64,000 nucleotides of DNA from an uncultured Planctomycetales bacterium (lineage in GTDB: Bacteria; Omnitrophota; Gorgyraeia; Gygaellales; Profunditerraquicolaceae). A model generated the notes under the pieces. It had not been told where the DNA came from, made no database searches, and saw only the letters and a list, made by a program, of their open reading frames with translations. Positions 1 to 64,000 of the stretch are shown here, in pieces. The stretch lies in the NCBI GenBank assembly GCA_964603585.1, contig CAZRVK010000007.1:45128-109127 (forward strand), given 5' to 3'. The translations under genes were made by a program, and so were the position numbers. The number at the start of each line of letters is the position of its first letter. Position 1 is the stretch's first letter.

Positions 1-53
1 GCCGGCCGACCCCAGGGAGTTTAGTTAACCTTTCGATCAATTTTTCTATGGAT

Positions 54-1742
54 TCAGTATAAGTCGACATTATCATCCCTGCTGATCAGGCGGCCATTAA
101 AAGTATCAATAGCGGATCTAACTACTTTTGATTCCGGGCTATGCGGCCTGGACTTTGCGGCACTAAAAATGAAATTTACCCTTAAAGGAACATTCAATAC
201 GTCTAAAAAAACTTTCTCAATTACTTCCCGGTTATCTTTCTTTTCCAAAGACTCCTTATGCAAAGAACAATCTTTAGGAAAAGATACCGTTAAAACACCG
301 TCCTCAAACCTCAAAGGGGATCCTTCATTCAAATAATTGGCTACAGAGATCTTGATCCCGCATAAAATCTCAATAATCCTCTTCCAGGATTCATTTATCT
401 GATCTAAAGTCATATGAACAACCGGCTCCGCAAGCGAAACCTGCCCCCCGGCATTCTTCACCGAAGATTGCGAAAGATTCTCCGTTTGGCCAGTGCCATG
501 GGAAGGCTTATTTTGAATATTTATTTTATCGGGATTAATAGGCGGAGGCATCGTGGGAGTGTTAATCCCGGACGGCTTATCCTTAACAGCACTTCCCTGA
601 TTCTTCACATCCGCCGAGCTATGCTTTAAAGTGACAGTCCCTGATGATGCAGCATTCTTAGGATGCGCTAATTTAACCAAACTGATCTCTAATGGGATAC
701 GCTGTGAATCCAGGCGTTTCGCCATCTCTTGAGTATTGACTAAAACGTTAAACGCCAAGAACAGATCTTCCATTGAGAAAGACTTCGACTGAACAAACAG
801 CTGGTCACAGATTTCCTTAGGCAGATCAATCAACCCGGAATCCGCCCCGGCAACCTTTGAAACCATAAGGTTACGAAAATGTTCGATCAGGTTATTCAAG
901 AATACCGCAGGGTCTTTACCTTCATCGATAATATTGTTTAAAAGATCCAAAACCCCGGCCGGATCATTATGGATGATCTTATCTACTATACCAAAAATCC
1001 TATCCTGCTCTACCAGGCCCAAGACAGAGATCACATCCTTTAACCTGACTTTTTGTTGTGAAAAAGAGATCAACTGATCAAGGATAGATTCTGCATCTCT
1101 TAACGAACCATCACTGGCGCGGGCAATTGCAAAGAGCACTTCTTTATCTACATCGATATTCTCGGTTTCTACGATAGACTCCAGTTGCCGGCTAATCTCT
1201 AAGGCAGAGATCCTGCGAAAGTCAAACCGCTGACAGCGGGAAAGAACCGTAGGAATGATCTCATCAGGATGAGTTGTAGCAAAAATGAATTTAACATACG
1301 GCGGCGGTTCTTCTAAGGTCTTAAGAAGAGCATTGAATGCCGCATTGGAAAGCATATGCACTTCATCGATAATATAGACCTTAAACCTTCCTGCAGAAGG
1401 GGCAAACTTAGCGCCTTCCCGCAAATCCCGGATATTTTCGACACCATTATTAGAAGCGCCATCGATCTCAATGACATCAAAAGAACGGCCGGCCGCGATC
1501 TCAAGACAAGAATTACATTTACCGCAGGGATTTGCAGTAGGTCCGTTTTGGCAATTAAGGGCTTTAGCTAAAATCCGGGCAGTAGAAGTCTTTCCAATAC
1601 CTCGAGGCCCTGCAAACAAATAGGCATGCGCAAGGCGGTTTTTCTCTAAAGCGCTTTTGAGTGTATTAACAATATGGCCCTGGCCAACAACCTCATCAAA
1701 GGTCTTCGGCCGCCATTTTAAGGCAAAAACGGTATATGACAT
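54..1742 (-). CDS. dnaX: DNA polymerase III subunit gamma/tau
   Basis: 562 aa; AAA+ clamp-loader N-terminus (GPRGIGKTS Walker A, 4-Cys zinc module CxxC..CxxC), tau-like C-terminal extension. Confidence 0.9.
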   Translation of the reverse strand: MSYTVFALKWRPKTFDEVVGQGHIVNTLKSALEKNRLAHAYLFAGPRGIGKTSTARILAKALNCQNGPTANPCGKCNSCLEIAAGRSFDVIEIDGASNNGVENIRDLREGAKFAPSAGRFKVYIIDEVHMLSNAAFNALLKTLEEPPPYVKFIFATTHPDEIIPTVLSRCQRFDFRRISALEISRQLESIVETENIDVDKEVLFAIARASDGSLRDAESILDQLISFSQQKVRLKDVISVLGLVEQDRIFGIVDKIIHNDPAGVLDLLNNIIDEGKDPAVFLNNLIEHFRNLMVSKVAGADSGLIDLPKEICDQLFVQSKSFSMEDLFLAFNVLVNTQEMAKRLDSQRIPLEISLVKLAHPKNAASSGTVTLKHSSADVKNQGSAVKDKPSGINTPTMPPPINPDKINIQNKPSHGTGQTENLSQSSVKNAGGQVSLAEPVVHMTLDQINESWKRIIEILCGIKISVANYLNEGSPLRFEDGVLTVSFPKDCSLHKESLEKKDNREVIEKVFLDVLNVPLRVNFIFSAAKSRPHSPESKVVRSAIDTFNGRLISRDDNVDLY

Positions 1743-1837
1743 TCCAAATGATGTTTTTTAAATAAAGATGTTTATTTGACAAACTAATTTTACCACAAAT
1801 CACGCCGTGCGTCCAGGAGTAAAGGGTTTTTAAAAAC

Positions 1838-2899
1838 CTAAGGGAAAAAAACCTGCAGATAATTATAGACAATCTCGGCTTTTACGGCATTGCCGGCACC
1901 GTTTAAGTGGCATTCATCATAAAAAAGATCTTTATAGCGATCCTTGAATATCTCGCGCATATCCAAGATAATGACATTTTTATTGTCCCCGTATTTTTGT
2001 GATAAGGCGAAGGCAAATAATGCCTGCTGGGCTTGGTGGCATTCAGAAAGGATAAAACCTACCTGCGGATCACGCATACTGCTGGTAAAAGGCGGAGAAA
2101 AATGCAGAGGCCTGATATGCGGCTCAAGTATCACAATAACCTTGATCCCGTTTTGCAGGCAATAATCTATAGTATCGATCTCCTTTTTCAGCATTATTTT
2201 CAGCCTTTTATTGTTTTCAGCTAAGATCTGCTCTTTCGTGCCTTCATGTAACGGGTATTTCTTATAATCGTAACCTAAAAACACATCATTGCGTACGGGT
2301 AAAATACGCGTCAGCACAAACCTTCTTGTAGCACGAAAATTGAACCTGATAAAAGAAGAACAATAACGCAATACCGGGTTAGGGATATACGGATTAAAAG
2401 TGTTCAAATAATCAGGGGTTATATATGAATACCGGTCATCGCCTAATTTGCTAATCACAATAGGCAAGTCATTATATCCGTCGTGTATCACGACACACTG
2501 CGGATCGTACCTTGGAATAATATGTTTAACGAAGAAATTTGTGGTAACCGATCCCACCCCGGAAACCCCAAAGTTATAAACTGTCCCCGGCTTATGCTTG
2601 TCTTCATATATCGATTGAATTAAGTTAGGATAGCTGAAAGGAATAGGCATATTACAGCCATTCGTGGTCGAGCCACCGACACAAAACACCCGGGGTGCAG
2701 AATCCCGTTTATCAGGAAGAAGGCTGCGGCTGAATATAGCAAAATGGTTGAGGTAATCGGGATTTACAGAGAAAAGGAAATTTTTCTCCATGCGATAGTG
2801 AAACCGAAGCCAAACCTCGAAAGAGACAATAAGTACCGCAACAACAAAAATCCCCAAAACCAGGGCAGCTAAATTATAAAGGATATTCTTGGTTTTCAA
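1838..2899 (-). CDS. membrane-anchored SGNH/GDSL-family hydrolase
   Basis: N-terminal TM helix; SGNH blocks CVGGSTT (GxSxT), DGYNDL (GxND), DECH (DxxH). Confidence 0.5.
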   Translation of the reverse strand: MKTKNILYNLAALVLGIFVVAVLIVSFEVWLRFHYRMEKNFLFSVNPDYLNHFAIFSRSLLPDKRDSAPRVFCVGGSTTNGCNMPIPFSYPNLIQSIYEDKHKPGTVYNFGVSGVGSVTTNFFVKHIIPRYDPQCVVIHDGYNDLPIVISKLGDDRYSYITPDYLNTFNPYIPNPVLRYCSSFIRFNFRATRRFVLTRILPVRNDVFLGYDYKKYPLHEGTKEQILAENNKRLKIMLKKEIDTIDYCLQNGIKVIVILEPHIRPLHFSPPFTSSMRDPQVGFILSECHQAQQALFAFALSQKYGDNKNVIILDMREIFKDRYKDLFYDECHLNGAGNAVKAEIVYNYLQVFFP

Positions 2900-2987
2900 C
2901 GCCTTATCTCTTTATCGATAAACAGATATATTAACATTTGTATTCTTTATAACAGAAATAGAAAGGAAAAGCAATACAATTACGCCT

Positions 2988-4412
2988 CTACAAGTCTCTG
3001 ATTTCATGAAAAGTTTCATCCGCCAGGACCACCGGTTCCAAATGCACCACTTTGATCTTTTTCCATTTGCCGCTATTATACCGTGCAAATACCACCCAGG
3101 AGAACATAAAGAATAAGCCTACCATAGCCGTCCATCCTGATTCGGGAGATGTTTTGAACCCTCTAAGCATTATCCAAATGACCCCCACTGTCAGCCAATG
3201 AATGGAAACCGACATAATCATCGCCCAAAAAGTATCCCCTGCCCCGCGAAGCGCGCCGATAAAAACGATCACCATCGCCTCCACCAATACATATATCGAC
3301 GCAAACCTCACCATAAAAACCGCTATCGGCACAGCGGATAAAAAGATATCGCCGCTGACTTCAGGACGAAATATCTGCACTAAATGTTCCGCAAAACCAA
3401 AAAACAATATCAATATTACCGCAGAATACGCAAATCCTACTTTAAGCCCGGAAAGCACCGAACGATGTGCAATCCCCGGCTGACCTGCTCCCATACACCG
3501 GCCGACAAGGCTGGTCACTGCGATCTCAACCCCGATCAAAGGGACAAAAGAAACCATATCCCAATTCAATACAATAGTAGCGGCTGTAGCCGTAGCCGGG
3601 CTGTGCGAATGAAAAATAAGGACCATTACATTAAACGCCAGTAAATTCAAGAACATCTCGAGACCTACAGAAGAACCAAAACGCAGGAGTTTTGCAGAAA
3701 CTACACGGTCAAAACGCAAGGATTCTTTAATATGGAACTCCTGGCGTATATTCTTTCTCAAATATGCCGCCGCTAAAATAAGCAATCCGCTTGCACCACC
3801 CAGTATAGTACCATAAGCCGCACCCGCTATTCCTAAAGCCGGAACGCCTAATTTGCCGTAAATAAATACGTAGTTTGCCCCAACATTAACTACCATGGCA
3901 ATACAAGTTGCCATCATTACTATATTCGTCCGGCCGATACCGGAAAAAAACGAGCTTAGGCAATTGCGCAAAAGGCTTATTATTACTCCGAATAAAAGAA
4001 TATTGAAATATGTTTTCTGCGGCATAAGCTGTTCAGGAGCAATCCCCATAGATTCAAATAAACGGTACCCTAAAGGGGCACATAATATGATCAACGGATA
4101 AGCCAAAAAAGAGAATACTACCGCCTGTGACAATACAAGCGAGCATTGACTTTTCTTTTTGGCCCCTAAATACTGCGCGGCCAAAGCAGTCGTATATCCG
4201 GTAAGCCCAAGAAAAAACGACATCATCATAAAAACAGTAAGCCCTCCTGCCATAGCTGCATTCATTAATTCCGGGCTTAATCGGGCTAAGAACAAGCGGT
4301 CAGTAAAAACCATAGCCGTATCACAAGCGCTTGAAATCACCATCGGCAGGGCAATAGCCAGCATTTCTCGTATTCCGCCTTGGACGGGTTTTCTTTTATC
4401 AATGTTTTTCAT
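2988..4412 (-). CDS. MATE family multidrug/oligosaccharide exporter
   Basis: 474 aa, ~12 TM segments, MATE-like N-terminus (REMLAIALPMV...). Confidence 0.75.
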   Translation of the reverse strand: MKNIDKRKPVQGGIREMLAIALPMVISSACDTAMVFTDRLFLARLSPELMNAAMAGGLTVFMMMSFFLGLTGYTTALAAQYLGAKKKSQCSLVLSQAVVFSFLAYPLIILCAPLGYRLFESMGIAPEQLMPQKTYFNILLFGVIISLLRNCLSSFFSGIGRTNIVMMATCIAMVVNVGANYVFIYGKLGVPALGIAGAAYGTILGGASGLLILAAAYLRKNIRQEFHIKESLRFDRVVSAKLLRFGSSVGLEMFLNLLAFNVMVLIFHSHSPATATAATIVLNWDMVSFVPLIGVEIAVTSLVGRCMGAGQPGIAHRSVLSGLKVGFAYSAVILILFFGFAEHLVQIFRPEVSGDIFLSAVPIAVFMVRFASIYVLVEAMVIVFIGALRGAGDTFWAMIMSVSIHWLTVGVIWIMLRGFKTSPESGWTAMVGLFFMFSWVVFARYNSGKWKKIKVVHLEPVVLADETFHEIRDL

Positions 4413-4556
4413 AGTTTTAAATAAAAAAAGGAAAGGTGCTTATCCCCTTTCCCATATCGGTATTATCCTTATCCTACCCCTGTATTTTCACCAGATCAGC
4501 TCCGGGGCATTAAAACCTTCCGATGACTGCTGATCATTCAGTATCGCAAGAAAAAA

Positions 4557-4645
4557 CGGAGAGGCTGGGATTTGAACCCAGGGACCCAGTTTCCCAGGTC
4601 AACTCATTAGCAGTGAGTTGCTTTCGACCACTCAGCCACCTCTCC
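4557..4645 (-). tRNA. tRNA-Ser (anticodon GCU), class II long variable arm
   Basis: Cloverleaf folded by eye: acceptor GGAGAGG/CCTCTCC, anticodon loop CUGCUAA, long variable arm, T-loop TTCAAAT; no encoded CCA. Confidence 0.85.
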
Positions 4646-4678
4646 AAGCCTGATATTCTTTATTCTACAACGACTAAC

Positions 4679-5143
4679 TTAGTTCCGTTCAGAACGTTTT
4701 TTCTTAAAGAATTCCTTTAAAAGAAGGCCGCAATCATCTTCTAAAACACCATGCCTTACCTTAATTCTATGATTTAGCTTCTTGTGGTTAGCTATATTTA
4801 TTACAGAACCACACGCGCCGGTTTTTGGGTCTTTAGCGCCAAAACATACCTGTTTTATACGTGCCAAAACTAACGCACCAGCACACATACTGCAAGGCTC
4901 AATTGTAACATAGAGAGTTGCCTGATCCAACCACTTTGTATCCAAATAATTGGTTGCAGAAGTGAGTGCCAACATTTCAGCATGGGCACTAGGATCTTTA
5001 AGGCGCTCTACTTGATTATGCCCACGAGCAATAATCTTACCTTCATGAACAATAACTGCGCCAACCGGCACTTCATCTTCGGCAAATGCCAGTTCTGCCT
5101 CTCTAAGCGCCTGGCGCATATAGATCTCATCTATCTTTTGCAT
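4679..5143 (-). CDS. tadA: tRNA-specific adenosine deaminase
   Basis: 154 aa; HAE...PCxMC deaminase zinc motifs (HAEMLAL, PCSMCAGAL). Confidence 0.85.
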   Translation of the reverse strand: MQKIDEIYMRQALREAELAFAEDEVPVGAVIVHEGKIIARGHNQVERLKDPSAHAEMLALTSATNYLDTKWLDQATLYVTIEPCSMCAGALVLARIKQVCFGAKDPKTGACGSVINIANHKKLNHRIKVRHGVLEDDCGLLLKEFFKKKRSERN

Positions 5144-5173
5144 AAAGCATCTTGGCTCTTAGTTCTGAACTTA

Positions 5174-5247
5174 TGCGCCTGGCAGGGGTCGAACCTGCAA
5201 CAACCAGCTCCGTAGGCTGATGCTCTATCCAGTTGAGCTACAGGCGC
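5174..5247 (-). tRNA. tRNA-Arg (anticodon ACG)
   Basis: 74 nt cloverleaf: acceptor GCGCCTG/CAGGCGC, D-loop AACTGGATA, anticodon loop CTACGGA, T-loop TTCGACC. Confidence 0.85.
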
Positions 5248-5409
5248 AAATATTTATCTTGTTTTTGGCAGAATCCTGCCAGACAAACTGCGGCTTTATG
5301 CCACAGGGACAAAGCTCATTCTCTTAAAGCAAATAATTATACCTAATTTTCTAAATTAAGTAAAGCAAGTTTATATAAAGTTTGCGGAATAATCCTCATC
5401 CAATATCCT

Positions 5410-5550
5410 TGCAAGTTAAATCCCGCATGTTATACTTTAATTGGAAGGTGGGGAAAAGAAGGTGATGTCAATAAACCATTCTTCCATGGCAAGAGCAAGG
5501 TAAGTGTTCGGGAATTGGGAAACCTCGCCTCTTGCTTCTTTTTTTATTAT
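5410..5550 (+). promoter_or_regulatory. candidate small transcription unit: TTGCAA-16-TATACT promoter, ~100 nt transcript (12-codon ORF MSINHSSMARAR with strong RBS), stem plus T-run
   Basis: Promoter-like hexamers 5410-5437; 7 bp stem gcaagag/ctcttgc followed by ttcttttttt at ~5497-5545; no long ORF. Confidence 0.25.
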
Positions 5551-5562
5551 AACTATCGCGGA

Positions 5563-5856
5563 TCAGAATGAATTCACCAGAGAAAAAGCAAGTTTTAAAT
5601 TAAGCAGGGAGAATATAATAAGCAGGGCACCGATGAAACGGTGATGTTCCATCGCCCAAAGGTCGAATTTATTGATCTTCTGCTCGACTATCGGGACAAG
5701 AATAGAATCGGTCATAATGCTTAAATTGACCAACTCATCTATTTTTCTATACGTCTCTATGGAAAATGTGAATATTATACTAATAATACATGCCCCGCTG
5801 TAAATTATAAAGATCACAACACTGACAATCAACCCCAGCAAATCGGCAATATCCAT
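5563..5856 (-). CDS. hypothetical small membrane protein
   Basis: 97 aa, 2-3 predicted TM helices, no recognisable motif. Confidence 0.3.
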   Translation of the reverse strand: MDIADLLGLIVSVVIFIIYSGACIISIIFTFSIETYRKIDELVNLSIMTDSILVPIVEQKINKFDLWAMEHHRFIGALLIIFSLLNLKLAFSLVNSF

Positions 5857-5974
5857 CCATCCTCCACAAATCTGTCTGATAAGCTGTTCTTGCCCCGGAT
5901 CAGGCAGGTCTTAGTATAATCAATCTTATCATAAATCATAATATATTCCAAGCATAATTACTGTTTATACCACA

Positions 5975-6880
5975 CTAAAGATCATTATAGTAATTATAAA
6001 CCAAAAGTGCAATATCCGCGATAAATTTCTTAGACAAATATGCAAACTTATTATTATGTCTGGTAAGCACAGAGATCACGAAATCGCCGTTTTTTGTAAA
6101 TACAATCCCTACATCGTGGCAAATCCCGTATTCCAGGCCAGTCTTATGCGCAACCACAGTACCTGCAGGGAGTTTCTTAGGGAGACGGTCTTTTACCTTC
6201 TGGCGCTTTAAAATCTCGATGCATTTCTGCGAAACAAAACCATTAACAAACCGATGGTGATAGATATTCTCCAAAAGATATGCCATATCCTGGGCAGTCG
6301 TATAGTTTTCAACGCCTTTTTTCCTTTGGCTGAAATCCATCATCTTCCGGGAAAGATTGGTATTTTTAAGACCAAGCCTTGAGAAATCACTATTTAGAGC
6401 ATCAAAACCAAGCAAATCGATCAGGATATTCGCAGCCGTATTATCACTTTCCGTGATCATGAGGCTCATTAATTCATTAAGGGAGAATATTGTTCCTGCG
6501 GCGGTGTTCTTTAAGATCCCGGAACCTCCAGACTTCGCCCGGCGATTAAGCTTTATTTCATCCTTGAGGTTTACCTTGCCTTCGGAAGCCCTCAAGAAAT
6601 ATGCCATCATGATCGGGATTTTTACCAGACTTGCGGAAGGCGTCAGTATATCTTTATTAAAATCGATCTGCCAATCATTATGCATATCTTTGATCACAAC
6701 CGCCGCCACACCTCTAAAACCTTTTATTTCATTTCTAATATCCCTCTCTAAAGCCAACCAGGCAGCTTTTTTACGCTCCAGTGCTAATTTTTCCTGATGC
6801 TGCCTATAAGCAAAGTAAAAATACCCTCCACCTATCACTAAACAAACAATGATGCATAATAAAACCCATTTTCTTTTCAT
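5975..6880 (-). CDS. class A beta-lactamase-like serine hydrolase (membrane anchored)
   Basis: SxxK (SASLVK), SDN (ESDNTAAN), KTG (HKTGLEYG) motifs in canonical order; N-terminal TM anchor. Confidence 0.65.
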   Translation of the reverse strand: MKRKWVLLCIIVCLVIGGGYFYFAYRQHQEKLALERKKAAWLALERDIRNEIKGFRGVAAVVIKDMHNDWQIDFNKDILTPSASLVKIPIMMAYFLRASEGKVNLKDEIKLNRRAKSGGSGILKNTAAGTIFSLNELMSLMITESDNTAANILIDLLGFDALNSDFSRLGLKNTNLSRKMMDFSQRKKGVENYTTAQDMAYLLENIYHHRFVNGFVSQKCIEILKRQKVKDRLPKKLPAGTVVAHKTGLEYGICHDVGIVFTKNGDFVISVLTRHNNKFAYLSKKFIADIALLVYNYYNDL

Positions 6881-6912
6881 CTATTGTTCCTAAAATCTGA
6901 AATGAGAAGTTG

Positions 6913-7608
6913 TTATTTCTTATATGGATACCGGTTTAATATCTTAAGCAGACCATCTGCGGATTTAGGCATCATAACCTTATTATCGATTAATATCTCC
7001 TGTGCCGAAACATCCTCATCATAAAGCATCCTGTTCCCATCGTGATGCTGGGTAATTACCGCTCCTTCCAGCTTTACCCCGGCAAATAACCCCCTGCTTC
7101 TTGAATATGACAAGATCCCGCTCTTTAGCTGAACATCAGTAGAAGCCTCTGCGGCCCTGCCAACCGGCCCGGCCGCAACTGAAGCATCTGCTCCCAATTT
7201 GAATTTTCCCTGCAACAGCCCATCCACTCCCCTCGGGCTCATGATCAATAAAACAAAATCCGTAGCCTGGCCTCCGATCTGCCAGCCTATACTGCCTCCG
7301 ACCAGGCTAAAAATAGCAGGAGCTGACCAACTGCGGCGGGCATTATTACGCACCATGATTATTCCCTGTCCATATTTACCGCCGATACCCAGCCCCGCGG
7401 AGATCGTAGAGGGGAATATCGCAATTGCCGAACAACTGCGTAAAAGGTTTTCAGGGATATTCTGTTCGGGGATTTGCTGTATCTCCGAAAGCACCTTCGC
7501 GGATTCAATAACCAGGCGGGACCATTTATTTTCCCCGGCTTGGGCCGAAACTAAAATACTAAAGAAGAAAAGTCCTGTTAAGAATATCAGGAATAATCTT
7601 TTTCCCAT
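6913..7608 (-). CDS. secreted Ysc84/DUF500 (SYLF) lipid-binding domain protein
   Basis: Signal peptide; Gly-rich GLGIGGKYGQG...GGSIGWQIGG...GADASVAAGP pattern typical of the SYLF/DUF500 domain. Confidence 0.55.
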   Translation of the reverse strand: MGKRLFLIFLTGLFFFSILVSAQAGENKWSRLVIESAKVLSEIQQIPEQNIPENLLRSCSAIAIFPSTISAGLGIGGKYGQGIIMVRNNARRSWSAPAIFSLVGGSIGWQIGGQATDFVLLIMSPRGVDGLLQGKFKLGADASVAAGPVGRAAEASTDVQLKSGILSYSRSRGLFAGVKLEGAVITQHHDGNRMLYDEDVSAQEILIDNKVMMPKSADGLLKILNRYPYKK

Positions 7609-7741
7609 ATCACCCTCCTTTGATCTTACAAAAAAACCGCTTTTAGAATATTATCCAAAAACCCTAAGGCAAGAAAAACTTTTCTTTATATTAATGCAGG
7701 AATACCGCTTTATCAAGCTATTATTGAATAAAATATACCAC

Positions 7742-9718
7742 CTATTCGTACCTCAAGGCTTCGATAGGATTAAGTTGAGCAGCTTGCCTGGCTGGCCAAA
7801 GGCCAAAAACCACTCCCACAACCAAAGAAAATACCGTTGCCAGCACCATCGAAGACAAAGAAACCCTTACTGACCAGCCGGAAAATACCGTTATCAATAC
7901 AGCCGCGCCGCTGCCAAGGATAATACCTGCCAGGCCTCCGATAAACGACATCAATACCGCTTCAATGAGAAACTGGGTAAGAATATCCCGGTTATTGGCA
8001 CCTATTGCCTTACGTAAACCGATCTCACGGGTACGTTCGGTTACCGAAACAAGCATGATATTCATTATCCCGATACCGCCGACTAAAAGAGAGATTGCGG
8101 CGATCGCTCCGAGTAAGACTGACATTGTCTTAGTCGTAGACTCAAGGGTCTTTTTAATATCGGACATATTCCGGATCTGGAATGAATCCTTCTGGTCAGC
8201 GGTAATTAGACGATGCTGTTTTATAATAAGATCACTGATCTCTGTTTCAGCGAGGCCGATCGTATCCGCACTTTTTGCTTCTACATAAATAGAATCAACA
8301 TATTGCTTGCCAAGCACTCTATACATCGCAGTAGTTATGGGAATAATCACCGTATCATCCTGATCCTGCGGGCCGGTAGAACCTTTTTCAGGCAAGATAC
8401 CAATAATCTTAAAATTAAGTAGGTTTATTTTGATGGTTTTACCGATGGGGTTGGATTCACCAAAAAGTTCCTTCACCACAGTAGTCCCGAGTAAAGCCAC
8501 CTTGTTCCTCATCCTGACTTCTTCTTCGTTAAAGAACCTGCCGATTATGGGGGTAGCCGATCGTAACGACTCATAACTTACACTGACTCCTTCAACCTGT
8601 GTATTCCAGTTATTATCTTCATAAACTATCTGCACCCTACTCCTTACTGAAGGACTGGCATCTTTTACACAATCAGTAAGTTTTTTTATCTCTTCAACAT
8701 CCTGAAGGGTAAAACGCGTTGTTGTCCCGGATTGCAGAGATACACCCATCGACCGCTGCGCGCCAGGCCGGATAATAAGAAGATTCGACCCTAATGAAGC
8801 CAATTGTTTTTCAATGGATTCTTTCGCCCCCTGGCCAATAGCAAGCATTGCAATCACCGCAGCAACCCCGATAAGTATCCCTAAGATCGATAGAAAAGCG
8901 CGCATCTTATGTGACAACATCGCAGAAACGGCCTGCCGGAGATAATCCAGGAACTCCATGCCTCCTTTAACTACACTATCAGACTTTGACAGAACATTCT
9001 TTACTAGGTCTTCCTGAAAGCTGACTTTAGGTATTTTGGCCTCACCTGCAGAAACGACCCGATCGCTAATTATCTGGCCGTCGCGCATAGTAATGATCCG
9101 CCTGGCATGAACCGCGATCTCATTTTCATGAGTAACAATAACGATAGTTTTACCTTTTTTGTTCAGCTCCTTCAATATATTAATGATCTCTTCTTTGCTT
9201 TTAGAATCAAGATTGCCTGTCGGCTCGTCGGCAAAAATAATCAAAGGATCATTGACCAGGCTTCTGGCGATCGCCACCCGCTGCTGCTGGCCACCAGACA
9301 TCTCATTGGGCCGATGGAACATCCTTTCTTTCAGGCCAACTCCTTCGATCTCTTTCTTGGCCATTTCTGTTAAATGCCGTTTACCGGCATAAATTAAAGG
9401 GAGTTCCGCATTCTCTAAAGCTGTCATTCGCGGCAATAAATGAAACTGCTGAAAAACAAATCCCACCAGCTGATTCCTTACCAGTGCCAGGTTTTTATCC
9501 GTAAGCCTTGTTACGTTCTCACCGCCCAAGAAATACTCTCCCGAATCAGGACGGTCCAAAAGGCCCAACACATGCATGAGAGTAGACTTTCCCGAACCGG
9601 AAGCACCCATAATCGCCACAAACTCTCCCGAGGAGATCTTTAAGGATACGTTCCGCAGGGCCTCTACCACAACATCGCCCATCTGATAGGTTTTACATAA
9701 ATTCTTTGTTTCAATCAT
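7742..9718 (-). CDS. MacB-type ABC transporter, fused ATPase-FtsX permease
   Basis: N-terminal ABC ATPase (GASGSGKST Walker [14 protein letters not shown] signature), large periplasmic domain, C-terminal 4-TM FtsX-like permease. Confidence 0.85.
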
Positions 9719-9720
9719 CT

Positions 9721-10776
9721 TTAAGGAGGCCCACCCTGGTTTTTCTTCCTGCTGGGCATCTTAGGCAAGAATGGATTACTGCCAATAGTACCCTGGCTGC
9801 TGGGGAAAACATACTTTTTTGTCGTAACGATCAAAATATCATTGGCAGTCAGTCCGGCTAAAACTTCATAATTCTGGTCATCGGTAATGCCTAATTCCAC
9901 ATAACGCTGAACCGGGTCTTTTTCTCCTGATTGTTTGACCAAAACATAGCTCTTTGCGCCTTCCTTGCGCACCGCCTCAACCGGAACCAGCAAAACATCT
10001 TCTTTAGCATTAACTATAAAATCCACTGTCGCATTCATACCCGAACGAAAGAAATCCGGAGCGGTTCCCGGGACAAGGTCAACTTTATATATGGTCACAT
10101 TATTTACGGTCTCGGATTCATAATATATATGCTCAACTACCGCATTGATCTTTGCATCAGGATAAGCGTCCAGGCTGATAACGGCTTTTTGCTCAAGTTT
10201 GACTTTACCAATATCAGTTTCATCTACCTGCGCACGGACAATCAGCTGATCGGAGAGCACAATCACCGCATCCGAAGTAGCAACTGTCTGCCCGGGCTGG
10301 GTGGTCGCCACAATAACATCACCATCGATTGGGGATAATAAAGGTATCGGCTTATAAACCTCTTGCCAATATTTTAATTTTTCATCACTCTGCCCGCGGG
10401 CCGCGTCTAAAAGCGCCGCCCTTTCAGTTGAGCTCATCCATGCCAAAACCTGCCCGGCCAAAACACACTCCCCTTCTTTAACCAGGATACTCTCCACCCG
10501 GCCGCTAACCGGGGGCTTTATTTCAAGGCGGTTTTTTGGATAAACTGTGCCGGTAGTTGAAATAAATACCTGGATAGGACCTACTACCGGGTTGATCTCA
10601 TTGGCAACTTCAGAAGGATTTTGGTTTTTCTTTATTTTCAGGACACCAAAAGAAACTATCGCCGCTACAATTAAAATCATAATAAATATAATCTTTGGTT
10701 TTTTAGTCATATTCCAATGTTTCTCCTTTCGCCTGGATCCAATTTGCTTCCGCCAGCAACGCACTGGCTTGGGCAT
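9721..10776 (-). CDS. HlyD/MacA-family periplasmic adaptor (membrane fusion protein)
   Basis: N-terminal TM anchor, coiled-coil/lipoyl/beta-barrel pattern; operon with MacB-like and TolC-like genes; true start probably MTKKPKII at ~10710. Confidence 0.7.
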   Translation of the reverse strand: MPKPVRCWRKQIGSRRKEKHWNMTKKPKIIFIMILIVAAIVSFGVLKIKKNQNPSEVANEINPVVGPIQVFISTTGTVYPKNRLEIKPPVSGRVESILVKEGECVLAGQVLAWMSSTERAALLDAARGQSDEKLKYWQEVYKPIPLLSPIDGDVIVATTQPGQTVATSDAVIVLSDQLIVRAQVDETDIGKVKLEQKAVISLDAYPDAKINAVVEHIYYESETVNNVTIYKVDLVPGTAPDFFRSGMNATVDFIVNAKEDVLLVPVEAVRKEGAKSYVLVKQSGEKDPVQRYVELGITDDQNYEVLAGLTANDILIVTTKKYVFPSSQGTIGSNPFLPKMPSRKKNQGGPP

Positions 10777-11998
10777 TCAGGAATGCTTTTTTTGTGTTTA
10801 CCAGATTATCCTCAATAATTATCCAGTTATCAAAAGTGATGAACCCGGTAGAATATTGCGCCTGGGCAATCTGGGAACGTTCTTGTGTAGCAACAAGTTG
10901 TTTTTTTTGGACCTCCACATTATCAATCGCATCCTGAAGCAGTGCCCAACTCTGTTCTAAGGTTAAAATAATACCGTCTTTAATGCTTCTTTCATCTTCC
11001 TTGAGTTGGTTTAAATAGGCCTTGGCCTTGGAAACCTGCGCAACCCTCAAGCCGCCTTCAAATATAGGCATAGATAAAGTAAGCCCGAGATTCCATTGAT
11101 CGTCTTTCGGCTCCCAATGACTGCCGGATTTGTTAGCACCGGCATTACCGGAAAGTGTAGGCGAAAAATCGGCATAAGCCGACCTTAAGCTGAACTCTGC
11201 AGAATTCTTTTTGGCAATCGCTTGCCGTAACGAAGGATTGTTAGTAGAGAGAGCTTCGAAATCGGGCTTTTCTTTTACGGAATCCCTGACCTCGAAATCA
11301 CCTTTTACCAGAAGAGGAGAAAATTGCACCCGCCCCATTTCCTTAATAAGCGCGCGTTGAGCAACCTCAACACTCCTTTTAGCCTGTGAAATCTGGTATT
11401 TTGCATCTGCCAAGTCTGCTTCCGCCGTCAAAAGAGCACCTTTATGCTCAAGGCCAGAGGCATAACGCAAGCTTATTAATTCAAGATTGCTTCTACGGAT
11501 ATCATAAATATCATTCGTAATATTGAGCAGTTCCTGCGCCTTCAACAGATCAATGTATGCACTGCGCAATTTATACCGCACAGTCACCGATGTATATTTA
11601 AAATTCTGTTTCGAGGCATTTATATTCTCCGAAGCTGCTTTCACATCCTGGATCGTCTTAGTCCCGTCGAATATCAGCTGTGTGCCCGTAACACCATAAC
11701 CATACGAGTCATTTGTAGAACTGCCGGAGGTTTTAGAACTCGTGGAACTTCCACTGTCTGACCTGCTGGTCGAAGCCGTAAGGTTTGCATCGACCTGGGG
11801 GAAAAGTGCGCTTGATGTGATCCGCTTGCTGGCTTCAGACTGTTTGATTTTTTCCTGGGAAGAGATCAGATCCGGGTGATTTTTTGCTGCTTCCTTAATG
11901 CAATCCTGCCATGTCAGCACCTCTTCGGCAAATACGGAATGATTAAAAATAAACAAAAGGTAGAAGACTATATAGTGGGCTTTAAGGTATTTAAGCAC
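10703..11998 (-). CDS. TolC-like outer membrane efflux factor
   Basis: 431 aa, signal peptide, two tandem repeats with coiled-coil alpha-helical and beta-strand segments typical of the OMF family. Confidence 0.7.
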   Translation of the reverse strand: MLKYLKAHYIVFYLLFIFNHSVFAEEVLTWQDCIKEAAKNHPDLISSQEKIKQSEASKRITSSALFPQVDANLTASTSRSDSGSSTSSKTSGSSTNDSYGYGVTGTQLIFDGTKTIQDVKAASENINASKQNFKYTSVTVRYKLRSAYIDLLKAQELLNITNDIYDIRRSNLELISLRYASGLEHKGALLTAEADLADAKYQISQAKRSVEVAQRALIKEMGRVQFSPLLVKGDFEVRDSVKEKPDFEALSTNNPSLRQAIAKKNSAEFSLRSAYADFSPTLSGNAGANKSGSHWEPKDDQWNLGLTLSMPIFEGGLRVAQVSKAKAYLNQLKEDERSIKDGIILTLEQSWALLQDAIDNVEVQKKQLVATQERSQIAQAQYSTGFITFDNWIIIEDNLVNTKKAFLNAQASALLAEANWIQAKGETLEYD

Positions 11999-12043
11999 GT
12001 TTTATTTTAATAACTCATCCTGCAGGCCAAATGGCATGCGAAT

Positions 12044-12355
12044 TTATTTGGAAACCGCTTTTTTTAAATTTGTCACATGTTCTTCAAAGAACTTAAGGAA
12101 CTTACTAAACTCATCCTCGGGGATAATACTAAGCATCTTATCCTGATGAGGCGGGCCGGAGATAATGATCACATTGTCCCCCGGATGAATATTCATAACC
12201 TTCCTTGCCTCCGAGGGAATAACAATCTGCCCCTTTGTTCCTACCGGGACTTTACCGTAAAACTTCGGGGAACGGTTCATCTTATGTTTCCTCCTGAATT
12301 CATTTTTTACAAGTTTTACCTTAGTATAACTTGTATGAAATGTATTACCAATCAT
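12044..12355 (-). CDS. AbrB/SpoVT (MazE-like) swapped-hairpin DNA-binding protein
   Basis: KGQIVIPSEARKVMNIHPGDNVIII matches the AbrB-N looped-hinge helix fold; real start probably MNRSPKFYG (~12280). Confidence 0.5.
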   Translation of the reverse strand: MIGNTFHTSYTKVKLVKNEFRRKHKMNRSPKFYGKVPVGTKGQIVIPSEARKVMNIHPGDNVIIISGPPHQDKMLSIIPEDEFSKFLKFFEEHVTNLKKAVSK

Positions 12356-12520
12356 TCAGGATATCACAGTTAAGTATAGTTGTCAATAGCCTTGTTTACC
12401 GGCCGTTGACGATAACCCGTTCTATCTATTTTGACAAAATCCGGTTTAAAAAAGTTCCCGTTCCTATCGTTTTTTATGGAATGAATATCCGTGAAAGGTT
12501 TTACACATGGCCAGGGGATA

Positions 12521-13657
12521 TTACTTACTTCCTTGAGTTTTGGGAAGTGTAAAAATGAATTTACTGCCGCATCCGGGCTGGCTTTCGACCCAAATCCTGC
12601 CCCCCAGGAGCTCGATTATATCCTTAGCAATAGGCAATCCTAATCCAGTGCCCTCCTGCCGCTCACCATGGATACGTTCAAACTTATCGAAAATTCTCTC
12701 TAAATCATCTTTTGATATCCCCAGCCCGTTATCAGAAACCTGAAAGCTGGCTTCGGTCTCGCTTTGGCTCAAACCAATAACAATGTTTCCTCCCGAAGGG
12801 GTGTACTTGATAGCATTGTTCAAAAGATTAATGACCACCTCACTAAGCCGGTCACGATCACTATAAACCAAAAGACTTTTCGAGGGCATATCCCAGGTTA
12901 AAACCAGGTTTTTCTTAGCAATCTCGATTTCATACATAGAAAGTATTTCATTTACCAACGCCTTAAGGTCAAACTGTTCTGTTTTTACCTGCATCTTGCC
13001 GGACTCGATCTGGGAAAGGTCCAAAAGGTCAGTTACCAGCCGGTTCATCCGCTCGACAATCATCTTGCCTTTTCCTAAAAGCTCTTTTTGTTTTGGATTG
13101 ATCGGCCCAGCCGTACCATCATAAACAAGTATTAAAGATTCCTGGATAATTGCAAGAGGGCTCTTAAACTCATGAGAGACGTTGGCGACAAATGCGGATT
13201 TACGCTTATCAATTTCTTTTAGCTTTTCATTGGCTTCCTGCAGGCCATGAAAAAGCCGCCGGTTTTCAATCGATAACCGCTGCTTTTCCAATGCCCGGTT
13301 GATTACCACCAGGACCGCATCCATCTCGACCGGTTTGGTAATATAAGAATATGCTCCGCGGTTTACTGCTTCAATAGATGAGTCCAATGATGCGTAAGCA
13401 GTTGAAATGATCACTATCGTATCCTCATTTATCCTCCTGATCTCTTCGAGCAGATCTAACCCGCTGGCATCGGGAAGACGGATATCGATGACTGCTATAT
13501 TGAAAAATTTGCGTTGAGCCAAAGAAATAGCTTCAGCTGAACCTGTTGCTTCTTCGATATTGAATCCTTTAAGCTTTAATATCCTTGAAAAAGTCTTGCG
13601 GATGTTTACGTCGTCATCAACAATCAAAATATTGACTATCTCTTCTGCCATAAGCAT
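12521..13657 (-). CDS. hybrid response-regulator receiver / histidine kinase
   Basis: N-terminal REC (DDDVNIR...D...lPDASG...K) then HisKA H-box (SHEFKSPL) and HATPase_c N, G1, G2 boxes. Confidence 0.8.
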   Translation of the reverse strand: MLMAEEIVNILIVDDDVNIRKTFSRILKLKGFNIEEATGSAEAISLAQRKFFNIAVIDIRLPDASGLDLLEEIRRINEDTIVIISTAYASLDSSIEAVNRGAYSYITKPVEMDAVLVVINRALEKQRLSIENRRLFHGLQEANEKLKEIDKRKSAFVANVSHEFKSPLAIIQESLILVYDGTAGPINPKQKELLGKGKMIVERMNRLVTDLLDLSQIESGKMQVKTEQFDLKALVNEILSMYEIEIAKKNLVLTWDMPSKSLLVYSDRDRLSEVVINLLNNAIKYTPSGGNIVIGLSQSETEASFQVSDNGLGISKDDLERIFDKFERIHGERQEGTGLGLPIAKDIIELLGGRIWVESQPGCGSKFIFTLPKTQGSK

Positions 13658-13670
13658 CCCACCTTAACTC

Positions 13671-14408
13671 TTAATGCGGTTTTTTGGTAGATATCTCTTC
13701 GATTATTCTTATCACAGAATTCATGTCGAATGGTTTATATAAACAAGAATAAACCCCGTTTTTTATCCCCTCCTGGATCAACTCCTCTGCATCCTGGCGA
13801 TACCCGGTCATCATCACTACTACAGCTTTAGGATTTATCTTTTTTATCTCTAAATAGGTTTCCAGACCATTAAGGACAGGTAATTTTACATCGATAAAAT
13901 ATATATCATAAGACCTGTCTTTGGCGCAGGAAATAATCTCTTCTCCTGACAAACAGGTAGTAACACTATAACCTTTACCCTCAAGGGTGGATTTCATCGT
14001 TTTACAGATATTCGGGTCATCATCGACTATCGCTAATAAAGCGCCTGTTTTGGACCTTTCGATCATATTGATTACCGAATTCACCTCAAAAGGTTTGCGG
14101 ACCACCGCATATACCCCTTCTTTCATGGCATCCTGGATCAAGGTATCCACAGAAAAAGCGGTCATCAATATCACACAAAGCCCCGGCCTGATCGTTTTTA
14201 TCTTCTTATAAGTCTCAACTCCATTCATCACCGGCATTTTAATATCCATCAGTACAACATCAAATTCCTGCTGCTGCACAAGATCCAGCGCACCAAACCC
14301 ATCCTTTTGGCTTAAAACCGCATACCCTTTAGCCGAAAGAATCTTTGTAAGAGTATTCCCAAAGTTCACATCATCATCCACGACTAAGATCTTAATTTGC
14401 TCTGCCAT
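13671..14408 (-). CDS. tandem-receiver (REC-REC) response regulator without output domain
   Basis: Two complete REC domains (VVDDD...DIKMP...K; IVDDDPNICK...DVKLP...K); start set at MAEQIKILVVDDD. Confidence 0.75.
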   Translation of the reverse strand: MAEQIKILVVDDDVNFGNTLTKILSAKGYAVLSQKDGFGALDLVQQQEFDVVLMDIKMPVMNGVETYKKIKTIRPGLCVILMTAFSVDTLIQDAMKEGVYAVVRKPFEVNSVINMIERSKTGALLAIVDDDPNICKTMKSTLEGKGYSVTTCLSGEEIISCAKDRSYDIYFIDVKLPVLNGLETYLEIKKINPKAVVVMMTGYRQDAEELIQEGIKNGVYSCLYKPFDMNSVIRIIEEISTKKPH

Positions 14409-14409
14409 T

Positions 14410-16437
14410 TTACACTCTCCCGATAGGTAATTTAACAGTAAAAGTCGTGCCCCGGCCGTATTCACTTTCGACCGCAATCATTCCAGAATGCCCCTCAACT
14501 AAGGACAAGCACACAGAAAGGCCCAACCCTGTCCCCTTGATCTTGGTTGAAAAAAGCGGATCGAATATTTTTGTTAAATCCTCGCTTTTGATACCACAAC
14601 CGGTATCATTGAAAGAAAGCTCGATAAAACCATCCCTTGCGGCACTTGTGATCTTTAATTTTCCCCCATCATTCATCGATTGTATAGCATTCATCGCCAT
14701 ATTATAAATCACCTGCTGTAATTGTAAAGCATCTACCATGATTTGTGGTAAAGCGCCATCCAATTCAGTAATCATCTCGACATTTGAAGGCACTTTGATT
14801 CTGGACAAAGTTTCTTTTACAATAAGATTAATATCCTCCATCCTAAGATTCGGAGCCTTTACCCTGGCGAACTCTAAAAGGTCGGTAATGATCTTATCTG
14901 AATTGACTATCTCTTGAGAAAGAATATCCAGGTTTTCCCTGATCTCAAGATTATCCCTGCCTAATTCCAGCATATTGAAATAGTAGACAACATTCTTCAT
15001 CACCCCCAAAGGATTTCTTAATTCATGAGCGACACTCGAAGCCAACTGCCCCAAAGCGGATAATCTTTCAACACGGATCAACTTTTCCTGGGCCTCTTTT
15101 AATTCTTTGGACTGGCGGTTTAAATCCTCAACCATATAAAGCATAGCCGTCTGGCTTTTACTTAAATCCCTGTATTTTTCCTGTAGTTCCTGGGTCCTTT
15201 CTTCCACTATCCGCTCCAAATTATTATTCGTAAACTCCAATTGCTGCGTCCTCTCCTTGACCTTTTTTTCCAATTCCTGGGTATAGTTAGCGATCCTTTG
15301 CTGCGAATCCCGAAGCTGCGAGAGCATCGTTTGAAAAGAATACGCCAACACACCGATCTCATCCTGCGATTTGACCTCTATTTTATCATCCAGGTATCCA
15401 TTGCTGATACGTTCAGCGATCCGGGCAAATTCCAGTATTGGCCGGGTCAAAAATCCTGTAGCCAGGACTATTCCAATACAACTAAAGATGAAGATCATCA
15501 GACTGGCGATCGTGATCTTTATCAACAAATTTACCACTTTACCAAAATTCTCATCTTCATCGATCTTTACGACAAAACCCGCGTCCAGTATCGGCATATG
15601 TTTATAGGCGGATAAAACCTTTTTCCCCCGGTAATCAATCCCCAGCATAATGCCTTTTTCCCCTTCTAAACCTAATTTCAACGGCTGTGATCTCTGGGGA
15701 TTAATGGGGATCCTTAACTTAAACGCGGCATCCTTTAAATTACGCAAAGGATTAATAACCAGCATGTCAGCACCCGCCCTCTGGGCTAAAACCATCTCGC
15801 CAGTCCGGCCTAATCCTTCATAATCACTTAAAATCCTCATTAAATCACGTAAATTTATAGTTACTTTGAAGACCCCAACCACTTCTTTTTCTGATTTAAA
15901 AGGATCATAGGTCGGTACCAAGACATCCACTAAAAACTGGCCATCCCTCATAAAAACATTACTCACATAAAAACCGGATTTGCCTTTTGCCAATAACTTT
16001 TGGTCGGATATACGCGTGCCTATAACAACAGGATTAGTAGAGATCAGGATATCTCCGTTTAAATCCATAACATCAATGGTTTCAAAAACGGTATACGCCT
16101 CTTTCGCATCCTTTAATGTCTGAAATGCCTCTTTTCTGGCAATTTCAATATCCCCGGATTTCTCAATTATTTTGACTAAATATCCCCGCGGCAGACGGCG
16201 CGATGACAATTGATATACACCTTGAATATAACTATCCAAAAGATCATTAAAATGTAATTGTTTGGCATTTATAAATGCAGTTAAATTCTCAAAAGTCTGC
16301 GCTTCTAATATTTTCTTCCCTTCCAGGAAATTGATCATACTTATAACGGTAATAGTCAATGAGAATAGGATAATAACCGCCAGAATAAGCTTTGTCCGGA
16401 TAGAAAATACTGGATTTGATCTTATTGTACCATGCAT
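14410..16437 (-). CDS. sensor histidine kinase with Cache-like periplasmic domain, HAMP, coiled coil
   Basis: TM-periplasmic domain-TM, HAMP, long coiled-coil, H-box AHELRNPL, HATPase_c (NAIQS...DTGCGI...GTGLGL). Confidence 0.8.
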   Translation of the reverse strand: MHGTIRSNPVFSIRTKLILAVIILFSLTITVISMINFLEGKKILEAQTFENLTAFINAKQLHFNDLLDSYIQGVYQLSSRRLPRGYLVKIIEKSGDIEIARKEAFQTLKDAKEAYTVFETIDVMDLNGDILISTNPVVIGTRISDQKLLAKGKSGFYVSNVFMRDGQFLVDVLVPTYDPFKSEKEVVGVFKVTINLRDLMRILSDYEGLGRTGEMVLAQRAGADMLVINPLRNLKDAAFKLRIPINPQRSQPLKLGLEGEKGIMLGIDYRGKKVLSAYKHMPILDAGFVVKIDEDENFGKVVNLLIKITIASLMIFIFSCIGIVLATGFLTRPILEFARIAERISNGYLDDKIEVKSQDEIGVLAYSFQTMLSQLRDSQQRIANYTQELEKKVKERTQQLEFTNNNLERIVEERTQELQEKYRDLSKSQTAMLYMVEDLNRQSKELKEAQEKLIRVERLSALGQLASSVAHELRNPLGVMKNVVYYFNMLELGRDNLEIRENLDILSQEIVNSDKIITDLLEFARVKAPNLRMEDINLIVKETLSRIKVPSNVEMITELDGALPQIMVDALQLQQVIYNMAMNAIQSMNDGGKLKITSAARDGFIELSFNDTGCGIKSEDLTKIFDPLFSTKIKGTGLGLSVCLSLVEGHSGMIAVESEYGRGTTFTVKLPIGRV

Positions 16438-16441
16438 ATAA

Positions 16442-17248
16442 TTAGGACTTTGTCTGCGTTTTTTCCGCTTTTAGCTTATCCAGCTCATCAATTAACTCAT
16501 GAATCCTGAATTCACGCTCCACAGTTGCTTTACGAAAACGTTCTAATTCAGCGATCTTTGCCTTTAAGGCTTCGGTATTATCCTGTATCTCTTTTTGTAA
16601 ATGAATATGCTCATTCAGCAAAGATTCCTCCATGGCCTTACGTACCGAAATATCTTCGACTTGGATAATAAGATATAAAGGGGTTTTCTCCTGTCCGTAA
16701 ACAACAGAAGCATTGACTAATACCCAAACAGAACCTCCATTTTTACGTATATATCGCTTTTCCAGATTATAATACGAACTTTCGCCTCTAAGCATCTTTT
16801 GCATATAATCAAGATTAACCGACAGGTCCTCCGGATGGGTAATTTCCTGAAATGTCTTACCCAATAACTGGCTTTGGGAATAGCCCAATATCTCGCATAA
16901 TGCACTGTTTACCCTCTTAAAATGCCCATCCAAGGAAATAATGGCCATCCCAACCGAAGAACCTTCGAAAGCTTCACGAAAACTCTCTTCATCTTTATTT
17001 AAATCTTCCAAAAGGATGGCGTTCTTCATCCCTGTGCGTATGAACATATAATAGGATATAAGAATTACTGCGAAAGTGACAAATATAACCGTGATGCCGT
17101 GGGATTGCCATATAGTAATTTCGGGAATGATAAAATGTTTTAGGAGTTCAAAAACAATCATCACTCCCATTATCATAGAACCCACAAATAAAAGCGGAAG
17201 GAATATTTTTAGAGAATGTATCTTTTGAGGAAGGATTTTAGATCGCAT
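16442..17248 (-). CDS. membrane-anchored PAS-domain protein with C-terminal coiled coil
   Basis: 2 TM helices then PAS S-box-like segment (GMAIISLDGHFKRVNSALCEILGYSQSQLLGKTFQEITHPEDL), no kinase domain. Confidence 0.6.
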   Translation of the reverse strand: MRSKILPQKIHSLKIFLPLLFVGSMIMGVMIVFELLKHFIIPEITIWQSHGITVIFVTFAVILISYYMFIRTGMKNAILLEDLNKDEESFREAFEGSSVGMAIISLDGHFKRVNSALCEILGYSQSQLLGKTFQEITHPEDLSVNLDYMQKMLRGESSYYNLEKRYIRKNGGSVWVLVNASVVYGQEKTPLYLIIQVEDISVRKAMEESLLNEHIHLQKEIQDNTEALKAKIAELERFRKATVEREFRIHELIDELDKLKAEKTQTKS

Positions 17249-17411
17249 GATTAAACATATTAATGAATTCCGATTAATTTGTCAATATAATACGCTGACA
17301 AAGCGATTTTATTCTCGCCTCTTGCTCTTGTCGCCTGCCTTGATCATTCATTATATCTCATTTGCAAAAGAGGCATATAGCTAAAACACGCTTTTATCTA
17401 TCTTAAATCCA

Positions 17412-17452
17412 CTAAATCAAAAAAGGCAGTTCTTTATACTCGAACTGCCTTT
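17412..17452 (-). terminator. rho-independent terminator
   Basis: 11 bp stem aaaggcagttc/gaactgccttt followed on the minus strand by TTTTTT, 30 nt downstream of the gene ending at 17480. Confidence 0.55.
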
Positions 17453-17479
17453 ATCTACTATAAGTCATTTTAATATTTC

Positions 17480-17725
17480 TTACTGCCACCTAAAATGTAA
17501 ATATATCCTGCCCCAGCCTTTTTCGGTCTTTTCAAGGCGAGAATACTGACTGCGGACTTCTTTTTTGTTTAAAAAGTTCAGTATGCGTTTTTTAACTCCT
17601 TCGGCAGCTTGACCATAAGCAATCTCCAGGATCTTAGCATGCTTGTCATGCGCTTCCTTAATAATTTCAGAGATCTTTTCCTCCATATCAGGGATTACCG
17701 GATAAACATTCAATTTCAACTTCAC
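17480..17725 (-). CDS. small Smr-domain-like protein
   Basis: 81 aa; weak resemblance to Smr (LEIAYGQ...GVKKRILNFL); tentative. Confidence 0.3.
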   Translation of the reverse strand: MKLKLNVYPVIPDMEEKISEIIKEAHDKHAKILEIAYGQAAEGVKKRILNFLNKKEVRSQYSRLEKTEKGWGRIYLHFRWQ

Positions 17726-18573
17726 TGTACCCTGCTTCCTGATTGGCCCGCAAGATCAAGATCGCCATCTTTAAATCTTATCAATTCCATAACCACATAC
17801 GGAGAATTTAACCCACTCTCCAACCCCTCATACTTTATCCATACATAAGGCTTGGCGGCAGTAAACCAAACATAGGTTTTAGGCAAAAATGGTTTTAGAG
17901 CCAGGTTCAAGACCCCCAAATCCGGGGTTAGATCCATCCGATAACATTCAAAACTTCCTGCCGGTACTGTTACCATTTCTTTCTTTACCGCCCGAGAAGA
18001 AATCTTATATAAACTGGCCTGTGACGATAAAATATAAAACTCGAATGTTTCCCGGCTTTCAAAATCATAACCGCGCAATACCGCTACCAGGATATCCGCA
18101 GGGAAAACAGGCCGTTTGGAGGAAAATATGGTTTTCTCCTCTGGCAACTCCCCGGATACGGATTGCTTTACAGTGATCTGCCCTTTTGCCGGATCGAAAA
18201 ATTTACTTTTACGCCATAGTTCCCGGCCATTGTCCGACTTGGCGATACGGGTTATCTCCATAAATAAAGGCGGGTTCTCTATGGCAAAAAAAGCCTCCAT
18301 CTCCCAGGAGATAGCATCCGGGCTGTTATTATAGTTACCAAAACCTTTCTCTGCCATCCGCACAACAGCCTGGTTGTCTTTTGTCATACGCTCCATATTA
18401 AGATCCGCCTGCCAAATGACCTTACCTGTTCTCTTTAAGAGTGTGCGGTAAGACCATTCTTCGTGTTTAGCGACCCAAGATACAGACAGGTCCTTAGAAA
18501 AAGCAGTTATTGGTAAAAGGAAAATGAATAGTGCTAAAACCAGCTTTTTACTCATAATTACTTTATCTTCCAT
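17722..18573 (-). CDS. secreted hypothetical protein
   Basis: 283 aa with signal peptide, no recognised motif. Confidence 0.3.
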   Translation of the reverse strand: MEDKVIMSKKLVLALFIFLLPITAFSKDLSVSWVAKHEEWSYRTLLKRTGKVIWQADLNMERMTKDNQAVVRMAEKGFGNYNNSPDAISWEMEAFFAIENPPLFMEITRIAKSDNGRELWRKSKFFDPAKGQITVKQSVSGELPEEKTIFSSKRPVFPADILVAVLRGYDFESRETFEFYILSSQASLYKISSRAVKKEMVTVPAGSFECYRMDLTPDLGVLNLALKPFLPKTYVWFTAAKPYVWIKYEGLESGLNSPYVVMELIRFKDGDLDLAGQSGSRVQ

Positions 18574-19139
18574 TCGTAGCTACCGCTGGCTTCATTTAAA
18601 GTTTCTATCGGAGCACCTGCTGGAGCATCACCGGACAAACGCTTGGCATAAAGCCTCTGCACCGAATCCAGGGAGGTTTTGTTTTTTTCGGCGATCGAAT
18701 TATAAATAATCATCCGGTCATTATTCTCTTCCTGAATAAGTTTCTGGGTAGAAGCAGTTAACCGTGAAGGATCCCGCGCTTCGACCAACCCCATCCTGTT
18801 CTCACCGATCACGCCACTTCCTTCTAAGGAATATAATTCATTGATCCGGTCCTTGCGCCGTAAAGCAGCACGTTCGACCTCCGGACTTAAACCTTCTTGA
18901 GCATAAACATCTTTTATAAACAATCCAAGCAAGCTTTGTTTATCCAAAACATCCGGCTTATCTTGTTTCGGGCCAGAAACGATATTTTCAATGGCATCAA
19001 TATCGCTTTTAACATGCTGATAAATATCCAGACGCATGGCAATATCCACTTTGATCGGCTCTTTAGATCCTTGTACGCTTACCCGGGCACAACCAAAACA
19101 TAGAACAACCGCAATAAATATAATCGCTAAGCTCTTCAT
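18558..19139 (-). CDS. lipoprotein, fused YnbE-like (N) and YdbL/DUF1318-like (C) domains
   Basis: Lipobox FGCA; N-terminal EPIKVDIAMRLDIYQHV resembles YnbE family; C-terminal GVIGENRMGLVEAR...DRMIIYNSIAEKN resembles YdbL. Confidence 0.5.
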   Translation of the reverse strand: MKSLAIIFIAVVLCFGCARVSVQGSKEPIKVDIAMRLDIYQHVKSDIDAIENIVSGPKQDKPDVLDKQSLLGLFIKDVYAQEGLSPEVERAALRRKDRINELYSLEGSGVIGENRMGLVEARDPSRLTASTQKLIQEENNDRMIIYNSIAEKNKTSLDSVQRLYAKRLSGDAPAGAPIETLNEASGSYEWKIK

Positions 19140-20308
19140 TGTTCCCCCTTTCCTAAATTAAAATCGTGGATCACTACGCTTAATTGGCGTTTACCCTCGT
19201 GGCCATCGAGATTGGTTGCCAGAACAATATTCCCGTCCTCAAAACCTACCTGTATCACTGCGTTATTATAATGGTAATTCTTAAAACTTTCTACTAATAA
19301 ATCTATTGGCTGGTTTGAACTGCGGGCCATATTCTCTAAGAAACTCGTATCTACGATAACCAGCGTACCCCCTGGCTGAAGGGTAGAAAAACCGCCATTA
19401 AGTATTTCCAGCTTTGCGCCATTACCCTGGAATGTTAACTGCCCGGTTAATCTGCCGGTCATATTAAACTTATCCTGCAAATTGAGATCACGGACTAACC
19501 TTTCAATATTCAGCCCCAGGCATTGCAAACTGACCCAGTAATATGGGATATTATCCGCCTTCAGTTTTAGATCCGCCTGAATATTTCCGTCCAAAAGCAG
19601 TGCCGAAACCTTCGCCAAGGACAATGTTTTATCCTCTACCTTTAACTTGCCTTTTATTTCATCAAGATTAATCTTGTCATATTTTATATTCTTAACAGTA
19701 AAATCGCCCGATTCGGATCCCAGCGGCAGTTTTATTAAAGCATCTTTTAATTCTACGCCCAGCATCGTGAAATTATCGATTTTAAGGTCAAGATAATCCA
19801 GAGACTGTGCAAAAATATTCACCCTTGCGGAAAGATCCATCTTCGCCTTAAGATCCTCTGTATTTAGATCCAATCCCAGGCTTGAGAACTCGATCCTCCC
19901 CAAGGGCATGCCCCCACCTTGTTTCAAACTAAGATACCTGGTAAAATCAGCAATGCCTTGTTTAGGGGTATTGACATGGATCCACGGGCCTTTTAAATGC
20001 ACTTTCAGCGGATAAGGCTTAAATATCGAGAAAATATCCCATTGGATAACCGCCGCTTTAACTTTAATCTCATAAACCCCGGGCCTTTTGATCGCGATAT
20101 CATTCAAACTAAGTTGACGATGCGGTAGGAGGCTTGTCCCGCCAACAGACACTTGTGACTGGACAAAGACATTGCGCAATTGACCAATAGCAATATTTCT
20201 AATAATTGAATTCGCAGAAATAATTACCGCCAATAAAATAATGGGAACAACACACAGAATAATAAGGCGCCTATTCTTTTTGGGATGATTTGGCATAGCC
20301 AGGATCAT
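19136..20308 (-). CDS. YdbH/AsmA-like membrane-anchored protein (short form)
   Basis: N-terminal TM anchor, beta-rich repetitive body; call driven mainly by synteny with the YnbE-YdbL gene. Confidence 0.35.
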   Translation of the reverse strand: MILAMPNHPKKNRRLIILCVVPIILLAVIISANSIIRNIAIGQLRNVFVQSQVSVGGTSLLPHRQLSLNDIAIKRPGVYEIKVKAAVIQWDIFSIFKPYPLKVHLKGPWIHVNTPKQGIADFTRYLSLKQGGGMPLGRIEFSSLGLDLNTEDLKAKMDLSARVNIFAQSLDYLDLKIDNFTMLGVELKDALIKLPLGSESGDFTVKNIKYDKINLDEIKGKLKVEDKTLSLAKVSALLLDGNIQADLKLKADNIPYYWVSLQCLGLNIERLVRDLNLQDKFNMTGRLTGQLTFQGNGAKLEILNGGFSTLQPGGTLVIVDTSFLENMARSSNQPIDLLVESFKNYHYNNAVIQVGFEDGNIVLATNLDGHEGKRQLSVVIHDFNLGKGEQ

Positions 20309-20312
20309 TTGT

Positions 20313-20798
20313 TTAAGGGATATTCGCGGAAGGCATTTTTACACAAATAGTGTATTCTTTTTTTAAGGCTTTACATTCGGTAAATTCATTGCAAATATAG
20401 CAGCATTCGTTCTTGTCTCCTCCTTGCTTGATACAGGCTTGACATACTGTCTCCGGGACATTGCTTAACTTTATGCAATAATTACATACCGGGGCCGAAT
20501 CGCTTCCCCATACAAACTTGGAGGTAGCACATTTTGAAAAAAAACTAGGTAATGACGACCAGCACTTTCGAGGTTCCCAGCGGGCCGTAAATACCTCATA
20601 ACCGTCAGGGCAAGATTCCATCCCATACACGGTAACAAAAGCAGTGCGGCCAAGGGTTATTTCATTTGCCTCCAGCTTATTATATGAACCAAACGGAGAG
20701 GGATAATAAGTAGTGATAGTAATTGTTTCTCCTGCGGCAAAACAAAGCGGATTAAAGATCAACTGAATGGCAATTAATATGCCTGCGGTTTTAAGCAT
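20313..20798 (-). CDS. secreted cysteine-rich hypothetical protein
   Basis: 161 aa, signal peptide, 14 Cys clustered in the C-terminal half (CNYC, CQAC, ECCYIC). Confidence 0.35.
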   Translation of the reverse strand: MLKTAGILIAIQLIFNPLCFAAGETITITTYYPSPFGSYNKLEANEITLGRTAFVTVYGMESCPDGYEVFTARWEPRKCWSSLPSFFSKCATSKFVWGSDSAPVCNYCIKLSNVPETVCQACIKQGGDKNECCYICNEFTECKALKKEYTICVKMPSANIP

Positions 20799-20876
20799 TA
20801 GTCTTATTTCCCCTTTGGCCTACAAAAATGATTATACCACCCCTAAAAAGAAATAGCAACACAATGAACAAAATAG

Positions 20877-21012
20877 CCAGAATAAAGGGGACGTTTCTAT
20901 TTTTCCTTTCATCCAGAATAAAGGGGACGTTTCTATTTTTCCTTTCATCCAGCTTCGCTGAAAAATAGAAACGTCCCCTTTATTTGGAAAAATAGAAACG
21001 TCCCCTTTATTT
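20877..21012. repeat. 2 direct + 2 inverted copies of a ~25-36 bp unit (AATAAAGGGGACGTTTCTATTTTT core)
   Basis: 36 bp unit at 20877-20913 and 20914-20950; reverse-complement copies at 20961-20985 and 20986-21012; lies between rubredoxin stop and the 20798 gene start. Confidence 0.85.
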
Positions 21013-21027
21013 GCCTTTTTATTTCAC

Positions 21028-21186
21028 TTATAGCTTATCAAACATGCTTTTAGGCGTACTGCACTCCGGGCACGCCCAATTATCCGCTAAATCCTCGAAT
21101 TTTGTCCCAGGAGGGATCCCTTGCTGACGATCACCCACTGCAGGATCATAGATATATGGACAACCCCGGCATTGGTATCTGGCCAT
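21028..21186 (-). CDS. rubredoxin (52 aa, below ORF-track cutoff)
   Basis: [52 protein letters not shown]: two CxxC pairs and the YIYDP/W-x-CP rubredoxin signature. Confidence 0.8.
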
Positions 21187-21311
21187 AACATACTCCTTCC
21201 TACTTATAGTTTAGCTGTTCTATCAGGAGTGTGAATAACCAAAATCTACTTTTTTCTGACTTTTTTCGTCTATTAGTTCTATGGGATATATCCAGCAGGA
21301 AAGAGGAATAA

Positions 21312-22574
21312 CTATTTAATCAGGTTTTCAAGCTGATGCCTTTGCCGCACTGTTATTAATTTAATAAACCATAAGGTTAAATAAACCATAATAACCGTCC
21401 ACATCGGCAACCTGTATTTTAAGAATAAATAAAATTGCTCAATATCCTTAAAGAACACTTTATTATATGCCATCGTAGAAATAAAACAAAGAATCGCCAG
21501 GATCCCAACCATAACCCTCCATTTTTTGGATAACGGCGAATAGAATATGAACCGCAAAATAAAAAAATACGGAATAACCAGGAGAATTAATGCGTTCAAA
21601 TAAGCTAAGGGATTAAATAAAAGGCCGCATACAAAAAGACAAGCGTAATCCAAATACACCTCTTCAGGTTTTTTATCTTTTTTAAAGAAAGAATCGTAAA
21701 AGAACAGGATAAATAAGGATAAACAACTGGCCACCCAGGCATAGTAAACCTGCGGGGTCAAACCTTTAGTAATATAACGGTAATCCAGGATGAATAATCC
21801 TTCATGCCTGGAAACAAAAAGCCAGGAGAAAAACGAAAGCAGGGAATAATTCTTGACTGAATAAAGCATATTGGCAGGGGTTGCTTTTAACAGCTCAAAC
21901 CATTCCTGGATATATTTCAAATTCAGGCTAAACCCAGAATAAACTGCAGGTAAAAACAGAAAAAAACCTATAAACAGAAAAGTATACCCAACAATCTTAA
22001 ATCGCCTGCGGATCACAAAGTAACCTAATAAAAGCAGTGGGAAGAATTTGATCATAAGACTAAATGCCAATGCCAGTGCAGATAAGAGATCTTTTTTTTG
22101 TATTTCAAAATACATCGCCATAACCATAAGAAAGCAAAGCAGCATATTTGCCTGTCCGATCTTAATATTAGCAAAAATATACCGTCCGGTTAAAGCAAAC
22201 AAAAAAACAACGATTGCCAGATCCCTGGTAGAAGAAAAAGAAATCTGCTTAAGCTTATATAAGAAATAGAACATCCCATAAAATAACCCCAGGTTTAGTA
22301 TACTCCAGATATAAAGAGCCGGCACTTTATTGATTAAAGCAAGCGGAGAAAAAAACAAAGCGAAAACCGGCAGGTATTTGAATTCTTCTATCCCCTGATG
22401 AGCGGTATAGATCGGGATTCCAGCTAAATAATTCTGGCTGGTAGTATAATATACATCAAAGTCCCCCGAGGTCCTATCAGTCGAGACCGAGCCGATCAAA
22501 CCAATGGCGGACATGGCTATAAAAATAAATATGATGCAATGGATATACTTATGGACTGGGTTCTTATTTATCAT
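21312..22574 (-). CDS. polytopic membrane glycosyltransferase, GT87/DUF2029-like
   Basis: 420 aa, ~10 TM helices, N-terminal GDFDVYY...AHQ motif characteristic of DUF2029/GT87 mannosyltransferase-like proteins. Confidence 0.45.
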   Translation of the reverse strand: MINKNPVHKYIHCIIFIFIAMSAIGLIGSVSTDRTSGDFDVYYTTSQNYLAGIPIYTAHQGIEEFKYLPVFALFFSPLALINKVPALYIWSILNLGLFYGMFYFLYKLKQISFSSTRDLAIVVFLFALTGRYIFANIKIGQANMLLCFLMVMAMYFEIQKKDLLSALALAFSLMIKFFPLLLLGYFVIRRRFKIVGYTFLFIGFFLFLPAVYSGFSLNLKYIQEWFELLKATPANMLYSVKNYSLLSFFSWLFVSRHEGLFILDYRYITKGLTPQVYYAWVASCLSLFILFFYDSFFKKDKKPEEVYLDYACLFVCGLLFNPLAYLNALILLVIPYFFILRFIFYSPLSKKWRVMVGILAILCFISTMAYNKVFFKDIEQFYLFLKYRLPMWTVIMVYLTLWFIKLITVRQRHQLENLIK

Positions 22575-22696
22575 TGTCCTGGTATTTTATTAATAGCCTT
22601 AGATTTATCATACAGTATTTTATATTTTTATACAACAATAAAACGGCAAGAGTAAAAAACCCCTGCCGTTATTTAGGATAATAATGATCGATCCGC

Positions 22697-23725
22697 TTAT
22701 TTCCCAGGCAAATGGCACATCGGCTTTAGCCCATGCTTCCGGTAATAATCCTGGTGATATTCCTCGGCCTTATAAAACTCTTTTGCCGGAACAACCTCTG
22801 TCACGATCGGCCCCCTGAATTTATTCGACTCTTGCAGTCTTTTTTTAGAAGCCTGCGCTATTCTTTCTTGTTCCGGGGTATAATAGAAAATTGCCGAACG
22901 GTACTGGCTGCCGATATCCGGTCCCTGCCGGTTTGGCGTAGTCGGGTCATGGATATTCCAGAAAACGTCCAATAGTTTTTCATAAGATACAATCGCAGGA
23001 TCATAGACCAACTCCACGGCTTCGGCGTGGCCAGTTGTGTCGGTACAGACATCTTCATAACTGGGATTCTCTGTTTTTCCTCCAATAAAACCTACCGTCG
23101 TATGCAGTACCCCTTTTACTTGGTCAAATGCTGCTTCTACTCCCCAAAAACAGCCTGCGGCAAAAACCGCTTTTTCGGTTTTTTCTTTCTTAGGCTCATT
23201 AATAGACATGATTTTTAACGCCACCATATTAATACAGTACCTTTTTCCTGTAGGAGGAGGCCCGTCATCAAATAAATGGCCCAGATGCGCATCACAGCGG
23301 GCACAAAGCACCTCTACCCGATACATACCAAAGCTGTTATCTACCTGGGTTTTGATATTTAGCGTAGAAACTGGCTCCCAAAAACTAGGCCAGCCTGTGC
23401 CTGATTCAAACTTCGTATCCACCCTAAACAAAGCCGTACCACAACAAGCACATAAATATATCCCCTGTTTGCCCTGATTGATCACAGGGCATTGTCCGCT
23501 AAAAGGTTTTTCCGTACCTTTCAACCTTGTGACATTATATTGTTCCGGAGTAAGAATATCTTTCCACTGGCTATCTGTTTTATAGATCCGCGCAACTTTT
23601 TCAATTTTACCCGTAACAGGATTAAAAATATCGATTTTCTCTATTTCTTTTGCTGATCCTGTCATTTGCCCTCCCAAGAGCAATAAAACCAAAATACCAT
23701 GACTTAGAACTTTACCCCTAAGCAT
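22697..23725 (-). CDS. msrAB: secreted bifunctional methionine sulfoxide reductase MsrB-MsrA
   Basis: Signal peptide; MsrB zinc/Cys motifs (CACCGTALF...[21 protein letters not shown]) then MsrA GCFWG active site. Confidence 0.85.
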
Positions 23726-23829
23726 ATTATTTAAAATAGAATACGTAATATCTCTTTATTAATTATATAATATCAAAATAATGAATACTGTAAATGTTCC
23801 AGATCCACTTTTTTCTGATTTTTTTCCAC

Positions 23830-24603
23830 TTAAATCAATTTCAGTAAATCTTTCGCGACTTTTTCTCCGGCTAAAAGCATACCGCCAAATACCGGACCCA
23901 TTCGCGGCCCGCCGAACACCGCATTTGCGCACATACCGCAAGCGTATAAACCCGAACAGATCTCTTTTGAATTCTTTACAATTATCTCCTCTCCCACATC
24001 CGCCCACATGGATTGTTCACCCATAGTTTTACCGCTCTTTGTATTAAGCCTGATACCTGATTTTCTTTCAATGATTCGTGCGACCTCTGCGGGGTGGCCA
24101 GTAGCATCTACAACGACTTTGGCGCGCATTGTAATCGGATCAACATGTAATTGTGCCATCTCTACTGCCGTCCAGTTTAAAACCAGGCCGGTCACTTTTT
24201 TATTACGCACCATCACATCTTCGACGCTCATCAGATTAAAGATCTTAAGCCCGGCTTGCATTGCCTTAGAGCAAATAGTCGATACCGATTCAATGGAATC
24301 CGCCAGATAATATCCCTTAGCATAACATTTACTTCTGATACCAAACTCATCCAATAGCCTTTTAGCCTTATCCTGTACAACAATTTCATTAAACATGATC
24401 CCTCCACCCCACATGCCGCCGCCTACGGAAAGCTTCCTTTCAAAAAGAACCGCTTTCTTCCCGGCCTTAGCCAAATAATACCCGCAAACCATCCCGGCAG
24501 GACCCGCACCTACTATAGCCACATCAACATCAAGGGCTTCTATCAATTTATCTTTATACGAACCAATTATCGCTTTTGAGATCACGATCTCATCCAATTC
24601 CAT
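23830..24603 (-). CDS. thi4: Thi4-family thiazole synthase
   Basis: 257 aa; [10 protein letters not shown] dinucleotide-binding motif, GGGMWGGG, conserved Thi4 C-terminal region. Confidence 0.8.
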
Positions 24604-24629
24604 TTTATCCTCCTTTGTTAGCGTATAAA

Positions 24630-24770
24630 TAAAAAACCCTTATGCCGAAAGCACAAGGGTTTTTTGTATCCGCATTCCCTCCGCTGGCATGACCCAGATC
24701 AGGTTATTAGGGTAATCCGCTTAATCCGCGGAACTCTCAGGCCGTCTTAAACGGCCTCCCCTCTTTTAAA
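24630..24770 (-). promoter_or_regulatory. TPP (THI-box) riboswitch with intrinsic-terminator expression platform
   Basis: Minus-strand GGGGAGGCC...CUGAGA...ACCUGAUCUGGGUCAUGCCAGCGGAGGGAA matches TPP aptamer consensus; then hairpin aacccttgtgc/gcataagggtt plus U-run immediately 5' of thi4. Confidence 0.8.
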
Positions 24771-24777
24771 TTACTCT

Positions 24778-25182
24778 TTATTGCTGCTGTTTACACGTAA
24801 CAGTTGAAACCAAACTACGGATCTCTTCAAGTTGAGATCCTCCAAGATCAAGGAATTTTATCCCGGTATCAAAAAGAAGCGGCCGAATACCCTCGGGAAC
24901 CCGCTCTTTGACCCAGATCACTTCTCCCCGGCATTTTACCGGGACCACCCTGGAATCAAAAAACAACTCTACATCAACGGTCGTTGGAATATGCAGTTTC
25001 TGGTTTAAAATCACTCTCATCCCTCCTTCACCGAGATTTTCGGTGTGAGAGTCAAAAACGAGAGTTCTTTCTGCGAATGAAGCACAAATCTTACAGATGA
25101 CATTTGCCCGGGGGGATTTTCGTTTTTCGTTATGCATATTTTCACCTCTTATATTCGCATAACTAAAATTTCCTTGATCCAC
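24778..25182 (-). CDS. PilZ-domain c-di-GMP-binding protein
   Basis: RxxxR (RKSPRANV) and D-x-S-x-x-G (DSHTENLGEGG) PilZ motifs. Confidence 0.7.
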   Translation of the reverse strand: MDQGNFSYANIRGENMHNEKRKSPRANVICKICASFAERTLVFDSHTENLGEGGMRVILNQKLHIPTTVDVELFFDSRVVPVKCRGEVIWVKERVPEGIRPLLFDTGIKFLDLGGSQLEEIRSLVSTVTCKQQQ

Positions 25183-25246
25183 TATATTTTAACATGCCAA
25201 AGGATTTGCGCAATGATTATTTGATGCTCCCAACCCCCAATACCCA

Positions 25247-25717
25247 TTAACCTCCGCTGGCACAAAAAAAGGCTTTTTGCTCATCTTTATCATAGAACAG
25301 ATACGCATCGCCTCCGTGACGCAAATCAATCCTGCGATAATAACAAGAAAGGTCAGGGATAGAAAACAAATCTTCTTTAAAGGCATTATTCCGGTCTTTT
25401 CGCGCATCAACACCTGAATCGTAAATATGTTTATCGATACATCCGGGCAAAAGCTGGTATCCGCTAGACAATCCTTCAAAAGTATTTTGATCGGTTTTAA
25501 AAACAGCGGCTACAGAATACCCTTGCCACCATGTGCCATGTCCATAAATGATCCGCACGGTTTGAGGTATGGGATCCAGGATAAACATTTTAAAGACTTT
25601 TTCTGCATTCAGCTTATGTGAGCTAAAAAAAAGACCCATAAATACTGCCATGCCCAACATCGCCGCTACGATACAAACAGCGATTACTATTATTACCCGT
25701 TTGATGATCTTTGCCAT
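25247..25717 (-). CDS. membrane-anchored hypothetical protein
   Basis: 156 aa, N-terminal TM helix; overlapping ORF 25189-25479 in another frame judged spurious. Confidence 0.35.
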   Translation of the reverse strand: MAKIIKRVIIVIAVCIVAAMLGMAVFMGLFFSSHKLNAEKVFKMFILDPIPQTVRIIYGHGTWWQGYSVAAVFKTDQNTFEGLSSGYQLLPGCIDKHIYDSGVDARKDRNNAFKEDLFSIPDLSCYYRRIDLRHGGDAYLFYDKDEQKAFFCASGG

Positions 25718-25742
25718 TTGTCGGCGCTCCTTACTTTATTTT

Positions 25743-26438
25743 TTAAGAGTTACAAACGATCCTGAAGAAATTTTCGTATATTCTTTTTGCCTGGGAATGA
25801 ATTATACTTTTATTCAACGTATAACCAGAAATCAGCGGGGCAAGGCCTGTCGCCACCGGATCAACCGCCGCGTATTTATTATACCACTCTTTAATGTCTT
25901 TGTCTGTTATCTCGATATGGAATTGTAATCCATAAGCATTAGCGCCAACCTTAAAAGCCTGATGCGGACAGCCAGAAGCAGTTGCTAACAGGTCCCCTTC
26001 CGGCGGGATCTCGAACATATCCGAATGCCAATGAAAAACAGGAGCCTCCGGCAATAGATCCTTTAAAACCGGATCCTCTTTACCTTTATCCGTCAAGTTA
26101 ATATGATACCAGCCGATCTCTTTAACCGGAGAACGAACAACATTCGCTCCTGCGGCTTTTGCTAATAATTGGGATCCCAGGCAAATTCCCAAATACGGTA
26201 TATTTAAAGACAGGCATTCTTTTATGAAGCGGTCTTCCTCGGCCAAAAAAGGATATTTGTTTTCTTCATATACATTCATTGGGCCGCCTAAAACCACTAC
26301 TGCCCTGTAGCCCTTTGGGCTGGACGGCAGACGACCACCATTGGCAAGCTCAACCGTATCCCAATGAATGCCCTTTTTCCGCAAAAACTCCCCAAACGTC
26401 CCCGGGCCTTCAATATCGATATGCTTTATAATTAACAT
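25743..26438 (-). CDS. class I glutamine amidotransferase-like protein
   Basis: GATase1 nucleophile elbow (LGICLGSQLL) and His/Glu context (HWHSD..E). Confidence 0.7.
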   Translation of the reverse strand: MLIIKHIDIEGPGTFGEFLRKKGIHWDTVELANGGRLPSSPKGYRAVVVLGGPMNVYEENKYPFLAEEDRFIKECLSLNIPYLGICLGSQLLAKAAGANVVRSPVKEIGWYHINLTDKGKEDPVLKDLLPEAPVFHWHSDMFEIPPEGDLLATASGCPHQAFKVGANAYGLQFHIEITDKDIKEWYNKYAAVDPVATGLAPLISGYTLNKSIIHSQAKRIYENFFRIVCNS

Positions 26439-26556
26439 CGACTGATCTTTTTTTTCTCTTCGAAAAATAAACTTGCCTGAAGAAAACTGACAAGTTTAAT
26501 ACTAATTGCGATCGATACTATATATCTTATCACAGAGCACAAATTAATAAATCCTA

Positions 26557-26600
26557 AGTTTAAAAAATAATGGAGGGGGAATGAGTTATCCCCCTCCATC
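26557..26600 (-). terminator. rho-independent terminator
   Basis: Perfect 11 bp inverted repeat atggaggggga/tccccctccat followed on the minus strand by a T-rich tract; just downstream of the 26625 gene end. Confidence 0.5.
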
Positions 26601-26624
26601 GATATAACTGTTACCTACTGCCGG

Positions 26625-26852
26625 TTAGTGCTTAGGGCAATTACACTTTGCGTCACATTTTCCGTCGGCGCAAAGGCACTTTCCCTGACTGCAGCATTTT
26701 CCTTCGCAGGTACATTTTCCTTTTACGCAGCAGGTCCCGTTCACGCAAGGGCATGCCTTTTCTGCACAACAGTCATTTGCTGCGGCCAAGGGATATCCAT
26801 AACCGAAAAGCATGGCCGTAATAATAGGTAATATGAAAAGATATTTTTTCAT
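26625..26852 (-). CDS. secreted metallothionein-like cysteine-rich peptide
   Basis: 75 aa; signal peptide then ~50 aa with 19 Cys in CC/CxC/CPC arrangements. Confidence 0.5.
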   Translation of the reverse strand: MKKYLFILPIITAMLFGYGYPLAAANDCCAEKACPCVNGTCCVKGKCTCEGKCCSQGKCLCADGKCDAKCNCPKH

Positions 26853-26900
26853 AGTATCTCCTTAATATAATTTGTTATTCACTGATTAATCGCGTGCTTA

Positions 26901-27212
26901 TCAGGCCCGCGGAGGATGGAAAATATCAATTACAGACAGATAAAGGTAGGCAATGTTGGAGTTTTGCGCAAGATACCCTGTAAAACCAAGCGTAGGAAAA
27001 GTTTTGTTTTTTCTTAAAAATGCCTGGGGGATCTGATGGCTACAAATACAAACCGAAGGAGTATTATGGCATTTAGTACTCTGATGGCAGTCATTGGCAG
27101 CACAGCAGCCACAACTTTGGTGGACATCAGAATAAGCTGATTCCCCCATAAATCCGCCTGCCAAAATTATGATCATTACCCAAAATAAGCATCTTAGGAA
27201 CGTTTTATTCAT
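26901..27212 (-). CDS. small membrane-anchored Cys/His-rich protein (paralog family member 4)
   Basis: 103 aa; N-terminal hydrophobic anchor then HQSCGCCAANDCHQSTKCHNTPSVCICSHQ; preceded by the conserved upstream element. Confidence 0.45.
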   Translation of the reverse strand: MNKTFLRCLFWVMIIILAGGFMGESAYSDVHQSCGCCAANDCHQSTKCHNTPSVCICSHQIPQAFLRKNKTFPTLGFTGYLAQNSNIAYLYLSVIDIFHPPRA

Positions 27213-27221
27213 GACTATACT

Positions 27222-27283
27222 AGTTCCGGTAGTCCCGGGAACACATTACTTAATTATCCGCAGTTAAATTCAGGTTCCTCGAA
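27222..27283 (-). promoter_or_regulatory. conserved promoter/operator element copy 1 (upstream of 26901-27212)
   Basis: Minus-strand CTGCGGATAATTAAGTAATGTGTTCCCGGGAC: palindrome TTAAnnnnnnGGATAATTAAG over a GATAAT -10, plus GTTCCCGGAAC palindrome; ~80% identical to copies 2 and 3. Confidence 0.6.
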
Positions 27284-27463
27284 TCATGAGTCGGATATCG
27301 CACTACAAGACACACATCCCTCGAAGCAACCAGTATTATCACTAGTAGGGTCACTAACGCTAGCGCCGGTTTTACACACTACAAGCACCATCTCCTGTTT
27401 ATCTTGTCTTACTAATACAATGAAATGCGGCTGTTTCCACATTTTCTTTATTTTATAGCCCAT
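27284..27463 (-). CDS. small Cys-containing peptide P1 (59 aa, not in ORF track)
   Basis: MGYKIKKMWKQPHFIVLVRQDKQEMVLVVCKTGASVSDPTSDNTGCFEGCVSCSAISDS; RBS GGGGAG; own TTGACA-16-TAGAAT promoter at ~27500-27535; paralog of P2/P3. Confidence 0.5.
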   Translation of the reverse strand: MGYKIKKMWKQPHFIVLVRQDKQEMVLVVCKTGASVSDPTSDNTGCFEGCVSCSAISDS

Positions 27464-27570
27464 AATCTCCCCAATCCCTTTTATTAAATTCTACTCTTTC
27501 CCCATGTTTTGTCAACCGTAGACTAGTTTCAGAAGTAATAGGGAAAAATGACTGCCGCCTTTCCTCTAGT

Positions 27571-27759
27571 CTATGACGATCCCCAAAGAGAACAAGCAGA
27601 ACAAGTACGGTCCTCCGTTGCACAACCTATATAGAACTCAGCAGGCCCTGTATAGACTGCCTCCTGCTTACAATTTACCAACACTCTTTCTTCCCTAATC
27701 CCACTTATTAAACCAATGAAATGCGGCTGTTTCCATTGCTTCTTCATTCTATAGCCCAT
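27571..27759 (-). CDS. small Cys-containing peptide P2 (62 aa; ORF-track N-terminal extension judged spurious)
   Basis: MGYRMKKQWKQPHFIGLISGIREERVLVNCKQEAVYTGPAEFYIGCATEDRTCSACSLWGSS; start set at ATG 27759 preceded by GGGGAG RBS; 5' coding region ~85% nt identical to P1. Confidence 0.5.
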   Translation of the reverse strand: MGYRMKKQWKQPHFIGLISGIREERVLVNCKQEAVYTGPAEFYIGCATEDRTCSACSLWGSS

Positions 27760-27789
27760 GATCTCCCCAATTCCTATCGTATCTTGCAT

Positions 27790-27856
27790 TTCCGGAGACA
27801 CATTGCTTAATTATCCGCAATTAAGTATCGTGCCCCCGAATCCACGACCTAATCTC
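27790..27856 (-). promoter_or_regulatory. conserved promoter/operator element copy 2 (upstream of P2)
   Basis: Minus-strand CACGATACTTAATTGCGGATAATTAAGCAATGTGTCTCCGGAAATG; same architecture as copies 1 and 3. Confidence 0.6.
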
Positions 27857-28279
27857 TTATTTAAAGATAATTATCAACGTACCACTCGTAATTAAGGCAA
27901 TCGCCAACCACTGATAAACGCCTAACCGCTCCCCTAAGAATAGAAGTGATAAAACCACCGCAAATACTAAACTTAGTTTGTCAATTGGAGCAACTAACGA
28001 TGCTGGTCCAGCTTGTAAAGCTCGAAAATAGCATAACCAGGAAAGCCCAGTTGCAATTCCTGAAAGAATCAAGAAAATCAAACTATGCTTATCAATCAGC
28101 AATGGATTCTTCCATTCCCTGCGAATAAAAATAATCGCGCCTAAAAAAACGATAATAACGATAGTCCTAATAAATGTGGCCAGATTGGATGAAATATTTT
28201 TTACTCCGATCTTTGCCAATACAGCCGTTATACCTGCAAAAAAGGCCGATAAGATAGCGAATATTTTCCAGTCAATCAT
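27857..28279 (-). CDS. small EamA/DMT-family permease (single EamA domain, 4 TM)
   Basis: 140 aa, four TM helices, EamA-like pattern (AILSAFFAGITAVLAK...LIITSGTLIIIF). Confidence 0.6.
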   Translation of the reverse strand: MIDWKIFAILSAFFAGITAVLAKIGVKNISSNLATFIRTIVIIVFLGAIIFIRREWKNPLLIDKHSLIFLILSGIATGLSWLCYFRALQAGPASLVAPIDKLSLVFAVVLSLLFLGERLGVYQWLAIALITSGTLIIIFK

Positions 28280-28373
28280 TAAGTTCCTTTATCCTTATCT
28301 GATGCAATAGGGGAAAATGCCTGTCCCAAAAGTGACTGTCACCTTCACCCCTTACTGCAATACAAAAACCCAG

Positions 28374-28580
28374 CTAACTTAAGGCAATCGTAGAACACTC
28401 ACCATTACAGAGAGGCACATTCCCAACACAGCTCAAATCAGACATAAATGCACCACCAAACACCTCATTTAGTCCCTTACATATACTTAAAACTTTTTCC
28501 TGGAGGTGATCTCCTCGCGTTAACACAATCAAAATTGGCTTTGCCCACTTCATTTTGAGTTTTGTTCTATTTCTTGTCAT
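28374..28580 (-). CDS. small Cys-containing peptide P3 (68 aa)
   Basis: MTRNRTKLKMKWAKPILIVLTRGDHLQEKVLSICKGLNEVFGGAFMSDLSCVGNVPLCNGECSTIALS; perfect RBS AAGGAGGT 9 nt upstream of ATG 28580. Confidence 0.5.
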   Translation of the reverse strand: MTRNRTKLKMKWAKPILIVLTRGDHLQEKVLSICKGLNEVFGGAFMSDLSCVGNVPLCNGECSTIALS

Positions 28581-28605
28581 TAAACTATTTACCTCCTTAA
28601 AGCCA

Positions 28606-28670
28606 TAGTTCCGGGAACACATTACGTAATTATCCATAAATTAAGTATCGTGTACCCTGAATAATCCTAC
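28606..28670 (-). promoter_or_regulatory. conserved promoter/operator element copy 3 (upstream of P3-EamA operon)
   Basis: Minus-strand CACGATACTTAATTTATGGATAATTACGTAATGTGTTCCCGGAACTA; GATAAT -10 inside a TTAATT/AATTAA dyad plus GTTCCCGGAAC palindrome. Confidence 0.6.
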
Positions 28671-28821
28671 CCACCAAAACAGCAAAAAAACCACTCCCCG
28701 AGACATTGACATCCCTTGAAGCGGCTAAACTGTCCTGCAACTGTAACTATCTGATTTTATTAGAAGTTACCGCAGGAGCTGATGTAACTTCATATCCCGT
28801 TTGACTCTGCTTTATTTTATC

Positions 28822-28848
28822 AAACGGAGAGGCAGGGATATTAACCCT
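28822..28848. repeat. att-type direct repeat: partial copy of tRNA-Ser(GGA) 3' end (island left boundary)
   Basis: aacggagaggcagggat (17/17) plus 7/10 further matches to 43894-43920, which is the 3' part of the intact tRNA. Confidence 0.65.
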
Positions 28849-28870
28849 TTTATGCTCAAAATGCCCCTTT

Positions 28871-28893
28871 CACCACCAATTTCACCACCAAAA
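28871..28893. repeat. tandem CACCACCAAT(T)T motifs (arm-type/iteron-like), also present at 43728-43750
   Basis: caccaccaatttcaccaccaa here and caccaccaattcaccaccaa near the other island end. Confidence 0.5.
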
Positions 28894-28917
28894 ATCACGT
28901 TTACTGTAATAATCATA

Positions 28918-30018
28918 TCATTGTATCCTAGTTAGCTCAAGCACTTTTGCTAATCCTTCGCTTGTGCTATGGCTGTAATAACTAAGCACCACATCCGGAT
29001 CTTTATGCCCCGAGATTACCATTGCATCAACAATAGGCACATTATTTTTTCCACATTCAGTCAAAAATCTATGTCGAAAATATGAAGACGTAATCCTTAT
29101 TCCAACAATCTCTTCACTTATCTCTTTCAAATATTCACAAATTCTTCGTTGATTAAACTTGCTACCTTTCTTAGTAACAAATAAATATGGGACTTTATAC
29201 TTATTCGCATTTTGATACGCCTCCCTGATTAGATTCTCTAACTCAAAATCCAGCTTCTTCAAAGGCGCACTTTCATCGGTTTTTGTTGTTTCTGCCCTTA
29301 TATTTAAACCAACGGGTTTTATCCCATCCCAAACGACATCTTTTCTCTCTATAAGCGTAGTTTCTTCAACCCTTCTTCCTGTCCGCTGCATGAAATAAAT
29401 TGGTCTAAAATAATCAATCTTATCTTTCTTAATAAACATTAACAATTCACTTATTTTGCTATTTGAAATTTCAGGAAACTGCTTTTTGTTAGGTTTTGGC
29501 TTTTTTATTTCTTTAAGTCTTTCTATAATATCTTTGCTACAATAACCTAATCTATACATTCGCCCCATAATAGCTTTAACATCAATTAATTCTGACCTTA
29601 ACCCCTTTATTCGCCCTAATTCATTACAATAATAATTCTTATATTCTTCAAAAAACGCCAAACTTATTTGATTCGGATTCTTAACGTAGGGAAATTTTAA
29701 ATCCCTAAAATCGCCAAAAACTCGCCAAAAAGTCTTTTTATACCCCAACCAAGTTTTTCTCGGCTTTTGTTCTGCATTTAACCCTTGACTTATACCTTCC
29801 CAGACTTTAGAAAAATCAACTGTGAGGCGTAACTTCTCAGCTTCGGGCGTTTCTAATTCTTTTCGTTTCTGAGTTATTATTTCTGCACGAATGTTGTAAG
29901 CTTCCTGCATAGACCCAGCTTTGACAGTTTCCCAAAACCTCTGCCCCCTATTAGTCAAACGAAAATTGATCTGATAATTTCCCGCTTCGGTCTCTTTTAC
30001 CCCAACATATCTCTTCAT
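28918..30018 (-). CDS. tyrosine recombinase / phage-type integrase
   Basis: 366 aa; C-terminal catalytic region with R...HxxR (SSYFRHRF) and terminal Tyr (VLSYYSH); adjacent to att repeat. Confidence 0.85.
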   Translation of the reverse strand: MKRYVGVKETEAGNYQINFRLTNRGQRFWETVKAGSMQEAYNIRAEIITQKRKELETPEAEKLRLTVDFSKVWEGISQGLNAEQKPRKTWLGYKKTFWRVFGDFRDLKFPYVKNPNQISLAFFEEYKNYYCNELGRIKGLRSELIDVKAIMGRMYRLGYCSKDIIERLKEIKKPKPNKKQFPEISNSKISELLMFIKKDKIDYFRPIYFMQRTGRRVEETTLIERKDVVWDGIKPVGLNIRAETTKTDESAPLKKLDFELENLIREAYQNANKYKVPYLFVTKKGSKFNQRRICEYLKEISEEIVGIRITSSYFRHRFLTECGKNNVPIVDAMVISGHKDPDVVLSYYSHSTSEGLAKVLELTRIQ

Positions 30019-30191
30019 TAGCCCCTCTGTTTAAACCACTTCCAAAAATCTTCCTTAGTCGCCAAAAGTCTTTTACCGTGCTTTATCAAAGGACAACCAC
30101 TTCTTTCTTTCCATTTTTCACTATGGATAGTATTTGGTGCAATATGTAATATCTTTGCAACATCTTCAACTGTCAGAATTTCATTTTCCAT
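30018..30191 (-). CDS. excisionase-family HTH DNA-binding protein
   Basis: MENEILTVEDVAKILHIAPNTIH...: HTH_17/excisionase-like; start chosen at MENEIL. Confidence 0.5.
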   Translation of the reverse strand: MENEILTVEDVAKILHIAPNTIHSEKWKERSGCPLIKHGKRLLATKEDFWKWFKQRG

Positions 30192-30723
30192 GATTAACCT
30201 CCTTATTATGCCTAAGCCAATACCCACTCTTTCGCCTTTCTTTTCCATCCTTACTGCCAATAGGTCTACCTAACTTCTTGCCTTGTCGCTTTGCACGCTC
30301 CAATCCAGCCTTAGTGCGTTCGACTATTCTTTTACGCTCCTGTTGCGCTACCCAAGAAAATATGGCAAGTAATAATTGCCCCAATCCATCATCTCTGGTA
30401 TCTAACCACGATTCTTGGAGCGATTTCAATGCTACCCCATTTCGTTTAAGCCGCTCAAGATAACCTAGAGTGTTAGAAATCCCCTCTCTCGAAAGTCTAT
30501 CAAGCGCCCAAACAAGCACTAAATCAAACTTCCTTTGATCGGCATCGTCAAACATCTTCAGAAAATTTATCCTATCTCCGCTACCTCCGGAAGCCAAATC
30601 AACATATACTTCAACAATTTCTCCCCCTAACGCCTTTGCATATTCTCTAAGAGGTTGTAGTTGATTTTTAGGATCCTGGCTTTCATCATTCTTGCTTACC
30701 CGAGCATAAATTGCTATTCTCAC
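30181..30723 (-). CDS. serine recombinase (resolvase/invertase family)
   Basis: N-terminal catalytic domain IYARVS (Ser nucleophile) ...LDRLSR...; C-terminal HTH. Confidence 0.85.
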   Translation of the reverse strand: MRIAIYARVSKNDESQDPKNQLQPLREYAKALGGEIVEVYVDLASGGSGDRINFLKMFDDADQRKFDLVLVWALDRLSREGISNTLGYLERLKRNGVALKSLQESWLDTRDDGLGQLLLAIFSWVAQQERKRIVERTKAGLERAKRQGKKLGRPIGSKDGKERRKSGYWLRHNKEVNHGK

Positions 30724-30762
30724 TTCTCTCCTCCTCTCTATTTTAATCGCGAACCTTTGAAT

Positions 30763-30875
30763 ATGTGAATTTATTCACCTTTTACCTTAAGTATATCTAC
30801 ATCCGTGAATTTGTCAAGAATTATTTGTGAATTTATTCACCTTGACTTTATTCACGTTATAATTTATACTGATTT
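30763..30875. promoter_or_regulatory. divergent regulatory region with iterated GTGAATTTATTCAC operators and TTGACT-16-TATACT promoter
   Basis: Palindrome GTGAATTTATTCAC at 30765-30778 and 30827-30840, half-sites at 30805 and 30851; -35 30843-30848, -10 30865-30870, ATG at 30880 (near-leaderless). Confidence 0.6.
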
Positions 30876-30879
30876 CATT

Positions 30880-31440
30880 ATGAAAAACTTGCACGAAACA
30901 TTAGGGAGTTTAATCCGAAGGCGGCGTAAAGAATTAAAAATGACTGCTGAGGAATTAGCTATTAAAGTTCAAGTAGATCGAACTTATTTATCTAAAATGG
31001 AAAGGCACAATTTTATTCCTTCACTAGAAGTTCTTATGAGATTAAATGCGGTTTTGGATTTAAATACTTTCATTATAAATGATCCGGCAATAAGAAACAA
31101 AATAAAGTTTCCGCTCACCCCTGAGGTTTTTGAGAAAGTTTATTTTGAACATACTAAATCTCAAAACGAAGTGGCAGGTCTATTCTGGGAACAAATTGTT
31201 GCTAAAAAAGAGACTTCTGATAAATTATTTATATTAGATATACTGTCTACACTATGCGGGCCTGAACAGCTTAAGAATAAATCTTACCTCAAAGCTAGGG
31301 AGAAAGACTTTCTTAACTACATTAGAAATTGGCGAAAAGCTTACGCTGAGTTTATTAAGAAATACCAAGAAGCCGAAATACAACTTATCCTCAAAGACGG
31401 CATTCTAAAATACCCCCTCCCCTACTCAAACAACAAATAA
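30880..31440 (+). CDS. XRE-family HTH transcriptional regulator (repressor-like)
   Basis: N-terminal HTH_XRE (LIRRRRKELKMTAEELAIKVQVDRTYLSKMERHN); start moved to ATG 30880 downstream of promoter. Confidence 0.7.
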   Translation: MKNLHETLGSLIRRRRKELKMTAEELAIKVQVDRTYLSKMERHNFIPSLEVLMRLNAVLDLNTFIINDPAIRNKIKFPLTPEVFEKVYFEHTKSQNEVAGLFWEQIVAKKETSDKLFILDILSTLCGPEQLKNKSYLKAREKDFLNYIRNWRKAYAEFIKKYQEAEIQLILKDGILKYPLPYSNNK

Positions 31441-31448
31441 TCGCGCGC

Positions 31449-31991
31449 TTATTTAATGGACTCTGGTATGCGGACGGTACTTAAAATCTGATGACGTATC
31501 TGTTTTTCTGCTTCCTCAAGATAAATCATCGCTCCTTTTTCTGTAAAACTGTAAGTTTTTTTGCATTTTGGGCAGTACAGCTCATGATAAACTCCGGGAG
31601 CTCCAACAGCTTGCTGCAAATGAAGAGAAGTTTTATGAACTGGGCACAAAAAGTAAATATGCGGATCAACAGGATTATTTTGACGATCCTTCCAATATGT
31701 TATTTCGCATCGCCATTGCAGTCTCTGGAATTTACCATGCATTACCCTGGGCTGTTTTGGTTTTAATTGGAAGAAAAGTAAAATAATAAGGCTAATTGCT
31801 AAAATGAGTAAGGTCAGTAGTAGTAGAATAATCTTTAAGTAAAAATTAATGGGCAACTTTTGCAATGGTGGAAGAAAGAGTGGAAGGAGTTCTGACCAAA
31901 TACCAAGAAGAAGAAAACTAAAGAAAGATAATATTGCGGTTACTAGAACAGGCACAATATTATCTTGTATGGATTTTAGGATGTTTGTCAT
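31449..31991 (-). CDS. hypothetical membrane protein with C-terminal zinc ribbon
   Basis: 2 TM helices then CPVH...CPKC Zn-ribbon; island cargo. Confidence 0.35.
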   Translation of the reverse strand: MTNILKSIQDNIVPVLVTAILSFFSFLLLGIWSELLPLFLPPLQKLPINFYLKIILLLLTLLILAISLIILLFFQLKPKQPRVMHGKFQRLQWRCEITYWKDRQNNPVDPHIYFLCPVHKTSLHLQQAVGAPGVYHELYCPKCKKTYSFTEKGAMIYLEEAEKQIRHQILSTVRIPESIK

Positions 31992-32239
31992 TAATCTTAT
32001 TTAATCACCAATAATGTAGGAAATCAATAAAAATGTATTTTGCATAACACTTCTTAAAATAATTCGTAGAAACTGTATGTGAGAGGAGGATTTCTTTAAG
32101 GCTAAATAAATAATAACTCAAGGAAAATACGGTCGTTTATTTAAAATATAATTTTATACTTAATAATAGACTAAAATTGGTGGGGAGGGTTATTTGCTTC
32201 CTTCTGATCAACTAAGCATTAACAGGTTTTATTATTAAC

Positions 32240-33082
32240 TTACCCATCAAAATATAACATAACTCTTCTGGTAAGACTTTCTACTTCACTATCCGGTAAA
32301 TGAACTTGATCACAGATCTCATTCATAGCAGCAAAATGTTTTCTGAAAAATAATTCCGTGGTAGAATCATTTGCTAAATACAAGGAACCATTTGGTTTTT
32401 TCTGATAGTTACAAAGAGAAAAGCCTATAAACATAAGCCCCGTATGTAATTTTGATAAAAAGAAGAACCAATAAGGAAACCGATTATCGAGAAGAGATAC
32501 CCAATGTCTCACTTCTTTAATCTCGCAGAGCTCTCTATAGTCATTCTCATAACCGGATATTCCAATATCTACGCGTTCAAAATACTTTCTCGCAATACTA
32601 GGTTTAAGTAATAAATCTAAACTATTTAATATCCCCCTGGTAGACTGCTTTTCCACATCTTCTCTTGAAGAAATAAGAGTTAAAAAATCTATTCCTACAT
32701 TATCTTCAGCTAAAGTAATATCTTCTCCGGAAAACTTAAAAGTATCTGCAATAAGTTTATCTCTTTCTATTTCTCTTAAGATTTTACCCATTAGAACGTT
32801 GGTTCTATACAATCTAATGACTAATGGATGTATATCTTGCAAGAAATCTGGTCTTAGATCTTGAGGTAATGAAGTATTTGTAAGAATAACCATCAAGACT
32901 TTCAAATCTTCATAATATGCCTTATCCTGATCTCCATCTTTTATTTTCATAAATCCAGTTCTCTTCTTATTTTCTATTTTGATTCTTTGGGCTTCCTTAC
33001 AAACCAAATCCATAGCTTCCAACTGGTTACTAAATCTGGCACTTGTACAAAAATCTTTAAGATTATTGGTTTTCGCAATCAT
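32240..33082 (-). CDS. hypothetical protein (island cargo)
   Basis: 280 aa, no recognisable motif; C-terminal hydrophobic segment. Confidence 0.3.
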   Translation of the reverse strand: MIAKTNNLKDFCTSARFSNQLEAMDLVCKEAQRIKIENKKRTGFMKIKDGDQDKAYYEDLKVLMVILTNTSLPQDLRPDFLQDIHPLVIRLYRTNVLMGKILREIERDKLIADTFKFSGEDITLAEDNVGIDFLTLISSREDVEKQSTRGILNSLDLLLKPSIARKYFERVDIGISGYENDYRELCEIKEVRHWVSLLDNRFPYWFFFLSKLHTGLMFIGFSLCNYQKKPNGSLYLANDSTTELFFRKHFAAMNEICDQVHLPDSEVESLTRRVMLYFDG

Positions 33083-33098
33083 AACATATACTTAAAAC

Positions 33099-33407
33099 TT
33101 AGTTAACAGTTTTGGACTTCTTTTTAAATAACCAACAATAATACGCAAAAACGATTACTCCTCCCAAAAACGGGTAGAAAGCGCTTTTCTCTAAGTCTAT
33201 AGCTCCATGAGCAAACCAATCTGAAAAAGATGCTAGAATTATATAAAATATAGTTGCAATAATAATAGAGATAAACCTCTGTTTATTACTCTGTTTTTTG
33301 GTAACAAAACAAAGGATTGAGTTTGTAAGCGCAGCAAAAGCAAATGCGACTATACCACATCCTGTTACAAAACCAAAAAAACTAATAATCGGATAATTAT
33401 TGTCCAC
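33099..33407 (-). CDS. small 3-TM membrane protein (island cargo)
   Basis: 102 aa, three hydrophobic helices. Confidence 0.3.
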   Translation of the reverse strand: MDNNYPIISFFGFVTGCGIVAFAFAALTNSILCFVTKKQSNKQRFISIIIATIFYIILASFSDWFAHGAIDLEKSAFYPFLGGVIVFAYYCWLFKKKSKTVN

Positions 33408-33612
33408 TTTATTCCCTCTCTTCCATTTTGCCCCTATAAAACAAAAGGGGGCGCATATTCATTACCGGCAACCGTTAAGTAAAACCGATAAGACTGCATT
33501 TCCCCCTCCCCTTTCGGGGAGCGGTGCAGCTTACCTTACTTAACGGTTAGAGGCCTTAAATCCTCTTTAAGGTATAGCTATAACCAAATTGTCTAAATCT
33601 TGTTACTAAATA

Positions 33613-34356
33613 TTACACCGACTTTCGTAATTCATTAAGTTTCACCCATTCACCTGGGGCTCGTTCATAAGTCCAAGACTGCCATCCATTCATAGGTCCC
33701 TTAACTATGGCTTGTGCGGCAAGAGAAGGCGAAGTAAATATTTTACCCTGTAATCGACTAGCCTCCGCACTATCACGCGCAAATGCTATAGAGCCATCAT
33801 TTCTAACGTGGGCAACATAAAGTTTGCTCTTATACCTCATTTTTATATGGAATCTATTAGTCACAAAAGGTGCCAACGTAGACTTCTTACCATCAGATTT
33901 TATTATCTTTTTATCATGAAGTCTAGAATTACATTTCTTATCTACTCCACAAAATAACTCCTCCAGCTCAATACTCAATGCCTTAGATATATCTCGCCTA
34001 AATACTCTACGTAAATCATCGGCCTTTCCAAATTTACCTTTTTGTAAATTTCCTTTTGGTTTAACAATACGCAACACCAAAGCCTCTAACTCCCGCAGGT
34101 GTTGATCTCCAATCGTAAGATATATGCTAAAACTATCCCAGGTTGAAGCATGACGATCTTTCAGATGATGTCGTAAACGAGATCGTAAATTTGAAGCCAA
34201 TCCCACATAATATAGTTTATTTCTACGATAAAGCGAATAGACACCATACCTACCTTTGACATACTTGCGAATTATATTCTGGTATTTCTCTAAAGCCGTT
34301 CTCGAAATATTTTCTAAATACTGACACACTAAATTACCGGCCTTATTCTTATTCAT
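33613..34356 (-). CDS. GIY-YIG nuclease-domain protein (type I R-M associated)
   Basis: LYYVGLASNLRSRLRHH matches GIY-YIG (YYVG..N...R...H); located immediately 3' of hsdS. Confidence 0.55.
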   Translation of the reverse strand: MNKNKAGNLVCQYLENISRTALEKYQNIIRKYVKGRYGVYSLYRRNKLYYVGLASNLRSRLRHHLKDRHASTWDSFSIYLTIGDQHLRELEALVLRIVKPKGNLQKGKFGKADDLRRVFRRDISKALSIELEELFCGVDKKCNSRLHDKKIIKSDGKKSTLAPFVTNRFHIKMRYKSKLYVAHVRNDGSIAFARDSAEASRLQGKIFTSPSLAAQAIVKGPMNGWQSWTYERAPGEWVKLNELRKSV

Positions 34357-34374
34357 ACTATCTCTCTTCCTTTT

Positions 34375-35790
34375 CTATTTCTCCAAAATAACATTTAATT
34401 TCTTCAATTCCGCTTCAATCCAACTTTGAGCGTCTTCTTCACTCTTCTCAATCGCCATTTCAACACCGCGCGTGGCAATATCAAGAAGTCCTTTTGACAA
34501 TGCTTTTGCGTTATACATCTCTGTAATTTTCTTTTTAATATCGCTCTGAATCCCTGCTGGTAAATCCGGCAGGACGATTCGTTTAAATTCGTCGTCACCG
34601 ATAGCGGTCAAGATAGTGCCGGAGCAACCCTTTTTAAGCTGTAACTGTCCAGCCGGCGACTTGAGCAAAACAAGCAATGTTTCCGAATTTATCTTTTCAG
34701 AATGAACGACAAAAAAACCTGTAGAACATAAAGCATTATCCAAATCATCATTTATCAAAGCAACACTTGAAAGAGCCCCTTCAATAGTCGAAACAATGAC
34801 ATCTCCGGCATTAACCTTACGTCTCGCCCGAGTAGGTAATTCTTTGCCTTGTGCTTCGATAAATCCGTTAATGTTTCCATTCGCCGAGATATTAGCAAGC
34901 TCGATATAGCGGTAAGTTACTTCATCCTTTGGCTGGAAGTTCTTGTCTTTTACCCTGACAATTTCATCCAATGGTTTATAACCTTTTTTGTATTGCTTGA
35001 TGTGACCCAGAACCTCATCATATTTAGGCTGAAAGTATTCCGCATCGATACGTTCGCTCGTCTGCGTTTCGGAGAAATTCTTGACGAAAGAAAGGCGATG
35101 CATCGGCTTCCAGTTTAAAAGGCCGAGCTCAGAAAGAAGGGCTTGCTCGGCTTCCCTATAAATATTGACAGATTTCTCTTTTAACAACTCTGCCTGTAAA
35201 ACAATTTTGTGTGTTACCGCTTTTATTTTTTCGCCCAGCAATACAACTTTAATATTCTTGATGTCTTCCAATTCGAGCTTACCTTGCCCGGAAAGCATAA
35301 TAATTCGCTTGATTTGCCCATTACCATATTTTGAAAGTAAATATGCAAGCAGAAAACCCGGCGTAGTTATGTCTTTTTTCAGCTTAACACCCGTTACGTT
35401 CTGACTAAAATTATATCGTGTGTATTTTTCTGGAAGCATAGCTACATCACCGATATAAGCCCCAATTTTTGTAAAAACAATATCGCCCGGCGTTAATTCT
35501 GTTTTTCGATTAAGGACTTGTGTTTTTTCATCGAGAAAAACAGTAGAAGAGAAATCTATTTGCGGATCTTTAATTTCGGAGGTACGGATTAGCGGTATAC
35601 CCTGCTCTCTATAGAAATCAGGAGATAAATCAAAAATTCCTTTTTTAATAAAAAGGCTGTATGTCAAAAATGCTTCCGTTTGATGCGAATTTAACGTCTT
35701 CTCCAACTGCAGAAAATCTGGCGAATAAAATTCAGCATCTATCCTTAAATTTCCGTGTAACCTTGATTTATTAATGATCGAATATTGCAT
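34375..35790 (-). CDS. hsdS: Type I restriction-modification specificity subunit HsdS
   Basis: 471 aa, two target-recognition domains separated and followed by conserved coiled-coil repeats; immediately downstream of and overlapping the MTase gene. Confidence 0.7.
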   Translation of the reverse strand: MQYSIINKSRLHGNLRIDAEFYSPDFLQLEKTLNSHQTEAFLTYSLFIKKGIFDLSPDFYREQGIPLIRTSEIKDPQIDFSSTVFLDEKTQVLNRKTELTPGDIVFTKIGAYIGDVAMLPEKYTRYNFSQNVTGVKLKKDITTPGFLLAYLLSKYGNGQIKRIIMLSGQGKLELEDIKNIKVVLLGEKIKAVTHKIVLQAELLKEKSVNIYREAEQALLSELGLLNWKPMHRLSFVKNFSETQTSERIDAEYFQPKYDEVLGHIKQYKKGYKPLDEIVRVKDKNFQPKDEVTYRYIELANISANGNINGFIEAQGKELPTRARRKVNAGDVIVSTIEGALSSVALINDDLDNALCSTGFFVVHSEKINSETLLVLLKSPAGQLQLKKGCSGTILTAIGDDEFKRIVLPDLPAGIQSDIKKKITEMYNAKALSKGLLDIATRGVEMAIEKSEEDAQSWIEAELKKLNVILEK

Positions 35791-35792
35791 AG

Positions 35793-37844
35793 TTATTTCC
35801 AGAAACTTAATTTCTCTTTTTGCGCCCAGTCAATAAACGCCTCAGCAATGCCATCGGGAAGCTCGCCTTTATGATTGTGCAAGTCATGATCAACGATTAA
35901 ATGGCCGTATTTATCCAACTTAGGCTTACCGTCGCCATTCTTAACGTAAACGTAATCTCCAGAATTATCCTTGCCCGACTTTTCGGAAACGCCAAAGAAT
36001 ATCGAGTAGTCGTCTTTTTTAGGACAGCTCTTGTCATCGCATTTTTGCAGGAATAAAACACTGGTCTTTGTACCGGTGTGAGGCTTAAAAGTATTGCAAT
36101 GCAAACCCACAACCGCCAAGATACGAGCCTTACCAGCGATAAATTCACGGATGTCTTTATCCGATGTGTTATTAAACCTGCCTTGAGGTAAAACTATGGC
36201 TAATCGTCCGCCGGGCTTGAGAAAGTCAAGATTGCGTTCAATAAAAAGAATATCTCGCCCAACTTTTGGTTTAGGTTTTTTCTTTTCATTAAAACCGAGA
36301 TCATATTTATGAATGATATTTGACTCTTTAATATCTCCAGCAAAGGGCGGATTGGCCATTAGAATATCAAAGAGAAATTCCTTGTTTGAATTACGATCTG
36401 CCCTAAGTGCTTCAAGACGTCTAAAACCACTGCTGTAGGTATCTCTCCAGTCAGGATTGTTTACTTTCTCATTCCAGCGATCGTAATCAAGCGTGTTGAG
36501 ATGCAAAACATTTGTTTCACCGTCACCGGCGATTAAGTTTAGCGTGCGGGCAACACGAACAACTTTTTCGTCAAAATCTATTCCGAATACTTTTAGCACA
36601 TCGTCTTTTTCATCCGCTGAAACCTCGGTGTTTTCAAAGAGATGCCCAGTAAGCTGAAAGATAGTATGCACGGTGAATCCGCATGACCCCGAGGCAGTGT
36701 CAATCATGTATTCGCCTCGTTTAGGATTAAGCATCTTGACGCACATATCAATCACATGCCGAGGCGTGAAATATTGACCTTTCTCACCTTTAGAGGACTT
36801 GCTAACCAAATATTCAAAGGCTTCGTCAATAACTTGCAAATTGGAATTAAAGAGTTTTACATCCTGAAGGCTGGAAACACAGATCGATAAATGCGAAGGC
36901 GATAAATCAATCTTGCTCTGCTCTGGAAATACTCCGGGCCACTTTTTCTTGGCTTCATCAAACAACCTCTGAATCTTTCCCTTTAACTGTGCGTCGGTCT
37001 GGCCGGTATTTCTAAACTCTAAAATACGAAAGTCACTGTCATCAATGTCTTTTAAGACTGCTTTTAGTTTCTCAAAGTCACCAATTTCGTCCACTTTCAA
37101 TTTTCTCTTAACCGTTCGGTCAATAATAACTTTATCATCTTTACTTTTTGTCTCGTCGTATAACTTCGTAAAGATGAGCTTAAATACTTCCTCGAATACA
37201 TCCACGCCCGCATTGGCGAGGACTTCATCTTCCATGTCCTCAATCTTGGTCTTCAAAGTTATTCTATCGTTTAAGAGAGCATCTTTGACAATCAAATCCC
37301 TCCACGTAAAACGTTCTTTCAAAATATCTTCAAGTGTCTGATCTGCTTTCGGGATATCAGTAATATCCTCAAAGAAATTCGGGTCTTTGCGGTTATAGTG
37401 GGAAATCTGTCCACCATTTGACCAAACGCCAATCGGAGCCCCGGTCGCATTACAATATGACTTAAGCTGTTCCTTGCCGTCTTTGAGTCTTGGCTTTTTA
37501 ACCTCAACGATAATATATTCAACCATCGGTCTATCTTTATCAAAAACAATTATGTCGGCGGATTTTGTTTCCCGGCCAAATTGAACAGGGTGCTCAAAGC
37601 GTATCCGTTTTTTTGGATAGCCGTAATCATTAATGAGCTTTACGGCATAAAGCTGACGAACGACTTCTTCCGGCTTTAGCTGGACTTCTTTTTCCCGAAT
37701 GACACAGTCAACGTGAGGCTTGCCTTTCTGAATCTTGATTCTTGACTCAAGGGCATTGATGTCTTTTGCCGCAAATAGAGAAAGGTTATAACTCGAATCT
37801 CTAAGAATAGAGGCGAGCGTTATTTTATCTTTACCGTTTGCCAT
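35793..37844 (-). CDS. hsdM: N6-adenine DNA methyltransferase HsdM fused to an N-terminal HsdR_N-like PD-(D/E)xK nuclease domain
   Basis: C-terminal MTase motifs (NPPF at LMANPPFAGD, SAM-binding DTASGSCGF); N-terminal ~230 aa with D...EVK core (ADIIVFDKDRPMVEYIIVEVKKP) typical of HsdR N-terminal nuclease domain. Confidence 0.75.
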   Translation of the reverse strand: MANGKDKITLASILRDSSYNLSLFAAKDINALESRIKIQKGKPHVDCVIREKEVQLKPEEVVRQLYAVKLINDYGYPKKRIRFEHPVQFGRETKSADIIVFDKDRPMVEYIIVEVKKPRLKDGKEQLKSYCNATGAPIGVWSNGGQISHYNRKDPNFFEDITDIPKADQTLEDILKERFTWRDLIVKDALLNDRITLKTKIEDMEDEVLANAGVDVFEEVFKLIFTKLYDETKSKDDKVIIDRTVKRKLKVDEIGDFEKLKAVLKDIDDSDFRILEFRNTGQTDAQLKGKIQRLFDEAKKKWPGVFPEQSKIDLSPSHLSICVSSLQDVKLFNSNLQVIDEAFEYLVSKSSKGEKGQYFTPRHVIDMCVKMLNPKRGEYMIDTASGSCGFTVHTIFQLTGHLFENTEVSADEKDDVLKVFGIDFDEKVVRVARTLNLIAGDGETNVLHLNTLDYDRWNEKVNNPDWRDTYSSGFRRLEALRADRNSNKEFLFDILMANPPFAGDIKESNIIHKYDLGFNEKKKPKPKVGRDILFIERNLDFLKPGGRLAIVLPQGRFNNTSDKDIREFIAGKARILAVVGLHCNTFKPHTGTKTSVLFLQKCDDKSCPKKDDYSIFFGVSEKSGKDNSGDYVYVKNGDGKPKLDKYGHLIVDHDLHNHKGELPDGIAEAFIDWAQKEKLSFWK

Positions 37845-37916
37845 GTTTAATTTTCTCCTTCAAAAATTTCTCAATATAATACTACTGGATTTTGTCAGAT
37901 TTACACCTTTAACCAG

Positions 37917-38087
37917 TTATATTTTATCTCTCTTCGGCTTATAAAGCAACTGCTTTAAGTCTTTTGCAGAAAACTCATCCGCAGATTCCAAGCCACACTC
38001 ATATCTCAGAAATTGATACAGCCTAATTATTGCCTTAGTCTCTTCAATAAGCTTCCTATGCCTTATATTCCATAGCCAGGGGAACAT
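37917..38087 (-). CDS. small conserved protein (paralog of 51041-51202)
   Basis: KLIEETKAIIRLYQFLRYECGLESADEFSAKDLKQLL ~60% identical to the phage-region copy; start set at MFPWLW. Confidence 0.4.
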   Translation of the reverse strand: MFPWLWNIRHRKLIEETKAIIRLYQFLRYECGLESADEFSAKDLKQLLYKPKRDKI

Positions 38088-38129
38088 ATTACCACCTCCT
38101 GATATAATAGACGCAAGAAGTAGCAAAAT

Positions 38130-38867
38130 CTAACAAATTTTCTTCATCTTTTCCCTTTTTCCTTCAATCCATTTCAATAAGTCATTTTCTTTCATCTTGT
38201 ACCGGTTACCTACCTTGAAAAATGGCAGTTCTCCAAGAAGCATCTTTTCTCTAACAGAGCCATAGCTTGCCCCTAGATACTTAGCCGCTTCTCCCAAGCT
38301 TAAAACTTTATCTTTTGTAGTAATACTTGTAAACTTTCCAGAAAGTTCATTCTTAAGCTCTTTAAATATATTTTCAGTCTTTTTCACTGCTTCTTTATGG
38401 TAATAAAAATATTCTTTCATCTCTTTCACGGCTTCATGCAGAGAACGGTGCAAAGAAACAATAGCATGTTCCTTAAAGAATCTATCAAGCCTATCGATAT
38501 CTCTTTTCAACTGCCTTATCTCCCTAAAGAATGTTTCCTTATCTATAACATTTCTGGGTTCCTCTACTAGCTTATTAGATATATCACCAAGCTTCTTTTG
38601 CAATGTCTTCTTTACCCTTAATCTTTCTTTTAAGCCTTCTATCTCTCTACCGACTTTTTCAACCTTCAAATTAACAAGATTAGGGTCGTAATTGATATCC
38701 TTATTTAGTTTTTCAATCTCTTCGCATATCTTCATACTATCCTGTATATCTTCAAGCAATTCTTGGAATCTTTCAGCCTCTTTTATTGCACGAAAACCTC
38801 TTTTGTTTCTAATTCCATTCTGTATCCAATGGACATAAGCTTTTCCATCATCACCCAAAGAAATCAT
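38130..38867 (-). CDS. coiled-coil protein with C-terminal excisionase/MerR-type HTH
   Basis: Long heptad-rich middle; C-terminal LSLGEAAKYLGASYGSVREKMLLGELPFFKVGNRYKM HTH_17-like. Confidence 0.45.
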   Translation of the reverse strand: MISLGDDGKAYVHWIQNGIRNKRGFRAIKEAERFQELLEDIQDSMKICEEIEKLNKDINYDPNLVNLKVEKVGREIEGLKERLRVKKTLQKKLGDISNKLVEEPRNVIDKETFFREIRQLKRDIDRLDRFFKEHAIVSLHRSLHEAVKEMKEYFYYHKEAVKKTENIFKELKNELSGKFTSITTKDKVLSLGEAAKYLGASYGSVREKMLLGELPFFKVGNRYKMKENDLLKWIEGKREKMKKIC

Positions 38868-38917
38868 TTAATCTTCTCCTTATGCGAATGCAAAAAAACA
38901 ACTAAAGGTGAATTAAT

Positions 38918-39856
38918 TCAGAAAACCAAATCGGATAAACTCTTTAGTCTCAACTTTTTCTCTCTAAGACTCTGAGCCATATTTTCGAGCCCTAGATGTT
39001 CAAACTGAACTCTGATATCTGTCAATTCCAGTAATAAATTAGCTGCCATAAGTAAAGATAAAATAATTCCCTTTTTATCTTCCTTTGGGTTAATGTCCAT
39101 TTGATCTGGCTTATCTTTAAATAGGCTTGAACCTATATGGGTATTATGGGTAGACATTGATAGATACCGATAACTTGCATTCATATCTTCTTTATTACTA
39201 CAATAATTAAGTATGGCTTCGGCACTTGGGTATTCAGGCTTAAACCAAAATGCCTTTGGTTTAGTTCTTTTTAGAAAATTATTTATATAAATCTCGATTT
39301 CTTTTCTATCCTTGGAAGACAACCTAATTTTAAGATCCTCGAGCTGCTGCTGTTGGAATCCTCTCAGATCATCCTTAGTTTCTGAAGAATGGATTAAATC
39401 ATTCAAATAATCATTCGCATAATATCGAAATGCCCAGTATTCGCTATTCTCTCTTGTTATCACTATATAAAACATTAGGCATTCCATTAAACTCCTTAAA
39501 ATAACGGCAGCTGTCGAAGACCATCCATTTTCGCAAAGTGATAGTACACTTCTATATAATTCGATTGCTCTAGTAGCAATACGATATAAGGCAGAGCGGG
39601 TTAGAATATTTTTATTCTTATCTTTACTAGGAGGATTGTATTTTTGAAATGAAATTTTATTTGCTTCTATTGCGAAATCGAGAACGTCATTATAAAATTC
39701 AAGAAATGGCTTAAATCTTGGGGAGTTTAAATTTGTAAAAGTGGCAGTTCCCTTAATAAAACCTCGCTTATAACCTTCTTTAAATCCACGGTGAATCCCT
39801 CGTTTATATATAATTCCCCAAACTAATTTTATTCTTTCAAAGAATATTATTCCCAT
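38918..39856 (-). CDS. hypothetical protein (island cargo)
   Basis: 312 aa, no recognisable motif. Confidence 0.3.
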   Translation of the reverse strand: MGIIFFERIKLVWGIIYKRGIHRGFKEGYKRGFIKGTATFTNLNSPRFKPFLEFYNDVLDFAIEANKISFQKYNPPSKDKNKNILTRSALYRIATRAIELYRSVLSLCENGWSSTAAVILRSLMECLMFYIVITRENSEYWAFRYYANDYLNDLIHSSETKDDLRGFQQQQLEDLKIRLSSKDRKEIEIYINNFLKRTKPKAFWFKPEYPSAEAILNYCSNKEDMNASYRYLSMSTHNTHIGSSLFKDKPDQMDINPKEDKKGIILSLLMAANLLLELTDIRVQFEHLGLENMAQSLREKKLRLKSLSDLVF

Positions 39857-39985
39857 TAAGTTTAACTTTAAGAATATAAAAAGGGGCTAATAACCAAATA
39901 ATCCTCCCTCCCTATTATTGATGACTTCTATTCTTAACAATCAATATCAAATAATCGTTCGTTTGTTTGGTAGAGAAATTCATCT

Positions 39986-41905
39986 TTATAATCCCCTATC
40001 CTTAATATATTTTATACCCGAAACGGGTTTAATAGGTGCATCCTGTAAGAATCTAGTTATTACCCTATGCAGCACTTTATCAACCCTTCCAGTAAAAGCT
40101 TGAGGACCTATTCTTCTTTCACAATAAGTCATAAAAATGGCTTCTTTAGCTCTACTCAATGAAACAAACAGCAACCTTCTTTCATCTCCTATTTCATCTC
40201 CTTCGTAACGTCCAGGAATAACTTGATCTTCAACACCTACTATTATAACAACTGTGGCTGTTAAACCCTTGGCTTTGTGCATAGTTAGAATATTAATTTT
40301 ATCATCTTCCATTTCCTGTTCTATTTCTTCGTCTGAAGATGATAAGTTTCTTAATAAACTAGGCAAATCTCCTGAATCAGTTTCGACGCAAATTTTCATT
40401 AGATATTCAACTTCTTTTTCGATATTTATAGGATAAATCTTACTGAGATTAAGTATCTTTTTAAGCAATTCTTTATTATCTTTTGCATCTTTGAATTCAT
40501 CATCCAATTGTTCAATCAAACGTAAATTTTCATTAATTTCTGATTTTAGACTTTCGCTAAAGCCACCCGTATCTTCTTCTTTAATCTTTATTAGGCATTC
40601 AGTAAAAGTCACCCCATTATCAAGACATTGTTTAAAGATTTTTGCTAGGGTTTCTACCCCGACATTATTATTTCTTAATTGTAAAATCGTTCTCCAAGCA
40701 AGATGATCAAATTGATTATGAACTAATTTAAGATGCGCTAACAATAAAAGACCCGTTTTTGCTTCTAGAGGATTATCATTTTCAATATTAACGTGAACTG
40801 GAAGACCCAATAATTCTAATTTATCTTTTATTGGACTGGACATTACTCCATGAAAATCGGACCGCAACAAAATTAAAATTTCTCCTGCTTCAACCTGACC
40901 ACCCTTAATTAACGAAAAGCATATTTTAGCTATAGCTTCGGCTTCTGGATATTGGTTATCAAATCTTAGTAATTCTACATTACCCTTTGGAGCTCCAGGA
41001 GGAATTTTCATTCCCTTCCCCCGTCTAAGTCTTTTGGTATCTAAATCAGCTACAAACTCGCTTATCTTTAATATTTCTTCGCCACACCTCATACAAGTTT
41101 CGAGCTCAAGCTCTTCAGTTGGAATATAGTCTATCGAGAATCGTCTTATCCCATCAGGGTGAGCAAATCTAAATCCATAAATACTTTGATCATCGTCTCC
41201 AGCAACAAAAATTGACGCATCGAGCTTTTCGGATAGTGTTTTGATAACAGACAAGTCGCATCTATTCAAATCTTGATATTCATCAACAAGAATATGAGTA
41301 AATTTCTTCGCAAGCTTAAAATCTCCTGTTTGTTCTACTGCCCTTTTAAATTGATAGACTAATTCCGATCTCAAGGTATATCCAAACTTTTCTCTGTGTT
41401 CTCTCCAAGCTCCGAGAAATACTGGGTCTGAAAATCTCTTTTCCCAATCAGCGTCATCTGCTTTTAAAGTTTGCCAATCCGCAGATAAAAAAGCAAATTT
41501 AGTCTGAATTTCTTTTATTGGACAAGACAATGTCTTTTTTAAATCTTCCTGGATTATATTCCGCTCTTCCCAATCACTGGCTATTCTTAAAGGTTTGGGG
41601 AGCTTTTCGATAATCTTTGCATTATGTAAAATCTGACTTAAGGCGAACGAATGTAACGTTACTACATGCGGCAAAAGTTTAGCTTTCCCTAAAAGAATTC
41701 CTATTCTTTTTCGTAATTCAGCTGCGGCGGCTCGGGTAAAAGTTAATACTAGAATGTTATCGGGCTCAATCTTAGCTTCTTCAATCAAATACTTTACTCG
41801 ATATGTTATTGTTCTAGTTTTTCCTGTTCCTGGGCCAGCTAAGAGCCGGATAAACTTACTATCCGATTCACAAGCTTTTTGTTGTTCGGGCAATAATTCC
41901 CCCAT
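39986..41905 (-). CDS. UvrD/Rep/PcrA-family SF1 DNA helicase
   Basis: Walker A AGPGTGKT, motif II DEYQD, motifs III-VI in order. Confidence 0.8.
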   Translation of the reverse strand: MGELLPEQQKACESDSKFIRLLAGPGTGKTRTITYRVKYLIEEAKIEPDNILVLTFTRAAAAELRKRIGILLGKAKLLPHVVTLHSFALSQILHNAKIIEKLPKPLRIASDWEERNIIQEDLKKTLSCPIKEIQTKFAFLSADWQTLKADDADWEKRFSDPVFLGAWREHREKFGYTLRSELVYQFKRAVEQTGDFKLAKKFTHILVDEYQDLNRCDLSVIKTLSEKLDASIFVAGDDDQSIYGFRFAHPDGIRRFSIDYIPTEELELETCMRCGEEILKISEFVADLDTKRLRRGKGMKIPPGAPKGNVELLRFDNQYPEAEAIAKICFSLIKGGQVEAGEILILLRSDFHGVMSSPIKDKLELLGLPVHVNIENDNPLEAKTGLLLLAHLKLVHNQFDHLAWRTILQLRNNNVGVETLAKIFKQCLDNGVTFTECLIKIKEEDTGGFSESLKSEINENLRLIEQLDDEFKDAKDNKELLKKILNLSKIYPINIEKEVEYLMKICVETDSGDLPSLLRNLSSSDEEIEQEMEDDKINILTMHKAKGLTATVVIIVGVEDQVIPGRYEGDEIGDERRLLFVSLSRAKEAIFMTYCERRIGPQAFTGRVDKVLHRVITRFLQDAPIKPVSGIKYIKDRGL

Positions 41906-42116
41906 TTTTTCTCCTTTTACGCTATCATCATTTTAAATATAGCCTTTATCCACATGTCATATTAGCAAGGCTCAATCATAATTTACATTATACAACTTCT
42001 ATTGCAAAATAATATAGATTTAGCAAGAAAAGTTCGACATTTGCGTACTGAACAATGCTCGTGACATGTTAACCTGTTTTTGCCACTTAATAATTTTTCT
42101 ACTCGAAAATGTGGAA

Positions 42117-42368
42117 CTAATCTAATGGCGGGAAATAACCAGTAGACAAATATTGTAGTAAATGGCTGTGTAAATCTTCGATTGATAAAGCTTTAATCTT
42201 TTTTATAAACTCCACGTCTAAGGCTTGGTTAAGCCGTTTAACTATATCTTTATCTAATTCTTCTGAACTCATTTCATTTATTTTCTTACCATTAATAGTA
42301 ATTTCTTGCGTTTTTTGCATATCGATTGTACACTTTTCTATCAAATTTAATCTTTTTATAATCTTCAT
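42117..42368 (-). CDS. hypothetical small protein
   Basis: 83 aa. Confidence 0.25.
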   Translation of the reverse strand: MKIIKRLNLIEKCTIDMQKTQEITINGKKINEMSSEELDKDIVKRLNQALDVEFIKKIKALSIEDLHSHLLQYLSTGYFPPLD

Positions 42369-42369
42369 G

Positions 42370-42750
42370 TTAAAACCTCCTATTTAATTTTGTTTTTTCT
42401 TCCAAACTATCTATCCTTGCTTCAATATCTTCTAGTTCTATACTTTTAAACGCATAATCAAGTATATCTTTACAAACTAGGCGTTTTAGATCTGCCTTTT
42501 CATTATCAATAAGCTTAACTAATTCATCTACAGCCCGAGATATAGCGCTCTTTAACCTAAAACGTGCTTCTTTGGTAATTTCATTTCTTTGCCGACTCAA
42601 CTCTGCTTTAAAAGCTTCCTCTTTTAACCAGGTATATAAAGTTCCCTTGCTTATTTTAGACTTTCGCCTAGCCTCTTCTAAACTACAAGATGAGAGGATT
42701 TGATTAATTGTTAACAATTGTCTAGTTGTTAAAGCGTTTTTCTCTGCCAT
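42370..42750 (-). CDS. terminase small subunit-like HTH protein
   Basis: N-terminal ALTTRQLLTINQILSSCSLEEARRKSKISKGTLYTWLKEEAF resembles TerS N-terminal DNA-binding domain. Confidence 0.4.
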   Translation of the reverse strand: MAEKNALTTRQLLTINQILSSCSLEEARRKSKISKGTLYTWLKEEAFKAELSRQRNEITKEARFRLKSAISRAVDELVKLIDNEKADLKRLVCKDILDYAFKSIELEDIEARIDSLEEKTKLNRRF

Positions 42751-42831
42751 TTTGCTTAAAACCGTATAATTTGGTTTAGTTTAGTCTACCAATAGCCTCT
42801 TTTATATTAGTCGTATTATCCATAACTCAAG

Positions 42832-43014
42832 TTAGGTATTCTGAGAAATACGGCCCTTTCTACCGCCTATTCCCTTCCGGTTAGGATTCTTGCCAAATCG
42901 GTAAACGAAAAAATGACAATCTGCACTTTCACAAAACCGCACAGCTTTCGGGCTGTTTCCTTGGCAATCAAGACACCAAACTCTAATAGCTCTTAATGGA
43001 GTTAATTGTTTCAT
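42832..43014 (-). CDS. small zinc-ribbon protein
   Basis: CLDCQG...CESADCH four-Cys cluster. Confidence 0.3.
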   Translation of the reverse strand: MKQLTPLRAIRVWCLDCQGNSPKAVRFCESADCHFFVYRFGKNPNRKGIGGRKGRISQNT

Positions 43015-43459
43015 TTGTATTCACCTCCTTATATCGCCTTAATCGGCTATTTATTCTAAAGAATTCTAGATTATCGCTATTAAAAACGCACTTATCTGCT
43101 AAGTATTCGCTAGCAGGATAGATAATTCTGCTATGATCATAGGGTTTAACTTTTGACAGCCCAAACGCTTTCTGACACTCTTTCTCAAGAGCAGGCGCTA
43201 AAACAGGATTAATTCCTTTTATGAGAGCATGAATATGATACCCCTCCCCCTTTATTGTTTTCTCGAAATAAACCCAACTAAGAATGAATTTCTCATAGTA
43301 TACCTTGTCCGGTTTATTCAAAAACTTAAAGAATCTCTTGAAGCTTTTCATTGCCGTATCCAAGCTCACACTTCTTCTAAAAGTTACCGTAAACCACAAA
43401 TCGGCTCCGAGCCTTTCCACAAATTCTTTAAACCCCATTTTAAGTTTATTCTTTTCCAT
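42983..43459 (-). CDS. HUH-superfamily rolling-circle replication initiator (Rep)-like protein
   Basis: Motif I-like FTVTF, HUH motif YHIHALIKG, downstream Tyr (EYLADK). Confidence 0.5.
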   Translation of the reverse strand: MEKNKLKMGFKEFVERLGADLWFTVTFRRSVSLDTAMKSFKRFFKFLNKPDKVYYEKFILSWVYFEKTIKGEGYHIHALIKGINPVLAPALEKECQKAFGLSKVKPYDHSRIIYPASEYLADKCVFNSDNLEFFRINSRLRRYKEVNTNETINSIKSY

Positions 43460-43639
43460 TTTTCTTCCTTCCTCTTACCCCTACCAACTGAACAGCTTGC
43501 CACATGGCCCGGATTACTTCGGGAGAGGTATAATGAGCGTTTATGGTAGACTGGCGGGCCGATTCGTACTCTTCGTCAGTTAGGAGATCTTTAAGTTTAA
43601 CCATTCTCTCTACGATTCTCTCTTTATAATAAGATTCAA

Positions 43640-43752
43640 GTCAGCCCTCCTGAGGCTGATTCAACCTAAAACATCAAACCAAAACTAACCTTGCAGCTGG
43701 AATATGCCGAACCGCAAGTCGAGAAAAACACCACCAATTCACCACCAATTCA
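43640..43752. promoter_or_regulatory. putative origin region upstream of rep: hairpin plus CACCACCAATT iterons
   Basis: Inverted repeat tcagcc-tcctga-ggctga at ~43643-43662; tandem caccaccaatt x2 at 43728-43750. Confidence 0.4.
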
Positions 43753-43893
43753 ATAAAAAAAGCCACTTCATAGATATTGTCATATCTTGAAATGGCTTTA
43801 CTTTACTTGTTATATAACTATCTGATTCTAATAGATGTTGCGGTAATTTAAATAGGTATTTATTGATATACCGCCACTTACCATAAAAAGTAT

Positions 43894-43920
43894 AACGGAG
43901 AGGCAGGGATTCGAACCCTG
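43894..43920. repeat. att-type direct repeat (within tRNA-Ser 3' end; island right boundary)
   Basis: Matches 28822-28848. Confidence 0.65.
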
Positions 43921-43980
43921 GGAGCCTTGCAGCTCACATGTTCTCCAGACATGCCCGTTCGACCGCTCCGGCACCTCTCC
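43896..43980 (-). tRNA. tRNA-Ser (anticodon GGA)
   Basis: 85 nt class II cloverleaf, acceptor GGAGAGG/CCTCTCC, anticodon loop CTGGAGA, long variable arm, T-loop TTCGAAT. Confidence 0.85.
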
Positions 43981-44066
43981 TAAATCTAAAACTCCTTACA
44001 ATCTTATAATTTAAGACGATTAAGTATATCATATCGCCTGCAAATAAACAAATCTTAAGTAAGATT

Positions 44067-44849
44067 TCACCGCAAAAATCGTATCACCTTTGAGGTAAAT
44101 ACATCCGGACGCTCAACATGCAGGCAATGACCGGCATCTTCAATTTCTTCAAAAACACTGCCCTTGATCTCTTTTAAAAGCTGTCTGGATTCTTTAGGGT
44201 AAATAAGTATATCATCACTGCCTGCGATAACAAGGGTTTTTGCCTTAATATCCTTGATCCGCGTACAGCCATTAAATGATGCAATAGCAACGATCTGGGC
44301 CTTAAATCCTTGAACTGACTGTAAGTATGGATATGCCGACGCATTCTTTATAAACGTCTCCACATAATTCTTTCGCTCAAATGTCTTCGGAGAAAATAAC
44401 CAGTATGTCCATGATCGCATGAATCGCTCATTATCCCGGTCATTTTTTAACTGCCTTAGGAAATCGCTGAATAGCACATTATTCCGGGCCGATGAAACAA
44501 AAGCCGTGGCTTCAAGTATAAGCCGATCGATACGTTCAGGATAATATGCGGCAAGCACTTGAGCAATATAACCACCCATGGAGTGTCCTAGAACATGGCA
44601 TCTCTTTATTTTTAAACTATCTAAAAGCCCAGCCGCATCATCGGCCATTTTACGGATCGAATATTTTCCCTTTGGAACTCCACTTCTGCCGGAGGCACGG
44701 TTATCAAATACTATGACACGGAAATGCTTTGCAAGTTTAGCGCATACGCCGGCCCAGCTTGCGCTATCTGCCGCCAGCCCTGCTATCAATAAAAGCGGAT
44801 CGCCTTTTCCATACACCTCGTAGTAAAGTGAACAACCTTTTATTTTCAT
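44067..44849 (-). CDS. alpha/beta-fold hydrolase
   Basis: Nucleophile elbow GHSMGG, HGxx oxyanion region; start set at MKIKGC. Confidence 0.75.
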   Translation of the reverse strand: MKIKGCSLYYEVYGKGDPLLLIAGLAADSASWAGVCAKLAKHFRVIVFDNRASGRSGVPKGKYSIRKMADDAAGLLDSLKIKRCHVLGHSMGGYIAQVLAAYYPERIDRLILEATAFVSSARNNVLFSDFLRQLKNDRDNERFMRSWTYWLFSPKTFERKNYVETFIKNASAYPYLQSVQGFKAQIVAIASFNGCTRIKDIKAKTLVIAGSDDILIYPKESRQLLKEIKGSVFEEIEDAGHCLHVERPDVFTSKVIRFLR

Positions 44850-44851
44850 TA

Positions 44852-45340
44852 TTATTTCTCCGGCATTACGGAAGAATGATGGCTGACAATCAACCACTGC
44901 CGACCATCCCACCGATATGTAAAACTATAGCGCCCGCTTACCACCTCTTTTGTCTCCGCAAAGGTAAACGTGTATAACCCGGAGTCTACCGCCATATCAC
45001 AACCTATTGCGATCCGACGAAAATCGATTTTAGCAAATGGACGCTTTTTAAGAAAGTGAAGAAAATAATCTTCTTTTTCAGCGGATGTTAATCGCGGCTT
45101 ATTCGAAACTGTCGCTAAAAGGATTGAATCCTCGGCATAAAGCGCGACGACTTTAGCGGGATCACCAGTCTGCAATGCCTGATTCCACCGGTCAAAAAAA
45201 CCTGCAATCTCTACTTCGCTTACAGGCTGGCAATGTTTGCGATTCGAGGCTAATGAAAAAGATGGGCTTGTTTGGCTGGAAGCACATCCAAGAAGTGTTA
45301 CCAGGGCAATAGAACATATTATATTCGGGATTTTTTTCAT
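44852..45340 (-). CDS. lipoprotein with NTF2/SnoaL-like domain
   Basis: Lipobox LLGCAS; FFDRWNQALQTGDPAKVVALYAEDSILLATVS resembles SnoaL/CaMKII-association (NTF2-like) fold. Confidence 0.45.
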   Translation of the reverse strand: MKKIPNIICSIALVTLLGCASSQTSPSFSLASNRKHCQPVSEVEIAGFFDRWNQALQTGDPAKVVALYAEDSILLATVSNKPRLTSAEKEDYFLHFLKKRPFAKIDFRRIAIGCDMAVDSGLYTFTFAETKEVVSGRYSFTYRWDGRQWLIVSHHSSVMPEK

Positions 45341-45350
45341 AATGAAGATC

Positions 45351-45440
45351 TGGCGGAGAGTGGAGGATTTGAACCTCCGGTCGTCTTACGACGACAACGG
45401 TTTTCGAGACCGCCGCATTCGACCACTCTGCCAACTCTCC
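45351..45440 (-). tRNA. tRNA-Ser (anticodon CGA), CCA encoded
   Basis: 90 nt class II cloverleaf, anticodon loop CTCGAAA, 3'-CCA present in DNA. Confidence 0.85.
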
Positions 45441-45495
45441 AATGATCTTGAATGAAAGTTATGAAAAAGCGCGACCTGATCAAAATACCTAAAAC

Positions 45496-46368
45496 TTAAT
45501 CCTTAAACCTTTCAACTCTGTCTATATCAGCCTTTTTTATGGAAATCCCCATCTTACCGCTGCTCGACTCTAATTCTAATTCGATTGTCTGGCTGTCTTC
45601 TCGAAGCACCTCTCCCTGAAAGAGGCCTCCTGACTTTAAATATATCTTTGTAAGAGACTCTTTTGACTTACCTGGCGCTGGTGTACTGACTTGCGCAGGC
45701 GCCTTCAGAAGATTCATCTTAACCAATGCAGATTTAAAATACTTAGTGACGGCTGTATCGGGAAACTTAAGTAAAAAGCTTAATGACAGTAAAATCAATA
45801 AAAAAGCAATCGCTATTCCGAAAATCTCCTCGGCTTTCTTAAAACGTATCTGCTTATAGCTAACGATTTGTCCATGATGATATCCATGTTTCTTGGCAAA
45901 ATACATCGCATCATCCGCTTTTTTCAACAAAACATCAGTAGCATCTGCATCGGCCGGGAACTCCGCAATTCCGCCGCTAAAGACGATCTTGTAGCTGTGC
46001 CCTTTAACAAAGAAATTCCTGCTGTTAAACCGCTTGCTTATTCCCTGGGTTAAAGAAAAAACCTGTTTTGCATTCTTTTCAGGAAAAACTATCACGAATT
46101 CATCTCCGCCAAAACGAAAGATGTCTCCATCAAAACGGCAAACAGCTTCTCGCAAAGAATTAGCGAAGAATTTCAGCAAATCATCTCCCGCAAGATGGCC
46201 GAACTTGTCATTGAACGATTTGAATTTATCTAAATCAATGATCAACAAAGCAAAAGGGGTTTTGTTCATTTGGCTGTCAATAGACAACTTGGCCAGAAAA
46301 TCGTATAAATCCTCTTTAGTAAAACAACCCGTTAAAAAATCCTTTTTATAAACTGTCCTGTCGATCAT
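45496..46368 (-). CDS. GGDEF diguanylate cyclase with TM segment and C-terminal domain of unknown function
   Basis: RFGGDEF active-site motif, then one TM helix and ~90 aa tail. Confidence 0.75.
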   Translation of the reverse strand: MIDRTVYKKDFLTGCFTKEDLYDFLAKLSIDSQMNKTPFALLIIDLDKFKSFNDKFGHLAGDDLLKFFANSLREAVCRFDGDIFRFGGDEFVIVFPEKNAKQVFSLTQGISKRFNSRNFFVKGHSYKIVFSGGIAEFPADADATDVLLKKADDAMYFAKKHGYHHGQIVSYKQIRFKKAEEIFGIAIAFLLILLSLSFLLKFPDTAVTKYFKSALVKMNLLKAPAQVSTPAPGKSKESLTKIYLKSGGLFQGEVLREDSQTIELELESSSGKMGISIKKADIDRVERFKD

Positions 46369-46402
46369 CGAATTGAGGTTGTACTCCGGTTAAGCAACAT
46401 TA

Positions 46403-46492
46403 TGGCGGTGGGGCTGGGATTCGAACCCAGGGTGGACTTACGCCCACAACAGTTTTCAAGACTGCCGCATTCGACCGCTCTGCCACCCCACC
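46403..46492 (-). tRNA. tRNA-Ser (anticodon UGA), CCA encoded
   Basis: 90 nt class II cloverleaf, anticodon loop CTTGAAA. Confidence 0.85.
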
Positions 46493-46572
46493 CAGGTTTA
46501 TCGTTATACCAGCAGGTAATATACTTGTTGCTGGACGTTTAAACCCACCTTATAAAATCAAAGATCGATATT

Positions 46573-47274
46573 CTATTTATTAACGACAAAGAGCTGTGTT
46601 ATAACTGCGTCCAGTATCCCGCGAGCAGTCTGATATGCGCCATTGCAGAATTCGACAAAAGAAAATTCGGTAAACATGCAATTTAATATACCGGCTAACA
46701 AACCAAGATTTATTATATAGATCAGTGAAAAACCAAAAATGTAATTGGATTTGAAAAAATCATCCTTTTTACCGCGCATGGTTTTAGCGCTAAAGACAAG
46801 ATGCAGAGCAATACTCATGCCTAACAGAAAAATAAAATAATTAACTGCCTCTTTATCTAATGCCCAGGAGAAAAAACAATACACTAATGCCAGGATGATT
46901 GTATATACCGGCAGAAGGTATGGGGCTACCTTAACCAGGGGCTTAACAAATCTGAAAAACAGCTCCAGCAGTTTTTGGCCTTTAGTATAAAGAACTACCG
47001 GCTCCCAAATAAACAAATAGACCGAAACCATGACAATTACACCCTGCCAGAAATAATCCTGTGGTATTTTATCAACCCTGCCTAATTGGGTTAAAAAAGA
47101 AACCGTTGTTGAATAAACAATCGGCAAAAAACATATCCCGAGGATAAATTTAATAAAAACAAACAGTTTACGGCCAAAACCCGATGCCTTGGCCTTTATC
47201 CCCTCGCCTATCCCGGGCGGACCGGAAGGCTCATCTTCAAACCTCGCGAATTTAGGAAATTCTTTCTCTTCCAT
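46573..47274 (-). CDS. hypothetical polytopic membrane protein
   Basis: 233 aa, ~6 TM helices. Confidence 0.35.
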   Translation of the reverse strand: MEEKEFPKFARFEDEPSGPPGIGEGIKAKASGFGRKLFVFIKFILGICFLPIVYSTTVSFLTQLGRVDKIPQDYFWQGVIVMVSVYLFIWEPVVLYTKGQKLLELFFRFVKPLVKVAPYLLPVYTIILALVYCFFSWALDKEAVNYFIFLLGMSIALHLVFSAKTMRGKKDDFFKSNYIFGFSLIYIINLGLLAGILNCMFTEFSFVEFCNGAYQTARGILDAVITQLFVVNK

Positions 47275-48529
47275 CTAAATATGGCCTCAATACTTCAGGA
47301 ATGAGTATTGAGCCATCCTTTTGTTGGTAATTCTCTAATATTGCGATCACTGTACGGGCCAAAGCAAGCCCGGAACCATTTAAAGTATGCACAAATTCCA
47401 CCGTCTTGCGTCCGTCGAGAGCCGTTGACCTGAATTTGATATTTGCCCGGCGGGCCTGAAAACTCTCAAAATTACTGCAACTGGATACTTCTAACCATTT
47501 ATCTACACCGGCTGCATAAGCCTCTAAATCATAGCATTTCCCGGCAGAAAAACTTAAATCCTGTGTCGCCAGCATTAAGACCCGGTAAGGCAGGCCCAAC
47601 AGTTGTAAAACCTCCTCGGCATTATTGACTAATTTCTCCAGTTCATCATAAGAGGTTTCCGGACGGACAAATTTTACCATCTCGATCTTATCAAATTGAT
47701 GCACCCGCATTAAACCTTTAGTATCTTTACCATAAGAACCTGCCTCTCTGCGAAAACAGGCGGTATAAGCAGTATAATAAATAGGCAATTTATCGCCGTC
47801 TAAAACTTCATCACGAAAAATATTGGTCACCGGCACTTCGGCAGTAGGGATCAAAAACAGGTCATCATCTTTTAGCTTATACATATCCTCTTCCAGCTTC
47901 GGAAGCTGCCCGGTCCCGGTCATCGAAGCACGGTTCACTAAAAACGGAGGGAATATCTCGGTATATCCGTGTTTTTTTGTATGCAGATCAAGCATGAAAT
48001 TGATCAATGCCCTTTCCAACCGAGCACCCCAGCCTTTATAAAGCACCCAGTTCGAGCCGGTAATCTTCGTCGCCCGCGGTAGATCAATAATATCGAATTT
48101 CTGGCTGATCTCCATATGCGTCGCTGGCTTAAAATCGAATTTAGGGGGATCTCCCCATGTACGCACAACTTTATTACATGAAGGGTCTCCCCTGGGAATA
48201 GATGCATGCGGGATGTTCGGAATAGTCAAAATAAGCCTGTCTAACTCTTCTTCGAATGTCTTCAGTTCTTTTTCCAGAACACCGATATTCTGGGAGATCA
48301 CCTTCATCGACTCGATCTTGGGTTTGGCGTCGCGTTTTTCTTTTAATAAAACCGCGATCTCGTCATTAGCTTTATTTTTCTGCGACCTTAAATCTCCCAG
48401 TTCACTCAATACTTTTCTGCGGGAATCATCAAGCTTCAGGAAATTATCCAGGTCAATCTTTAAGTTGCGGTCAATTAACGCCTGTTTTACTAAATCCGGG
48501 TTTTCACGAATGAACTTTATATCTAACAT
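47252..48529 (-). CDS. serS: seryl-tRNA synthetase
   Basis: 425 aa, N-terminal coiled-coil arm, class II motifs 1-3 (FRRE, GSALARTV-type segments). Confidence 0.9.
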   Translation of the reverse strand: MLDIKFIRENPDLVKQALIDRNLKIDLDNFLKLDDSRRKVLSELGDLRSQKNKANDEIAVLLKEKRDAKPKIESMKVISQNIGVLEKELKTFEEELDRLILTIPNIPHASIPRGDPSCNKVVRTWGDPPKFDFKPATHMEISQKFDIIDLPRATKITGSNWVLYKGWGARLERALINFMLDLHTKKHGYTEIFPPFLVNRASMTGTGQLPKLEEDMYKLKDDDLFLIPTAEVPVTNIFRDEVLDGDKLPIYYTAYTACFRREAGSYGKDTKGLMRVHQFDKIEMVKFVRPETSYDELEKLVNNAEEVLQLLGLPYRVLMLATQDLSFSAGKCYDLEAYAAGVDKWLEVSSCSNFESFQARRANIKFRSTALDGRKTVEFVHTLNGSGLALARTVIAILENYQQKDGSILIPEVLRPYLDGRERIS

Positions 48530-48549
48530 TTTACCCTCTTTTAAAAAAC

Positions 48550-50007
48550 TTATCCTTTAATCACACCTACAGGACGCATTCGGCAAACGCGCTTTGAAAT
48601 GCCGGCATTATGCACTACCCCTGCCACATCATTAATATCTTTATACGCTTCAGGCGCTTCTTCTACGATTGTTCCCCGGCCAGAGGCCTTTACAATTATA
48701 CCTTTAGATTCCAAATTCTTCAATAAAACATTTAAATTTACTGACTTGGTGGCAGCGGTCCGTGATTTTAAGCGGCCAGCGCCATGACACGTTGAGTAAA
48801 ATGTCTCAACTGCCCTTTCTGTACCAACCAGCAAATAAGAATTCCTCCCCATATCACCGGGGATAATTACCGGCTGTCCGGTCTTTTGATATCTTTCAGG
48901 CAAAGACGGATGCCTGGGAGGAAAAGCGCGGGTCGCGCCCTTACGATGGACACACAAATCTTTTTCTTTGCCATTTATGGTGTATTTCTCGATTTTGGCA
49001 ATATTATGCGCCACATCATAGATCAATGACATTCCCAGCTTCTGCCACGGCATACCAAGGACTCGTTCAAAGCTCATCCGTGCTAAATGCATCAGGCACT
49101 GCCGGTTAGCCCAGGCATAATTCGCCGCACAGCGCATCGCCGCCAAATAAAGCTGTCCTTCGGAAGAATTCACCGGCGCACAAGCCAATTGGCGATCAGG
49201 AAGATTAATATTGTATTTTTGCAGGCAATGCACCATTGAACGCACATGATCATCACATACCTGATAACCAAAACCACGGGAACCGGAATGTATCATCACC
49301 ATCACCTGGCCAAGATCCAAATTGAAAGCATCGCATAAATCGCGGTCGTAAAGCTGATCAATAACCTGGATCTCAAGAAAATGATTCCCCGAACCAAGTG
49401 TTCCGGATTGTGCTTTGCCTCGCTCATAAGCCCGGTCAGAAACAGCATCTGGATCTGCTCCGGAAATCGCGCCATTTTCTTCAGTACACTCTAAATCGTC
49501 CTGAACTCCATAACCTTTTTGAACCGCCCATTTAGCCCCTTTGACCAGGATCTCTTTTTCTTCTTTAGCACTGACCCGAATATCTCCTTTTGAACCTACA
49601 CCAGCGGGAACATCGGAAAAAAGGGCATACACCAGGTTTTCCAGTTTATCTTTTATATCATCATACTGAAGATCAGTTCTTACTAACCTGATCCCGCAGT
49701 TTATATCGAAACCGACTCCTCCTGGAGAAACAACGCCCCCTTCTTCAATATCGGTTGCCGCCACCCCTCCGATCGGGAATCCATATCCCCAGTGTATATC
49801 CGGCATGGCAAGTGATGCATTCACGATCCCGGGCAAAAAAGCTACATTGGCAACTTGCTCTAAGGCCTTATCTTTATAAATATCTTTAAGCAATTTTTCA
49901 TCGGCATAAATTAATCCCGGCACACGCATACCCGGTTTATAGGATCTGGGGATACGCCACCGGTATTCATCTATTTTTTCTAACTTGACTTGTGGGTTAT
50001 CAGACAT
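48550..50007 (-). CDS. rtcB: RNA-splicing ligase RtcB
   Basis: 485 aa, GSGNHF, conserved His/Cys metal ligands, C-terminal ...HNAGISKRV... Confidence 0.9.
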   Translation of the reverse strand: MSDNPQVKLEKIDEYRWRIPRSYKPGMRVPGLIYADEKLLKDIYKDKALEQVANVAFLPGIVNASLAMPDIHWGYGFPIGGVAATDIEEGGVVSPGGVGFDINCGIRLVRTDLQYDDIKDKLENLVYALFSDVPAGVGSKGDIRVSAKEEKEILVKGAKWAVQKGYGVQDDLECTEENGAISGADPDAVSDRAYERGKAQSGTLGSGNHFLEIQVIDQLYDRDLCDAFNLDLGQVMVMIHSGSRGFGYQVCDDHVRSMVHCLQKYNINLPDRQLACAPVNSSEGQLYLAAMRCAANYAWANRQCLMHLARMSFERVLGMPWQKLGMSLIYDVAHNIAKIEKYTINGKEKDLCVHRKGATRAFPPRHPSLPERYQKTGQPVIIPGDMGRNSYLLVGTERAVETFYSTCHGAGRLKSRTAATKSVNLNVLLKNLESKGIIVKASGRGTIVEEAPEAYKDINDVAGVVHNAGISKRVCRMRPVGVIKG

Positions 50008-50455
50008 CTAAAATCACCTCCGCGATCCACCCGCCAGCGGTATGCTCTACTTTTAATTGATGATATGTTGCGGCTTTTATCTCAAAATTCAGCTTATAAT
50101 TTATAATATTACTGCCGATAGCAACTGCATCGATACCGGTTTCGTTAAGCTTATTGATCTTTAAATCATGAAAAATAACGCCCTTTGCCGAGGATAATGA
50201 CAATAATTCGTTAAGCCAGTTTATAAATAACTCTTCGAGATTGGCGGCTTCCTGGATAACAGGTAATTTTATATGCTGCGGGTCCTTGATAAATTGCCTG
50301 CGGGAGGCGATCTGAAAAACTGCAAGGCCTGCGTTCTTAAAGAGTTCTTCTAACTCTTGGCCTTTTATACGGAGGTAAATATCTGCGGTGTGTTCGAGGA
50401 TTTCGTAAGGTTGGTTTTTCACACAATGACCATATCTGAACTTCTGATCCGCCAA
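50000..50455 (-). CDS. archease (RtcB activator)
   Basis: EHTADIYLRIKG archease signature; overlaps rtcB start by 8 nt. Confidence 0.8.
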   Translation of the reverse strand: MADQKFRYGHCVKNQPYEILEHTADIYLRIKGQELEELFKNAGLAVFQIASRRQFIKDPQHIKLPVIQEAANLEELFINWLNELLSLSSAKGVIFHDLKINKLNETGIDAVAIGSNIINYKLNFEIKAATYHQLKVEHTAGGWIAEVILDV

Positions 50456-50467
50456 CTGTTAAATAAA

Positions 50468-50540
50468 TGGGCCATGTAGGAGTCGAACCTACGACCTTGA
50501 CATTAAGAGTGTCCTGCTCTGCCAATTGAGCTAATGGCCC
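50468..50540 (-). tRNA. tRNA-Lys (anticodon CUU)
   Basis: 73 nt cloverleaf, acceptor GGGCCAT/ATGGCCC, anticodon loop CTCTTAA, T-loop TTCGACT. Confidence 0.8.
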
Positions 50541-50794
50541 GAAAATCAATATCTTACAATCTTATCGTCGGGAAACCTGTAGAAATATGCTCTTACCTCA
50601 TCATACATAATCTTACTAAAAATCACTTAATTTAACAGACTACATTCACAGTTTATTCACATTTTGTATGCCCTTTTAATCGCCTATTCTAAGCCGTGAA
50701 TTTTAAGCCCAGGGCTTCTATACTGAACGATCTCTTGAGGCAAAAGGGATTATATCATTATTACGGTTTAAGGCAAGAGAAATTTGTTTTTGCA

Positions 50795-50822
50795 TTGACA
50801 GTAAGAACGTTTATGGTATAAT
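50795..50822 (+). promoter_or_regulatory. consensus sigma70 promoter TTGACA-16-TATAAT driving the tRNA-like gene
   Basis: Perfect -35 (50795-50800) and -10 (50817-50822) hexamers with 16 nt spacer; TSS ~10 nt before 50840. Confidence 0.6.
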
Positions 50823-50839
50823 TTTCTATCATGTAGCAC

Positions 50840-50913
50840 GCCCCTGTAGCGCAAATGAATAGCGCGCGCGTCTGCTAAACGTGAAGTTGCGGGTTTGAAT
50901 CCCGCCAGGGGCA
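50840..50913 (+). tRNA. atypical class-I tRNA-like gene, anticodon GCU (isotype unresolved)
   Basis: Perfect 7 bp acceptor GCCCCTG/CAGGGGC, 4 bp D-stem, 5 bp anticodon stem with loop CTGCTAA, 5 nt variable loop, T-arm GCGGG/CCCGC; D-loop lacks GG and T-loop is TTTGAAT (possible A19-U56 covariation). Confidence 0.5.
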
Positions 50914-50959
50914 CAATGTTACGGCAGCTAGCAGACAAGCTGCCTCTTTAATTTATATA

Positions 50960-51060
50960 ACAAAATACTTGACAAAATAATTGCATATTATATACTTTCA
51001 GTAGCAGACGTGCGCAATTATTTGCGTTACAGGAAGGGCGTCAGAAATGACGTCCTTTTT
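50960..51060 (+). ncRNA. candidate ~65 nt cis-antisense sRNA: TTGACA-16-TATACT promoter to GNRA-tetraloop intrinsic terminator
   Basis: -35 50960-50965, -10 50982-50987; terminator GGGCGTCA-GAAA-TGACGTCC + TTTTT at 51036-51060; antisense to the 3' end of the 51041-51202 gene. Confidence 0.4.
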
Positions 51061-51202
51061 CCTTTTTAGGGACAATTTCTTTCATTAACTGCCTCAATTC
51101 CCTGGCCGTTAGCTTATCTGCTATCCTCAGCCCACAATCATACCGCAGGAATTGATGCAGCCGAATTATGGCTTTTGTTTCTTTAATTAGCTTTTTGAGC
51201 AT
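51041..51202 (-). CDS. small conserved protein (53 aa; paralog of island gene 37917-38087)
   Basis: MLKKLIKETKAIIRLHQFLRYDCGLRIADKLTARELRQLMKEIVPKKEKGRHF; below ORF-track cutoff. Confidence 0.45.
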   Translation of the reverse strand: MLKKLIKETKAIIRLHQFLRYDCGLRIADKLTARELRQLMKEIVPKKEKGRHF

Positions 51203-51298
51203 GTCTATCACCCCCTTTTAAGGTAATAGACGCATAAGGTGAGGAAATCTAACAGGATTTCTATTGATTTATCATATACAATATGATTAAATATAAAG

Positions 51299-51793
51299 AT
51301 GAAAACTAAGGACTTAGTAGTTTTTTATATCGAATTATCCATCCTAACCTTACTCAGCATCATTACCATAATTGTCAACCAGAATACAATTTTCCCTTGG
51401 ATGTTAAAGAATCCAATACTTGTTTCTCTATCTGGTTTTTTAGTCATCTTAAGTTATATTATAATACAGGAGTATACCTATACCAAAACACACCGTTATC
51501 TTCTTAAAATAATTAATGATGGATTTAAAGAGACTTTTGAGAATATGAATGAGATTATCATCTATATAGAAGAGATTTCTAAATCAAAAGAACCTTTAAA
51601 TAAAACCGTCTCTAAAATAAATGCGGAAATTAATTCGATTAAAGGAGATATGACCAAAAGCGATTTTGAAACAAAATTAAGATTAAAAACCATGGAGGAA
51701 GGAATTTCATCCCATAGATCTTTAATGACGCTGTTTGTTTCAATAGTCGGGATACTCCTTATATTTATAGGTTATATGGTAAGTCTCAAATAA
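51299..51793 (+). CDS. hypothetical membrane protein
   Basis: 164 aa, 2 N-terminal and 1 C-terminal TM helices, only plus-strand gene in the phage block. Confidence 0.35.
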   Translation: MKTKDLVVFYIELSILTLLSIITIIVNQNTIFPWMLKNPILVSLSGFLVILSYIIIQEYTYTKTHRYLLKIINDGFKETFENMNEIIIYIEEISKSKEPLNKTVSKINAEINSIKGDMTKSDFETKLRLKTMEEGISSHRSLMTLFVSIVGILLIFIGYMVSLK

Positions 51794-52238
51794 TCATTGG
51801 CACCGTAGCCAATAAAACAGCCCCCCGGCCTCCCTCATGCAGATTATCGTTCCACCGGCCAAGAAAATACCATGCCCCCATAAACACAGTGCAGATCACA
51901 ACCCGGATCCCGAAACCTATCCAATGCCCGGACGCCCAAGCGTAGAATATCGCGGATAATGAGCAAAAGAACCCATGCATTGCGTAATGCCACCAGGAGT
52001 AATCTTTCGGTTTAGGGAATATGTATCTATATGTAGTCAATGCGCCCCCCATGGCAAAGAAACACGGTAAAATTGATATCCACTGCCAGAACCCGGATAT
52101 TGCATGCAGATGCCACAGATAAGCCACAAACAAGCAGGGAAGCCCCCAATCGCGCACCGGACTGACTTTCCACCCTCCAATGCGATAAAGGATCCCTGCG
52201 ATCAAGCTAAACCCAAGCCAATAATTAAAATTCGACAC
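51786..52238 (-). CDS. Trp-rich polytopic membrane protein
   Basis: 150 aa, 4-5 TM helices. Confidence 0.3.
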   Translation of the reverse strand: MSNFNYWLGFSLIAGILYRIGGWKVSPVRDWGLPCLFVAYLWHLHAISGFWQWISILPCFFAMGGALTTYRYIFPKPKDYSWWHYAMHGFFCSLSAIFYAWASGHWIGFGIRVVICTVFMGAWYFLGRWNDNLHEGGRGAVLLATVPMII

Positions 52239-52530
52239 GGACGCCTCCCCTGATGTATGTACCCATATCCGCGTTATTTCGCTGCTCCACTCCTACCTCA
52301 ATAAATGGAATAAAGAACCGACTGGTTTTATTGATCTGCGTAACCTTAACTTCGGATCCTTTTTGAGCGATAATTGTCTGCGTAGGTTTAGGTCGAAGAG
52401 TAAACCACACGCAATACCCAATCCCAAAGAATAAAAGCATCCACGGCACAAAGGCTAATGCCTTTATGCCGGTTTTAGGTTTAACGGCTCCCTGGAAGAA
52501 ATGCTTACACGTAATTGGCTCTTCGCTCAT
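52225..52530 (-). CDS. hypothetical phage protein with N-terminal TM
   Basis: 101 aa. Confidence 0.25.
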   Translation of the reverse strand: MSEEPITCKHFFQGAVKPKTGIKALAFVPWMLLFFGIGYCVWFTLRPKPTQTIIAQKGSEVKVTQINKTSRFFIPFIEVGVEQRNNADMGTYIRGGVRVEF

Positions 52531-52714
52531 TTCTAAGATAAATTCCTCATGTTATAGATCAATGTCCGCCAAAAAGATTTCTTATGATCCTTACATTGAG
52601 TCGCGACATGACTCTTAGGAAAATACGCACTTTTTGCTTTGCATTCTTCCGGAAGATACCCTAATCCGAACATAACGGATCTTCCTTCTATATAGTTCTT
52701 GCATGTCTCGCAGT

Positions 52715-53014
52715 TCATTTCTCACTCGCATTTTTCAACGCATTAACCGCCATTTCGATTACCAGGAATATTAAGCTGTCCCGAACAGTAATACCTTTAG
52801 TAATCGCATATCCTTTAATCTCCTGGAATGCCTGGTTGCGTTTTTCTTCATTGCTTAGATCAGTAGCAGCCAATTTCTCCACAGAAGCCAAAGCAATGTC
52901 CTTAATCGCGGCAATCGCTATCTGCGTGGCTGAATTGAATACTGATAAAAGAAACGGTTTTACTGCCTTTACTACCTTTAAAAATAAGTCTCTTATCCAA
53001 TTAAACATTGCCAT
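52715..53014 (-). CDS. hypothetical phage protein
   Basis: 99 aa. Confidence 0.25.
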   Translation of the reverse strand: MAMFNWIRDLFLKVVKAVKPFLLSVFNSATQIAIAAIKDIALASVEKLAATDLSNEEKRNQAFQEIKGYAITKGITVRDSLIFLVIEMAVNALKNASEK

Positions 53015-53222
53015 CCCCCTTTTTTTGTTCAGGCATTTTCTGCCCGAAATAAAACCCCATTAGAAATGATACGATCTCTTTTAGTATTTCCGGAACCGGA
53101 AACTGGTTTAAGATTAAATAACAAAGCGTAAAATAGAATAACGCCGCGAATATAGTTCTTGGCTTTAGCCATTCCTTGATCAGTGTCTTTTCTAATTCTC
53201 TAATCTCTTCGATTATATTCAT
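53001..53222 (-). CDS. small single-TM protein (holin-like candidate)
   Basis: Start ATG overlaps stop of upstream gene (ATGA); one TM helix, charged C-terminus. Confidence 0.25.
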   Translation of the reverse strand: MNIIEEIRELEKTLIKEWLKPRTIFAALFYFTLCYLILNQFPVPEILKEIVSFLMGFYFGQKMPEQKKGDGNV

Positions 53223-53344
53223 TTCTTCTTCGGCTGTACTGTTCCGCACTTTGTACACACTACCCCGTGTTTACTTCTCTTCATCATGGTATATTTTTCA
53301 CAGGTTATACAGTTACCACCAAGATATGTCTTTTTCTTATTCAT
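53219..53344 (-). CDS. 41-aa zinc-ribbon protein (not in ORF track)
   Basis: MNKKKTYLGGNCITCEKYTMMKRSKHGVVCTKCGTVQPKKK; CxxC...CxxC; start overlaps upstream stop (TAATG). Confidence 0.3.
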   Translation of the reverse strand: MNKKKTYLGGNCITCEKYTMMKRSKHGVVCTKCGTVQPKKK

Positions 53345-53535
53345 TAATGTCCCCCTGCTTTTACCATTTCATCAAATCTATCGGGTAATAATTTTTTATC
53401 ATACCCTCTTCGCCCCGTGATTATCTTCCCGCATTTAGAACATCTTAAAGTTCCATTATCCCGATACCGCCACTCTCCTGTCTTGCAGTGAGGACAAACT
53501 CTCGGATCGTTTACTCTCCGACCGGTATCAACCAT
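53344..53535 (-). CDS. 63-aa zinc-ribbon protein
   Basis: CPHC...CSKC four-Cys ribbon. Confidence 0.35.
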   Translation of the reverse strand: MVDTGRRVNDPRVCPHCKTGEWRYRDNGTLRCSKCGKIITGRRGYDKKLLPDRFDEMVKAGGH

Positions 53536-53539
53536 ATAA

Positions 53540-53764
53540 TTATCTTTCTATAAAGAGCTTGCTCACCAACGCTGTAATAAACCCAGCCACAGCGCCAAAG
53601 ACTGTTGCCTTACCCTCGATATTTGAAACCTTATTTTCAACAGAATTAAGTCTTCTAAACGTTTCTCCACAAGGGAGCTTATCTAACCGATCTTCTAACC
53701 CTTCCATTTTGGCTTTCATGTACCCTTCAAACGCTGTCGTGGGTTTAAACTCGTCTTTCGGCAT
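53540..53764 (-). CDS. small protein with C-terminal TM helix
   Basis: 74 aa. Confidence 0.25.
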   Translation of the reverse strand: MPKDEFKPTTAFEGYMKAKMEGLEDRLDKLPCGETFRRLNSVENKVSNIEGKATVFGAVAGFITALVSKLFIER

Positions 53765-53777
53765 ATTAACCTCTTTC

Positions 53778-54041
53778 TTATTCCTCCGTAATCACTACCC
53801 CAAATTGGTTAAATATATCTGCAAGGCAATTCTTCGCCCCTAAAAAATCATCGGAGAAAACCGTATATACTCTTCGGACGATATATTTAATCTTTTCCTT
53901 AAAATGATCATTTAATATGACTACGTCCTGCGATTCGTTATTCCAGTAATGCAATTCTCCGTTAGCCCTTACTTCTATACCTCCTATCTTCGTGTCAATC
54001 TTTAGATTTGCGCTTATCGTACCGTCTAAATTCACGGTCAT
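53778..54041 (-). CDS. hypothetical phage protein
   Basis: 87 aa. Confidence 0.2.
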   Translation of the reverse strand: MTVNLDGTISANLKIDTKIGGIEVRANGELHYWNNESQDVVILNDHFKEKIKYIVRRVYTVFSDDFLGAKNCLADIFNQFGVVITEE

Positions 54042-54131
54042 ATTAACTTTTGATAACCACGATTGAGATATACCGTCTATGAGTGTATTTCTATCGGCTT
54101 CGGATATTTCAGCAAGTTCTTCGTTTACCGC

Positions 54132-54593
54132 CTAATTAGCTCCCGCAAGTATAACGCAATGCCAATCTCCTGATATAGTTCCCCAAGAAGAAATATCTAT
54201 TGATAAATTGTCAATGTCTATAAGCGTAATATCATCAGGTATAATTTGTTTATCGTTATTATCATATACTTGCACAATGCAGTATTTCTTTCCTAAGGAA
54301 TGTTCAATATCGAGGATACCGCTCGATAAATCGTCATTACCAAATAGCTGTTCATATACTGTTGTAGTATATGGCATTTTCTCATCATCTAATTCATTAA
54401 TCGCTGACTGAACATCAGTCGCAGAGATGTTACCGGCTGGTTCAACTACAATATCCGAAGCTTTATCATAAACAGCATTCGATTCAGCAAATAACAAACT
54501 TGCTAACGATAGAAATATTATTGCTCCGAAACTAATTGTTTTCTTCATCTTAACTCGCGATCCCAATAATTTCTCCCAGAGAACAAAGATCAC
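54132..54593 (-). CDS. secreted hypothetical protein
   Basis: Signal peptide, acidic beta-rich body. Confidence 0.3.
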   Translation of the reverse strand: MIFVLWEKLLGSRVKMKKTISFGAIIFLSLASLLFAESNAVYDKASDIVVEPAGNISATDVQSAINELDDEKMPYTTTVYEQLFGNDDLSSGILDIEHSLGKKYCIVQVYDNNDKQIIPDDITLIDIDNLSIDISSWGTISGDWHCVILAGAN

Positions 54594-55293
54594 CTGTATC
54601 CCCTGCTTTCAATTGTATGGTTACGTTATATGTCGTTCCATTGGTTAAACTCGAAACATCCACTGAAAAACTATACCAACCGAAAGTCGATGATGGTATA
54701 CTGACAGAATTATTTTGCCCTCCAATATCTACCTTTACACTCCCGGCTCCATGAGCTGCATAATTACCCACCGTAGCATTAACCCACACCGTAACGCTGG
54801 AAATTCCTGCAATCTTCTTAAACTTTGTGGTTAAAACTGTCCTATAAGTATTTTGATAAACTGACCATGCACCTAAAGTGATTTTAGTATTATCAACTAA
54901 AGTATCACTGATCATTATCCCGTTTGTATCTGCGACGTGCGATTCTGCCCCAAGCCCAAAAGAAAACAATACATTCGATAAGTTATTACCTAATGCTTGC
55001 CATGCTGAACCAGTATAAATATATTTGGTACTTTCATCCGTACGCCAAAAAGGTTGCCCTGTAATTGGATTCGCAGGGAAAGACGTCCCATGCCTGATCG
55101 CGCCATCATTGTCAAGAGATACATATAATCGCGTTTTTAGATCTGTACAGCTTCCAGCCGGATCAACTCCTAATTCGGCAGCTAATGCAACAACGTCATC
55201 CTGTAAAGCATTGACATGACCTGCATCAACTAAATCGACTTTATTGGTCTTGTTTGTGTACGAAGGCAATGTTCCTGGATAAACCGAAGCCAT
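54550..55293 (-). CDS. putative tail fibre / receptor-binding protein
   Basis: N-terminal MASVYPGTLPSY...VNALQDDVVALAAELG fibre-shaft-like start, Gly/Ser/Thr-rich beta-rich C-terminus. Confidence 0.4.
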   Translation of the reverse strand: MASVYPGTLPSYTNKTNKVDLVDAGHVNALQDDVVALAAELGVDPAGSCTDLKTRLYVSLDNDGAIRHGTSFPANPITGQPFWRTDESTKYIYTGSAWQALGNNLSNVLFSFGLGAESHVADTNGIMISDTLVDNTKITLGAWSVYQNTYRTVLTTKFKKIAGISSVTVWVNATVGNYAAHGAGSVKVDIGGQNNSVSIPSSTFGWYSFSVDVSSLTNGTTYNVTIQLKAGDTGDLCSLGEIIGIAS

Positions 55294-55304
55294 ATTCCTC
55301 CCCC

Positions 55305-55592
55305 TTACTGATTAATTAATTTTTTATCTATATATGCGATTTGTTCGCGTAGATTCTGCGCCTGAATCTCAAATGGCAATAAAGCTTTTACTATTTGGCG
55401 GTATTTAAGAATAAAATCTAACCAACTTAATCCATTCAAATAATGTTTAGTTTCTAAAATCTTCCTTTCATGCTGATTAAGTTCCAACTGCAATAGCTCT
55501 CGAGTCGATCTTAAACTTCTTCCTGATTTCTTCTCGAGTTCTATCTTTTCTTCGATATCCGTTTCTTTTAATGGTATAAACCAATTTGTCAT
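55305..55592 (-). CDS. hypothetical coiled-coil protein
   Basis: 95 aa. Confidence 0.2.
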   Translation of the reverse strand: MTNWFIPLKETDIEEKIELEKKSGRSLRSTRELLQLELNQHERKILETKHYLNGLSWLDFILKYRQIVKALLPFEIQAQNLREQIAYIDKKLINQ

Positions 55593-56710
55593 AAAGATCC
55601 CGCCCTTTGCTGTTCTAACTGATATTCTAACTGCGCAATATTTTCTGCAATCGATGGCCTTAAGTAACCGAGGTCTATTCTGGTCTTTAAAATGTTGTTA
55701 TTGTCTAAAATGTAATTAACTTTATTTAATTGGCGCTCAATTAAACCTGAATATAAGAATGTCCCGTATTTCTTTTCACTATATCTTACTGGTTTTCCTA
55801 CAATTATCGTTAACGGGACAGGAATTGTCTCTTCTATCCTTTGATCTAAATTAATAAACGTGCATTTGGCACTTCTTACTACATCATTAAACTCGGCAAA
55901 GATAGAATTTGCGTATTGCTGAGCAACTGCGTCCGTAGTAATCGCTGAATTCTGGATGACTTTTGTTCTTAGATTATATTTGGCTTGGCTTAATGTATCG
56001 TTAAAAGTCTTTGTATAAGGAGTTCCGCTTACATCTCCACCCTGAATAATAACTCGATTCACAATATCTTTGAAACTCTGGTCCTCATTAAAATCAGTTA
56101 TATCTTTACCTATCAGATATCTGAAACCTACAGTCGAACTTCTTCCTTTAAAGGAGAATTTCCTATCTTTATCGACTCCCCATTCCCGGGATCCAACTAT
56201 ATTCGCGCAAGTCTCTAATGCACTCTTTGCATCGGTATTAAATTTAAGACTGTCGGGAGTAAAAGAAGTAGCAACAATATCGGAAGCACTGTAAGTAATA
56301 TCAGTATTTGGGACAACAAAAGTATCCAGTATATCTTTTACGATAACTGAAATCTCTTGGCTCGTATAAGTCTTACTGACATATATCCTGGATAATTGCG
56401 TAGAATATCCATGTCCATCTATACGGATAATCTCTTCATCTCCGCTTATTGCAGGGTATTTATCTTCGACTAATCCTTGATACCATAAGTCGTAATTCTT
56501 AGTTGACGGATTCCTATAGTTAATCCTTATATTAAAATCACCACTTATTGACTTTTCATTACAGTAATCCCGCGCTAAATCAAAGCTGAATTCTCCACAA
56601 CCTCCTAACCTCGAATATGCCCATCGAAGATTCATAAATTCAGCATCTAAAATCTCTAAAATATTAAACTCTTTATCTCTTAACTCCACCCTAAATATCA
56701 TGATAACCAC
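55589..56710 (-). CDS. phage tail/baseplate structural protein
   Basis: Position 2 genes downstream of tape measure; beta-rich 373 aa. Confidence 0.35.
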   Translation of the reverse strand: MVIMIFRVELRDKEFNILEILDAEFMNLRWAYSRLGGCGEFSFDLARDYCNEKSISGDFNIRINYRNPSTKNYDLWYQGLVEDKYPAISGDEEIIRIDGHGYSTQLSRIYVSKTYTSQEISVIVKDILDTFVVPNTDITYSASDIVATSFTPDSLKFNTDAKSALETCANIVGSREWGVDKDRKFSFKGRSSTVGFRYLIGKDITDFNEDQSFKDIVNRVIIQGGDVSGTPYTKTFNDTLSQAKYNLRTKVIQNSAITTDAVAQQYANSIFAEFNDVVRSAKCTFINLDQRIEETIPVPLTIIVGKPVRYSEKKYGTFLYSGLIERQLNKVNYILDNNNILKTRIDLGYLRPSIAENIAQLEYQLEQQRAGSL

Positions 56711-57900
56711 CTATTAAACCAGTCAACTTTAACAGTACAATTTGACCCGGTAAACTTAAGGTAATTAGTCCCTGGCACAAGTTTTAAGAAATCACCAACG
56801 TGATAAGCAATTGAATCAACGTTGTTATTATTAACAGTGAAATTATCACAATCTACCTCTAATGTATTACCGGCTAAAACAGTCCCGGTAAATGCGAAGC
56901 TTTCTCCCGTTGTCAAATTCTCTAATTTGCAGCTGGTAATATCAACGGTTTGGTCTGCGATGAAATAAACCTTTGGCTTTGACCTGAAGTTTCCACTGTA
57001 TGTAATATTAAATTCTACTGGGGAAGATGTAACAACCTGCTTCTTTCTTAAGCTGCTTATAAACTTAGCTGACGGATCAGGAGCTAAGAATCGGATATTA
57101 TATTGCATGATTTTTAACCGAGAAAGATATCCCCAGCTCGGACTACCATCAAGAAATACCTCTATTACCCTATCGTCATATAAATATAAATCTCTCTTTT
57201 CATCTTCTTTCCAGGATAACAGAGATTTTAAAAGATTATCTAAGTTAGTCCGCGCGATCGTAAGAGTATCTCCAACAACATAACCTTTTATATTTATCTG
57301 GCGGCTACCCAGATGTATTTCCGGCACGTATACACCCTCTCTTCTTGCAATATTCAATTCTTGATTCTTTACACTGAACTCTGGTTTCCATTCATCTACA
57401 TGCGAAAAAGCATCCTCTAATTCAGTAAAGATATTCTCCCCTTCAACCAAAATCGCTCCGTCAAAATACGCCGTAACACCGTTCGGAATATTTATCGTGA
57501 TTTGTACCTTTGTCGCAGAAACATCGATCTTTCTGGTAACTGATAGAAATTCTTGACTACCTCCGCCAGTATGCGCGGATGAGTTACTTGTACCAACTCC
57601 ATCATCAATGGTTATCGTTACCCCCGCCCCGGAAGTATAAACCCAACAACCGATCGACATTGTTCGACCGGCGTAATCTGTACCTAAAGGAATTTGACGA
57701 TAAATATTTTGCCCCGTATTCGTCCCGATCAACTTAAGTGCATAACTGCCAAATTTAACAATCGTGCTTTCTTTCGCGATCGTAGGAGTACCCGTCTTTG
57801 TCCATCCAGTAGGCTCAGCACTATCTCCGCTTTCCCAATCCTCGAAATTACCCCAATCACCTAACAAATTCTTCGGACTGATTCTTAAAGCGCTATCCAT
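56698..57900 (-). CDS. phage distal tail protein candidate
   Basis: Immediately downstream of tape measure, beta-rich 400 aa. Confidence 0.35.
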   Translation of the reverse strand: MDSALRISPKNLLGDWGNFEDWESGDSAEPTGWTKTGTPTIAKESTIVKFGSYALKLIGTNTGQNIYRQIPLGTDYAGRTMSIGCWVYTSGAGVTITIDDGVGTSNSSAHTGGGSQEFLSVTRKIDVSATKVQITINIPNGVTAYFDGAILVEGENIFTELEDAFSHVDEWKPEFSVKNQELNIARREGVYVPEIHLGSRQINIKGYVVGDTLTIARTNLDNLLKSLLSWKEDEKRDLYLYDDRVIEVFLDGSPSWGYLSRLKIMQYNIRFLAPDPSAKFISSLRKKQVVTSSPVEFNITYSGNFRSKPKVYFIADQTVDITSCKLENLTTGESFAFTGTVLAGNTLEVDCDNFTVNNNNVDSIAYHVGDFLKLVPGTNYLKFTGSNCTVKVDWFNRWLS

Positions 57901-60068
57901 TATGTACCCCTCGCATAATTTAATTGCCTTTTAATCTCGACTCCCAGCTCTTCAGCTAAATCCTTAATGTCCATATTGCTGCCGATACTCGCCTGGACAT
58001 TTATATTAATATCTCCAAAGAAATTCTCTCCTACACCGTTCCTACCATTTAAAGGGATCACCGCTTCAGGACCTTTTTCCCCAATTAAAGCAAGTGTCGG
58101 GTCTTCTACAATCCCTCCATTCCCTAAAGTAAGTAATCCTCCTCCGGAAGAAGCCGCTTGCAATCCTTTCATGCCCATAAATAAAGCTGTCCCTGTGCCT
58201 AAAGCGCCAGCAAGTCCTGCTGTTCCGGCGGCATCCGCGGCGCCTAATGTCGCTATTGAAGCAAATACGGCCGCCGGCAACCATGCCGCGGCAACCGTAT
58301 TCGCCTGGGATGTTACTAATGCCGTGATCATATTACCTAAAGCCATTGCTACTAATGCCTGGACACCCCATTCAACAATGAAATTAACGATTGTAGTAAT
58401 CAACATTTTCCCGAAATCCTGAAACGCTTCACTCGCTGTTTTTGTACCTAAAATGATGCTTGATATAGCAGTAGAAAACCCGCTTGAGAATGCCGTAATC
58501 CCTGTGTTTATAAAATCGAATATCCCCTGCCAGATCGTTTTATGCATACTCTGCATTGTCTGCAAAAGACGTGTAGCAGAATCCAAAGTATTCTGCTGAT
58601 TTATTAAATCCTGATTCGATAACTCTGCTTTGACTTTATAATAATTCCTGGCTGCCGTTTCTCCTTCCTGGTAAATCTCAAGCTCGATCTGTTTTGCTTC
58701 GATCCCGTCATTATGAATCTCGAGCTGCTGATCGTAATATTCCTGCAGAGTTATTTGCCCGGAGAGATACTCTTCGTTTAACTCTTTAAGTGCTTGTTTC
58801 TGCTGGTCTATTTTATTGACAGCCTCATCTAATACAGTCAATGTGTCATTAGATGCAACTGCGGAACTTGCAGCCGCATTAGATTCCGTACCGGCTTCTG
58901 TACTGCCTGACTTAGGGAAACTACTATCACTCCATCCGAATTCCATCACTGCGGTTTTAGGTTTACCAAGATTCTTAAAGAAATCTTGAACACGTAACCC
59001 GAATTCTTGAAGTTTTTTACTGTTACTTTCTAACCATTCACCTAACTTCCAACCGGCAAATGCTGCTGCAACGGCTAAAGCGATCGGGTATAAGATTGCC
59101 AAGGATCCTTTTAATGCAGTTATTTGAGCTGTAATCAAAGGCAAAAGCACTTTTAAATTTAATAAAGCCTGGACTAATTGATTAAAAGCCAAGATAAGAG
59201 GCCCTAAGACCAACGAAATCGCGCCGATTGCCAAAGTAGTGCCAGAAATAAACTGGCTTAACTTCGGATGTTCTTCTGACCATTTACGAACAGATACAAC
59301 AACGTTCGTAACCATCGCCACAAGTTTCTCTAATGTCGGTAACAGTAATAAAGAAATATTAAGCCATAACCCAGCGGCCGCTGATTTTAGCGAAGCCATG
59401 CCATCGCTAAAATTGTCAATTGCCTTAGCATTATCTGCGGTTAAAACTACCCCTAACCTATGCGCTTCATCGGAAAGCTTCTGTATGCCATCAGATCCAA
59501 GGTTAAGGATAGGGATCATTGATATCCCCTGCTTTCCAAAGATTTCCATGGCCAAAGCGGTTTTCGCGCTTTCATCTGTTAGGTTTTTGAATTTATCCGC
59601 TATCTTTAGGAAAACCTGTTCGGATTCCAGTAATTTTCCGGTAACTTCATCTTTAAGGCTTATCCCGAGGACCCGGAAGCTTTGATTCATTTTATCGTTG
59701 CCATTAGTAGCTTCATAAATATTGCGGCTTAAATACTTCATTCCCTGGGAAACAGCGGCAAAAGAAGATTCTGTCTGATCTGCGACATACTTAAGTTCGC
59801 TTAATGTCTCAACAGCAATCCCTGTCTGCTGATTTACCTTAAAGATTTCATCCGAAAAATCCACTGAAGACTTTATCATTAAGGCAAATGTTCCAGTAAT
59901 AGCCGCACCAACAGCCGTAAGAGTCAACCCGATTTTATTCGTGTATTCGTTGATCTTTCCGGTGCTGTCTTTTATTAACTTTTCAGCATCTTTCATACCC
60001 TTATTGAGGGTACTCATGTCTGTAGTAATGCTGACTATTAAATCTCCCAAGCTTCCTTCTAATCCCAT
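57900..60068 (-). CDS. phage tail tape-measure protein
   Basis: 722 aa, long alpha-helical/coiled-coil N-half, central TM cluster, Gly/Ala-rich C-terminal segment; preceded by G/GT chaperone. Confidence 0.75.
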   Translation of the reverse strand: MGLEGSLGDLIVSITTDMSTLNKGMKDAEKLIKDSTGKINEYTNKIGLTLTAVGAAITGTFALMIKSSVDFSDEIFKVNQQTGIAVETLSELKYVADQTESSFAAVSQGMKYLSRNIYEATNGNDKMNQSFRVLGISLKDEVTGKLLESEQVFLKIADKFKNLTDESAKTALAMEIFGKQGISMIPILNLGSDGIQKLSDEAHRLGVVLTADNAKAIDNFSDGMASLKSAAAGLWLNISLLLLPTLEKLVAMVTNVVVSVRKWSEEHPKLSQFISGTTLAIGAISLVLGPLILAFNQLVQALLNLKVLLPLITAQITALKGSLAILYPIALAVAAAFAGWKLGEWLESNSKKLQEFGLRVQDFFKNLGKPKTAVMEFGWSDSSFPKSGSTEAGTESNAAASSAVASNDTLTVLDEAVNKIDQQKQALKELNEEYLSGQITLQEYYDQQLEIHNDGIEAKQIELEIYQEGETAARNYYKVKAELSNQDLINQQNTLDSATRLLQTMQSMHKTIWQGIFDFINTGITAFSSGFSTAISSIILGTKTASEAFQDFGKMLITTIVNFIVEWGVQALVAMALGNMITALVTSQANTVAAAWLPAAVFASIATLGAADAAGTAGLAGALGTGTALFMGMKGLQAASSGGGLLTLGNGGIVEDPTLALIGEKGPEAVIPLNGRNGVGENFFGDININVQASIGSNMDIKDLAEELGVEIKRQLNYARGT

Positions 60069-60070
60069 AT

Positions 60071-60777
60071 TTAATTGTCCTCGATTGGCAAACCTTTATC
60101 TTTTAACTGATCTAAAGTTTCGTTCAAATCTTTCTCATCGGGTAACATCTTTTCCAGGAAATCACTAAATTTAGAAGATTTCATTGACCCAAAGGCTGTG
60201 GCCACAGCATACAAAGTGCTTACCGCATTTAACTGCACTTCCTTAAGTTTCTGCTTCTGGATTGTGTCATAATAAAGTTTGATCTGCTCAACGGTTAAAT
60301 TGTTCGCAATATAATCTTTATCCCAACCACATTCCCGGGCTAAAAAGGCTATTGCTTCAACTAAGAAGTCTTCTTTATTCCTTTTAATAGACTTTTTACC
60401 TGGGCGAACAAAAAAGGGAGATCATTAACCTCCGAAATAGCTGTTAAAATCTCGAATTCGTCTTTAATACTGACATTCTCTAAAAGCCATTCTTTTGGCT
60501 TTCCAAGAGCAATTTCGTATATATCGACTAATCTTTCCCCGGCAATATCGATTATGGATTGAAAAAGATTTAATCCTACTTCCATATTTTTCAAATTCAT
60601 ATCCGGATTAACTTTTCCATACTGCAATATCGCTTCAGATATGATCTTCAGAACTTTTGTACGATTAACCAATACGAACGGCTTAATCGCAAACTCCTCG
60701 TTTCCTACTGTTATCTTCTTCCCTTCTGGGTACATGATCTGTAATGGATCGGACATCAAAATGCCTCCTCTTATCAA
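60071..60777 (-). CDS. tail assembly chaperone G with -1 programmed frameshift extension (G-T)
   Basis: 138 aa ORF ends at 60361; slippery heptamer U_UUU_UUG at 60409-60415 in the zero frame (ccT TTT TTG); -1 frame stays open for 105 codons to TAA at 60071-60073, 2 nt before the TMP ATG. Confidence 0.65.
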
Positions 60778-61332
60778 TTAAGCTTTCGTTCTTACGATCT
60801 TAAACAATTTCTTCTTATCCGCTAATGCTGCGTTGCTAAAATCACTCGTACCGTCCATTGCCTGGAATTCAAACGGGAATTCGTGCATATCTTCGGCATT
60901 AAACGAAACAGCGATTTTCCCTGACCCCATGACTTTAAACATCTGCAAGTCAATAGTTGCCCCATCCGGCTGACGATGCACAAACCTCAACGCCCTATTA
61001 CTCATATTCATATCACCGCCGAATTCCATTGTTTCAGCTGCCCCGGATATCGAAGTCATCCCCGCCCCTAAAGCATAGGAAAGATTATCGAGATCCCATT
61101 CAATCCCAGATATCTTAAAACTGACTTTTTCCTCGGTAATATATTGCGCTACTTTTACCTTTGGACTGCCGAGTTTGACTTCCAGAGGAGTTCTTTCAAT
61201 AGTCAACTCGGAATTACCCTTAGTGGCACCAACATCGATTAACGGAGTAGTTCCGGGAACGCCTAAATAAAGAATCCCTGGACCAAAAGAGAACCTTACT
61301 GGATCATAACTTGGTAAGTTATACATTTTCAT
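60778..61332 (-). CDS. major tail protein candidate
   Basis: 184 aa beta-rich protein immediately upstream of chaperone gene. Confidence 0.35.
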   Translation of the reverse strand: MKMYNLPSYDPVRFSFGPGILYLGVPGTTPLIDVGATKGNSELTIERTPLEVKLGSPKVKVAQYITEEKVSFKISGIEWDLDNLSYALGAGMTSISGAAETMEFGGDMNMSNRALRFVHRQPDGATIDLQMFKVMGSGKIAVSFNAEDMHEFPFEFQAMDGTSDFSNAALADKKKLFKIVRTKA

Positions 61333-61559
61333 TCACCCCCTTTCTCTGTTATTTTTTCATCAACAAGAGTATTCCTCTTGCCACATCTTGGGCATGTTTC
61401 AACTACCTTGCCCCCTTCAACTTCAATATATAAATCCTTACGCTTTATTCTGACGGTATTCTTCCCCTCTACAAAACCAAGGATAAACTTACATGCAGAA
61501 CAAAGCCATTTCTCGATCATATCGCCACCGCCATATACCTTGCCGGGAAATGATAACAA
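61329..61559 (-). CDS. small zinc-ribbon protein
   Basis: CSAC...CPRC. Confidence 0.3.
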   Translation of the reverse strand: MLSFPGKVYGGGDMIEKWLCSACKFILGFVEGKNTVRIKRKDLYIEVEGGKVVETCPRCGKRNTLVDEKITEKGGE

Positions 61560-61930
61560 TTAGCATCTTTGTCATACATAACCTGCCCGACTCCTGATTC
61601 TTGGATTTTCATTATTTTTACTCCGATAGTGTTATCTGAAAAACTTTGCCGATGTAGTAATGACCTCACTTGGCCAAAACACGCCAAAACATTATCTACT
61701 GTGTGTTTATCTACCGGGAACCATAAATCAACCTGAAATACCATGTTAACCATATCAGGTACATCGGTCCGCGCTTGCCCGGGCAATAATGCCATTGATA
61801 TCGCAGGATAAACCGGATCATTCACTGAACTGATATGCTCGACATAAACCCGATCGGATACATATCCCGAAATCGTGGAGTCTGCGATAAGAACTGCTCT
61901 GATTTTCTGTAACACTTTAGCTTCAACCAT
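61517..61930 (-). CDS. tail completion/terminator-like protein
   Basis: Size and position upstream of the major tail gene. Confidence 0.3.
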   Translation of the reverse strand: MVEAKVLQKIRAVLIADSTISGYVSDRVYVEHISSVNDPVYPAISMALLPGQARTDVPDMVNMVFQVDLWFPVDKHTVDNVLACFGQVRSLLHRQSFSDNTIGVKIMKIQESGVGQVMYDKDANCYHFPARYMAVAI

Positions 61931-62454
61931 TATTTTGTTTCCATCCCTTGGAAGTGAACTACTAAATCTCTTAAATTCGTTTTAATGTATTCTTTCGTCC
62001 TATTTTTAAAAGCTTCGTTAAATAAGCTTCCTCCTAACACATCCCGGGGAATCATCTTAGACGTACCCCAAATAAGATACTCTGCATATTCTGCAACCAG
62101 TTTATTAAGCCTCACATACGCAGATGCTTTTAACATCGTGCCAATTACACTTGCCTCAACAATCCCGCTCTCTTTACTCTCAAGCAACTTACCTCCTTGA
62201 GTATGTATAGCCCAATAGGGATCATGAATCGGTTTGCCTCTGGATCCATGCCTGGCTGCATACGGATGATCCATTTTCTTTAAATCAGATAAGGAATGAT
62301 CCGTTAAACTCATATTCATAGTTACTTCGACATCTAAATCATCCTTGATATTTGTCATTACTTTATTGACATGTTTTAAGAAATTCTCTTTAAACCTGAC
62401 AATATTTTTCGCAACTCCTTCGGCTCCCGTAACTGGCATTATGAGATCCTCCAT
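61930..62454 (-). CDS. head-tail joining protein candidate
   Basis: Position in module only. Confidence 0.25.
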   Translation of the reverse strand: MEDLIMPVTGAEGVAKNIVRFKENFLKHVNKVMTNIKDDLDVEVTMNMSLTDHSLSDLKKMDHPYAARHGSRGKPIHDPYWAIHTQGGKLLESKESGIVEASVIGTMLKASAYVRLNKLVAEYAEYLIWGTSKMIPRDVLGGSLFNEAFKNRTKEYIKTNLRDLVVHFQGMETK

Positions 62455-62675
62455 TTACCACGCTCAAGGTAACCATGAAAAACCCCTTCTAACAATATCG
62501 ATGGAATCACGGTAATAGTCTCATCCTTATGCTCAATTACTTGATGCTTCGGAATAACTCCCGCATGCGCACCTTTTACCGGAGGGAATATCCACCAAAC
62601 TCCGTTTTGATCTATACCATAATCTCCGGGGCTTAAATGCAACCGTCCATCTTTTCCCAATTTAACTCTGGCCAT
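62439..62675 (-). CDS. hypothetical small phage protein
   Basis: 78 aa. Confidence 0.2.
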   Translation of the reverse strand: MARVKLGKDGRLHLSPGDYGIDQNGVWWIFPPVKGAHAGVIPKHQVIEHKDETITVIPSILLEGVFHGYLERGKWRIS

Positions 62676-63972
62676 TACTCCCTACCTTTGAATGTCCGAA
62701 ACTATGTTCATTTAGAAACTTCAATATTTCTTCTGCCCGGGCTTTAAATGGATGTGTTGGCGGTATTGTTAACAATGTCCTATTTAAAAACTCCTTGGCG
62801 CATTTAATATTAAGCGCTGCCATCTGCTGATTTGAATGCCAAAATCCCGGGTTAATCTCGAGCGATTTCTGAAATGCCTTTAATGCCTTCTGCTCGCCAC
62901 CTTCTTCATTCAAATAGTGCAGGGCAAGGTTAAAGTAAGGCCGAGGATCTTGACCTTCCGTAACGGCAATTTGTTTTTCGTTTAATTCTCCGTAATACTC
63001 CAACTTATTGTCTACAACACCGCTTTTCTTTAAATATCCATAATGATGTAACACCACCGGAGATCGCGCGATATTTAATCCTTGCTTGTTGTTTAATATA
63101 CAAGCCGTATCATCAACCGTTTCGTGGATTATCCCCGTATAAAATATCTCAGGCATATTCCTATATAGCCGCATCGATTCAGTGGATGCATAAACAGGTT
63201 TCTCTCCCCTCATGGTTTTCTTAAGATAATTGATTACATGGAATATAATCGCTTCCGCCTCTGTTTCTGTCATACTAAAGATTACCCGGATATCCTCTTG
63301 ATCGAATTTTTCATCTGCATCAAGCATTAATACCCACCGCTTAGTCGCATGCAACTTCCCGAAGTTACGCGGGATTGAGAAATTATCAACCCAGTCATGA
63401 TGCATTAACTTCACCGGAATAGAAGCGTATTTCGCGAAACATTCAATCTTTTCGATTGTCTTATCGGTTGATCCCGTATCAACAATAACCATTTCATCGA
63501 CTAACGGTTCAATACTCTCCAGACATCCGCTGATACACTTCTCTTCATCCTTAACCATCATGATTAAACTAATGCCATTGTCTGGTACCCACTTTTCTAA
63601 AGTAACATCGGTGTTTATTAAATGATGATAATCATCGTACCCGATATCTGCTTTATTCTTGAAATGATCATTCGCCTGGTAAAACTCAAATTTCTTCTGT
63701 CTTTGTTCGGGCGTATCATAACCCATATGCTTAACGCGGATATTCGACCATCTAAGATTCTCCGGCCCTATCCATGGCGCGGATCCGCAATGATGCCCTT
63801 CCGGATGTTTAGACATAATCTCTTGGTTCTTCATCAGTCTAAAGAATCGATAATTCGTAAACCGGCCAAAAGTAGAATCTGATCGCCAGTATTCTTGATC
63901 TCCCCGTTTATCCCAAATCGTGCGCCAGTTACACCAATAACCGAATACCTCAGGGTTACGCGGATGCATCAT
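62662..63972 (-). CDS. family-2 glycosyltransferase with C-terminal TPR-like region
   Basis: VIVDTGSTDKT and DADE (DxD) GT-A motifs; helical repeat C-terminus. Confidence 0.6.
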   Translation of the reverse strand: MMHPRNPEVFGYWCNWRTIWDKRGDQEYWRSDSTFGRFTNYRFFRLMKNQEIMSKHPEGHHCGSAPWIGPENLRWSNIRVKHMGYDTPEQRQKKFEFYQANDHFKNKADIGYDDYHHLINTDVTLEKWVPDNGISLIMMVKDEEKCISGCLESIEPLVDEMVIVDTGSTDKTIEKIECFAKYASIPVKLMHHDWVDNFSIPRNFGKLHATKRWVLMLDADEKFDQEDIRVIFSMTETEAEAIIFHVINYLKKTMRGEKPVYASTESMRLYRNMPEIFYTGIIHETVDDTACILNNKQGLNIARSPVVLHHYGYLKKSGVVDNKLEYYGELNEKQIAVTEGQDPRPYFNLALHYLNEEGGEQKALKAFQKSLEINPGFWHSNQQMAALNIKCAKEFLNRTLLTIPPTHPFKARAEEILKFLNEHSFGHSKVGSNGQS

Positions 63973-64000
63973 CCTTTGGCATTTATCGATAAACTTATCT

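Follow-up and report, generated by a model that had tools for sequence, protein, structure and literature searches.

Probable remote precursors of a radical-SAM RiPP class at a locus with REPIN-like palindromes

Genes of the peptide locus and their neighbours

The window, the whole 64-kb stretch of DNA that was analysed, contains a string of six small genes on one strand whose intergenic regions hold palindromic repeats (Table 1). The first-pass annotation described four genes for small cysteine-rich peptides with a duplicated promoter, operator and leader, accompanied by a metallothionein-like gene and an EamA permease. As a description of the sequence this account was confirmed in part.

Table 1. 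Coordinates of genes, repeats and transcription signals within the window
Feature	Position	Strand	Basis
E3, REPIN-like inverted doublet of a REP-like unit, ~30 nt upstream of P3	28609..28662	(-)	Repeat search and hairpin
P3, probable 68-aa precursor peptide	28374..28580	(-)	ORF with AAGGAGG Shine-Dalgarno; family HMM 43.2 bits
Second palindromic repeat (GTGACAGTCACTTTTGGGACAGGCATTTTCC), downstream of P3	28305..28341	(-)	97% identity to the element after P2 in L001
EamA/DMT membrane protein, single domain, 140 aa, between P3 and P2	27857..28279	(-)	PF00892, 92.9 bits
E2, REPIN-like doublet between EamA and P2	27790..27841	(-)	Repeat search and hairpin
P2, probable 62-aa precursor peptide	27571..27759	(-)	ORF and Shine-Dalgarno; family HMM 46.3 bits
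P1 sigma-70 promoter, near-consensus TTGACA-16-TAGAAT	27488..27515	(-)	Scan, 11/12 positions; consensus match only
P1, probable 59-aa precursor peptide	27284..27463	(-)	ORF and Shine-Dalgarno; family HMM 56.8 bits
E1, REP copy with degenerate left arm, fills the P1-orf103 spacer	27233..27284	(-)	Repeat search
orf103, membrane-anchored Cys/His-rich protein, not of the peptide family	26901..27212	(-)	No family-HMM score
orf75, secreted Cys-rich protein, signal peptide and 21 Cys, partner of orf103	26625..26852	(-)	Composition, pairing
Strong intrinsic terminator, 12-bp stem and T-run, closes the P3-to-orf75 string	26569..26600	(-)	Terminator prediction

P1, P2 and P3 are intact minus-strand ORFs and, as first described, paralogous small cysteine peptides. 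When they are aligned, W, P, I, L, E, VL and CK do not vary in the N-terminal halves, and the tails share the pattern C...C-x2-3-C-S; each peptide has three cysteines after the CK dipeptide and ends in serine. The leader and core are MGYKIKKMWKQPHFIVLVRQDKQEMVLVVCK and TGASVSDPTSDNTGCFEGCVSCSAISDS in P1, the leader of P2 is MGYRMKKQWKQPHFIGLISGIREERVLVNCK and its core ends in GCATEDRTCSACSLWGSS, and in P3 a leader that ends in KMKWAKPILIVLTRGDHLQEKVLSICK precedes the core GLNEVFGGAFMSDLSCVGNVPLCNGECSTIALS. The reported similarity of the P1 and P2 coding 5' ends was reproduced, with 85% DNA identity across 72 nt that cover the RBS and the 5' coding region. Searches of P1–P3, orf103 and orf75 against Pfam and NCBIfam gave no family match, and a scan of genome contigs by peptide alignment yielded no relative.

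The 103-aa protein encoded by orf103 had been counted as a fourth peptide. It was rejected from the family, since it received no score from the family HMM with filters off (43–57 bits for P1–P3) and its N-terminus is a signal or transmembrane segment that lacks the K-K-x-W-K-x-P leader. The proposed family of four is thus reduced to P1, P2 and P3. The orf75 protein also had no score with the family HMM. Its description as metallothionein-like reflects composition only and was not sustained, as searches against Pfam, NCBIfam and PDB sequences returned no match and no metallothionein family. Homologues of orf103 were found in only two clusters. In the relatives L091–L093, orf103 and orf75 homologues are paired without the peptides, and in L092 orf103 has its own canonical promoter. 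Thus, orf103 and orf75 are an independent conserved gene pair and, like the EamA gene, are neighbours of the peptide genes and not members of their family. The EamA assignment itself was upheld by the Pfam match; that the protein serves as an exporter or immunity protein is conjecture.

A 93%-identical relative, L001, lacks both E1 and P1 and has intact orf103 and orf75, a presence/absence polymorphism. Relative to L001, P2 has 8 synonymous codon changes and 4 non-synonymous ones, and orf75 has 11 synonymous and 5 non-synonymous ones. The L001 copy of P2 contains an in-frame TGA. A reading of this codon as glycine (genetic code 25) was rejected, as TGA ends P1 and orf103 in these strains.

Palindromic elements E1–E3

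The repeated element is about 52 nt long and is present in three copies in 64 kb, all intergenic, with a mean column identity of 76%. A 21-nt core pattern has 3 sites in the 64 kb (E1–E3 only) where 0.01 were expected. The initial proposal was of elements of about 60 bp and 80% identity ahead of three of the four genes, each with a GATAAT -10 hexamer inside a TTAATT/AATTAAG dyad and a shared palindrome at the transcript start. The three copies exist; P1 is not preceded by one. GGATAATTA lies at the centre of the dyad in every copy, but a sigma-70 scan called no promoter in E1–E3 because none of them has a -35 hexamer. The palindrome GTTCCCGGAAC is exact only in E3 and differs in E1 (GTTCCCGGGAC) and E2 (GTCTCCGGAAA). 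Two other promoter types were considered for the element and rejected: sigma-54 by inspection, the GG-to-GC spacing being 4 nt too long, and an ECF-type GGAAC promoter, for which the Shine-Dalgarno would fall in the spacer.

Folding of the elements gave a hairpin of -15.7 kcal/mol (z -2.5) for E3 and of -22.1 kcal/mol (z -3.6) for E2, the orthologous L001 copy of which reached -28.1 kcal/mol (z -7.4). The E1 hairpin, with its degenerate left arm, was no better than shuffled sequence. Across the copies, 89% of cells were consistent with pairing as opposed to 29–44% when the partners were slid, a comparison of only four sequences in which covariation is uninformative. A scan of the region from 26.4 to 29.0 kb against Rfam returned nothing meaningful. 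The E elements probably form hairpins in a P3-EamA-P2-(P1)-orf103-orf75 transcript that would end at the terminator (26600-26569).

The right arm of E3 matches an Omnitrophota REP sequence, TTCCGGGGACACATTACTTAATTATCC. Outside this genome, the 25-nt arm turned up in three genomes and no others, each of them from Omnitrophota, in nearly identical form and in unrelated contexts. One of these, L004, has four REP copies within 8 kb in varied intergenic contexts, and two inverted copies (5191+ and 5951-) flank a gene similar to REP_Tyr_transpos (E 2.4e-15; 56.7 bits against an NCBIfam cut-off of 80). In other species the sequence is also found as singlets downstream of unrelated genes. The second palindromic repeat of the locus is similar to inverted repeats on either side of a RAYT fragment in L033. 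In published definitions, the term REPIN stands for a pair of REPs in inverted orientation with an associated RAYT (PMC3116915, PMC3337134). The E elements share with REP/REPIN systems their short extragenic palindromes, their inverted hairpin doublets and a presence that varies between close strains (PMC3116915); inverted copies around a RAYT-like gene are seen in L004. They differ in that no RAYT was found in the 64-kb window, where the element is limited to the three copies at the peptide locus, and in that nearly the same REP sequence is common to several species.

The palindromes might instead be a true operator and promoter for a dimeric regulator, possibly REP-derived, in which case P3, P2 and orf103/orf75 would form a small regulon. 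This is unlikely, even though all three copies share one orientation, lie 22–33 nt ahead of a start codon and have the GATAAT hexamer at the dyad centre, no further copy is present in the 64 kb, and in L004 a Phd/RelE-type gene pair has one copy about 45 nt ahead of it. The scan that found no promoter in any copy did so in a lineage that uses canonical promoters, as seen for P1 and for orf103 in L092, and the left half-site of E1 is degenerate. L001 retains orf103 and orf75 without E1, and no candidate regulator adjoins the locus. Neither the inverted copies around a RAYT-like gene nor the singlets downstream of unrelated genes suit an operator. E1–E3 are probably REPIN-like mobile palindromes rather than a metal or redox operator, and a REP/REPIN-type palindrome that recurs in three Omnitrophota species and flanks a RAYT-like gene fits better than the duplicated promoter/operator/leader first proposed. 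The uniform placement of the copies ahead of start codons would nonetheless be compatible with a co-opted regulatory role. It would appear from this locus that what looks like an operator shared between genes may, in a small genome, turn out to be a mobile palindrome of REP type.

The peptide family and its cassette

A family HMM was trained on 90 peptides located at most 3 kb from rSAM or PqqD genes, with the window peptides excluded. It recovered P1, P2 and P3 with E values of 1e-16, 2e-13 and 2e-12, respectively. A precursor located inside an Omnitrophota cassette (L009) also matches P1–P3 directly (E 2e-8 to 6e-5). At E<=1e-3 the family has 1,524 representatives, which form 1,341 clusters at 90% identity. 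No Pfam or NCBIfam model covers it; the only matches, all weak, were lasso peptides and one rSAM RiPP peptide family.

The leader consensus is KKxWxKPxLIVLVRGxxEExVLxxCK. P1–P3 conform to the motif W-x-x-P-x-h-h-x-L ... E-x-h-L-x-x-C-K, the first part of which is present in 244 of 251 members, and 48 aligned members that include P1–P3 all retain W, P, E, L, C and K. The core contains three cysteines in 223/251 members. The C-terminal residue is serine in 229 and threonine in 17 of the 251 (98% together). When P1 is compared with P0004, 22 of 25 residues are identical in the leader and 8 of 25 in the core. Tandem arrays of 2–11 precursors are common, and the sequencing run behind the window also yielded a second tandem cluster of such peptides.

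For the metagenome scan the narrower peptide alignment A4 was used, the broad alignment A3 being too diverse. Genes for rSAM or PqqD proteins were found at 62 of 80 loci with family peptides. The first-pass annotation had suggested a check of homologue neighbourhoods for radical-SAM enzymes, and among loci of at least 5 kb, rSAM or PqqD genes accompany the peptides at 22 of 23, within a conserved cassette. The nearest maturase gene lies a median of 150 nt from the peptide, and the two share a strand in 60/61 loci. All contigs of the WKQPHF sub-clade, the nearest to P1 and P2, are shorter than 2.1 kb, and the cassette linkage comes from other members.

The conserved gene order is an rSAM fused to an HprK/ScmC-like domain, an rSAM/SPASM, the precursor(s), PqqD, an S26-like peptidase, a further rSAM/SPASM, an ABC exporter and NTP_transf_5. 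The kinase-like domain matches ScmC, HprK-related kinase B and HPr(Ser) kinase. The hosts of these cassettes include Omnitrophota, Chloroflexi-like and other uncultured anaerobes. A tblastn search of the 64-kb window with all cassette proteins found no maturase, PqqD, S26 peptidase or ScmC-like gene, which agrees with the initial remark that no RiPP maturase is visible there.

Two further observations concern family members elsewhere. Some long contigs (L007/L008, L010) also carry orphan members, and in three independent loci peptide arrays are adjoined by RAYT-like genes.

Presumed maturation in trans and comparison with known systems

Both a metal/redox-stress regulon and a RiPP-precursor family had been considered viable at first, and that interpretation is partly supported. 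The second alternative gains strong support from the membership of P1–P3 in the family and from the linkage of the family to rSAM/SPASM and PqqD genes. P1–P3 are likely to be remote precursors of a widespread, uncharacterised rSAM/SPASM RiPP class, presumably matured in trans, with REPIN-like elements between their genes; they are called "orphan" precursors, as the 64-kb window contains no gene of the cassette.

Under this model, a PqqD-type recognition protein would bind the precursor by its leader of about 30 residues. The hypervariable core of some 28–33 residues, with its three conserved cysteines (C-x3-8-C-x2-3-C) and terminal serine, may be cross-linked by as many as three rSAM/SPASM enzymes, with thioethers from cysteine as the most likely bond. 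By analogy, the HprK/ScmC-like kinase domain probably O-modifies the terminal serine. The leader would then be cut off by the S26-like peptidase and the product exported by the ABC transporter. P1–P3 would presumably be matured by a cassette elsewhere in the genome, and the thioethers and the serine phosphorylation are predicted from homology. The result is a testable scheme of RRE binding, three rSAM reactions, C-terminal serine modification, S26 cleavage and ABC export.

Unmodified cysteine peptides, a metallothionein-like protein and an EamA exporter could in principle form a co-regulated metal/redox-stress set. The peptides, orf103 and orf75 are all Cys- or His-rich and an MsrA/B fusion is encoded about 3 kb away, but MerR, ArsR and CsoR regulators are absent near the locus and the consistent partners of the family are rSAM/SPASM, PqqD, peptidase and ABC exporter genes and not metal-handling genes. 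Unlike a metal-binding protein family, the cores are hypervariable except for three cysteines. Given also that orf75 matches no metallothionein family and that L091–L093 carry orf103/orf75 without the peptides, this explanation is very improbable.

It is also improbable, though less so, that P1–P3 are decaying relics, stranded after cassette loss or transfer and no longer matured or useful. The missing maturase, the stop codon in the L001 copy of P2, the lack of P1 in that relative, the mobile palindromes throughout the locus and an adjoining integrated island would all suit such a history. Decay is, however, at odds with three intact ORFs that each have a Shine-Dalgarno and with the strong promoter at P1. 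The changes in P2 relative to L001 are 8 synonymous against 3 missense, with 4 synonymous and 1 missense downstream of the L001 stop, and all family-invariant residues are kept. The second tandem cluster from the same run also argues against relics and points to a precursor set that is dispersed and actively maintained.

A close resemblance in components is to SynChlorMet (ScmC, the PqqD-like ScmD, and the rSAM/SPASM proteins ScmE and ScmF; TIGR04248-TIGR04251). The family cassettes have the same four component types and the Scm models are among their best matches; however, the scores fall far below the equivalog cut-offs (ScmC 34.5 against 125, ScmD 23.1 against 100, ScmE 94.5 against 400, ScmF 90.8 against 400). 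The cassettes also differ in having three rSAM genes and not two, a ScmC-like domain that is usually rSAM-fused, and an additional S26-like peptidase, ABC exporter and NTP_transf_5; the window holds none of the components. To our knowledge, the TIGRFAM description identifies no Scm precursor. A literature search on SynChlorMet/Scm genes, the leader sequence and HPr kinase with SPASM found nothing relevant.

Sactipeptides and ranthipeptides likewise have cysteine cores, a leader strand motif of the K-P-x-L-x-x-L type and RRE/PqqD recognition. The cassette rSAMs give full-length matches to the StsB, PapB and AlbA models, but at scores well below the cut-offs (75–86 bits against 340–850). The family is further set apart by an invariant Cys-Lys in the leader, an invariant serine at the core end and what appear from the gene content to be three different rSAMs per precursor. 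In lasso precursors, a conserved C-terminal serine is phosphorylated by HPr-kinase-type enzymes, after which a nucleotidyltransferase-like enzyme acts (PMC9266682). The family cassette resembles those of the phosphorylated lasso peptides paeninodin and pseudomycoidin (PadeK/ThcoK/PsmK, PsmN) in its HPr-kinase-like enzyme, nucleotidyltransferase-family gene and C-terminal serine, and weak matches to lasso models were noted above. It differs in having radical-SAM enzymes in place of a lasso cyclase and B-protease, and phosphorylation would be predicted by analogy.

As a more speculative extension, somewhat less probable than not, P1–P3 may belong to a dispersed hypervariable library for an undescribed RiPP class in which three rSAM/SPASM enzymes act on each peptide, an HprK/ScmC-like kinase and a nucleotidyltransferase decorate the invariant C-terminal serine, the peptide family is the long-missing substrate type for SynChlorMet-like cassettes, and REP/RAYT elements perhaps help to duplicate and scatter the genes. 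Prochlorosins provide a precedent for a dispersed library, with many ProcA genes and one ProcM. Like them, the family of P1–P3 has paralogous precursors with a conserved leader and a hypervariable core, some away from the modifying enzyme; the enzyme class is rSAM here and LanM there, and trans-processing of P1–P3 is presumed. With this work, a family of precursors that lacks a Pfam or NCBIfam model and comprises over 1,300 clusters is tied to a conserved multi-rSAM cassette, and remote precursors such as P1–P3 would be missed by genome mining confined to maturase neighbourhoods.

A precursor peptide family and its cassette

Alignment bears out the paralogy of P1, P2 and P3, the small cysteine-containing peptides, and confirms a nucleotide repeat of 72 nt at 85% identity between P1 and P2. 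No match for the three was found in Pfam or NCBIfam. When 1.84 billion representatives were searched with a profile, 1,524 of them, all small proteins, matched at E ≤ 1e-3, and the family forms 1,341 clusters in a collection of 5.8 billion; all retrieved proteins are unnamed or labelled "hypothetical". The family leader follows the consensus KKxWxKPxLIVLVRGxxEExVLxxCK. About six variable residues, GP and about six more residues lead to a cysteine cluster, C-x~6-C-x2-C, and after a further five or so residues to a C-terminal serine. Three cysteines are present beyond the CK dipeptide in 223/251 members, and the C-terminal residue is Ser in 229 and Thr in 17 of the 251. The cores are hypervariable compared to the conserved leaders, as illustrated by P1 and the family peptide P0004, which share 22/25 leader residues and 8/25 core residues. 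This combination is the pattern classically shown by RiPP precursors.

Elsewhere, family members are accompanied by a radical-SAM maturation cassette. In one Omnitrophota MAG (L009), the peptide lies among four kinds of gene: a radical-SAM fused to an ScmC domain, two more radical-SAM genes, PqqD and NTP_transf_5. A metagenome scan yielded 80 family loci, of which 62 contain radical-SAM or PqqD genes; among the 23 loci spanning 5 kb or more, 22 do. A median of 150 nt separates the peptide from the closest maturase gene, with both on the same strand in 60/61 loci. The cassette genes follow a stereotyped order: rSAM-HprK/ScmC-like, rSAM/SPASM, precursor(s), PqqD, an S26-type signal-peptidase-like protease, rSAM/SPASM, an MsbA/bacteriocin-type ABC exporter and often NTP_transf_5. 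Tandem arrays of 2–11 precursors are common. When an HMM was built from 90 cassette-linked peptides only, P1, P2 and P3 scored 56.8, 46.3 and 43.2 bits, respectively, while orf103 and orf75 were unscored. The 103-aa protein is thus not the fourth family member that the first-pass annotation had proposed. Given these scores and the cassette linkage of the family, the RiPP-precursor alternative offered by that annotation is strongly supported. The peptides belong to a large, uncurated family of precursors for an Scm-like cassette that has three rSAMs and contains a kinase, and this Omnitrophota genome carries remote copies.

The best NCBIfam matches of the cassette proteins include ScmC, ScmD, ScmE and ScmF of the SynChlorMet system and the sactipeptide/ranthipeptide maturases StsB, PapB and AlbA; however, every cassette protein scores far under the curated cut-offs of these models. 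The cassette is Scm-like and distinct from the Scm system proper. Other similarities of the ScmC-like domain are to HPr(Ser) kinase and to HprK-related kinases. The precursors in lasso peptide clusters end in a strictly conserved Ser, which HPr-kinase-type enzymes phosphorylate before a nucleotidyltransferase-like enzyme decorates it further (PMC9266682). Since the C-terminal residue carries a hydroxyl in 98% of the family, and NTP_transf_5 occurs here together with a kinase-like domain, the C-terminus of the family peptides may be modified in a similar manner.

One cassette (L019, 5600–13300) has a tandem array of 11 precursor genes whose cores diverge. In the Omnitrophota locus L004 (3910–5176), an 81-aa peptide is encoded after an ScmC/HprK-like gene and has a leader of another kind, KPMITRIKLNPEQAVLTCNC. 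This peptide was not recognised by the family HMM and may represent a sister family of precursors.

The repeated element

The shared element of ~52 nt is real and present in three copies, E1, E2 and E3; its 21-nt core occurs at only these three sites in 64 kb (0.01 expected). It had been read as a common promoter and operator. The scan that calls a near-consensus promoter for P1 (TTGACA-16-TAGAAT) calls none within E1, E2 or E3, and P1 is preceded by this promoter instead of an element. The operator/regulon idea is not supported. The proposed palindrome GTTCCCGGAAC is exact in E3, while E1 and E2 do not contain the exact form and the left arm of E1 is degenerate. Pairing itself is supported: shuffled sequence folds significantly less well than E2 and E3, and the E2 orthologue in a close relative (L001) forms an almost perfect 23-bp hairpin (z -7.4). 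Across four sequences, with no usable covariation, 89% of cells pair versus 29–44% with slid partners.

Each copy is an imperfect inverted doublet composed of GGGnACACGATACTTAATT, a 6–7 nt spacer and AATTAAGTAATGTGTnCCCGGAA; the REP unit is TTCCGGGGACACATTACTTAATTATCC, and two REPs in inverted orientation make up a REPIN (PMC3116915, PMC3337134). A search of one genome per species (185,579 species) with the 25-nt right arm produced matches in three genomes, each of them Candidatus Omnitrophota. One of these, L004, has four copies of the unit GAATTCCGGGGACACAnTACTTAATT within 8 kb, among toxin-antitoxin genes, rSAM genes and others, and two inverted copies flank a gene resembling a REP-associated tyrosine transposase (RAYT; 221 aa, NCBIfam E 2.4e-15, under cut-off), which is the hallmark REP-RAYT layout. 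E1 and P1 are jointly a presence/absence polymorphism relative to L001. As a caveat to reading the copies as REPINs, only three are present in the window, all at the peptide locus and each 22–33 nt ahead of a start codon, and the window has no RAYT. With these points in mind, the element might have been co-opted for a regulatory or mRNA-level role.

A second palindrome, GGGACAGGCATTTTCC (core GGGACAGGCA), lies downstream of P3 and, in L001, downstream of P2 (391–427). In L033, a RAYT fragment lies between stretches of similar sequence (691–715 and 1066–1090). Three independent loci have RAYT/IS200-like genes or fragments directly adjoining a cassette or family peptides (L004, 5287–5952; L025, 1672–1933; L033, 734–847). 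The arrangement may hint that REP/RAYT activity is linked to the duplication or scattering of precursor genes.

Proposed maturation of the window's peptides

As initially noted, the window contains no maturase: tblastn of the 64 kb with every cassette protein gave no hit other than generic ABC ATPase similarity ~18 kb away. The most likely model, of only moderate probability, is that a cassette elsewhere in the genome matures the peptides in trans; counted against it, contigs in the nearest sub-clade are not long enough to reveal cassette linkage. A less likely alternative is that P1–P3 are decaying. The genes appear to be maintained because, of the codon changes between P2 and its counterpart in the 93%-identical strain L001, 8 are synonymous and 4 non-synonymous, P1–P3 retain intact ORFs, Shine-Dalgarno sequences and invariant residues, and a second tandem cluster of three family peptides (L094, 1–1293; Logan SRR15237811) was identified in a sequencing run that also yields contigs 100% identical to the window. 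Counted against maintenance, L001 has no P1, and its P2 has an in-frame TGA (292–294) in place of GGG at codon 38. Over the next 24 codons, 4 changes are synonymous and 1 is missense; the TGA could have arisen by recent nonsense mutation, be recoded or be an assembly error.

One L094 peptide shares the N-terminus MGYKI...WKQP with P1 and P2. This cluster also encodes a 117-aa secreted protein and is punctuated by three copies of AATAAAGGGGACGTTTCTATTTT.

Locus layout and neighbours

Every gene of the peptide region is carried on the minus strand. The orf103 and orf75 genes form a conserved pair of very narrow distribution (also L091–L093), and orf103 homologues form only two clusters across the entire collection. 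In a relative at 55% identity, the pair follows its own TTGCAG-17-TAGAAT promoter, and neither element nor peptides accompany it. The metal/redox reading found no support: no metal-sensing regulator was found near the locus, the supposedly metallothionein-like orf75 has no metallothionein match, and the peptide family is not linked to metal genes.

Features of the window discussed in the text
Feature	Position	Strand	Remarks
tRNA-Ser	4556-4646
Intrinsic terminator	26600-26569	-	strong; after orf75, followed in transcription order by a class-I glutamine amidotransferase (-)
orf103-orf75 pair	26625-27212	-
orf75	26625-26852	-	sixth in transcription order; secreted, signal peptide, 21 Cys
orf103	26901-27212	-	fifth; membrane-anchored (TM), Cys/His-rich
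E1	27233-27284
P1	27284-27463	-	fourth; 59 aa
P2	27571-27759	-	third; 62 aa
E2	27790-27841
EamA membrane protein	27857-28279	-	second; single domain, Pfam 92.9 bits
Second palindrome	28305-28341
P3	28374-28580	-	first; 68 aa, AAGGAGG Shine-Dalgarno sequence
E3	28609-28662
Direct repeat, 17 nt	28823-28839; 43894-43910		AACGGAGAGGCAGGGAT; bounds the island
Island, ~15 kb	about 28840-43893		inserted at tRNA-Ser(GGA)
Tyrosine integrase	28918-30018		in the island, upstream of P3
tRNA-Ser group	43896-46492	-	three genes within 2.6 kb
Seryl-tRNA synthetase	47252-48529		near the tRNA-Ser group
tRNA-Ser	50840-50914

From the direct repeat and the tRNA-Ser(GGA) insertion site, the peptide locus is core DNA that adjoins the island and lies outside it. 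Besides the integrase, the island carries an HTH_17 excisionase-like gene, a resolvase, a type I/IIG restriction-modification system, GIY-YIG/RAMA, DUF5677, a UvrD helicase and a Rep-like protein. The window's five tRNA-Ser genes have four different anticodons.

Follow-up and report, generated by a model that had tools for sequence, protein, structure and literature searches.

The window analysed here is the whole 64,000-nucleotide stretch of DNA from an uncultured Planctomycetales bacterium, and the locus under study is a tightly packed trio of minus-strand genes at 35793-37844, 34375-35790 and 33613-34356. The three open reading frames were found where the original prediction had placed them, all on the minus strand. 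A 2-nt spacer separated the TAA of the RM gene from the ATG of hsdS, showing that the two genes do not overlap as had been supposed. The GIY-YIG gene started 18 nt past the hsdS stop codon in the same orientation, and no terminator-like site was found between them. A 15 kb tRNA-Ser integrative island carries the entire operon, and the GC content dropped to 0.33-0.40 over 28-44 kb. The features are as follows:

28823-43919: integrative genomic island of ~15.1 kb carrying the operon, recognised by direct repeats, tRNA-Ser, integrase and GC content
28823-28848 and 43894-43919: 26-nt imperfect direct repeat of the tRNA-Ser(GGA) 3' end, 88% identical
28918-30018: integrase (Pfam Phage_integrase)
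30181-30723: resolvase (Pfam Resolvase)
33613-34356, minus strand: GIY-YIG–RAMA/DUF4357 accessory nuclease gene, 247 aa (Pfam GIY-YIG, RAMA, DUF4357)
~33619-33840, minus strand: RAMA/DUF4357 region
~34042-34251, minus strand: GIY-YIG core
34375-35790, minus strand: S (specificity) subunit gene, 471 aa, two TRDs (Pfam Methylase_S)
35793-37844, minus strand: RM subunit gene, 683 aa; nuclease, helical connector, gamma-class N6-adenine MTase and short C-terminal tail
36015-36842, minus strand: N6-adenine MTase domain, residues ~335-610 (Pfam N6_Mtase)
36342-36353, minus strand: NPPF motif, residues 498-501 (N498-P-P-F501, readable in the translation)
36855-37337, minus strand: multi-helical connector, residues ~170-330, all-helical in the AF2 model
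37350-37727, minus strand: nuclease (R) domain, residues ~40-165 (HSDR_N_2; E84, D97, E114-x-K116 and RecB/HsdR-type Q126xxxY130)
43896-43980: tRNA-Ser gga

To define the domains of the 683 aa RM protein, profile searches and an AF2 model (pLDDT 84.9) were used. The search of the N-terminus against HSDR_N models, which the original prediction had proposed, returned Pfam HSDR_N_2 at residues 58-165 (E 1.8e-27; 96 bits, cut-off 25). Pfam N6_Mtase matched residues 338-625 (E 1e-34), Eco57I was also matched, and the PADLOC profile MTase_I PDLC03034 scored 954 bits. There was no Pfam match to HsdM_N (PF12161), and the N-terminus consisted of HSDR_N_2 and the connector. The SAM motif DTASGSCGF and the D97...E114-V-K116 core were directly legible in the translation and, like NPPF, were present as predicted. 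The nuclease core was smaller than the ~230 aa first proposed: it occupied approximately residues 40-165, and residues ~170-330 formed the helical connector. The ~70 residues after the MTase domain were mostly beta structure with one terminal helix. When the nuclease domain was modelled in isolation (pLDDT 87), the best fold matches were the BsaXI REase, Cas4, BpuSI and HsdR nuclease domains.

We further compared the RM protein of the window with those of 80 species-level loci (81 sequences). E84, D97, E114-x-K116 and Q126xxxY130 were kept in 80-81 of the 81 sequences, and NPPF was invariant (81/81). The mean identity was 74% for the R domain and 80% for the MTase domain. In a more distant set, consisting of representatives of 50%-identity clusters (n=87), E84, D97, E114, K116, Q126 and Y130 were nearly invariant down to ~40% identity. 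This conservation indicates that the nuclease active site of the family is strongly conserved and, as judged from its residues, intact. Together with the HSDR_N_2 and fold matches, it supports the earlier assignment of the N-terminal domain to a nuclease fold.

Previous studies have reported that an RM fusion with an S subunit is the architecture that defines the Type IIB enzymes BcgI and BsaXI (PMC11997821, PMC9159934). The locus had the same organisation: a PD-(D/E)xK nuclease, a helical connector and a gamma-class N6-adenine MTase lay on a single polypeptide, a separate two-TRD HsdS-like subunit was encoded directly downstream, and there was no helicase. BsaXI likewise has RM ahead of S, and its S is of similar size (476 aa for S.BsaXI against 471 aa here; PMC9159934). 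RM.BsaXI was the top PDB sequence match of the 683 aa protein, and the family profile matched it with an E of 1.6e-46, compared with ~1e-22 for Type I HsdM. In the profile alignment, the nuclease domain was collinear with that of RM.BsaXI (i-E 3.4e-4, 22 bits), and the connector was collinear with the BsaXI connector region. E84, E114 and K116 stood opposite BsaXI E73, E105 and K107, which are catalytic by mutagenesis (PMC11997821), and D97 sat 2 residues off BsaXI D90, the fourth of the equivalent residues. Foldseek with the AF2 model gave three BsaXI RM chains as the best matches (E ~2e-21, ~695 columns), whereas the Type I HsdM matches spanned ~430-550 columns on the MTase side. The Type IIG enzymes DrdV and BpuSI aligned too, over 600 or more columns.

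The homology to RM.BsaXI, a characterised RM subunit, is nevertheless remote, with an overall identity of only ~18-19%, and the match of the nuclease domain was weak (22 bits; Foldseek E 1e-4). The nuclease is of the HSDR_N_2 type with a QxxxY motif, which distinguishes it from that of the Type IIB enzymes with an RM and S composition, such as BcgI, BsaXI, BveI and BaeI. In addition, neither the C-terminal knob nor the long helical paddle of the BsaXI subfamily was found in the AF2 model, and the protein is 683 aa long against 916 aa for RM.BsaXI, in which the paddle residues D816 and E823 are required for cleavage (PMC11997821). By these features, the protein resembles the shorter BcgI-type RM subunits (PMC11997821). 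The original prediction had considered a non-canonical restriction arrangement; the HsdR-less set-up was found, but the arrangement is not really non-canonical, since an RM fusion with an S subunit typifies Type IIB.

The specificity subunit was analysed in the same way. PADLOC Specificity_I profiles spanned residues 57-449 of the 471 aa protein and NCBIfam MAD5 spanned 1-448, below its cut-off; its PDB matches were Type I HsdS structures. The S profiles together covered residues 1-450, as expected of an HsdS-like subunit with the order TRD1-CR1-TRD2-CR2. Downstream of M, an S gene was present in ~70 of the 80 related loci, the exceptions being mainly due to contig ends, and in many of these loci, which come from many phyla, the M-S pair stood alone. 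These results demonstrated that M-S pairing is obligatory in the family. The identity across the 80 loci was 24-85% for S against 65-94% for M; thus, S behaves as a swappable specificity module.

HsdR was absent from the 64,000-nt window, since no open reading frame exceeded 722 aa, and the longest one encodes a phage tape-measure protein. Neither ResIII nor a helicase was seen in the other large open reading frames among the 25 Pfam families listed of the 65 matched, and the sole helicase of the window was an SF1 UvrD-like protein at 39986-41905. The open reading frame lengths and the Pfam scan therefore bear out the claim that no SF2 HsdR is encoded there and that the UvrD-like protein is the only helicase. 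Across the 80 related loci, there was no recurring helicase, no family of large neighbours (600 aa or more) recurring across phyla, and no conserved gene upstream of M. When 43 representatives of these large neighbours were scanned, only 3 carried ResIII, and one member of the set was a Type ISP enzyme. HsdR is thus absent from the loci of this family in general. The apparent anomaly is resolved by the nuclease being built into the MTase subunit, as in Type IIB.

Type I-like M and S genes are known to occur as solitary pairs, and they offer a precedent for a methylation-only M·S pair in which the N-terminal domain is not a nuclease but serves DNA binding, regulation or assembly. The lack of HsdR fits such an orphan, and the sources annotate the family as methylase only. 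However, 80-81 of the 81 sequences and almost every distant representative retain the complete E-D-ExK-QxxxY signature, conservation in the R domain comes close to that in the MTase domain, and the closest characterised relative, BsaXI, cleaves with equivalent residues (PMC11997821). We consider this explanation improbable, though it is the strongest of the alternatives. Of the methylation-only option raised at the outset, the absence of HsdR stood, and the option itself is unlikely given the near-invariant catalytic residues.

We then considered whether the pair is incomplete and depends on factors in trans, as a remnant of MADS or Type I whose ATPases or HsdR lie elsewhere or are lost. The classical Type I systems (HsdM2·HsdS·HsdR2; EcoKI, EcoR124I) share with the locus an HsdS-type specificity subunit, an HsdM-like MTase core (PDB matches 2y7c, 2okc and 5ybb) and a nuclease domain of the sort seen at the HsdR N-terminus. 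Moreover, unrelated defence genes stood between M and S in related loci, comparable to prrC, which is inserted in the EcoprrI Type I system (PMC12707154). The locus differs from Type I in that the nuclease is carried by M and in that neither the window nor the related loci contain an HsdR translocase; with no HsdR candidate and no HsdM_N domain, classical Type I membership was rejected. In MADS, the Mad2 MTase was collinear with M residues 46-644, the N-terminal domain included, an S subunit is likewise present, and the recognition site is bipartite (bioRxiv 10.1101/2023.03.30.534895). NCBIfam MAD2, MAD5 and MAD1 matched M, S and the upstream HTH protein, respectively, and MADS defence requires mad2-4 and mad6-8 (bioRxiv 10.1101/2023.03.30.534895). 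Mad2 and Mad5 share the two-protein layout and MADS needs six further genes; therefore, a nuclease domain on M is no proof of autonomous restriction. The scores, however, were far under the cut-offs: 290.6 bits for MAD2 and 128.2 bits for MAD5 (equivalog cut-offs 720 and 400), and 24.8 bits for MAD1 (cut-off 80). No PADLOC match to mad3-8 was found among the ten island open reading frames scanned, which leaves the locus without mad3, mad4 and mad6-8, so MADS membership was rejected; the family here is usually a bare two-gene unit. The recurrence of the M-S pair without a constant neighbour in the 80 loci, and the location of the operon within a compact mobile island whose ends are defined, also argue against a dependence in trans, which we regard as quite unlikely.

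The third gene encodes a 247 aa protein with an N-terminal GIY-YIG core (Pfam 24.5 bits against a cut-off of 22.6) and a C-terminal RAMA/DUF4357 region, for which the Pfam scores were sub-threshold (RAMA 32.9, cut-off 35.2; DUF4357 26.2, cut-off 38.4). Its homologues with 52-76% identity carried precomputed RAMA, DUF4357 and GIY-YIG matches. The protein matched the PADLOC candidate PDC-S14 (E 2.7e-10) and had the exact two-domain layout of that ~245 aa family, from which nothing sets it apart. G38-x-Y40, Y50-V-G52, R60, H64, E89/E91 and N103 were at least 95% conserved among 121 members of the GIY-YIG–RAMA family. Such fusions have been noted as possible 6mA-dependent Type IV nucleases (PMC11037411). 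In the 80 related loci, blastp found no GIY-YIG–RAMA protein and the family HMM found one weak match on the opposite strand, showing that the fusion is not regularly paired with a DUF4357-type GIY-YIG gene. The same slot was filled by DUF1016/YhcG, DUF4145, AAA_15 ATPases, RhuM/Fic, PIN, AbiU2 and a Pfam-less family. Homologues of the protein had a complete RM system next to them in 8 of 11 contexts, of Type I (HsdR included), Type III (Res included) or Type IIG, and all of these already own nucleases. Both the single weak match and these neighbours point to a generic RM-associated accessory, that is, a modular, putative nuclease at the end of many types of adenine-MTase RM operon, and the gene is a separate add-on to the two-gene RM and S system. 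That the GIY-YIG–RAMA protein is instead the dedicated restriction nuclease of a three-component system, a role the original prediction had allowed it, is very improbable: its catalytic motifs are intact and its gene lies just after S on the same strand without an intervening terminator-like site, but it is nearly absent from the related loci, many unrelated genes take its place there, and its homologues attach to systems that have their own nucleases.

Taken together, the RM fusion and S probably constitute a BcgI/BsaXI-like (Type IIB) restriction-modification system that is complete in itself and independent of HsdR, a reading to which we assign a probability of about 0.65. Among the options first proposed, cleavage by the MTase-borne nuclease is thereby favoured, as suggested by the conserved catalytic site and the BsaXI homology. 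By analogy with BsaXI and BcgI, the product is most likely an ATP-independent enzyme in which two copies of the 683 aa RM protein and one HsdS-like subunit would assemble as (RM)2S. The two TRDs of S would read a bipartite target, and the NPPF domains would methylate one adenine per half-site, marking self DNA. On unmethylated DNA, the PD-(D/E)xK domains (E84, D97, E114, K116) would cut at fixed positions near the site, and cleavage would proceed without ATP-driven translocation. Type IIB enzymes characteristically cleave to either side of a bipartite target and thereby release a short fragment.

The RM fusion family is very large and spread horizontally: it was found in at least 582 species genomes of bacteria and at least one archaeon, and additionally in a Klebsiella IncF plasmid. 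Single-chain R-M-S fusions of 1105-1210 aa, one with a Methylase_S match, and forms of ~900 aa also occur, which parallels the Type IIB/IIG enzymes. In databases, the family is labelled 'Type I MTase' (PADLOC PDLC03034) or 'N-6 DNA methylase'. The nuclease site is intact in a family annotated as a methylase, so the annotation may understate the number of genomes with active restriction of a Type IIB-like kind. The GIY-YIG–RAMA protein might use RAMA to detect the m6A state, or might respond when the partner RM system fails or is inhibited, and so add a further layer of cleavage; its gene is well suited to experiments as a candidate RM-coupled accessory nuclease. It is a speculative proposal that GIY-YIG–RAMA is a portable reader-nuclease functionally coupled to whichever adenine-MTase RM system it is attached to, and that the HSDR_N_2–MTase and S family is among the largest unexploited reservoirs of ATP-independent, bipartite-site restriction enzymes. 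Should the RM family prove active, it would supply a large number of restriction enzymes that act at bipartite sites and whose specificities can be exchanged.

Three adjacent genes were called from the ORFs and their Pfam matches:

35793-37844, minus strand: RM gene, encoding the 683 aa fused methyltransferase (M)
34375-35790, minus strand: S gene, encoding a 471 aa HsdS-like subunit (Pfam Methylase_S)
33613-34356, minus strand: GIY-YIG–RAMA gene, encoding a 247 aa protein (Pfam GIY-YIG)

The ORFs, Pfam domains and motifs agreed with the original prediction of a fused nuclease-methyltransferase with S and GIY-YIG genes and without HsdR. A profile check of the N-terminal region of the 683 aa protein matched HSDR_N_2 at residues 58-165 (E 1.8e-27), and N6_Mtase was found at residues 338-625 (E 1e-34). 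D97...E114-V-K116, NPPF (498-501) and a SAM motif were legible in the translation. Two details were corrected. The hsdS gene does not overlap the methyltransferase gene but abuts it, with 2 nt between the RM stop codon and the S start codon; and the nuclease core, given as ~230 aa, comprised ~125 residues, the following part being accounted for by a helical connector of ~160 residues. The gap between the S and GIY-YIG genes was 18 nt and contained a purine-rich ribosome-binding site. No minus-strand terminator-like site was seen between the operon genes, in a promoter/terminator scan that overall performed at chance level. The predicted absence of HsdR from the window held, because no ORF exceeded 722 aa and the 722 aa ORF encoded a phage tape-measure protein. 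The sole helicase in the window was an SF1 UvrD-like protein (39986-41905).

To evaluate the nuclease domain, residues 1-240 were searched against 1.84 billion cluster representatives, which yielded 1606 relatives. Many of the best matches were gene fragments; conservation was assessed in 87 of them, each at least 230 aa long, down to ~40% identity. E84, D97, E114, K116, Q126 and Y130 were nearly invariant in this set and were kept in 80-81 of 81 sequences when the window protein was compared with the 80 best species-genome loci of the M family. The resulting pattern E…D…ExK…QxxxY is what we take, from the EcoR124I HsdR motif, to be the RecB/HsdR-type nuclease signature. Across the same 80 loci, mean identity to the query was 74% for the nuclease domain versus 80% for the methyltransferase domain. 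As judged from residue conservation, selection acts on the nuclease active site, and the nuclease domain of the 683 aa protein looks functional. The same domain also headed proteins of 1105-1210 aa and forms of ~900 aa; one 1105-1210 aa protein had a Methylase_S match, which indicated R-M-S fusions.

The top PDB sequence match of the 683 aa protein was RM.BsaXI (8w0p), a Type IIB enzyme. The family profile matched RM.BsaXI with an E value of 1.6e-46, compared with ~1e-22 for Type I HsdM, and also aligned the nuclease domain collinearly with that of BsaXI (i-E 3.4e-4). In this alignment, E84, E114 and K116 of the window protein paired with E73, E105 and K107 of BsaXI, whereas D97 and BsaXI D90 fell two positions apart in the ungapped alignment. 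Alanine at E73, D90, E105 or K107 abolished BsaXI cleavage (PMC11997821). In a Foldseek comparison with the AF2 model of the 683 aa protein (pLDDT 84.9, pTM 0.76), the top three matches were the BsaXI RM chains, aligned over ~695 columns; alignments with Type I HsdM spanned only ~430-550 columns, and those with DrdV and BpuSI, both Type IIG, at least 600. When residues 1-200 were modelled alone (pLDDT 87), the best match was the BsaXI REase domain, followed by Cas4, restriction-endonuclease-like proteins, BpuSI and HsdR nuclease domains. As a caveat to a Type IIB-like reading, a REBASE-derived PADLOC model labelled the 683 aa protein a Type I MTase (954 bits). The knob and paddle of BsaXI were absent from the window protein, which in this respect resembled the shorter BcgI-type RM subunits (PMC11997821).

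The BsaXI operon consists of an RM gene followed by an S gene, transcribed as one unit, and its S subunit has 476 aa (PMC9159934). BsaXI and BcgI are (RM)2S enzymes; their recognition sites are bipartite, and they cleave on either side of them with no need for ATP (PMC11997821). The BsaXI homology and the domain architecture of the 683 aa protein were plainly observed, and we consider it roughly two-to-one probable that the first two genes form a BcgI/BsaXI-like, HsdR-independent RM system. A pair of RM subunits with a single S subunit would then assemble as (RM)2S, cleavage would be double-sided and ATP-free, and RM and S would carry out restriction. The proposal that the MTase-borne nuclease cleaves was favored by the conserved active site and the BsaXI homology; the arrangement is not "non-canonical", as had been suggested, but a known Type IIB-like layout.

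Searching the 683 aa protein against 5.8 billion proteins returned at least 8000 matches; the best 120 showed 77-92% identity, all had HSDR_N_2 and N6_Mtase, and they came from many phyla. At least 582 M loci turned up when each species was represented by a single genome. In the best 80 of these, M was followed by an S gene in the same orientation; most exceptions were contig ends, and many loci had M and S without further genes. Identity ranged from 24 to 85% for S and from 65 to 94% for M, the pattern expected of a swappable specificity module. Homologues of the window HTH_17, DUF5677 and UvrD-like proteins were not found among all ORFs of the 80 loci by blastp or family HMM, and no recurrent upstream gene or regulator emerged when the closest ORFs upstream were scanned with Pfam. 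In some Poribacteria (compared loci L054:6918-9743 and L073:3803-9715), the M-S pair was directly preceded by one or two extra M paralogues in a tandem arrangement; these were ~930-940 aa, with HSDR_N_2, N6_Mtase and a longer C-terminus, at 63-65% identity to the query.

The GIY-YIG protein had been proposed as an alternative cutter. Its family was compact (~245 aa) and kept the catalytic GIY-YIG residues and a Trp-rich RAMA/DUF4357 C-terminus; in the 247 aa protein, GIY-YIG was above the Pfam threshold and RAMA and DUF4357 were slightly below. The expectation that related loci pair the fusion with such a gene was not borne out: blastp found no homologue in the 80 M loci and the family HMM found one weak match on the opposite strand, so the protein was rejected as a component of the M family. 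Exact-protein look-ups gathered 11 independent contexts, and in eight the homologue adjoined an RM system in the same orientation, starting 14-28 nt past the last RM gene in five of the eight:

Loci L083 and L097: complete Type I systems with HsdR
Loci L081 and L085: Type III mod/res
Loci L086, L089 and L092: MmeI/Eco57I-like Type IIG enzymes
Locus L090: Eco57I-type MTase with a ResIII protein

Since the gene adjoins varied RM systems and is absent as a partner of M, these neighborhoods indicated that GIY-YIG–RAMA is a generic add-on to RM operons with adenine methyltransferases, which fits the RAMA name, and not the missing nuclease. In PADLOC the family is candidate PDC-S14; like the RM + S layout, this accessory is already known, though as a candidate. 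GIY-YIG–RAMA fusions have been put forward as possible 6mA-dependent Type IV enzymes (PMC11037411). The gene may be functionally coupled with its partner RM system. In the literature searched for HSDR_N_2, PDC-S14 and characterised RAMA nucleases, neither family had a functional study.

A hidden HsdR found little support. Clustering and a Pfam scan of all neighboring ORFs of at least 600 aa in the 80 loci revealed no recurrent helicase; these ORFs formed small lineage-restricted clusters, and ResIII occurred in 3 of 43 representatives, one set member being a Type ISP enzyme. Across the 80 loci, M was accompanied by S without a helicase partner. Identity with the methylation-associated defence system (MADS) was considered on account of NCBIfam matches and rejected on the sub-threshold scores and the missing mad3-8: ten island ORFs were scanned, and the PADLOC mad3-8 models had no match in them. 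That M and S share the layout of Mad2 and Mad5 is a caveat to the BcgI/BsaXI-like reading, since MADS requires six further genes (bioRxiv 10.1101/2023.03.30.534895). The UvrD-like helicase was rejected as a family component, having no match among all ORFs of the 80 loci.

The slots between M and S or directly after S in the 80 loci held shifting genes: DUF1016/YhcG nucleases, DUF4145, AAA_15/AAA_21 ATPases with DUF4276, RhuM/Fic, PIN, AbiU2, PycTM and a family that has no Pfam match and carries an Rx4H motif. The last (190-270 aa) was the commonest accessory, found in either slot at 10 of the 80 loci (L001:13474-14052, L035, L043, L044, L049, L061, L072, L076, L078 and L079) and on a Klebsiella plasmid (L096:10389-11180). 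The L001 member ended in "IRCHLFHG", an Rx4H motif recalling HEPN RNases.

The operon lay on a ~15.1 kb low-GC integrative island (28823-43919), whose two ends are marked by an imperfect 26-nt direct repeat (28823-28848 and 43894-43919) of the 3' end of tRNA-Ser(GGA). Its tRNA-distal end carried the following:

28918-30018: integrase
30181-30723: serine resolvase, beside the integrase
30805-31440: HTH_3 protein, near both

Directly upstream of the RM operon (38130-41905, minus strand) were the UvrD-like helicase, whose best PADLOC matches were GajB, with GajA absent; a DUF5677 protein; and a coiled-coil protein of 245 aa whose C-terminal domain is of the HTH_17/excisionase type. The 80 loci showed no conservation of any of them beside M, and the three could make up a module of their own, for defence or for island maintenance. 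Between the HTH_17 and RM genes, a 56-codon ORF (37917-38087, minus strand) with a strong AGGAGG ribosome-binding site might encode a small operon regulator. Just outside the left end of the island (27235-28661), a 51-nt repeat in three copies (63-76% identity to the reference copy) and a pair of 72-nt repeats sat among short EamA-like ORFs (27857-28279 and 28374-28637); they may be gene fragments left by duplication or decay where the island integrated. At 43896-50914, four tRNA-Ser genes (gga, cga, tga and gct) and tRNA-Lys formed an unusual cluster with interspersed protein-coding genes, its first tRNA-Ser being the island attachment site. The region ~51000-64000 is probably a prophage or phage-derived; its 722 aa tail tape-measure protein (57900-60068) had its best named homologue in Candidatus Omnitrophica, which, for a phage protein, points only weakly to an Omnitrophota host.

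The island location fits with rampant horizontal spread of the M family. Among cultured bacteria, a bare M-S pair was carried by an IncF plasmid of Klebsiella pneumoniae. On plasmid pAQ6 of Picosynechococcus sp. PCC 7002 (L095:7001-10540), a 1179 aa single-chain relative bore only the annotation "N-6 DNA methylase"; it showed 60% identity across the M part and is probably a fusion of R, M and S. Its host cyanobacterium is cultivable and transformable, making this relative a handy experimental model.

Follow-up and report, generated by a model that had tools for sequence, protein, structure and literature searches.

Described systems of RNA toxicity and of mixed tRNA identity

Type I toxin-antitoxin systems, such as hok/sok and fst/RNAII, are found on prophages and plasmids, where they act in addiction or abortive infection, and in them a stable toxic transcript is neutralised by an antisense RNA that is short-lived and has an accessible seed. 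The SdsR/RyeA pair is a type VIII system, i.e., one in which the toxin and the antitoxin are both RNAs. In CreTA, also of type VIII, CreT acts through the pool of the arginine tRNA(UCU) (PMC8501985); this toxin is a mini-mRNA that sequesters the host tRNA, and it is silenced at the level of transcription by a CRISPR-guided complex.

Natural bacterial tRNAs in which body and anticodon belong to different amino acids are represented by the tRNA-ProX/ProRSx pair of Streptomyces and Kitasatospora (PMC10404621, PMC11415595), where mistranslation of sense codons has been shown and the tRNA is toxic on expression (PMC10404621; reviewed in PMC11415595). Phage tRNA-Arg(UCU) genes are linked to codon compensation or to escape from anticodon nucleases (PMC10264068, PMC11555353).

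The locus described here lies in a prophage within the window (the whole stretch of 64,000 nucleotides that was analysed), and it consists of a tRNA gene with anticodon GCU and an arginine-type body, followed by the gene of a predicted small RNA (sRNA) that is antisense to this tRNA. Like tRNA-ProX, the GCU tRNA joins two identities, in this case an Arg body and a Ser anticodon, but it has neither the dedicated synthetase paralogue nor the odd A33 and A34 of that system. No new enzyme would be needed, as the C35, U36 and A20 read by ArgRS are retained, and the gene is borne by phages and other mobile elements together with a dedicated antisense RNA, which ProX lacks.

As in CreTA, both components would be RNA and the translation apparatus would be the target, but the module has no Cas genes, its proposed toxin is a miscoding tRNA, and its antidote would base-pair with the anticodon arm of that tRNA. 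In the type I systems the target is the mRNA of a small membrane peptide, whereas here the complementarity is aimed at a non-coding tRNA, with no toxin ORF and no ORF overlapping this target. The ordinary phage tRNA-Arg(UCU) genes share the scaffold with A19-U56 and A20, the position among accessory cargo and the possession of their own promoter, but G34 makes AGA/AGG unreadable to the GCU tRNA and matches it to serine codons instead, and the ordinary copies have no self-antisense element downstream.

The T-box leaders also offer an RNA that pairs with a tRNA anticodon upstream of a terminator. However, they pair with three anticodon bases only, dock on the elbow and sense the 3' end, whereas the 14 + 16 nt of the sRNA would unfold the tRNA, which is itself encoded beside its pairing partner, and the Rfam models with E <= 1 in 50541-51800 match the tRNA alone.

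The prophage and its attachment site

The attachment site of the prophage is a tRNA-Lys(CUU) gene (50468..50540, - strand), recognised through ARAGORN, Rfam and the attP of a related phage; its 5' half (to ~50501) is phage-derived and its 3' half host-derived, and the resulting hybrid contains a G27.A43 mismatch. In the related phage (L146), the attP region adjoining the integrase holds nucleotides 1-41 of tRNA-Lys(CTT), and the integration target is the anticodon loop of the tRNA-Lys(CTT) that neighbours the GCU tRNA. Beyond this gene extends a phage attP arm (50541..50790) that is conserved with L146 and contains, besides TGTGAATA repeats, a site on the - strand that resembles a promoter (50776 to 50749).

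The position of the GCU tRNA relative to this arm places it inside the prophage, as the first-pass annotation had proposed. The same annotation had offered an att-site or decoy role as an alternative. The former was rejected, since the attP of L146 carries the tRNA-Lys(CTT) segment instead, and no second copy of the 3' part of the GCU tRNA exists in the window; the decoy role finds no support.

Comparison with related phages, which had been suggested as a check, could be made on three syntenic relatives to which the tape-measure protein led (L143, L146 and L147), none of which has a tRNA at the equivalent place, and no close relatives of either the GCU tRNA or the prophage were present in IMG/VR or among the GenBank phages.

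The cargo region also holds, in the ORF list, a 56-aa ORF (51041-51211, - strand) that runs towards the sRNA terminator, and a predicted membrane protein of 164 aa (51299-51793, + strand), and no Pfam, NCBIfam, PADLOC or PHROG function was obtained for the cargo ORFs, nor was a known defence or toxin-antitoxin protein found near the module. A conserved protein partner was considered and rejected, given that the small ORFs that converge on the sRNA, those at the other modules included, are not convincingly related. The late region of the prophage (51786..64000, - strand) encodes lysis genes with a holin, tail proteins, Dit, the tape measure and the tail chaperone, and it runs past the end of the window to the capsid genes.

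The GCU tRNA and its transcription unit

The tRNA gene (50840..50913, + strand) forms 21 of 21 stem pairs, and it was found by ARAGORN as a tRNA of 75 nt with anticodon GCT (50840-50914, + strand) and matched over its full length by Rfam RF00005 at 64.1 bits, with a gathering score of 29. In the minimum free energy fold (-33 kcal/mol, z = -3.0), the cloverleaf is clean and has a variable loop of 5 nt (AAGUU), an anticodon loop CU-GCU-AA and the discriminator A73, and the CCA is not encoded. Rejection by covariance models or a shifted anticodon, named in the first-pass annotation as reasons to abandon its reading, did not occur, and the cloverleaf with a short variable loop that it described was confirmed.

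The D-loop, AAAUGAAUA, had been described as lacking the conserved GG; in fact, G19 is replaced by A, but G18 is kept. The T-loop (UUUGAAU) places U at position 56, and the A19-U56 covariation that had been suspected is real and a frequent trait of viral tRNA-Arg. Run SRR15237810, as assembled separately in Logan (L139), has an identical sequence across the region, G34 included, and the genuine class-II tRNA-Ser(GCU) that was expected elsewhere in the window is indeed located at 4556-4646 (- strand).

Upstream of the tRNA lies a promoter TTGACA-16 nt-TATAAT with a TG extended -10 (50795..50822, + strand), which matches the consensus at 12 of 12 positions, as had been claimed, and is the sole perfect sigma-70 promoter in the 64-kb window, where 0.06 would be expected by chance. 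Transcription is predicted to start at ~50829, leaving a leader of ~10 nt, and to end at an intrinsic terminator hairpin (50923..50944, + strand). The loop of this hairpin carries UAGCAGAC (50929-50936), complementary to positions 30-37 of the tRNA, i.e., to its anticodon loop, and it stays open in the predicted fold; the octamer has three copies in the window, all of them inside the tRNA/antisense module.

An arginine-type body and its expected charging

[quoted passage not shown] The D-loop aligns with that of the host tRNA-Arg(ACG), AACUGGAUA, which supports the assignment of A20, and positions 35, 36 and 73 conform to the C35, U/G36 and A/G73 of arginine tRNAs. The one departure is the anticodon, given that arginine is read by NCG or YCU, whereas GCU matches AGC/AGU.

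The typing of the body rests on a scan in which viral contigs were searched for the D-loop/T-loop scaffold irrespective of the anticodon, and on statistics of the D-loop motif. The scan returned at least 120 loci, among which 108 of the 109 genuine viral tRNAs with the A19/U56 scaffold have Arg anticodons, i.e., the scaffold is ~99% Arg-specific. Among 678 unselected phage tRNAs, the motif carrying A20 occurs in 18 of 35 Arg genes and in 3 of the 643 others, with none in the 49 Ser genes.

The body of a sibling tRNA (L155) matches GenBank phage genes, and all of the annotated features under the matches listed are tRNA-Arg. Other forms of typing were less informative: a home-made HMM with the anticodon masked gave 34.7 bits for Arg vs 31.4 for Lys, being a weak classifier with a cross-validated accuracy of 68%, and typing by global identity discriminated weakly.

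The tRNA is not of the seryl type. The long variable arm, which is the main determinant for SerRS, is replaced by a 5-nt loop, whereas the four tRNA-Ser genes of the host and the 30-odd genuine phage tRNA-Ser(GCU) genes among the fetched loci are all class II, with 81-92 nt; the discriminator is A73, whereas the host tRNA-Ser genes end in ...CCG in four cases out of four. The host SerRS (47252-48529), which lies across the att site from the prophage, has standard domains, including the N-terminal arm-binding domain, and no aminoacyl-tRNA synthetase gene was found among the phage cargo, either in the ORF list or in a domain search.

Given that the ArgRS determinants are all kept and that the long variable arm required by SerRS is absent, we infer that the GCU tRNA should be charged with Arg and should read AGC/AGU. 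The suggestion in the first-pass annotation of a tRNA charged by a non-seryl synthetase, with the arginyl enzyme as an example, thus gains support from the determinants (PMC9976931) and from the specificity of the scaffold. In body the tRNA is of the Arg type, yet it does not function as an Arg decoder.

In the phage's own genes, AGY still means serine. Columns with AGY in the tape-measure protein and 24 homologs contain S at 0.36, T at 0.16 and R at 0.01, and they resemble the TCN columns, while the Arg-codon columns contain R at 0.29-0.45. A phage code in which AGY stands for Arg was rejected on this basis, and avoidance of AGY was likewise rejected, as its usage is above that of the host (29 vs 20 per 1000 codons).

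A predicted small RNA antisense to the tRNA

On the same strand, ~90 nt downstream of the tRNA, begins the gene of a predicted anti-tRNA sRNA of ~67 nt (51001..51067, + strand), delimited by promoter, terminator and fold. The first-pass annotation ended at 50913 and missed this gene (~51001-51067) as well as the anti-anticodon loop of the tRNA terminator. The promoter, TTGACA-16-TATACT (50969..50996, + strand), matches 11 of 12 consensus positions, and its -10 ends 5 nt before the antisense sequence, while a terminator hairpin of 13 bp (51031..51060, + strand) is followed by a U-tract to ~51067; the promoters and terminators of both RNAs are consensus matches. The predicted architecture consists of an unpaired 5' seed, a small hairpin and the terminator with its U-tract (z = -5.0), with the first 11 nt unpaired.

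Complementarity is divided between two segments. Segment 1, UAGCAGACGUGCGC (51002..51015, + strand), forms 14 bp with one G.U and pairs with tRNA positions 24-37, i.e., the end of the D stem, position 26, the 5' strand of the anticodon stem and the loop including G34-C35-U36. Segment 2, UUAUUUGCGUUACAGG (51018..51033, + strand), forms 16 bp with two G.U and pairs with linear positions 4-19, corresponding to the acceptor 5' strand and the D arm, and its match is the longest of its sort among 823 tRNA contexts.

The predicted duplex reaches -55.1 kcal/mol, compared with -33.7 +/- 4.6 for shuffled sequences, and the gain on co-folding is -17.1 kcal/mol with the phage GCU tRNA vs 0 with six host tRNAs. 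The three wobble pairs of the window duplex are all between a tRNA G and an sRNA U, which fits the expectation for pairing at the level of RNA. The sRNA gene and the anti-anticodon terminator loop turn an odd tRNA into a conserved module of two parts.

Recurrence and covariation on other mobile elements

GCU tRNAs with an Arg body are intact at six loci, which have unrelated backgrounds and all come from metagenomic assemblies, and four of the six have the antisense partner: the one in the window and those at L125, L149 and L155, which comprise two viral contigs and one Acidobacteriota MAG. No partner was found at the other two, L002 and L123, of which L123 also carries a Leu-type UUA tRNA, another with a shifted anticodon. 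These four modules occupy the top four places for complementarity among the 823 control tRNA contexts, with 12-14 nt vs at most 11 nt, and a median of 6 nt, in the others; at a length of at least 12 nt, this corresponds to 4 of 6 intact GCU tRNAs vs none of ~815 others.

The two RNAs also vary together. Six variable positions are all paired in each of the four modules, with 13 double changes, and the covariation score of 0.714 compares with 0.239 +/- 0.089 for shuffled data and was reached by none of 500 shuffles. In principle, inverted duplications that arose independently, and not maintained pairing, could account for the complementarity.

The arrangement of signals recurs as well. In three of the four modules the promoter -10 ends 4-6 nt before UAGCAG, the promoter-before-antisense layout of the window being seen also in L125 and L149, and a terminator follows the antisense region in three, with none called in L149. 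A collinear second antisense segment is present in L149, and inspection of L125 revealed CTATTCA opposite TGAATAG.

Two phages carry the module next to their lysis cassette, and in L125 its neighbour is a transposase-like gene. Between L123 and L125, which are from different phyla, the flanking genes share 55-64% amino-acid identity and the GCU anticodon is conserved. The four GCU tRNAs with A19/U56 are each closest to one another, but their GC content is also the highest. Truncated GCU tRNA-like elements (the L148 family, L153, L156 and L129) have no antisense partner and are probably relics.

A proposed mistranslating tRNA held by an anti-tRNA RNA, and the rival explanations

Judged against the type VIII systems, the locus offers a tRNA gene and an adjacent predicted sRNA gene, with predicted promoters and terminators and with 14 + 16 nt of specific, covarying complementarity. 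We consider the chances about even that it is a prophage-borne, toxin/antitoxin-like module of two RNAs, in which a stable mistranslating tRNA is paired with a labile anti-tRNA sRNA. The wider proposal, that phages and mobile DNA of several phyla carry an RNA-only toxin-antitoxin or abortive-infection system made up of an Arg-charged, AGC/AGU-reading tRNA and a short-lived sRNA antitoxin, is put forward more tentatively, at somewhat less than an even chance.

In this mechanism, the first component would be a strongly transcribed tRNA of the phage-type tRNA-Arg(UCU) family, in which U34 has changed to G, and which, once charged with Arg, would decode AGC/AGU and replace Ser with Arg throughout the proteome. 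The second would be the ~67-nt sRNA, transcribed from its own promoter to its own terminator, the 5' end of which is antisense to the anticodon loop. In the duplex, the anticodon would be hidden, the tRNA unfolded and a substrate for RNase III probably formed, so that the tRNA would be neutralised.

The intrinsically stable tRNA would thus be the toxin and the short-lived sRNA the antidote; given the perfect-consensus, constitutive promoter of the toxin, the antidote would have to be made in excess. If the module ceased to be transcribed, because the element was lost or because a superinfecting phage shut it off, the tRNA would be set free, and the resulting mistranslation may be lethal or abortive. 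The toxicity of mistranslating tRNAs has precedents elsewhere (PMC10404621, PMC6125640).

The same molecular evidence would be produced by tunable mistranslation, in which the tRNA inserts Arg at AGY and the sRNA acts as a rheostat, serving a regulated burst of proteome diversification, or stress tolerance, in the lysogen or the phage. Deliberate mistranslation can be beneficial (PMC10404621; PMC11415595), and such a role has been proposed for tRNA-ProX in Streptomyces. However, the replacement of Ser by Arg is harsh and changes the charge, the module occupies the cargo spots of mobile elements that are typical of addiction or defence genes, and no sensor or regulator is evident, so that this explanation appears unlikely.

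Less probable still is that the tRNA is itself a regulator, which either governs the terminator at 51031-51060, and through it the expression of the 164-aa membrane protein (51299-51793), or acts as a sponge for an sRNA with other targets. Segment 2 overlaps the 5' arm of the terminator by 3 nt (51031-51033), and a downstream ORF on the same strand is available in the window, as in L149, where a holin ORF (2224-2625) begins ~185 nt past the antisense region, with no terminator called. In L125, however, a strong terminator that faces a convergent ORF closes the transcript, in L155 the terminator faces a convergent ORF of 899 aa, and in neither is a same-strand gene next. The predicted co-fold leaves the terminator intact with the tRNA bound, the Rfam search revealed no T-box or other leader, and regulation would leave the constant GCU on an Arg body unexplained.

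An accidental origin was also considered, by which a phage tRNA-Arg(UCU) moron would have undergone U34-to-G and persisted as a neutral or slightly harmful relic, its complementarity being a coincidence of local duplication. GCU is rare on this scaffold, with one viral GCU locus vs at least 83 UCU and 5 CCU, related phages are without the tRNA, and some GCU copies are visibly decayed (L129, L156 and the L148 family). The antisense partner is nevertheless specific to GCU at lengths of at least 12 nt and covaries with the tRNA, the anticodon was kept between L123 and L125 despite a divergence of ~45% between the flanking proteins, the tRNA forms a flawless cloverleaf, and no promoter in the window is better than its own. 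Given this, we regard an accident as improbable, to a slightly greater degree than regulation by the tRNA.

At the level of DNA, the 5' half of the tRNA and its inverted partial copy form an imperfect inverted repeat of 14 + 16 bp, ~130 bp apart, which could be the target of a recombinase, as an invertible switch or an att-like site, and genes of this kind are found near a part of the loci, namely the integrase family of the prophage and, in L123 and L125, transposase-like genes. However, the four modules have no recombinase in common, and all of the mismatches are G.U in the sense of the tRNA and the + strand transcript, which is irrelevant to DNA repeats. The promoter lies exactly at the start of the repeat and the terminator after it, each in three of the four loci, and the att core of the prophage lies in tRNA-Lys, all of which makes this explanation very improbable.

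Finally, an unconventional class-I serine tRNA, or another Ser-charged helper of AGY translation, would suit the GCU anticodon and the raised AGY usage of the prophage, but it is barely credible against the missing variable arm, the A73, the standard host SerRS, the uniformly class-II phage tRNA-Ser(GCU) genes and the absence of the D-loop motif from phage tRNA-Ser.

Significance for mobile elements and for translation

A search of the literature, which was incomplete, revealed no account of a GCU tRNA with an Arg body, of an sRNA directed against a tRNA or of the A19-U56 pair in tRNA-Arg genes of phages. The recurrence of the module on unrelated mobile elements suggests an undescribed, RNA-only toxin/antidote device that works through deliberate mistranslation. 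If this is true, annotators would be warned that a short "tRNA-Ser(GCU)" called in a phage is no serine tRNA, and synthetic biology would gain a natural, compact and programmable pair of a tRNA and an anti-tRNA RNA for the control of mistranslation or codon reassignment.

The toxin/antitoxin-like module would also be the first case of a tRNA toxin and of a bacterial sRNA dedicated to the silencing of a tRNA. Selection would, in this case, have exploited a "loophole" in arginine identity, by which position 34 can be changed without the loss of charging. It would represent a new principle for both the warfare of mobile elements and the biology of translation, in which the miscoding of a tRNA is used as a weapon and is held in check by pairing with its anticodon.

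Structure and expression signals

Seven tRNAs are present across the window, of which the one at 50840-50913 on the forward strand is labelled tRNA-'Ser'(GCT) by ARAGORN. The first-pass annotation had described it as a class-I tRNA with anticodon GCU and a clean cloverleaf, and this description holds, given that the Rfam tRNA model accepts it from end to end (64.1 bits, threshold 29), the anticodon is called as GCU, and the minimum-free-energy fold is a perfect cloverleaf with 21 of 21 stem pairs formed. The tRNA has a variable loop of 5 nt, CU-GCU-AA as anticodon loop and A73 as discriminator, and its gene does not encode CCA. The T-loop reads UUUGAAU, with U56, and the D-loop AAAUGAAUA; the earlier remark that the latter lacks the conserved GG is correct for G19, the sole replacement (by A), but not for G18, which is kept.

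The gene is preceded by the promoter TTGACA-16-TATAAT (50795-50822), which has a TG extended -10, matches the consensus at 12 of 12 positions and is, as had been claimed, perfect, being the sole such match across the 64 kb (0.06 expected). A predicted intrinsic terminator follows at 50923-50944. The genuine class-II tRNA-Ser(GCU) of the host was also found where expected (4556-4646), and the Logan contig L139, a separate assembly of the same run, is identical here, G34 included.

Amino-acid identity and codon meaning

The body of this tRNA is similar to that of the host tRNA-Arg(ACG). In an unbiased IMG/VR scan for TGAATA...TTTGAAT at class-I spacing, with the anticodon unconstrained, at least 120 loci were recovered, and among the matches listed the anticodons were UCU (83), ACG (18), UCG (5), CCG (1) and GCG (1); among these same listed matches, 12 of the 13 non-Arg cases were not tRNAs, and 108 of the 109 genuine tRNAs on the A19/U56 scaffold were tRNA-Arg. 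A D-loop ending in G[G/A]AUA, which holds A20, occurs in 18 of 35 tRNA-Arg, 3 of 643 others and none of 49 tRNA-Ser, as counted in 678 unselected tRNAs from the loci of the scan. When the related tRNA body of the viral contig L155 was compared with GenBank phage genes, all annotated features under the listed matches were tRNA-Arg, and an HMM-based isotype classifier, which is weak (68% cross-validated accuracy), ranks Arg first for the window tRNA.

SerRS, which in the host is of the standard type, requires a long variable arm, and this tRNA lacks one. Arginine identity in bacteria depends on A20, C35, U/G36 and A/G73, with position 34 outside the set (PMC9976931, Table 1), and all four elements are present. 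The tRNA is almost certainly Arg-bodied, and because it has the full arginine set, no serine arm and G34, it would be charged with arginine and read AGC and AGU. The earlier suggestion of arginyl charging is thus well supported by the scaffold statistics and the complete identity set.

More than 100 viral tRNA-Arg genes (L003-L122) share the A19-U56 elbow pair (D-loop ..UGAAUA, T-loop UUUGAAU), with the anticodons UCU, ACG, UCG, CCG, GCG and CCU, the near-universal pair of tRNAs being G19-C56. The viral contig L033, with anticodon UUU, holds the sole genuine non-Arg tRNA on this scaffold among the matches listed, and may have arisen by conversion of a tRNA-Arg to a tRNA-Lys. In the tRNA array of a jumbo phage (L132, c[9088,9162]), a 75-nt 'tRNA-Ser(gct)' call has A33 instead of U33 and lacks the Arg D-loop motif.

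The meaning of AGY in the phage was examined by aligning its tape-measure protein with 24 homologs and tallying the residues per codon class. The 24 AGY columns hold S 36%, T 16% and R 1%, against S 41% and R 1% in the 32 TCN columns of the serine control, and R 45% and R 29% in the arginine controls CGN and AGR (5 columns each); one AGC codon corresponds to Ser in 23 of the 23 homologs aligned there. Recoding of AGY to Arg in the phage is ruled out by these Ser/Thr-like columns. Codon usage, which had been proposed as a check, gives 29 AGY per 1000 codons in the prophage vs 20 in the host, and since AGY means Ser and is used in both, an Arg-inserting GCU tRNA would harm the proteins of both phage and host.

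A predicted antisense partner

The flagged tRNA proved correct, but the finding extends past it, to what appears to be a conserved tRNA/anti-tRNA RNA pair. Just past a second promoter (50969-50996), the window carries GTAGCAGACGTGCG, and an Acidobacteriota MAG (L125) carries GTAGCAGACACGCG just past a promoter-like site downstream of its tRNA, each being the reverse complement of the anticodon loop and 5' anticodon stem of its own tRNA. In the window, 51002-51015 pairs with tRNA positions 24-37 (14 bp, 1 G.U) and 51018-51033 with linear nt 4-19 (16 bp, 2 G.U). The anticodon arm is likewise matched in L125 (6191-6203, 13 bp) and in the viral contigs L149 (1925-1940, 15 bp) and L155 (1954-1965, 12 bp), and L149 has a second segment against the D arm (1942-1953, 11 bp).

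As a control, 823 distinct contexts (tRNA plus 300 nt downstream) from all fetched loci were scored by the longest stretch over which the 14-nt anticodon-arm segment pairs, with at most 1 G.U. The median was 6, and the top four values (14, 13, 13 and 12) belong to the four GCU tRNAs, the next being 11; the 16-nt D-arm match of the window is the longest among the 823. The next-best loci, a tRNA-Met(CAU) with 11 nt and an AT-rich UUA suppressor tRNA with 10 nt (the L132 tRNA-Met(CAT) gene and L113 1259-1330), are probably chance matches.

When tRNA positions 24-37 were joined to the transcript start in the four modules, 7 of the 14 pairs showed double-sided changes, the six variable positions 26-31 were paired in 24 of 24 cells, and the covariation score was 0.714 vs 0.239 +/- 0.089 in shuffles (reached by 0 of 500), while a register shift cuts the pairing to 14-48%. 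UAGCAG lies 4-6 nt past the end of a promoter-like -10 element in three of the four modules, and the antisense segment is followed by a strong intrinsic terminator, also in three of four. The predicted window transcript (~51001-51067) leaves its 5' seed unpaired and folds into a small hairpin plus a 13-bp terminator (z = -5.0). With the tRNA it is predicted to form a duplex of -55 kcal/mol, vs -34 +/- 4.6 for shuffled sRNA and -27 to -34 with non-cognate GCU tRNAs; the co-fold gain is -17 kcal/mol with the phage tRNA, and there is none with six host tRNAs, including tRNA-Ser(GCU). All three wobble pairs of the window duplex are tRNA-G.sRNA-U, as pairing at the RNA level permits. All three occurrences of the octamer TAGCAGAC in the window lie inside the module: at the anticodon (minus-strand reading), in the loop of the hairpin that terminates the tRNA transcript (50929-50936) and at the sRNA 5' end. 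As the downstream region lay outside every search pattern, the result is not a selection artefact. The antisense relationship is very probably real and selected.

Other Arg-bodied GCU tRNAs

Exhaustive scans for the A19/U56 scaffold with GCU retrieved tRNAs from a viral contig (L002), a Woeseiaceae MAG (L123), L125 and a metagenome contig (L129, acceptor stem damaged). The canonical G19/C56 Arg scaffold carries GCU in L149 and L155, both intact, in the viral contig L156, which is imperfect, and in two further, truncated families of viral contigs. Six structurally intact copies have A20 and A/G73. The searches prescribed the anticodon loop along with the D/T-loop motifs, so that the counts cover that pattern, and all family members are known from metagenomic assemblies.

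L123 and L125, from different phyla, have two flanking proteins in common, one DDE transposase-like (55% identity), the other of 85-87 aa (64%), and their tRNAs, both with GCU, are 82% identical; given these different phyla and diverged flanks, GCU has been kept through deep divergence in that lineage. No antisense segment was found by the systematic downstream search in L002 or L123. In L123, a class-II Leu-type tRNA with the ochre-suppressor-like anticodon UUA (2397-2483) lies 9 nt after the GCU tRNA, a second anticodon-shifted tRNA within the same mobile module, also with no antisense partner found. Five viral contigs (L148, L150, L151, L152 and L154) share a tRNA-like element between promoter and terminator (e.g., L150 262-330) with an Arg-type D arm, a GCU anticodon, acceptor strands unable to pair and no antisense partner, which may be a relic or another kind of tRNA-like RNA.

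The prophage setting

To the left of the odd tRNA lie host SerRS, RtcB, archease and a minus-strand tRNA-Lys(CUU); to the right, the late region is siphovirus-like (holin, tail, Dit and tape-measure genes) and runs on to capsid genes in the contig L145; a Candidatus Omnitrophica MAG is among the closest tape-measure homologs. In L146, a syntenic whole phage genome, the late genes run into an integrase, and the intergenic attP holds nt 1-41 of tRNA-Lys(CUU) plus upstream sequence conserved at window 50541-50790, from which it follows that this phage family integrates into the tRNA-Lys anticodon loop. The GCU tRNA is thus not the attachment site, an alternative that the first-pass annotation had raised. 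All DNA to the right of ~50501 is prophage, and the odd tRNA is accessory cargo, with the attP arm on one side and the lysis genes on the other; the related phages L146, L147 and L143, compared as the first-pass annotation had advised, carry no tRNA at the equivalent place.

The phage provides the 5' half of tRNA-Lys(CUU) and ~250 bp upstream (50468-50790), an unusual arrangement; this attP arm has a conserved promoter-like site and TGTGAATA repeats, and the hybrid tRNA rebuilt by integration has a G27.A43 mismatch. The string of SerRS, RNA ligase RtcB and its activator archease (47252-50455) adjoins the attachment tRNA, with three tRNA-Ser genes close by. This tRNA-repair operon may be linked to the tRNA module beside it, but the proximity may also be coincidental. 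Between capsid and tail genes (window 62662-63972; L145 3113-7407), a methyltransferase and several glycosyltransferase genes are kept in L143, L146 and L147. Elsewhere, direct repeats of at least 17 nt of the tRNA-Ser(GGA) 3' end (28815-28851 and 43886-43922) bracket ~15 kb of AGA-rich DNA with a low GC content (0.33-0.38), probably another integrated element, and a TPP riboswitch lies at 24659-24772 on the minus strand (Rfam RF00059, 60 bits).

Proposed function

An arginylated odd tRNA would miscode AGY as Arg and cause harm; toxicity of mistranslating tRNAs is reported from E. coli and yeast (PMC10404621; PMC6125640). The sRNA seed would dock on the exposed anticodon loop and then invade the anticodon stem and D arm, blocking decoding and probably making an RNase III substrate. 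Since tRNAs are long-lived, unlike sRNAs with free 5' ends, the tRNA would outlast its partner, be freed and poison translation whenever module transcription stopped, as when the element is lost or another phage takes over; an addiction or abortive-infection module follows such a logic.

A tunable mistranslation device, with the same molecules serving another purpose, is a reading that sequence alone cannot separate from this one. A tRNA-sensing leader controlling the 164-aa ORF is weakened: downstream of the antisense transcript a same-strand holin ORF does come next in L149, but L125 and L155 have no same-strand gene there, the terminator remains folded in the co-fold, and the T-box signature is absent. 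An accidental U34-to-G mutant is hard to hold, given that the partner is GCU-specific and covarying and that L123 and L125 have conserved GCU. A DNA-level inverted repeat serving a recombinase would leave the G.U-only mismatches and the placement of promoter and terminator unexplained, and a conserved recombinase is absent. All the identity features tested speak against a true class-I serine tRNA.

Among tRNAs, tRNA-ProX, a family with a Pro body and Ala, Asn or Thr anticodons, comes closest; unlike the phage module, it has a synthetase of its own and lacks an antisense partner (PMC10404621, PMC11415595). At the system level, the nearest precedents are type VIII toxin-antitoxin pairs, which consist of RNA alone (for example CreTA, PMC8501985), and the type I antisense antitoxins; in these, unlike in the module as proposed here, the toxin is never a tRNA and the sRNA is never aimed at one. 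In the literature searched, of which coverage is incomplete and priority not guaranteed, no account was found of an Arg-bodied GCU tRNA, an anti-tRNA sRNA or the A19-U56 trait of phage tRNA-Arg (as a term, absent from the searchable literature).

The evidence for the module comes from sequence only, with the partner present in four modules, and it points to a conserved tRNA and anti-tRNA RNA pair carried on mobile elements. The phage copies of the window and L149 adjoin the lysis cassette, that of L149 also a methylase-endonuclease fusion, and that of L125 a transposase-like gene, positions that fit a role in addiction or abortive infection. Mistranslation-based toxin-antitoxin activity or abortive infection is the most plausible function of the module, and the chances that it is an addiction or abortive-infection device working by mistranslation may be put at about even.
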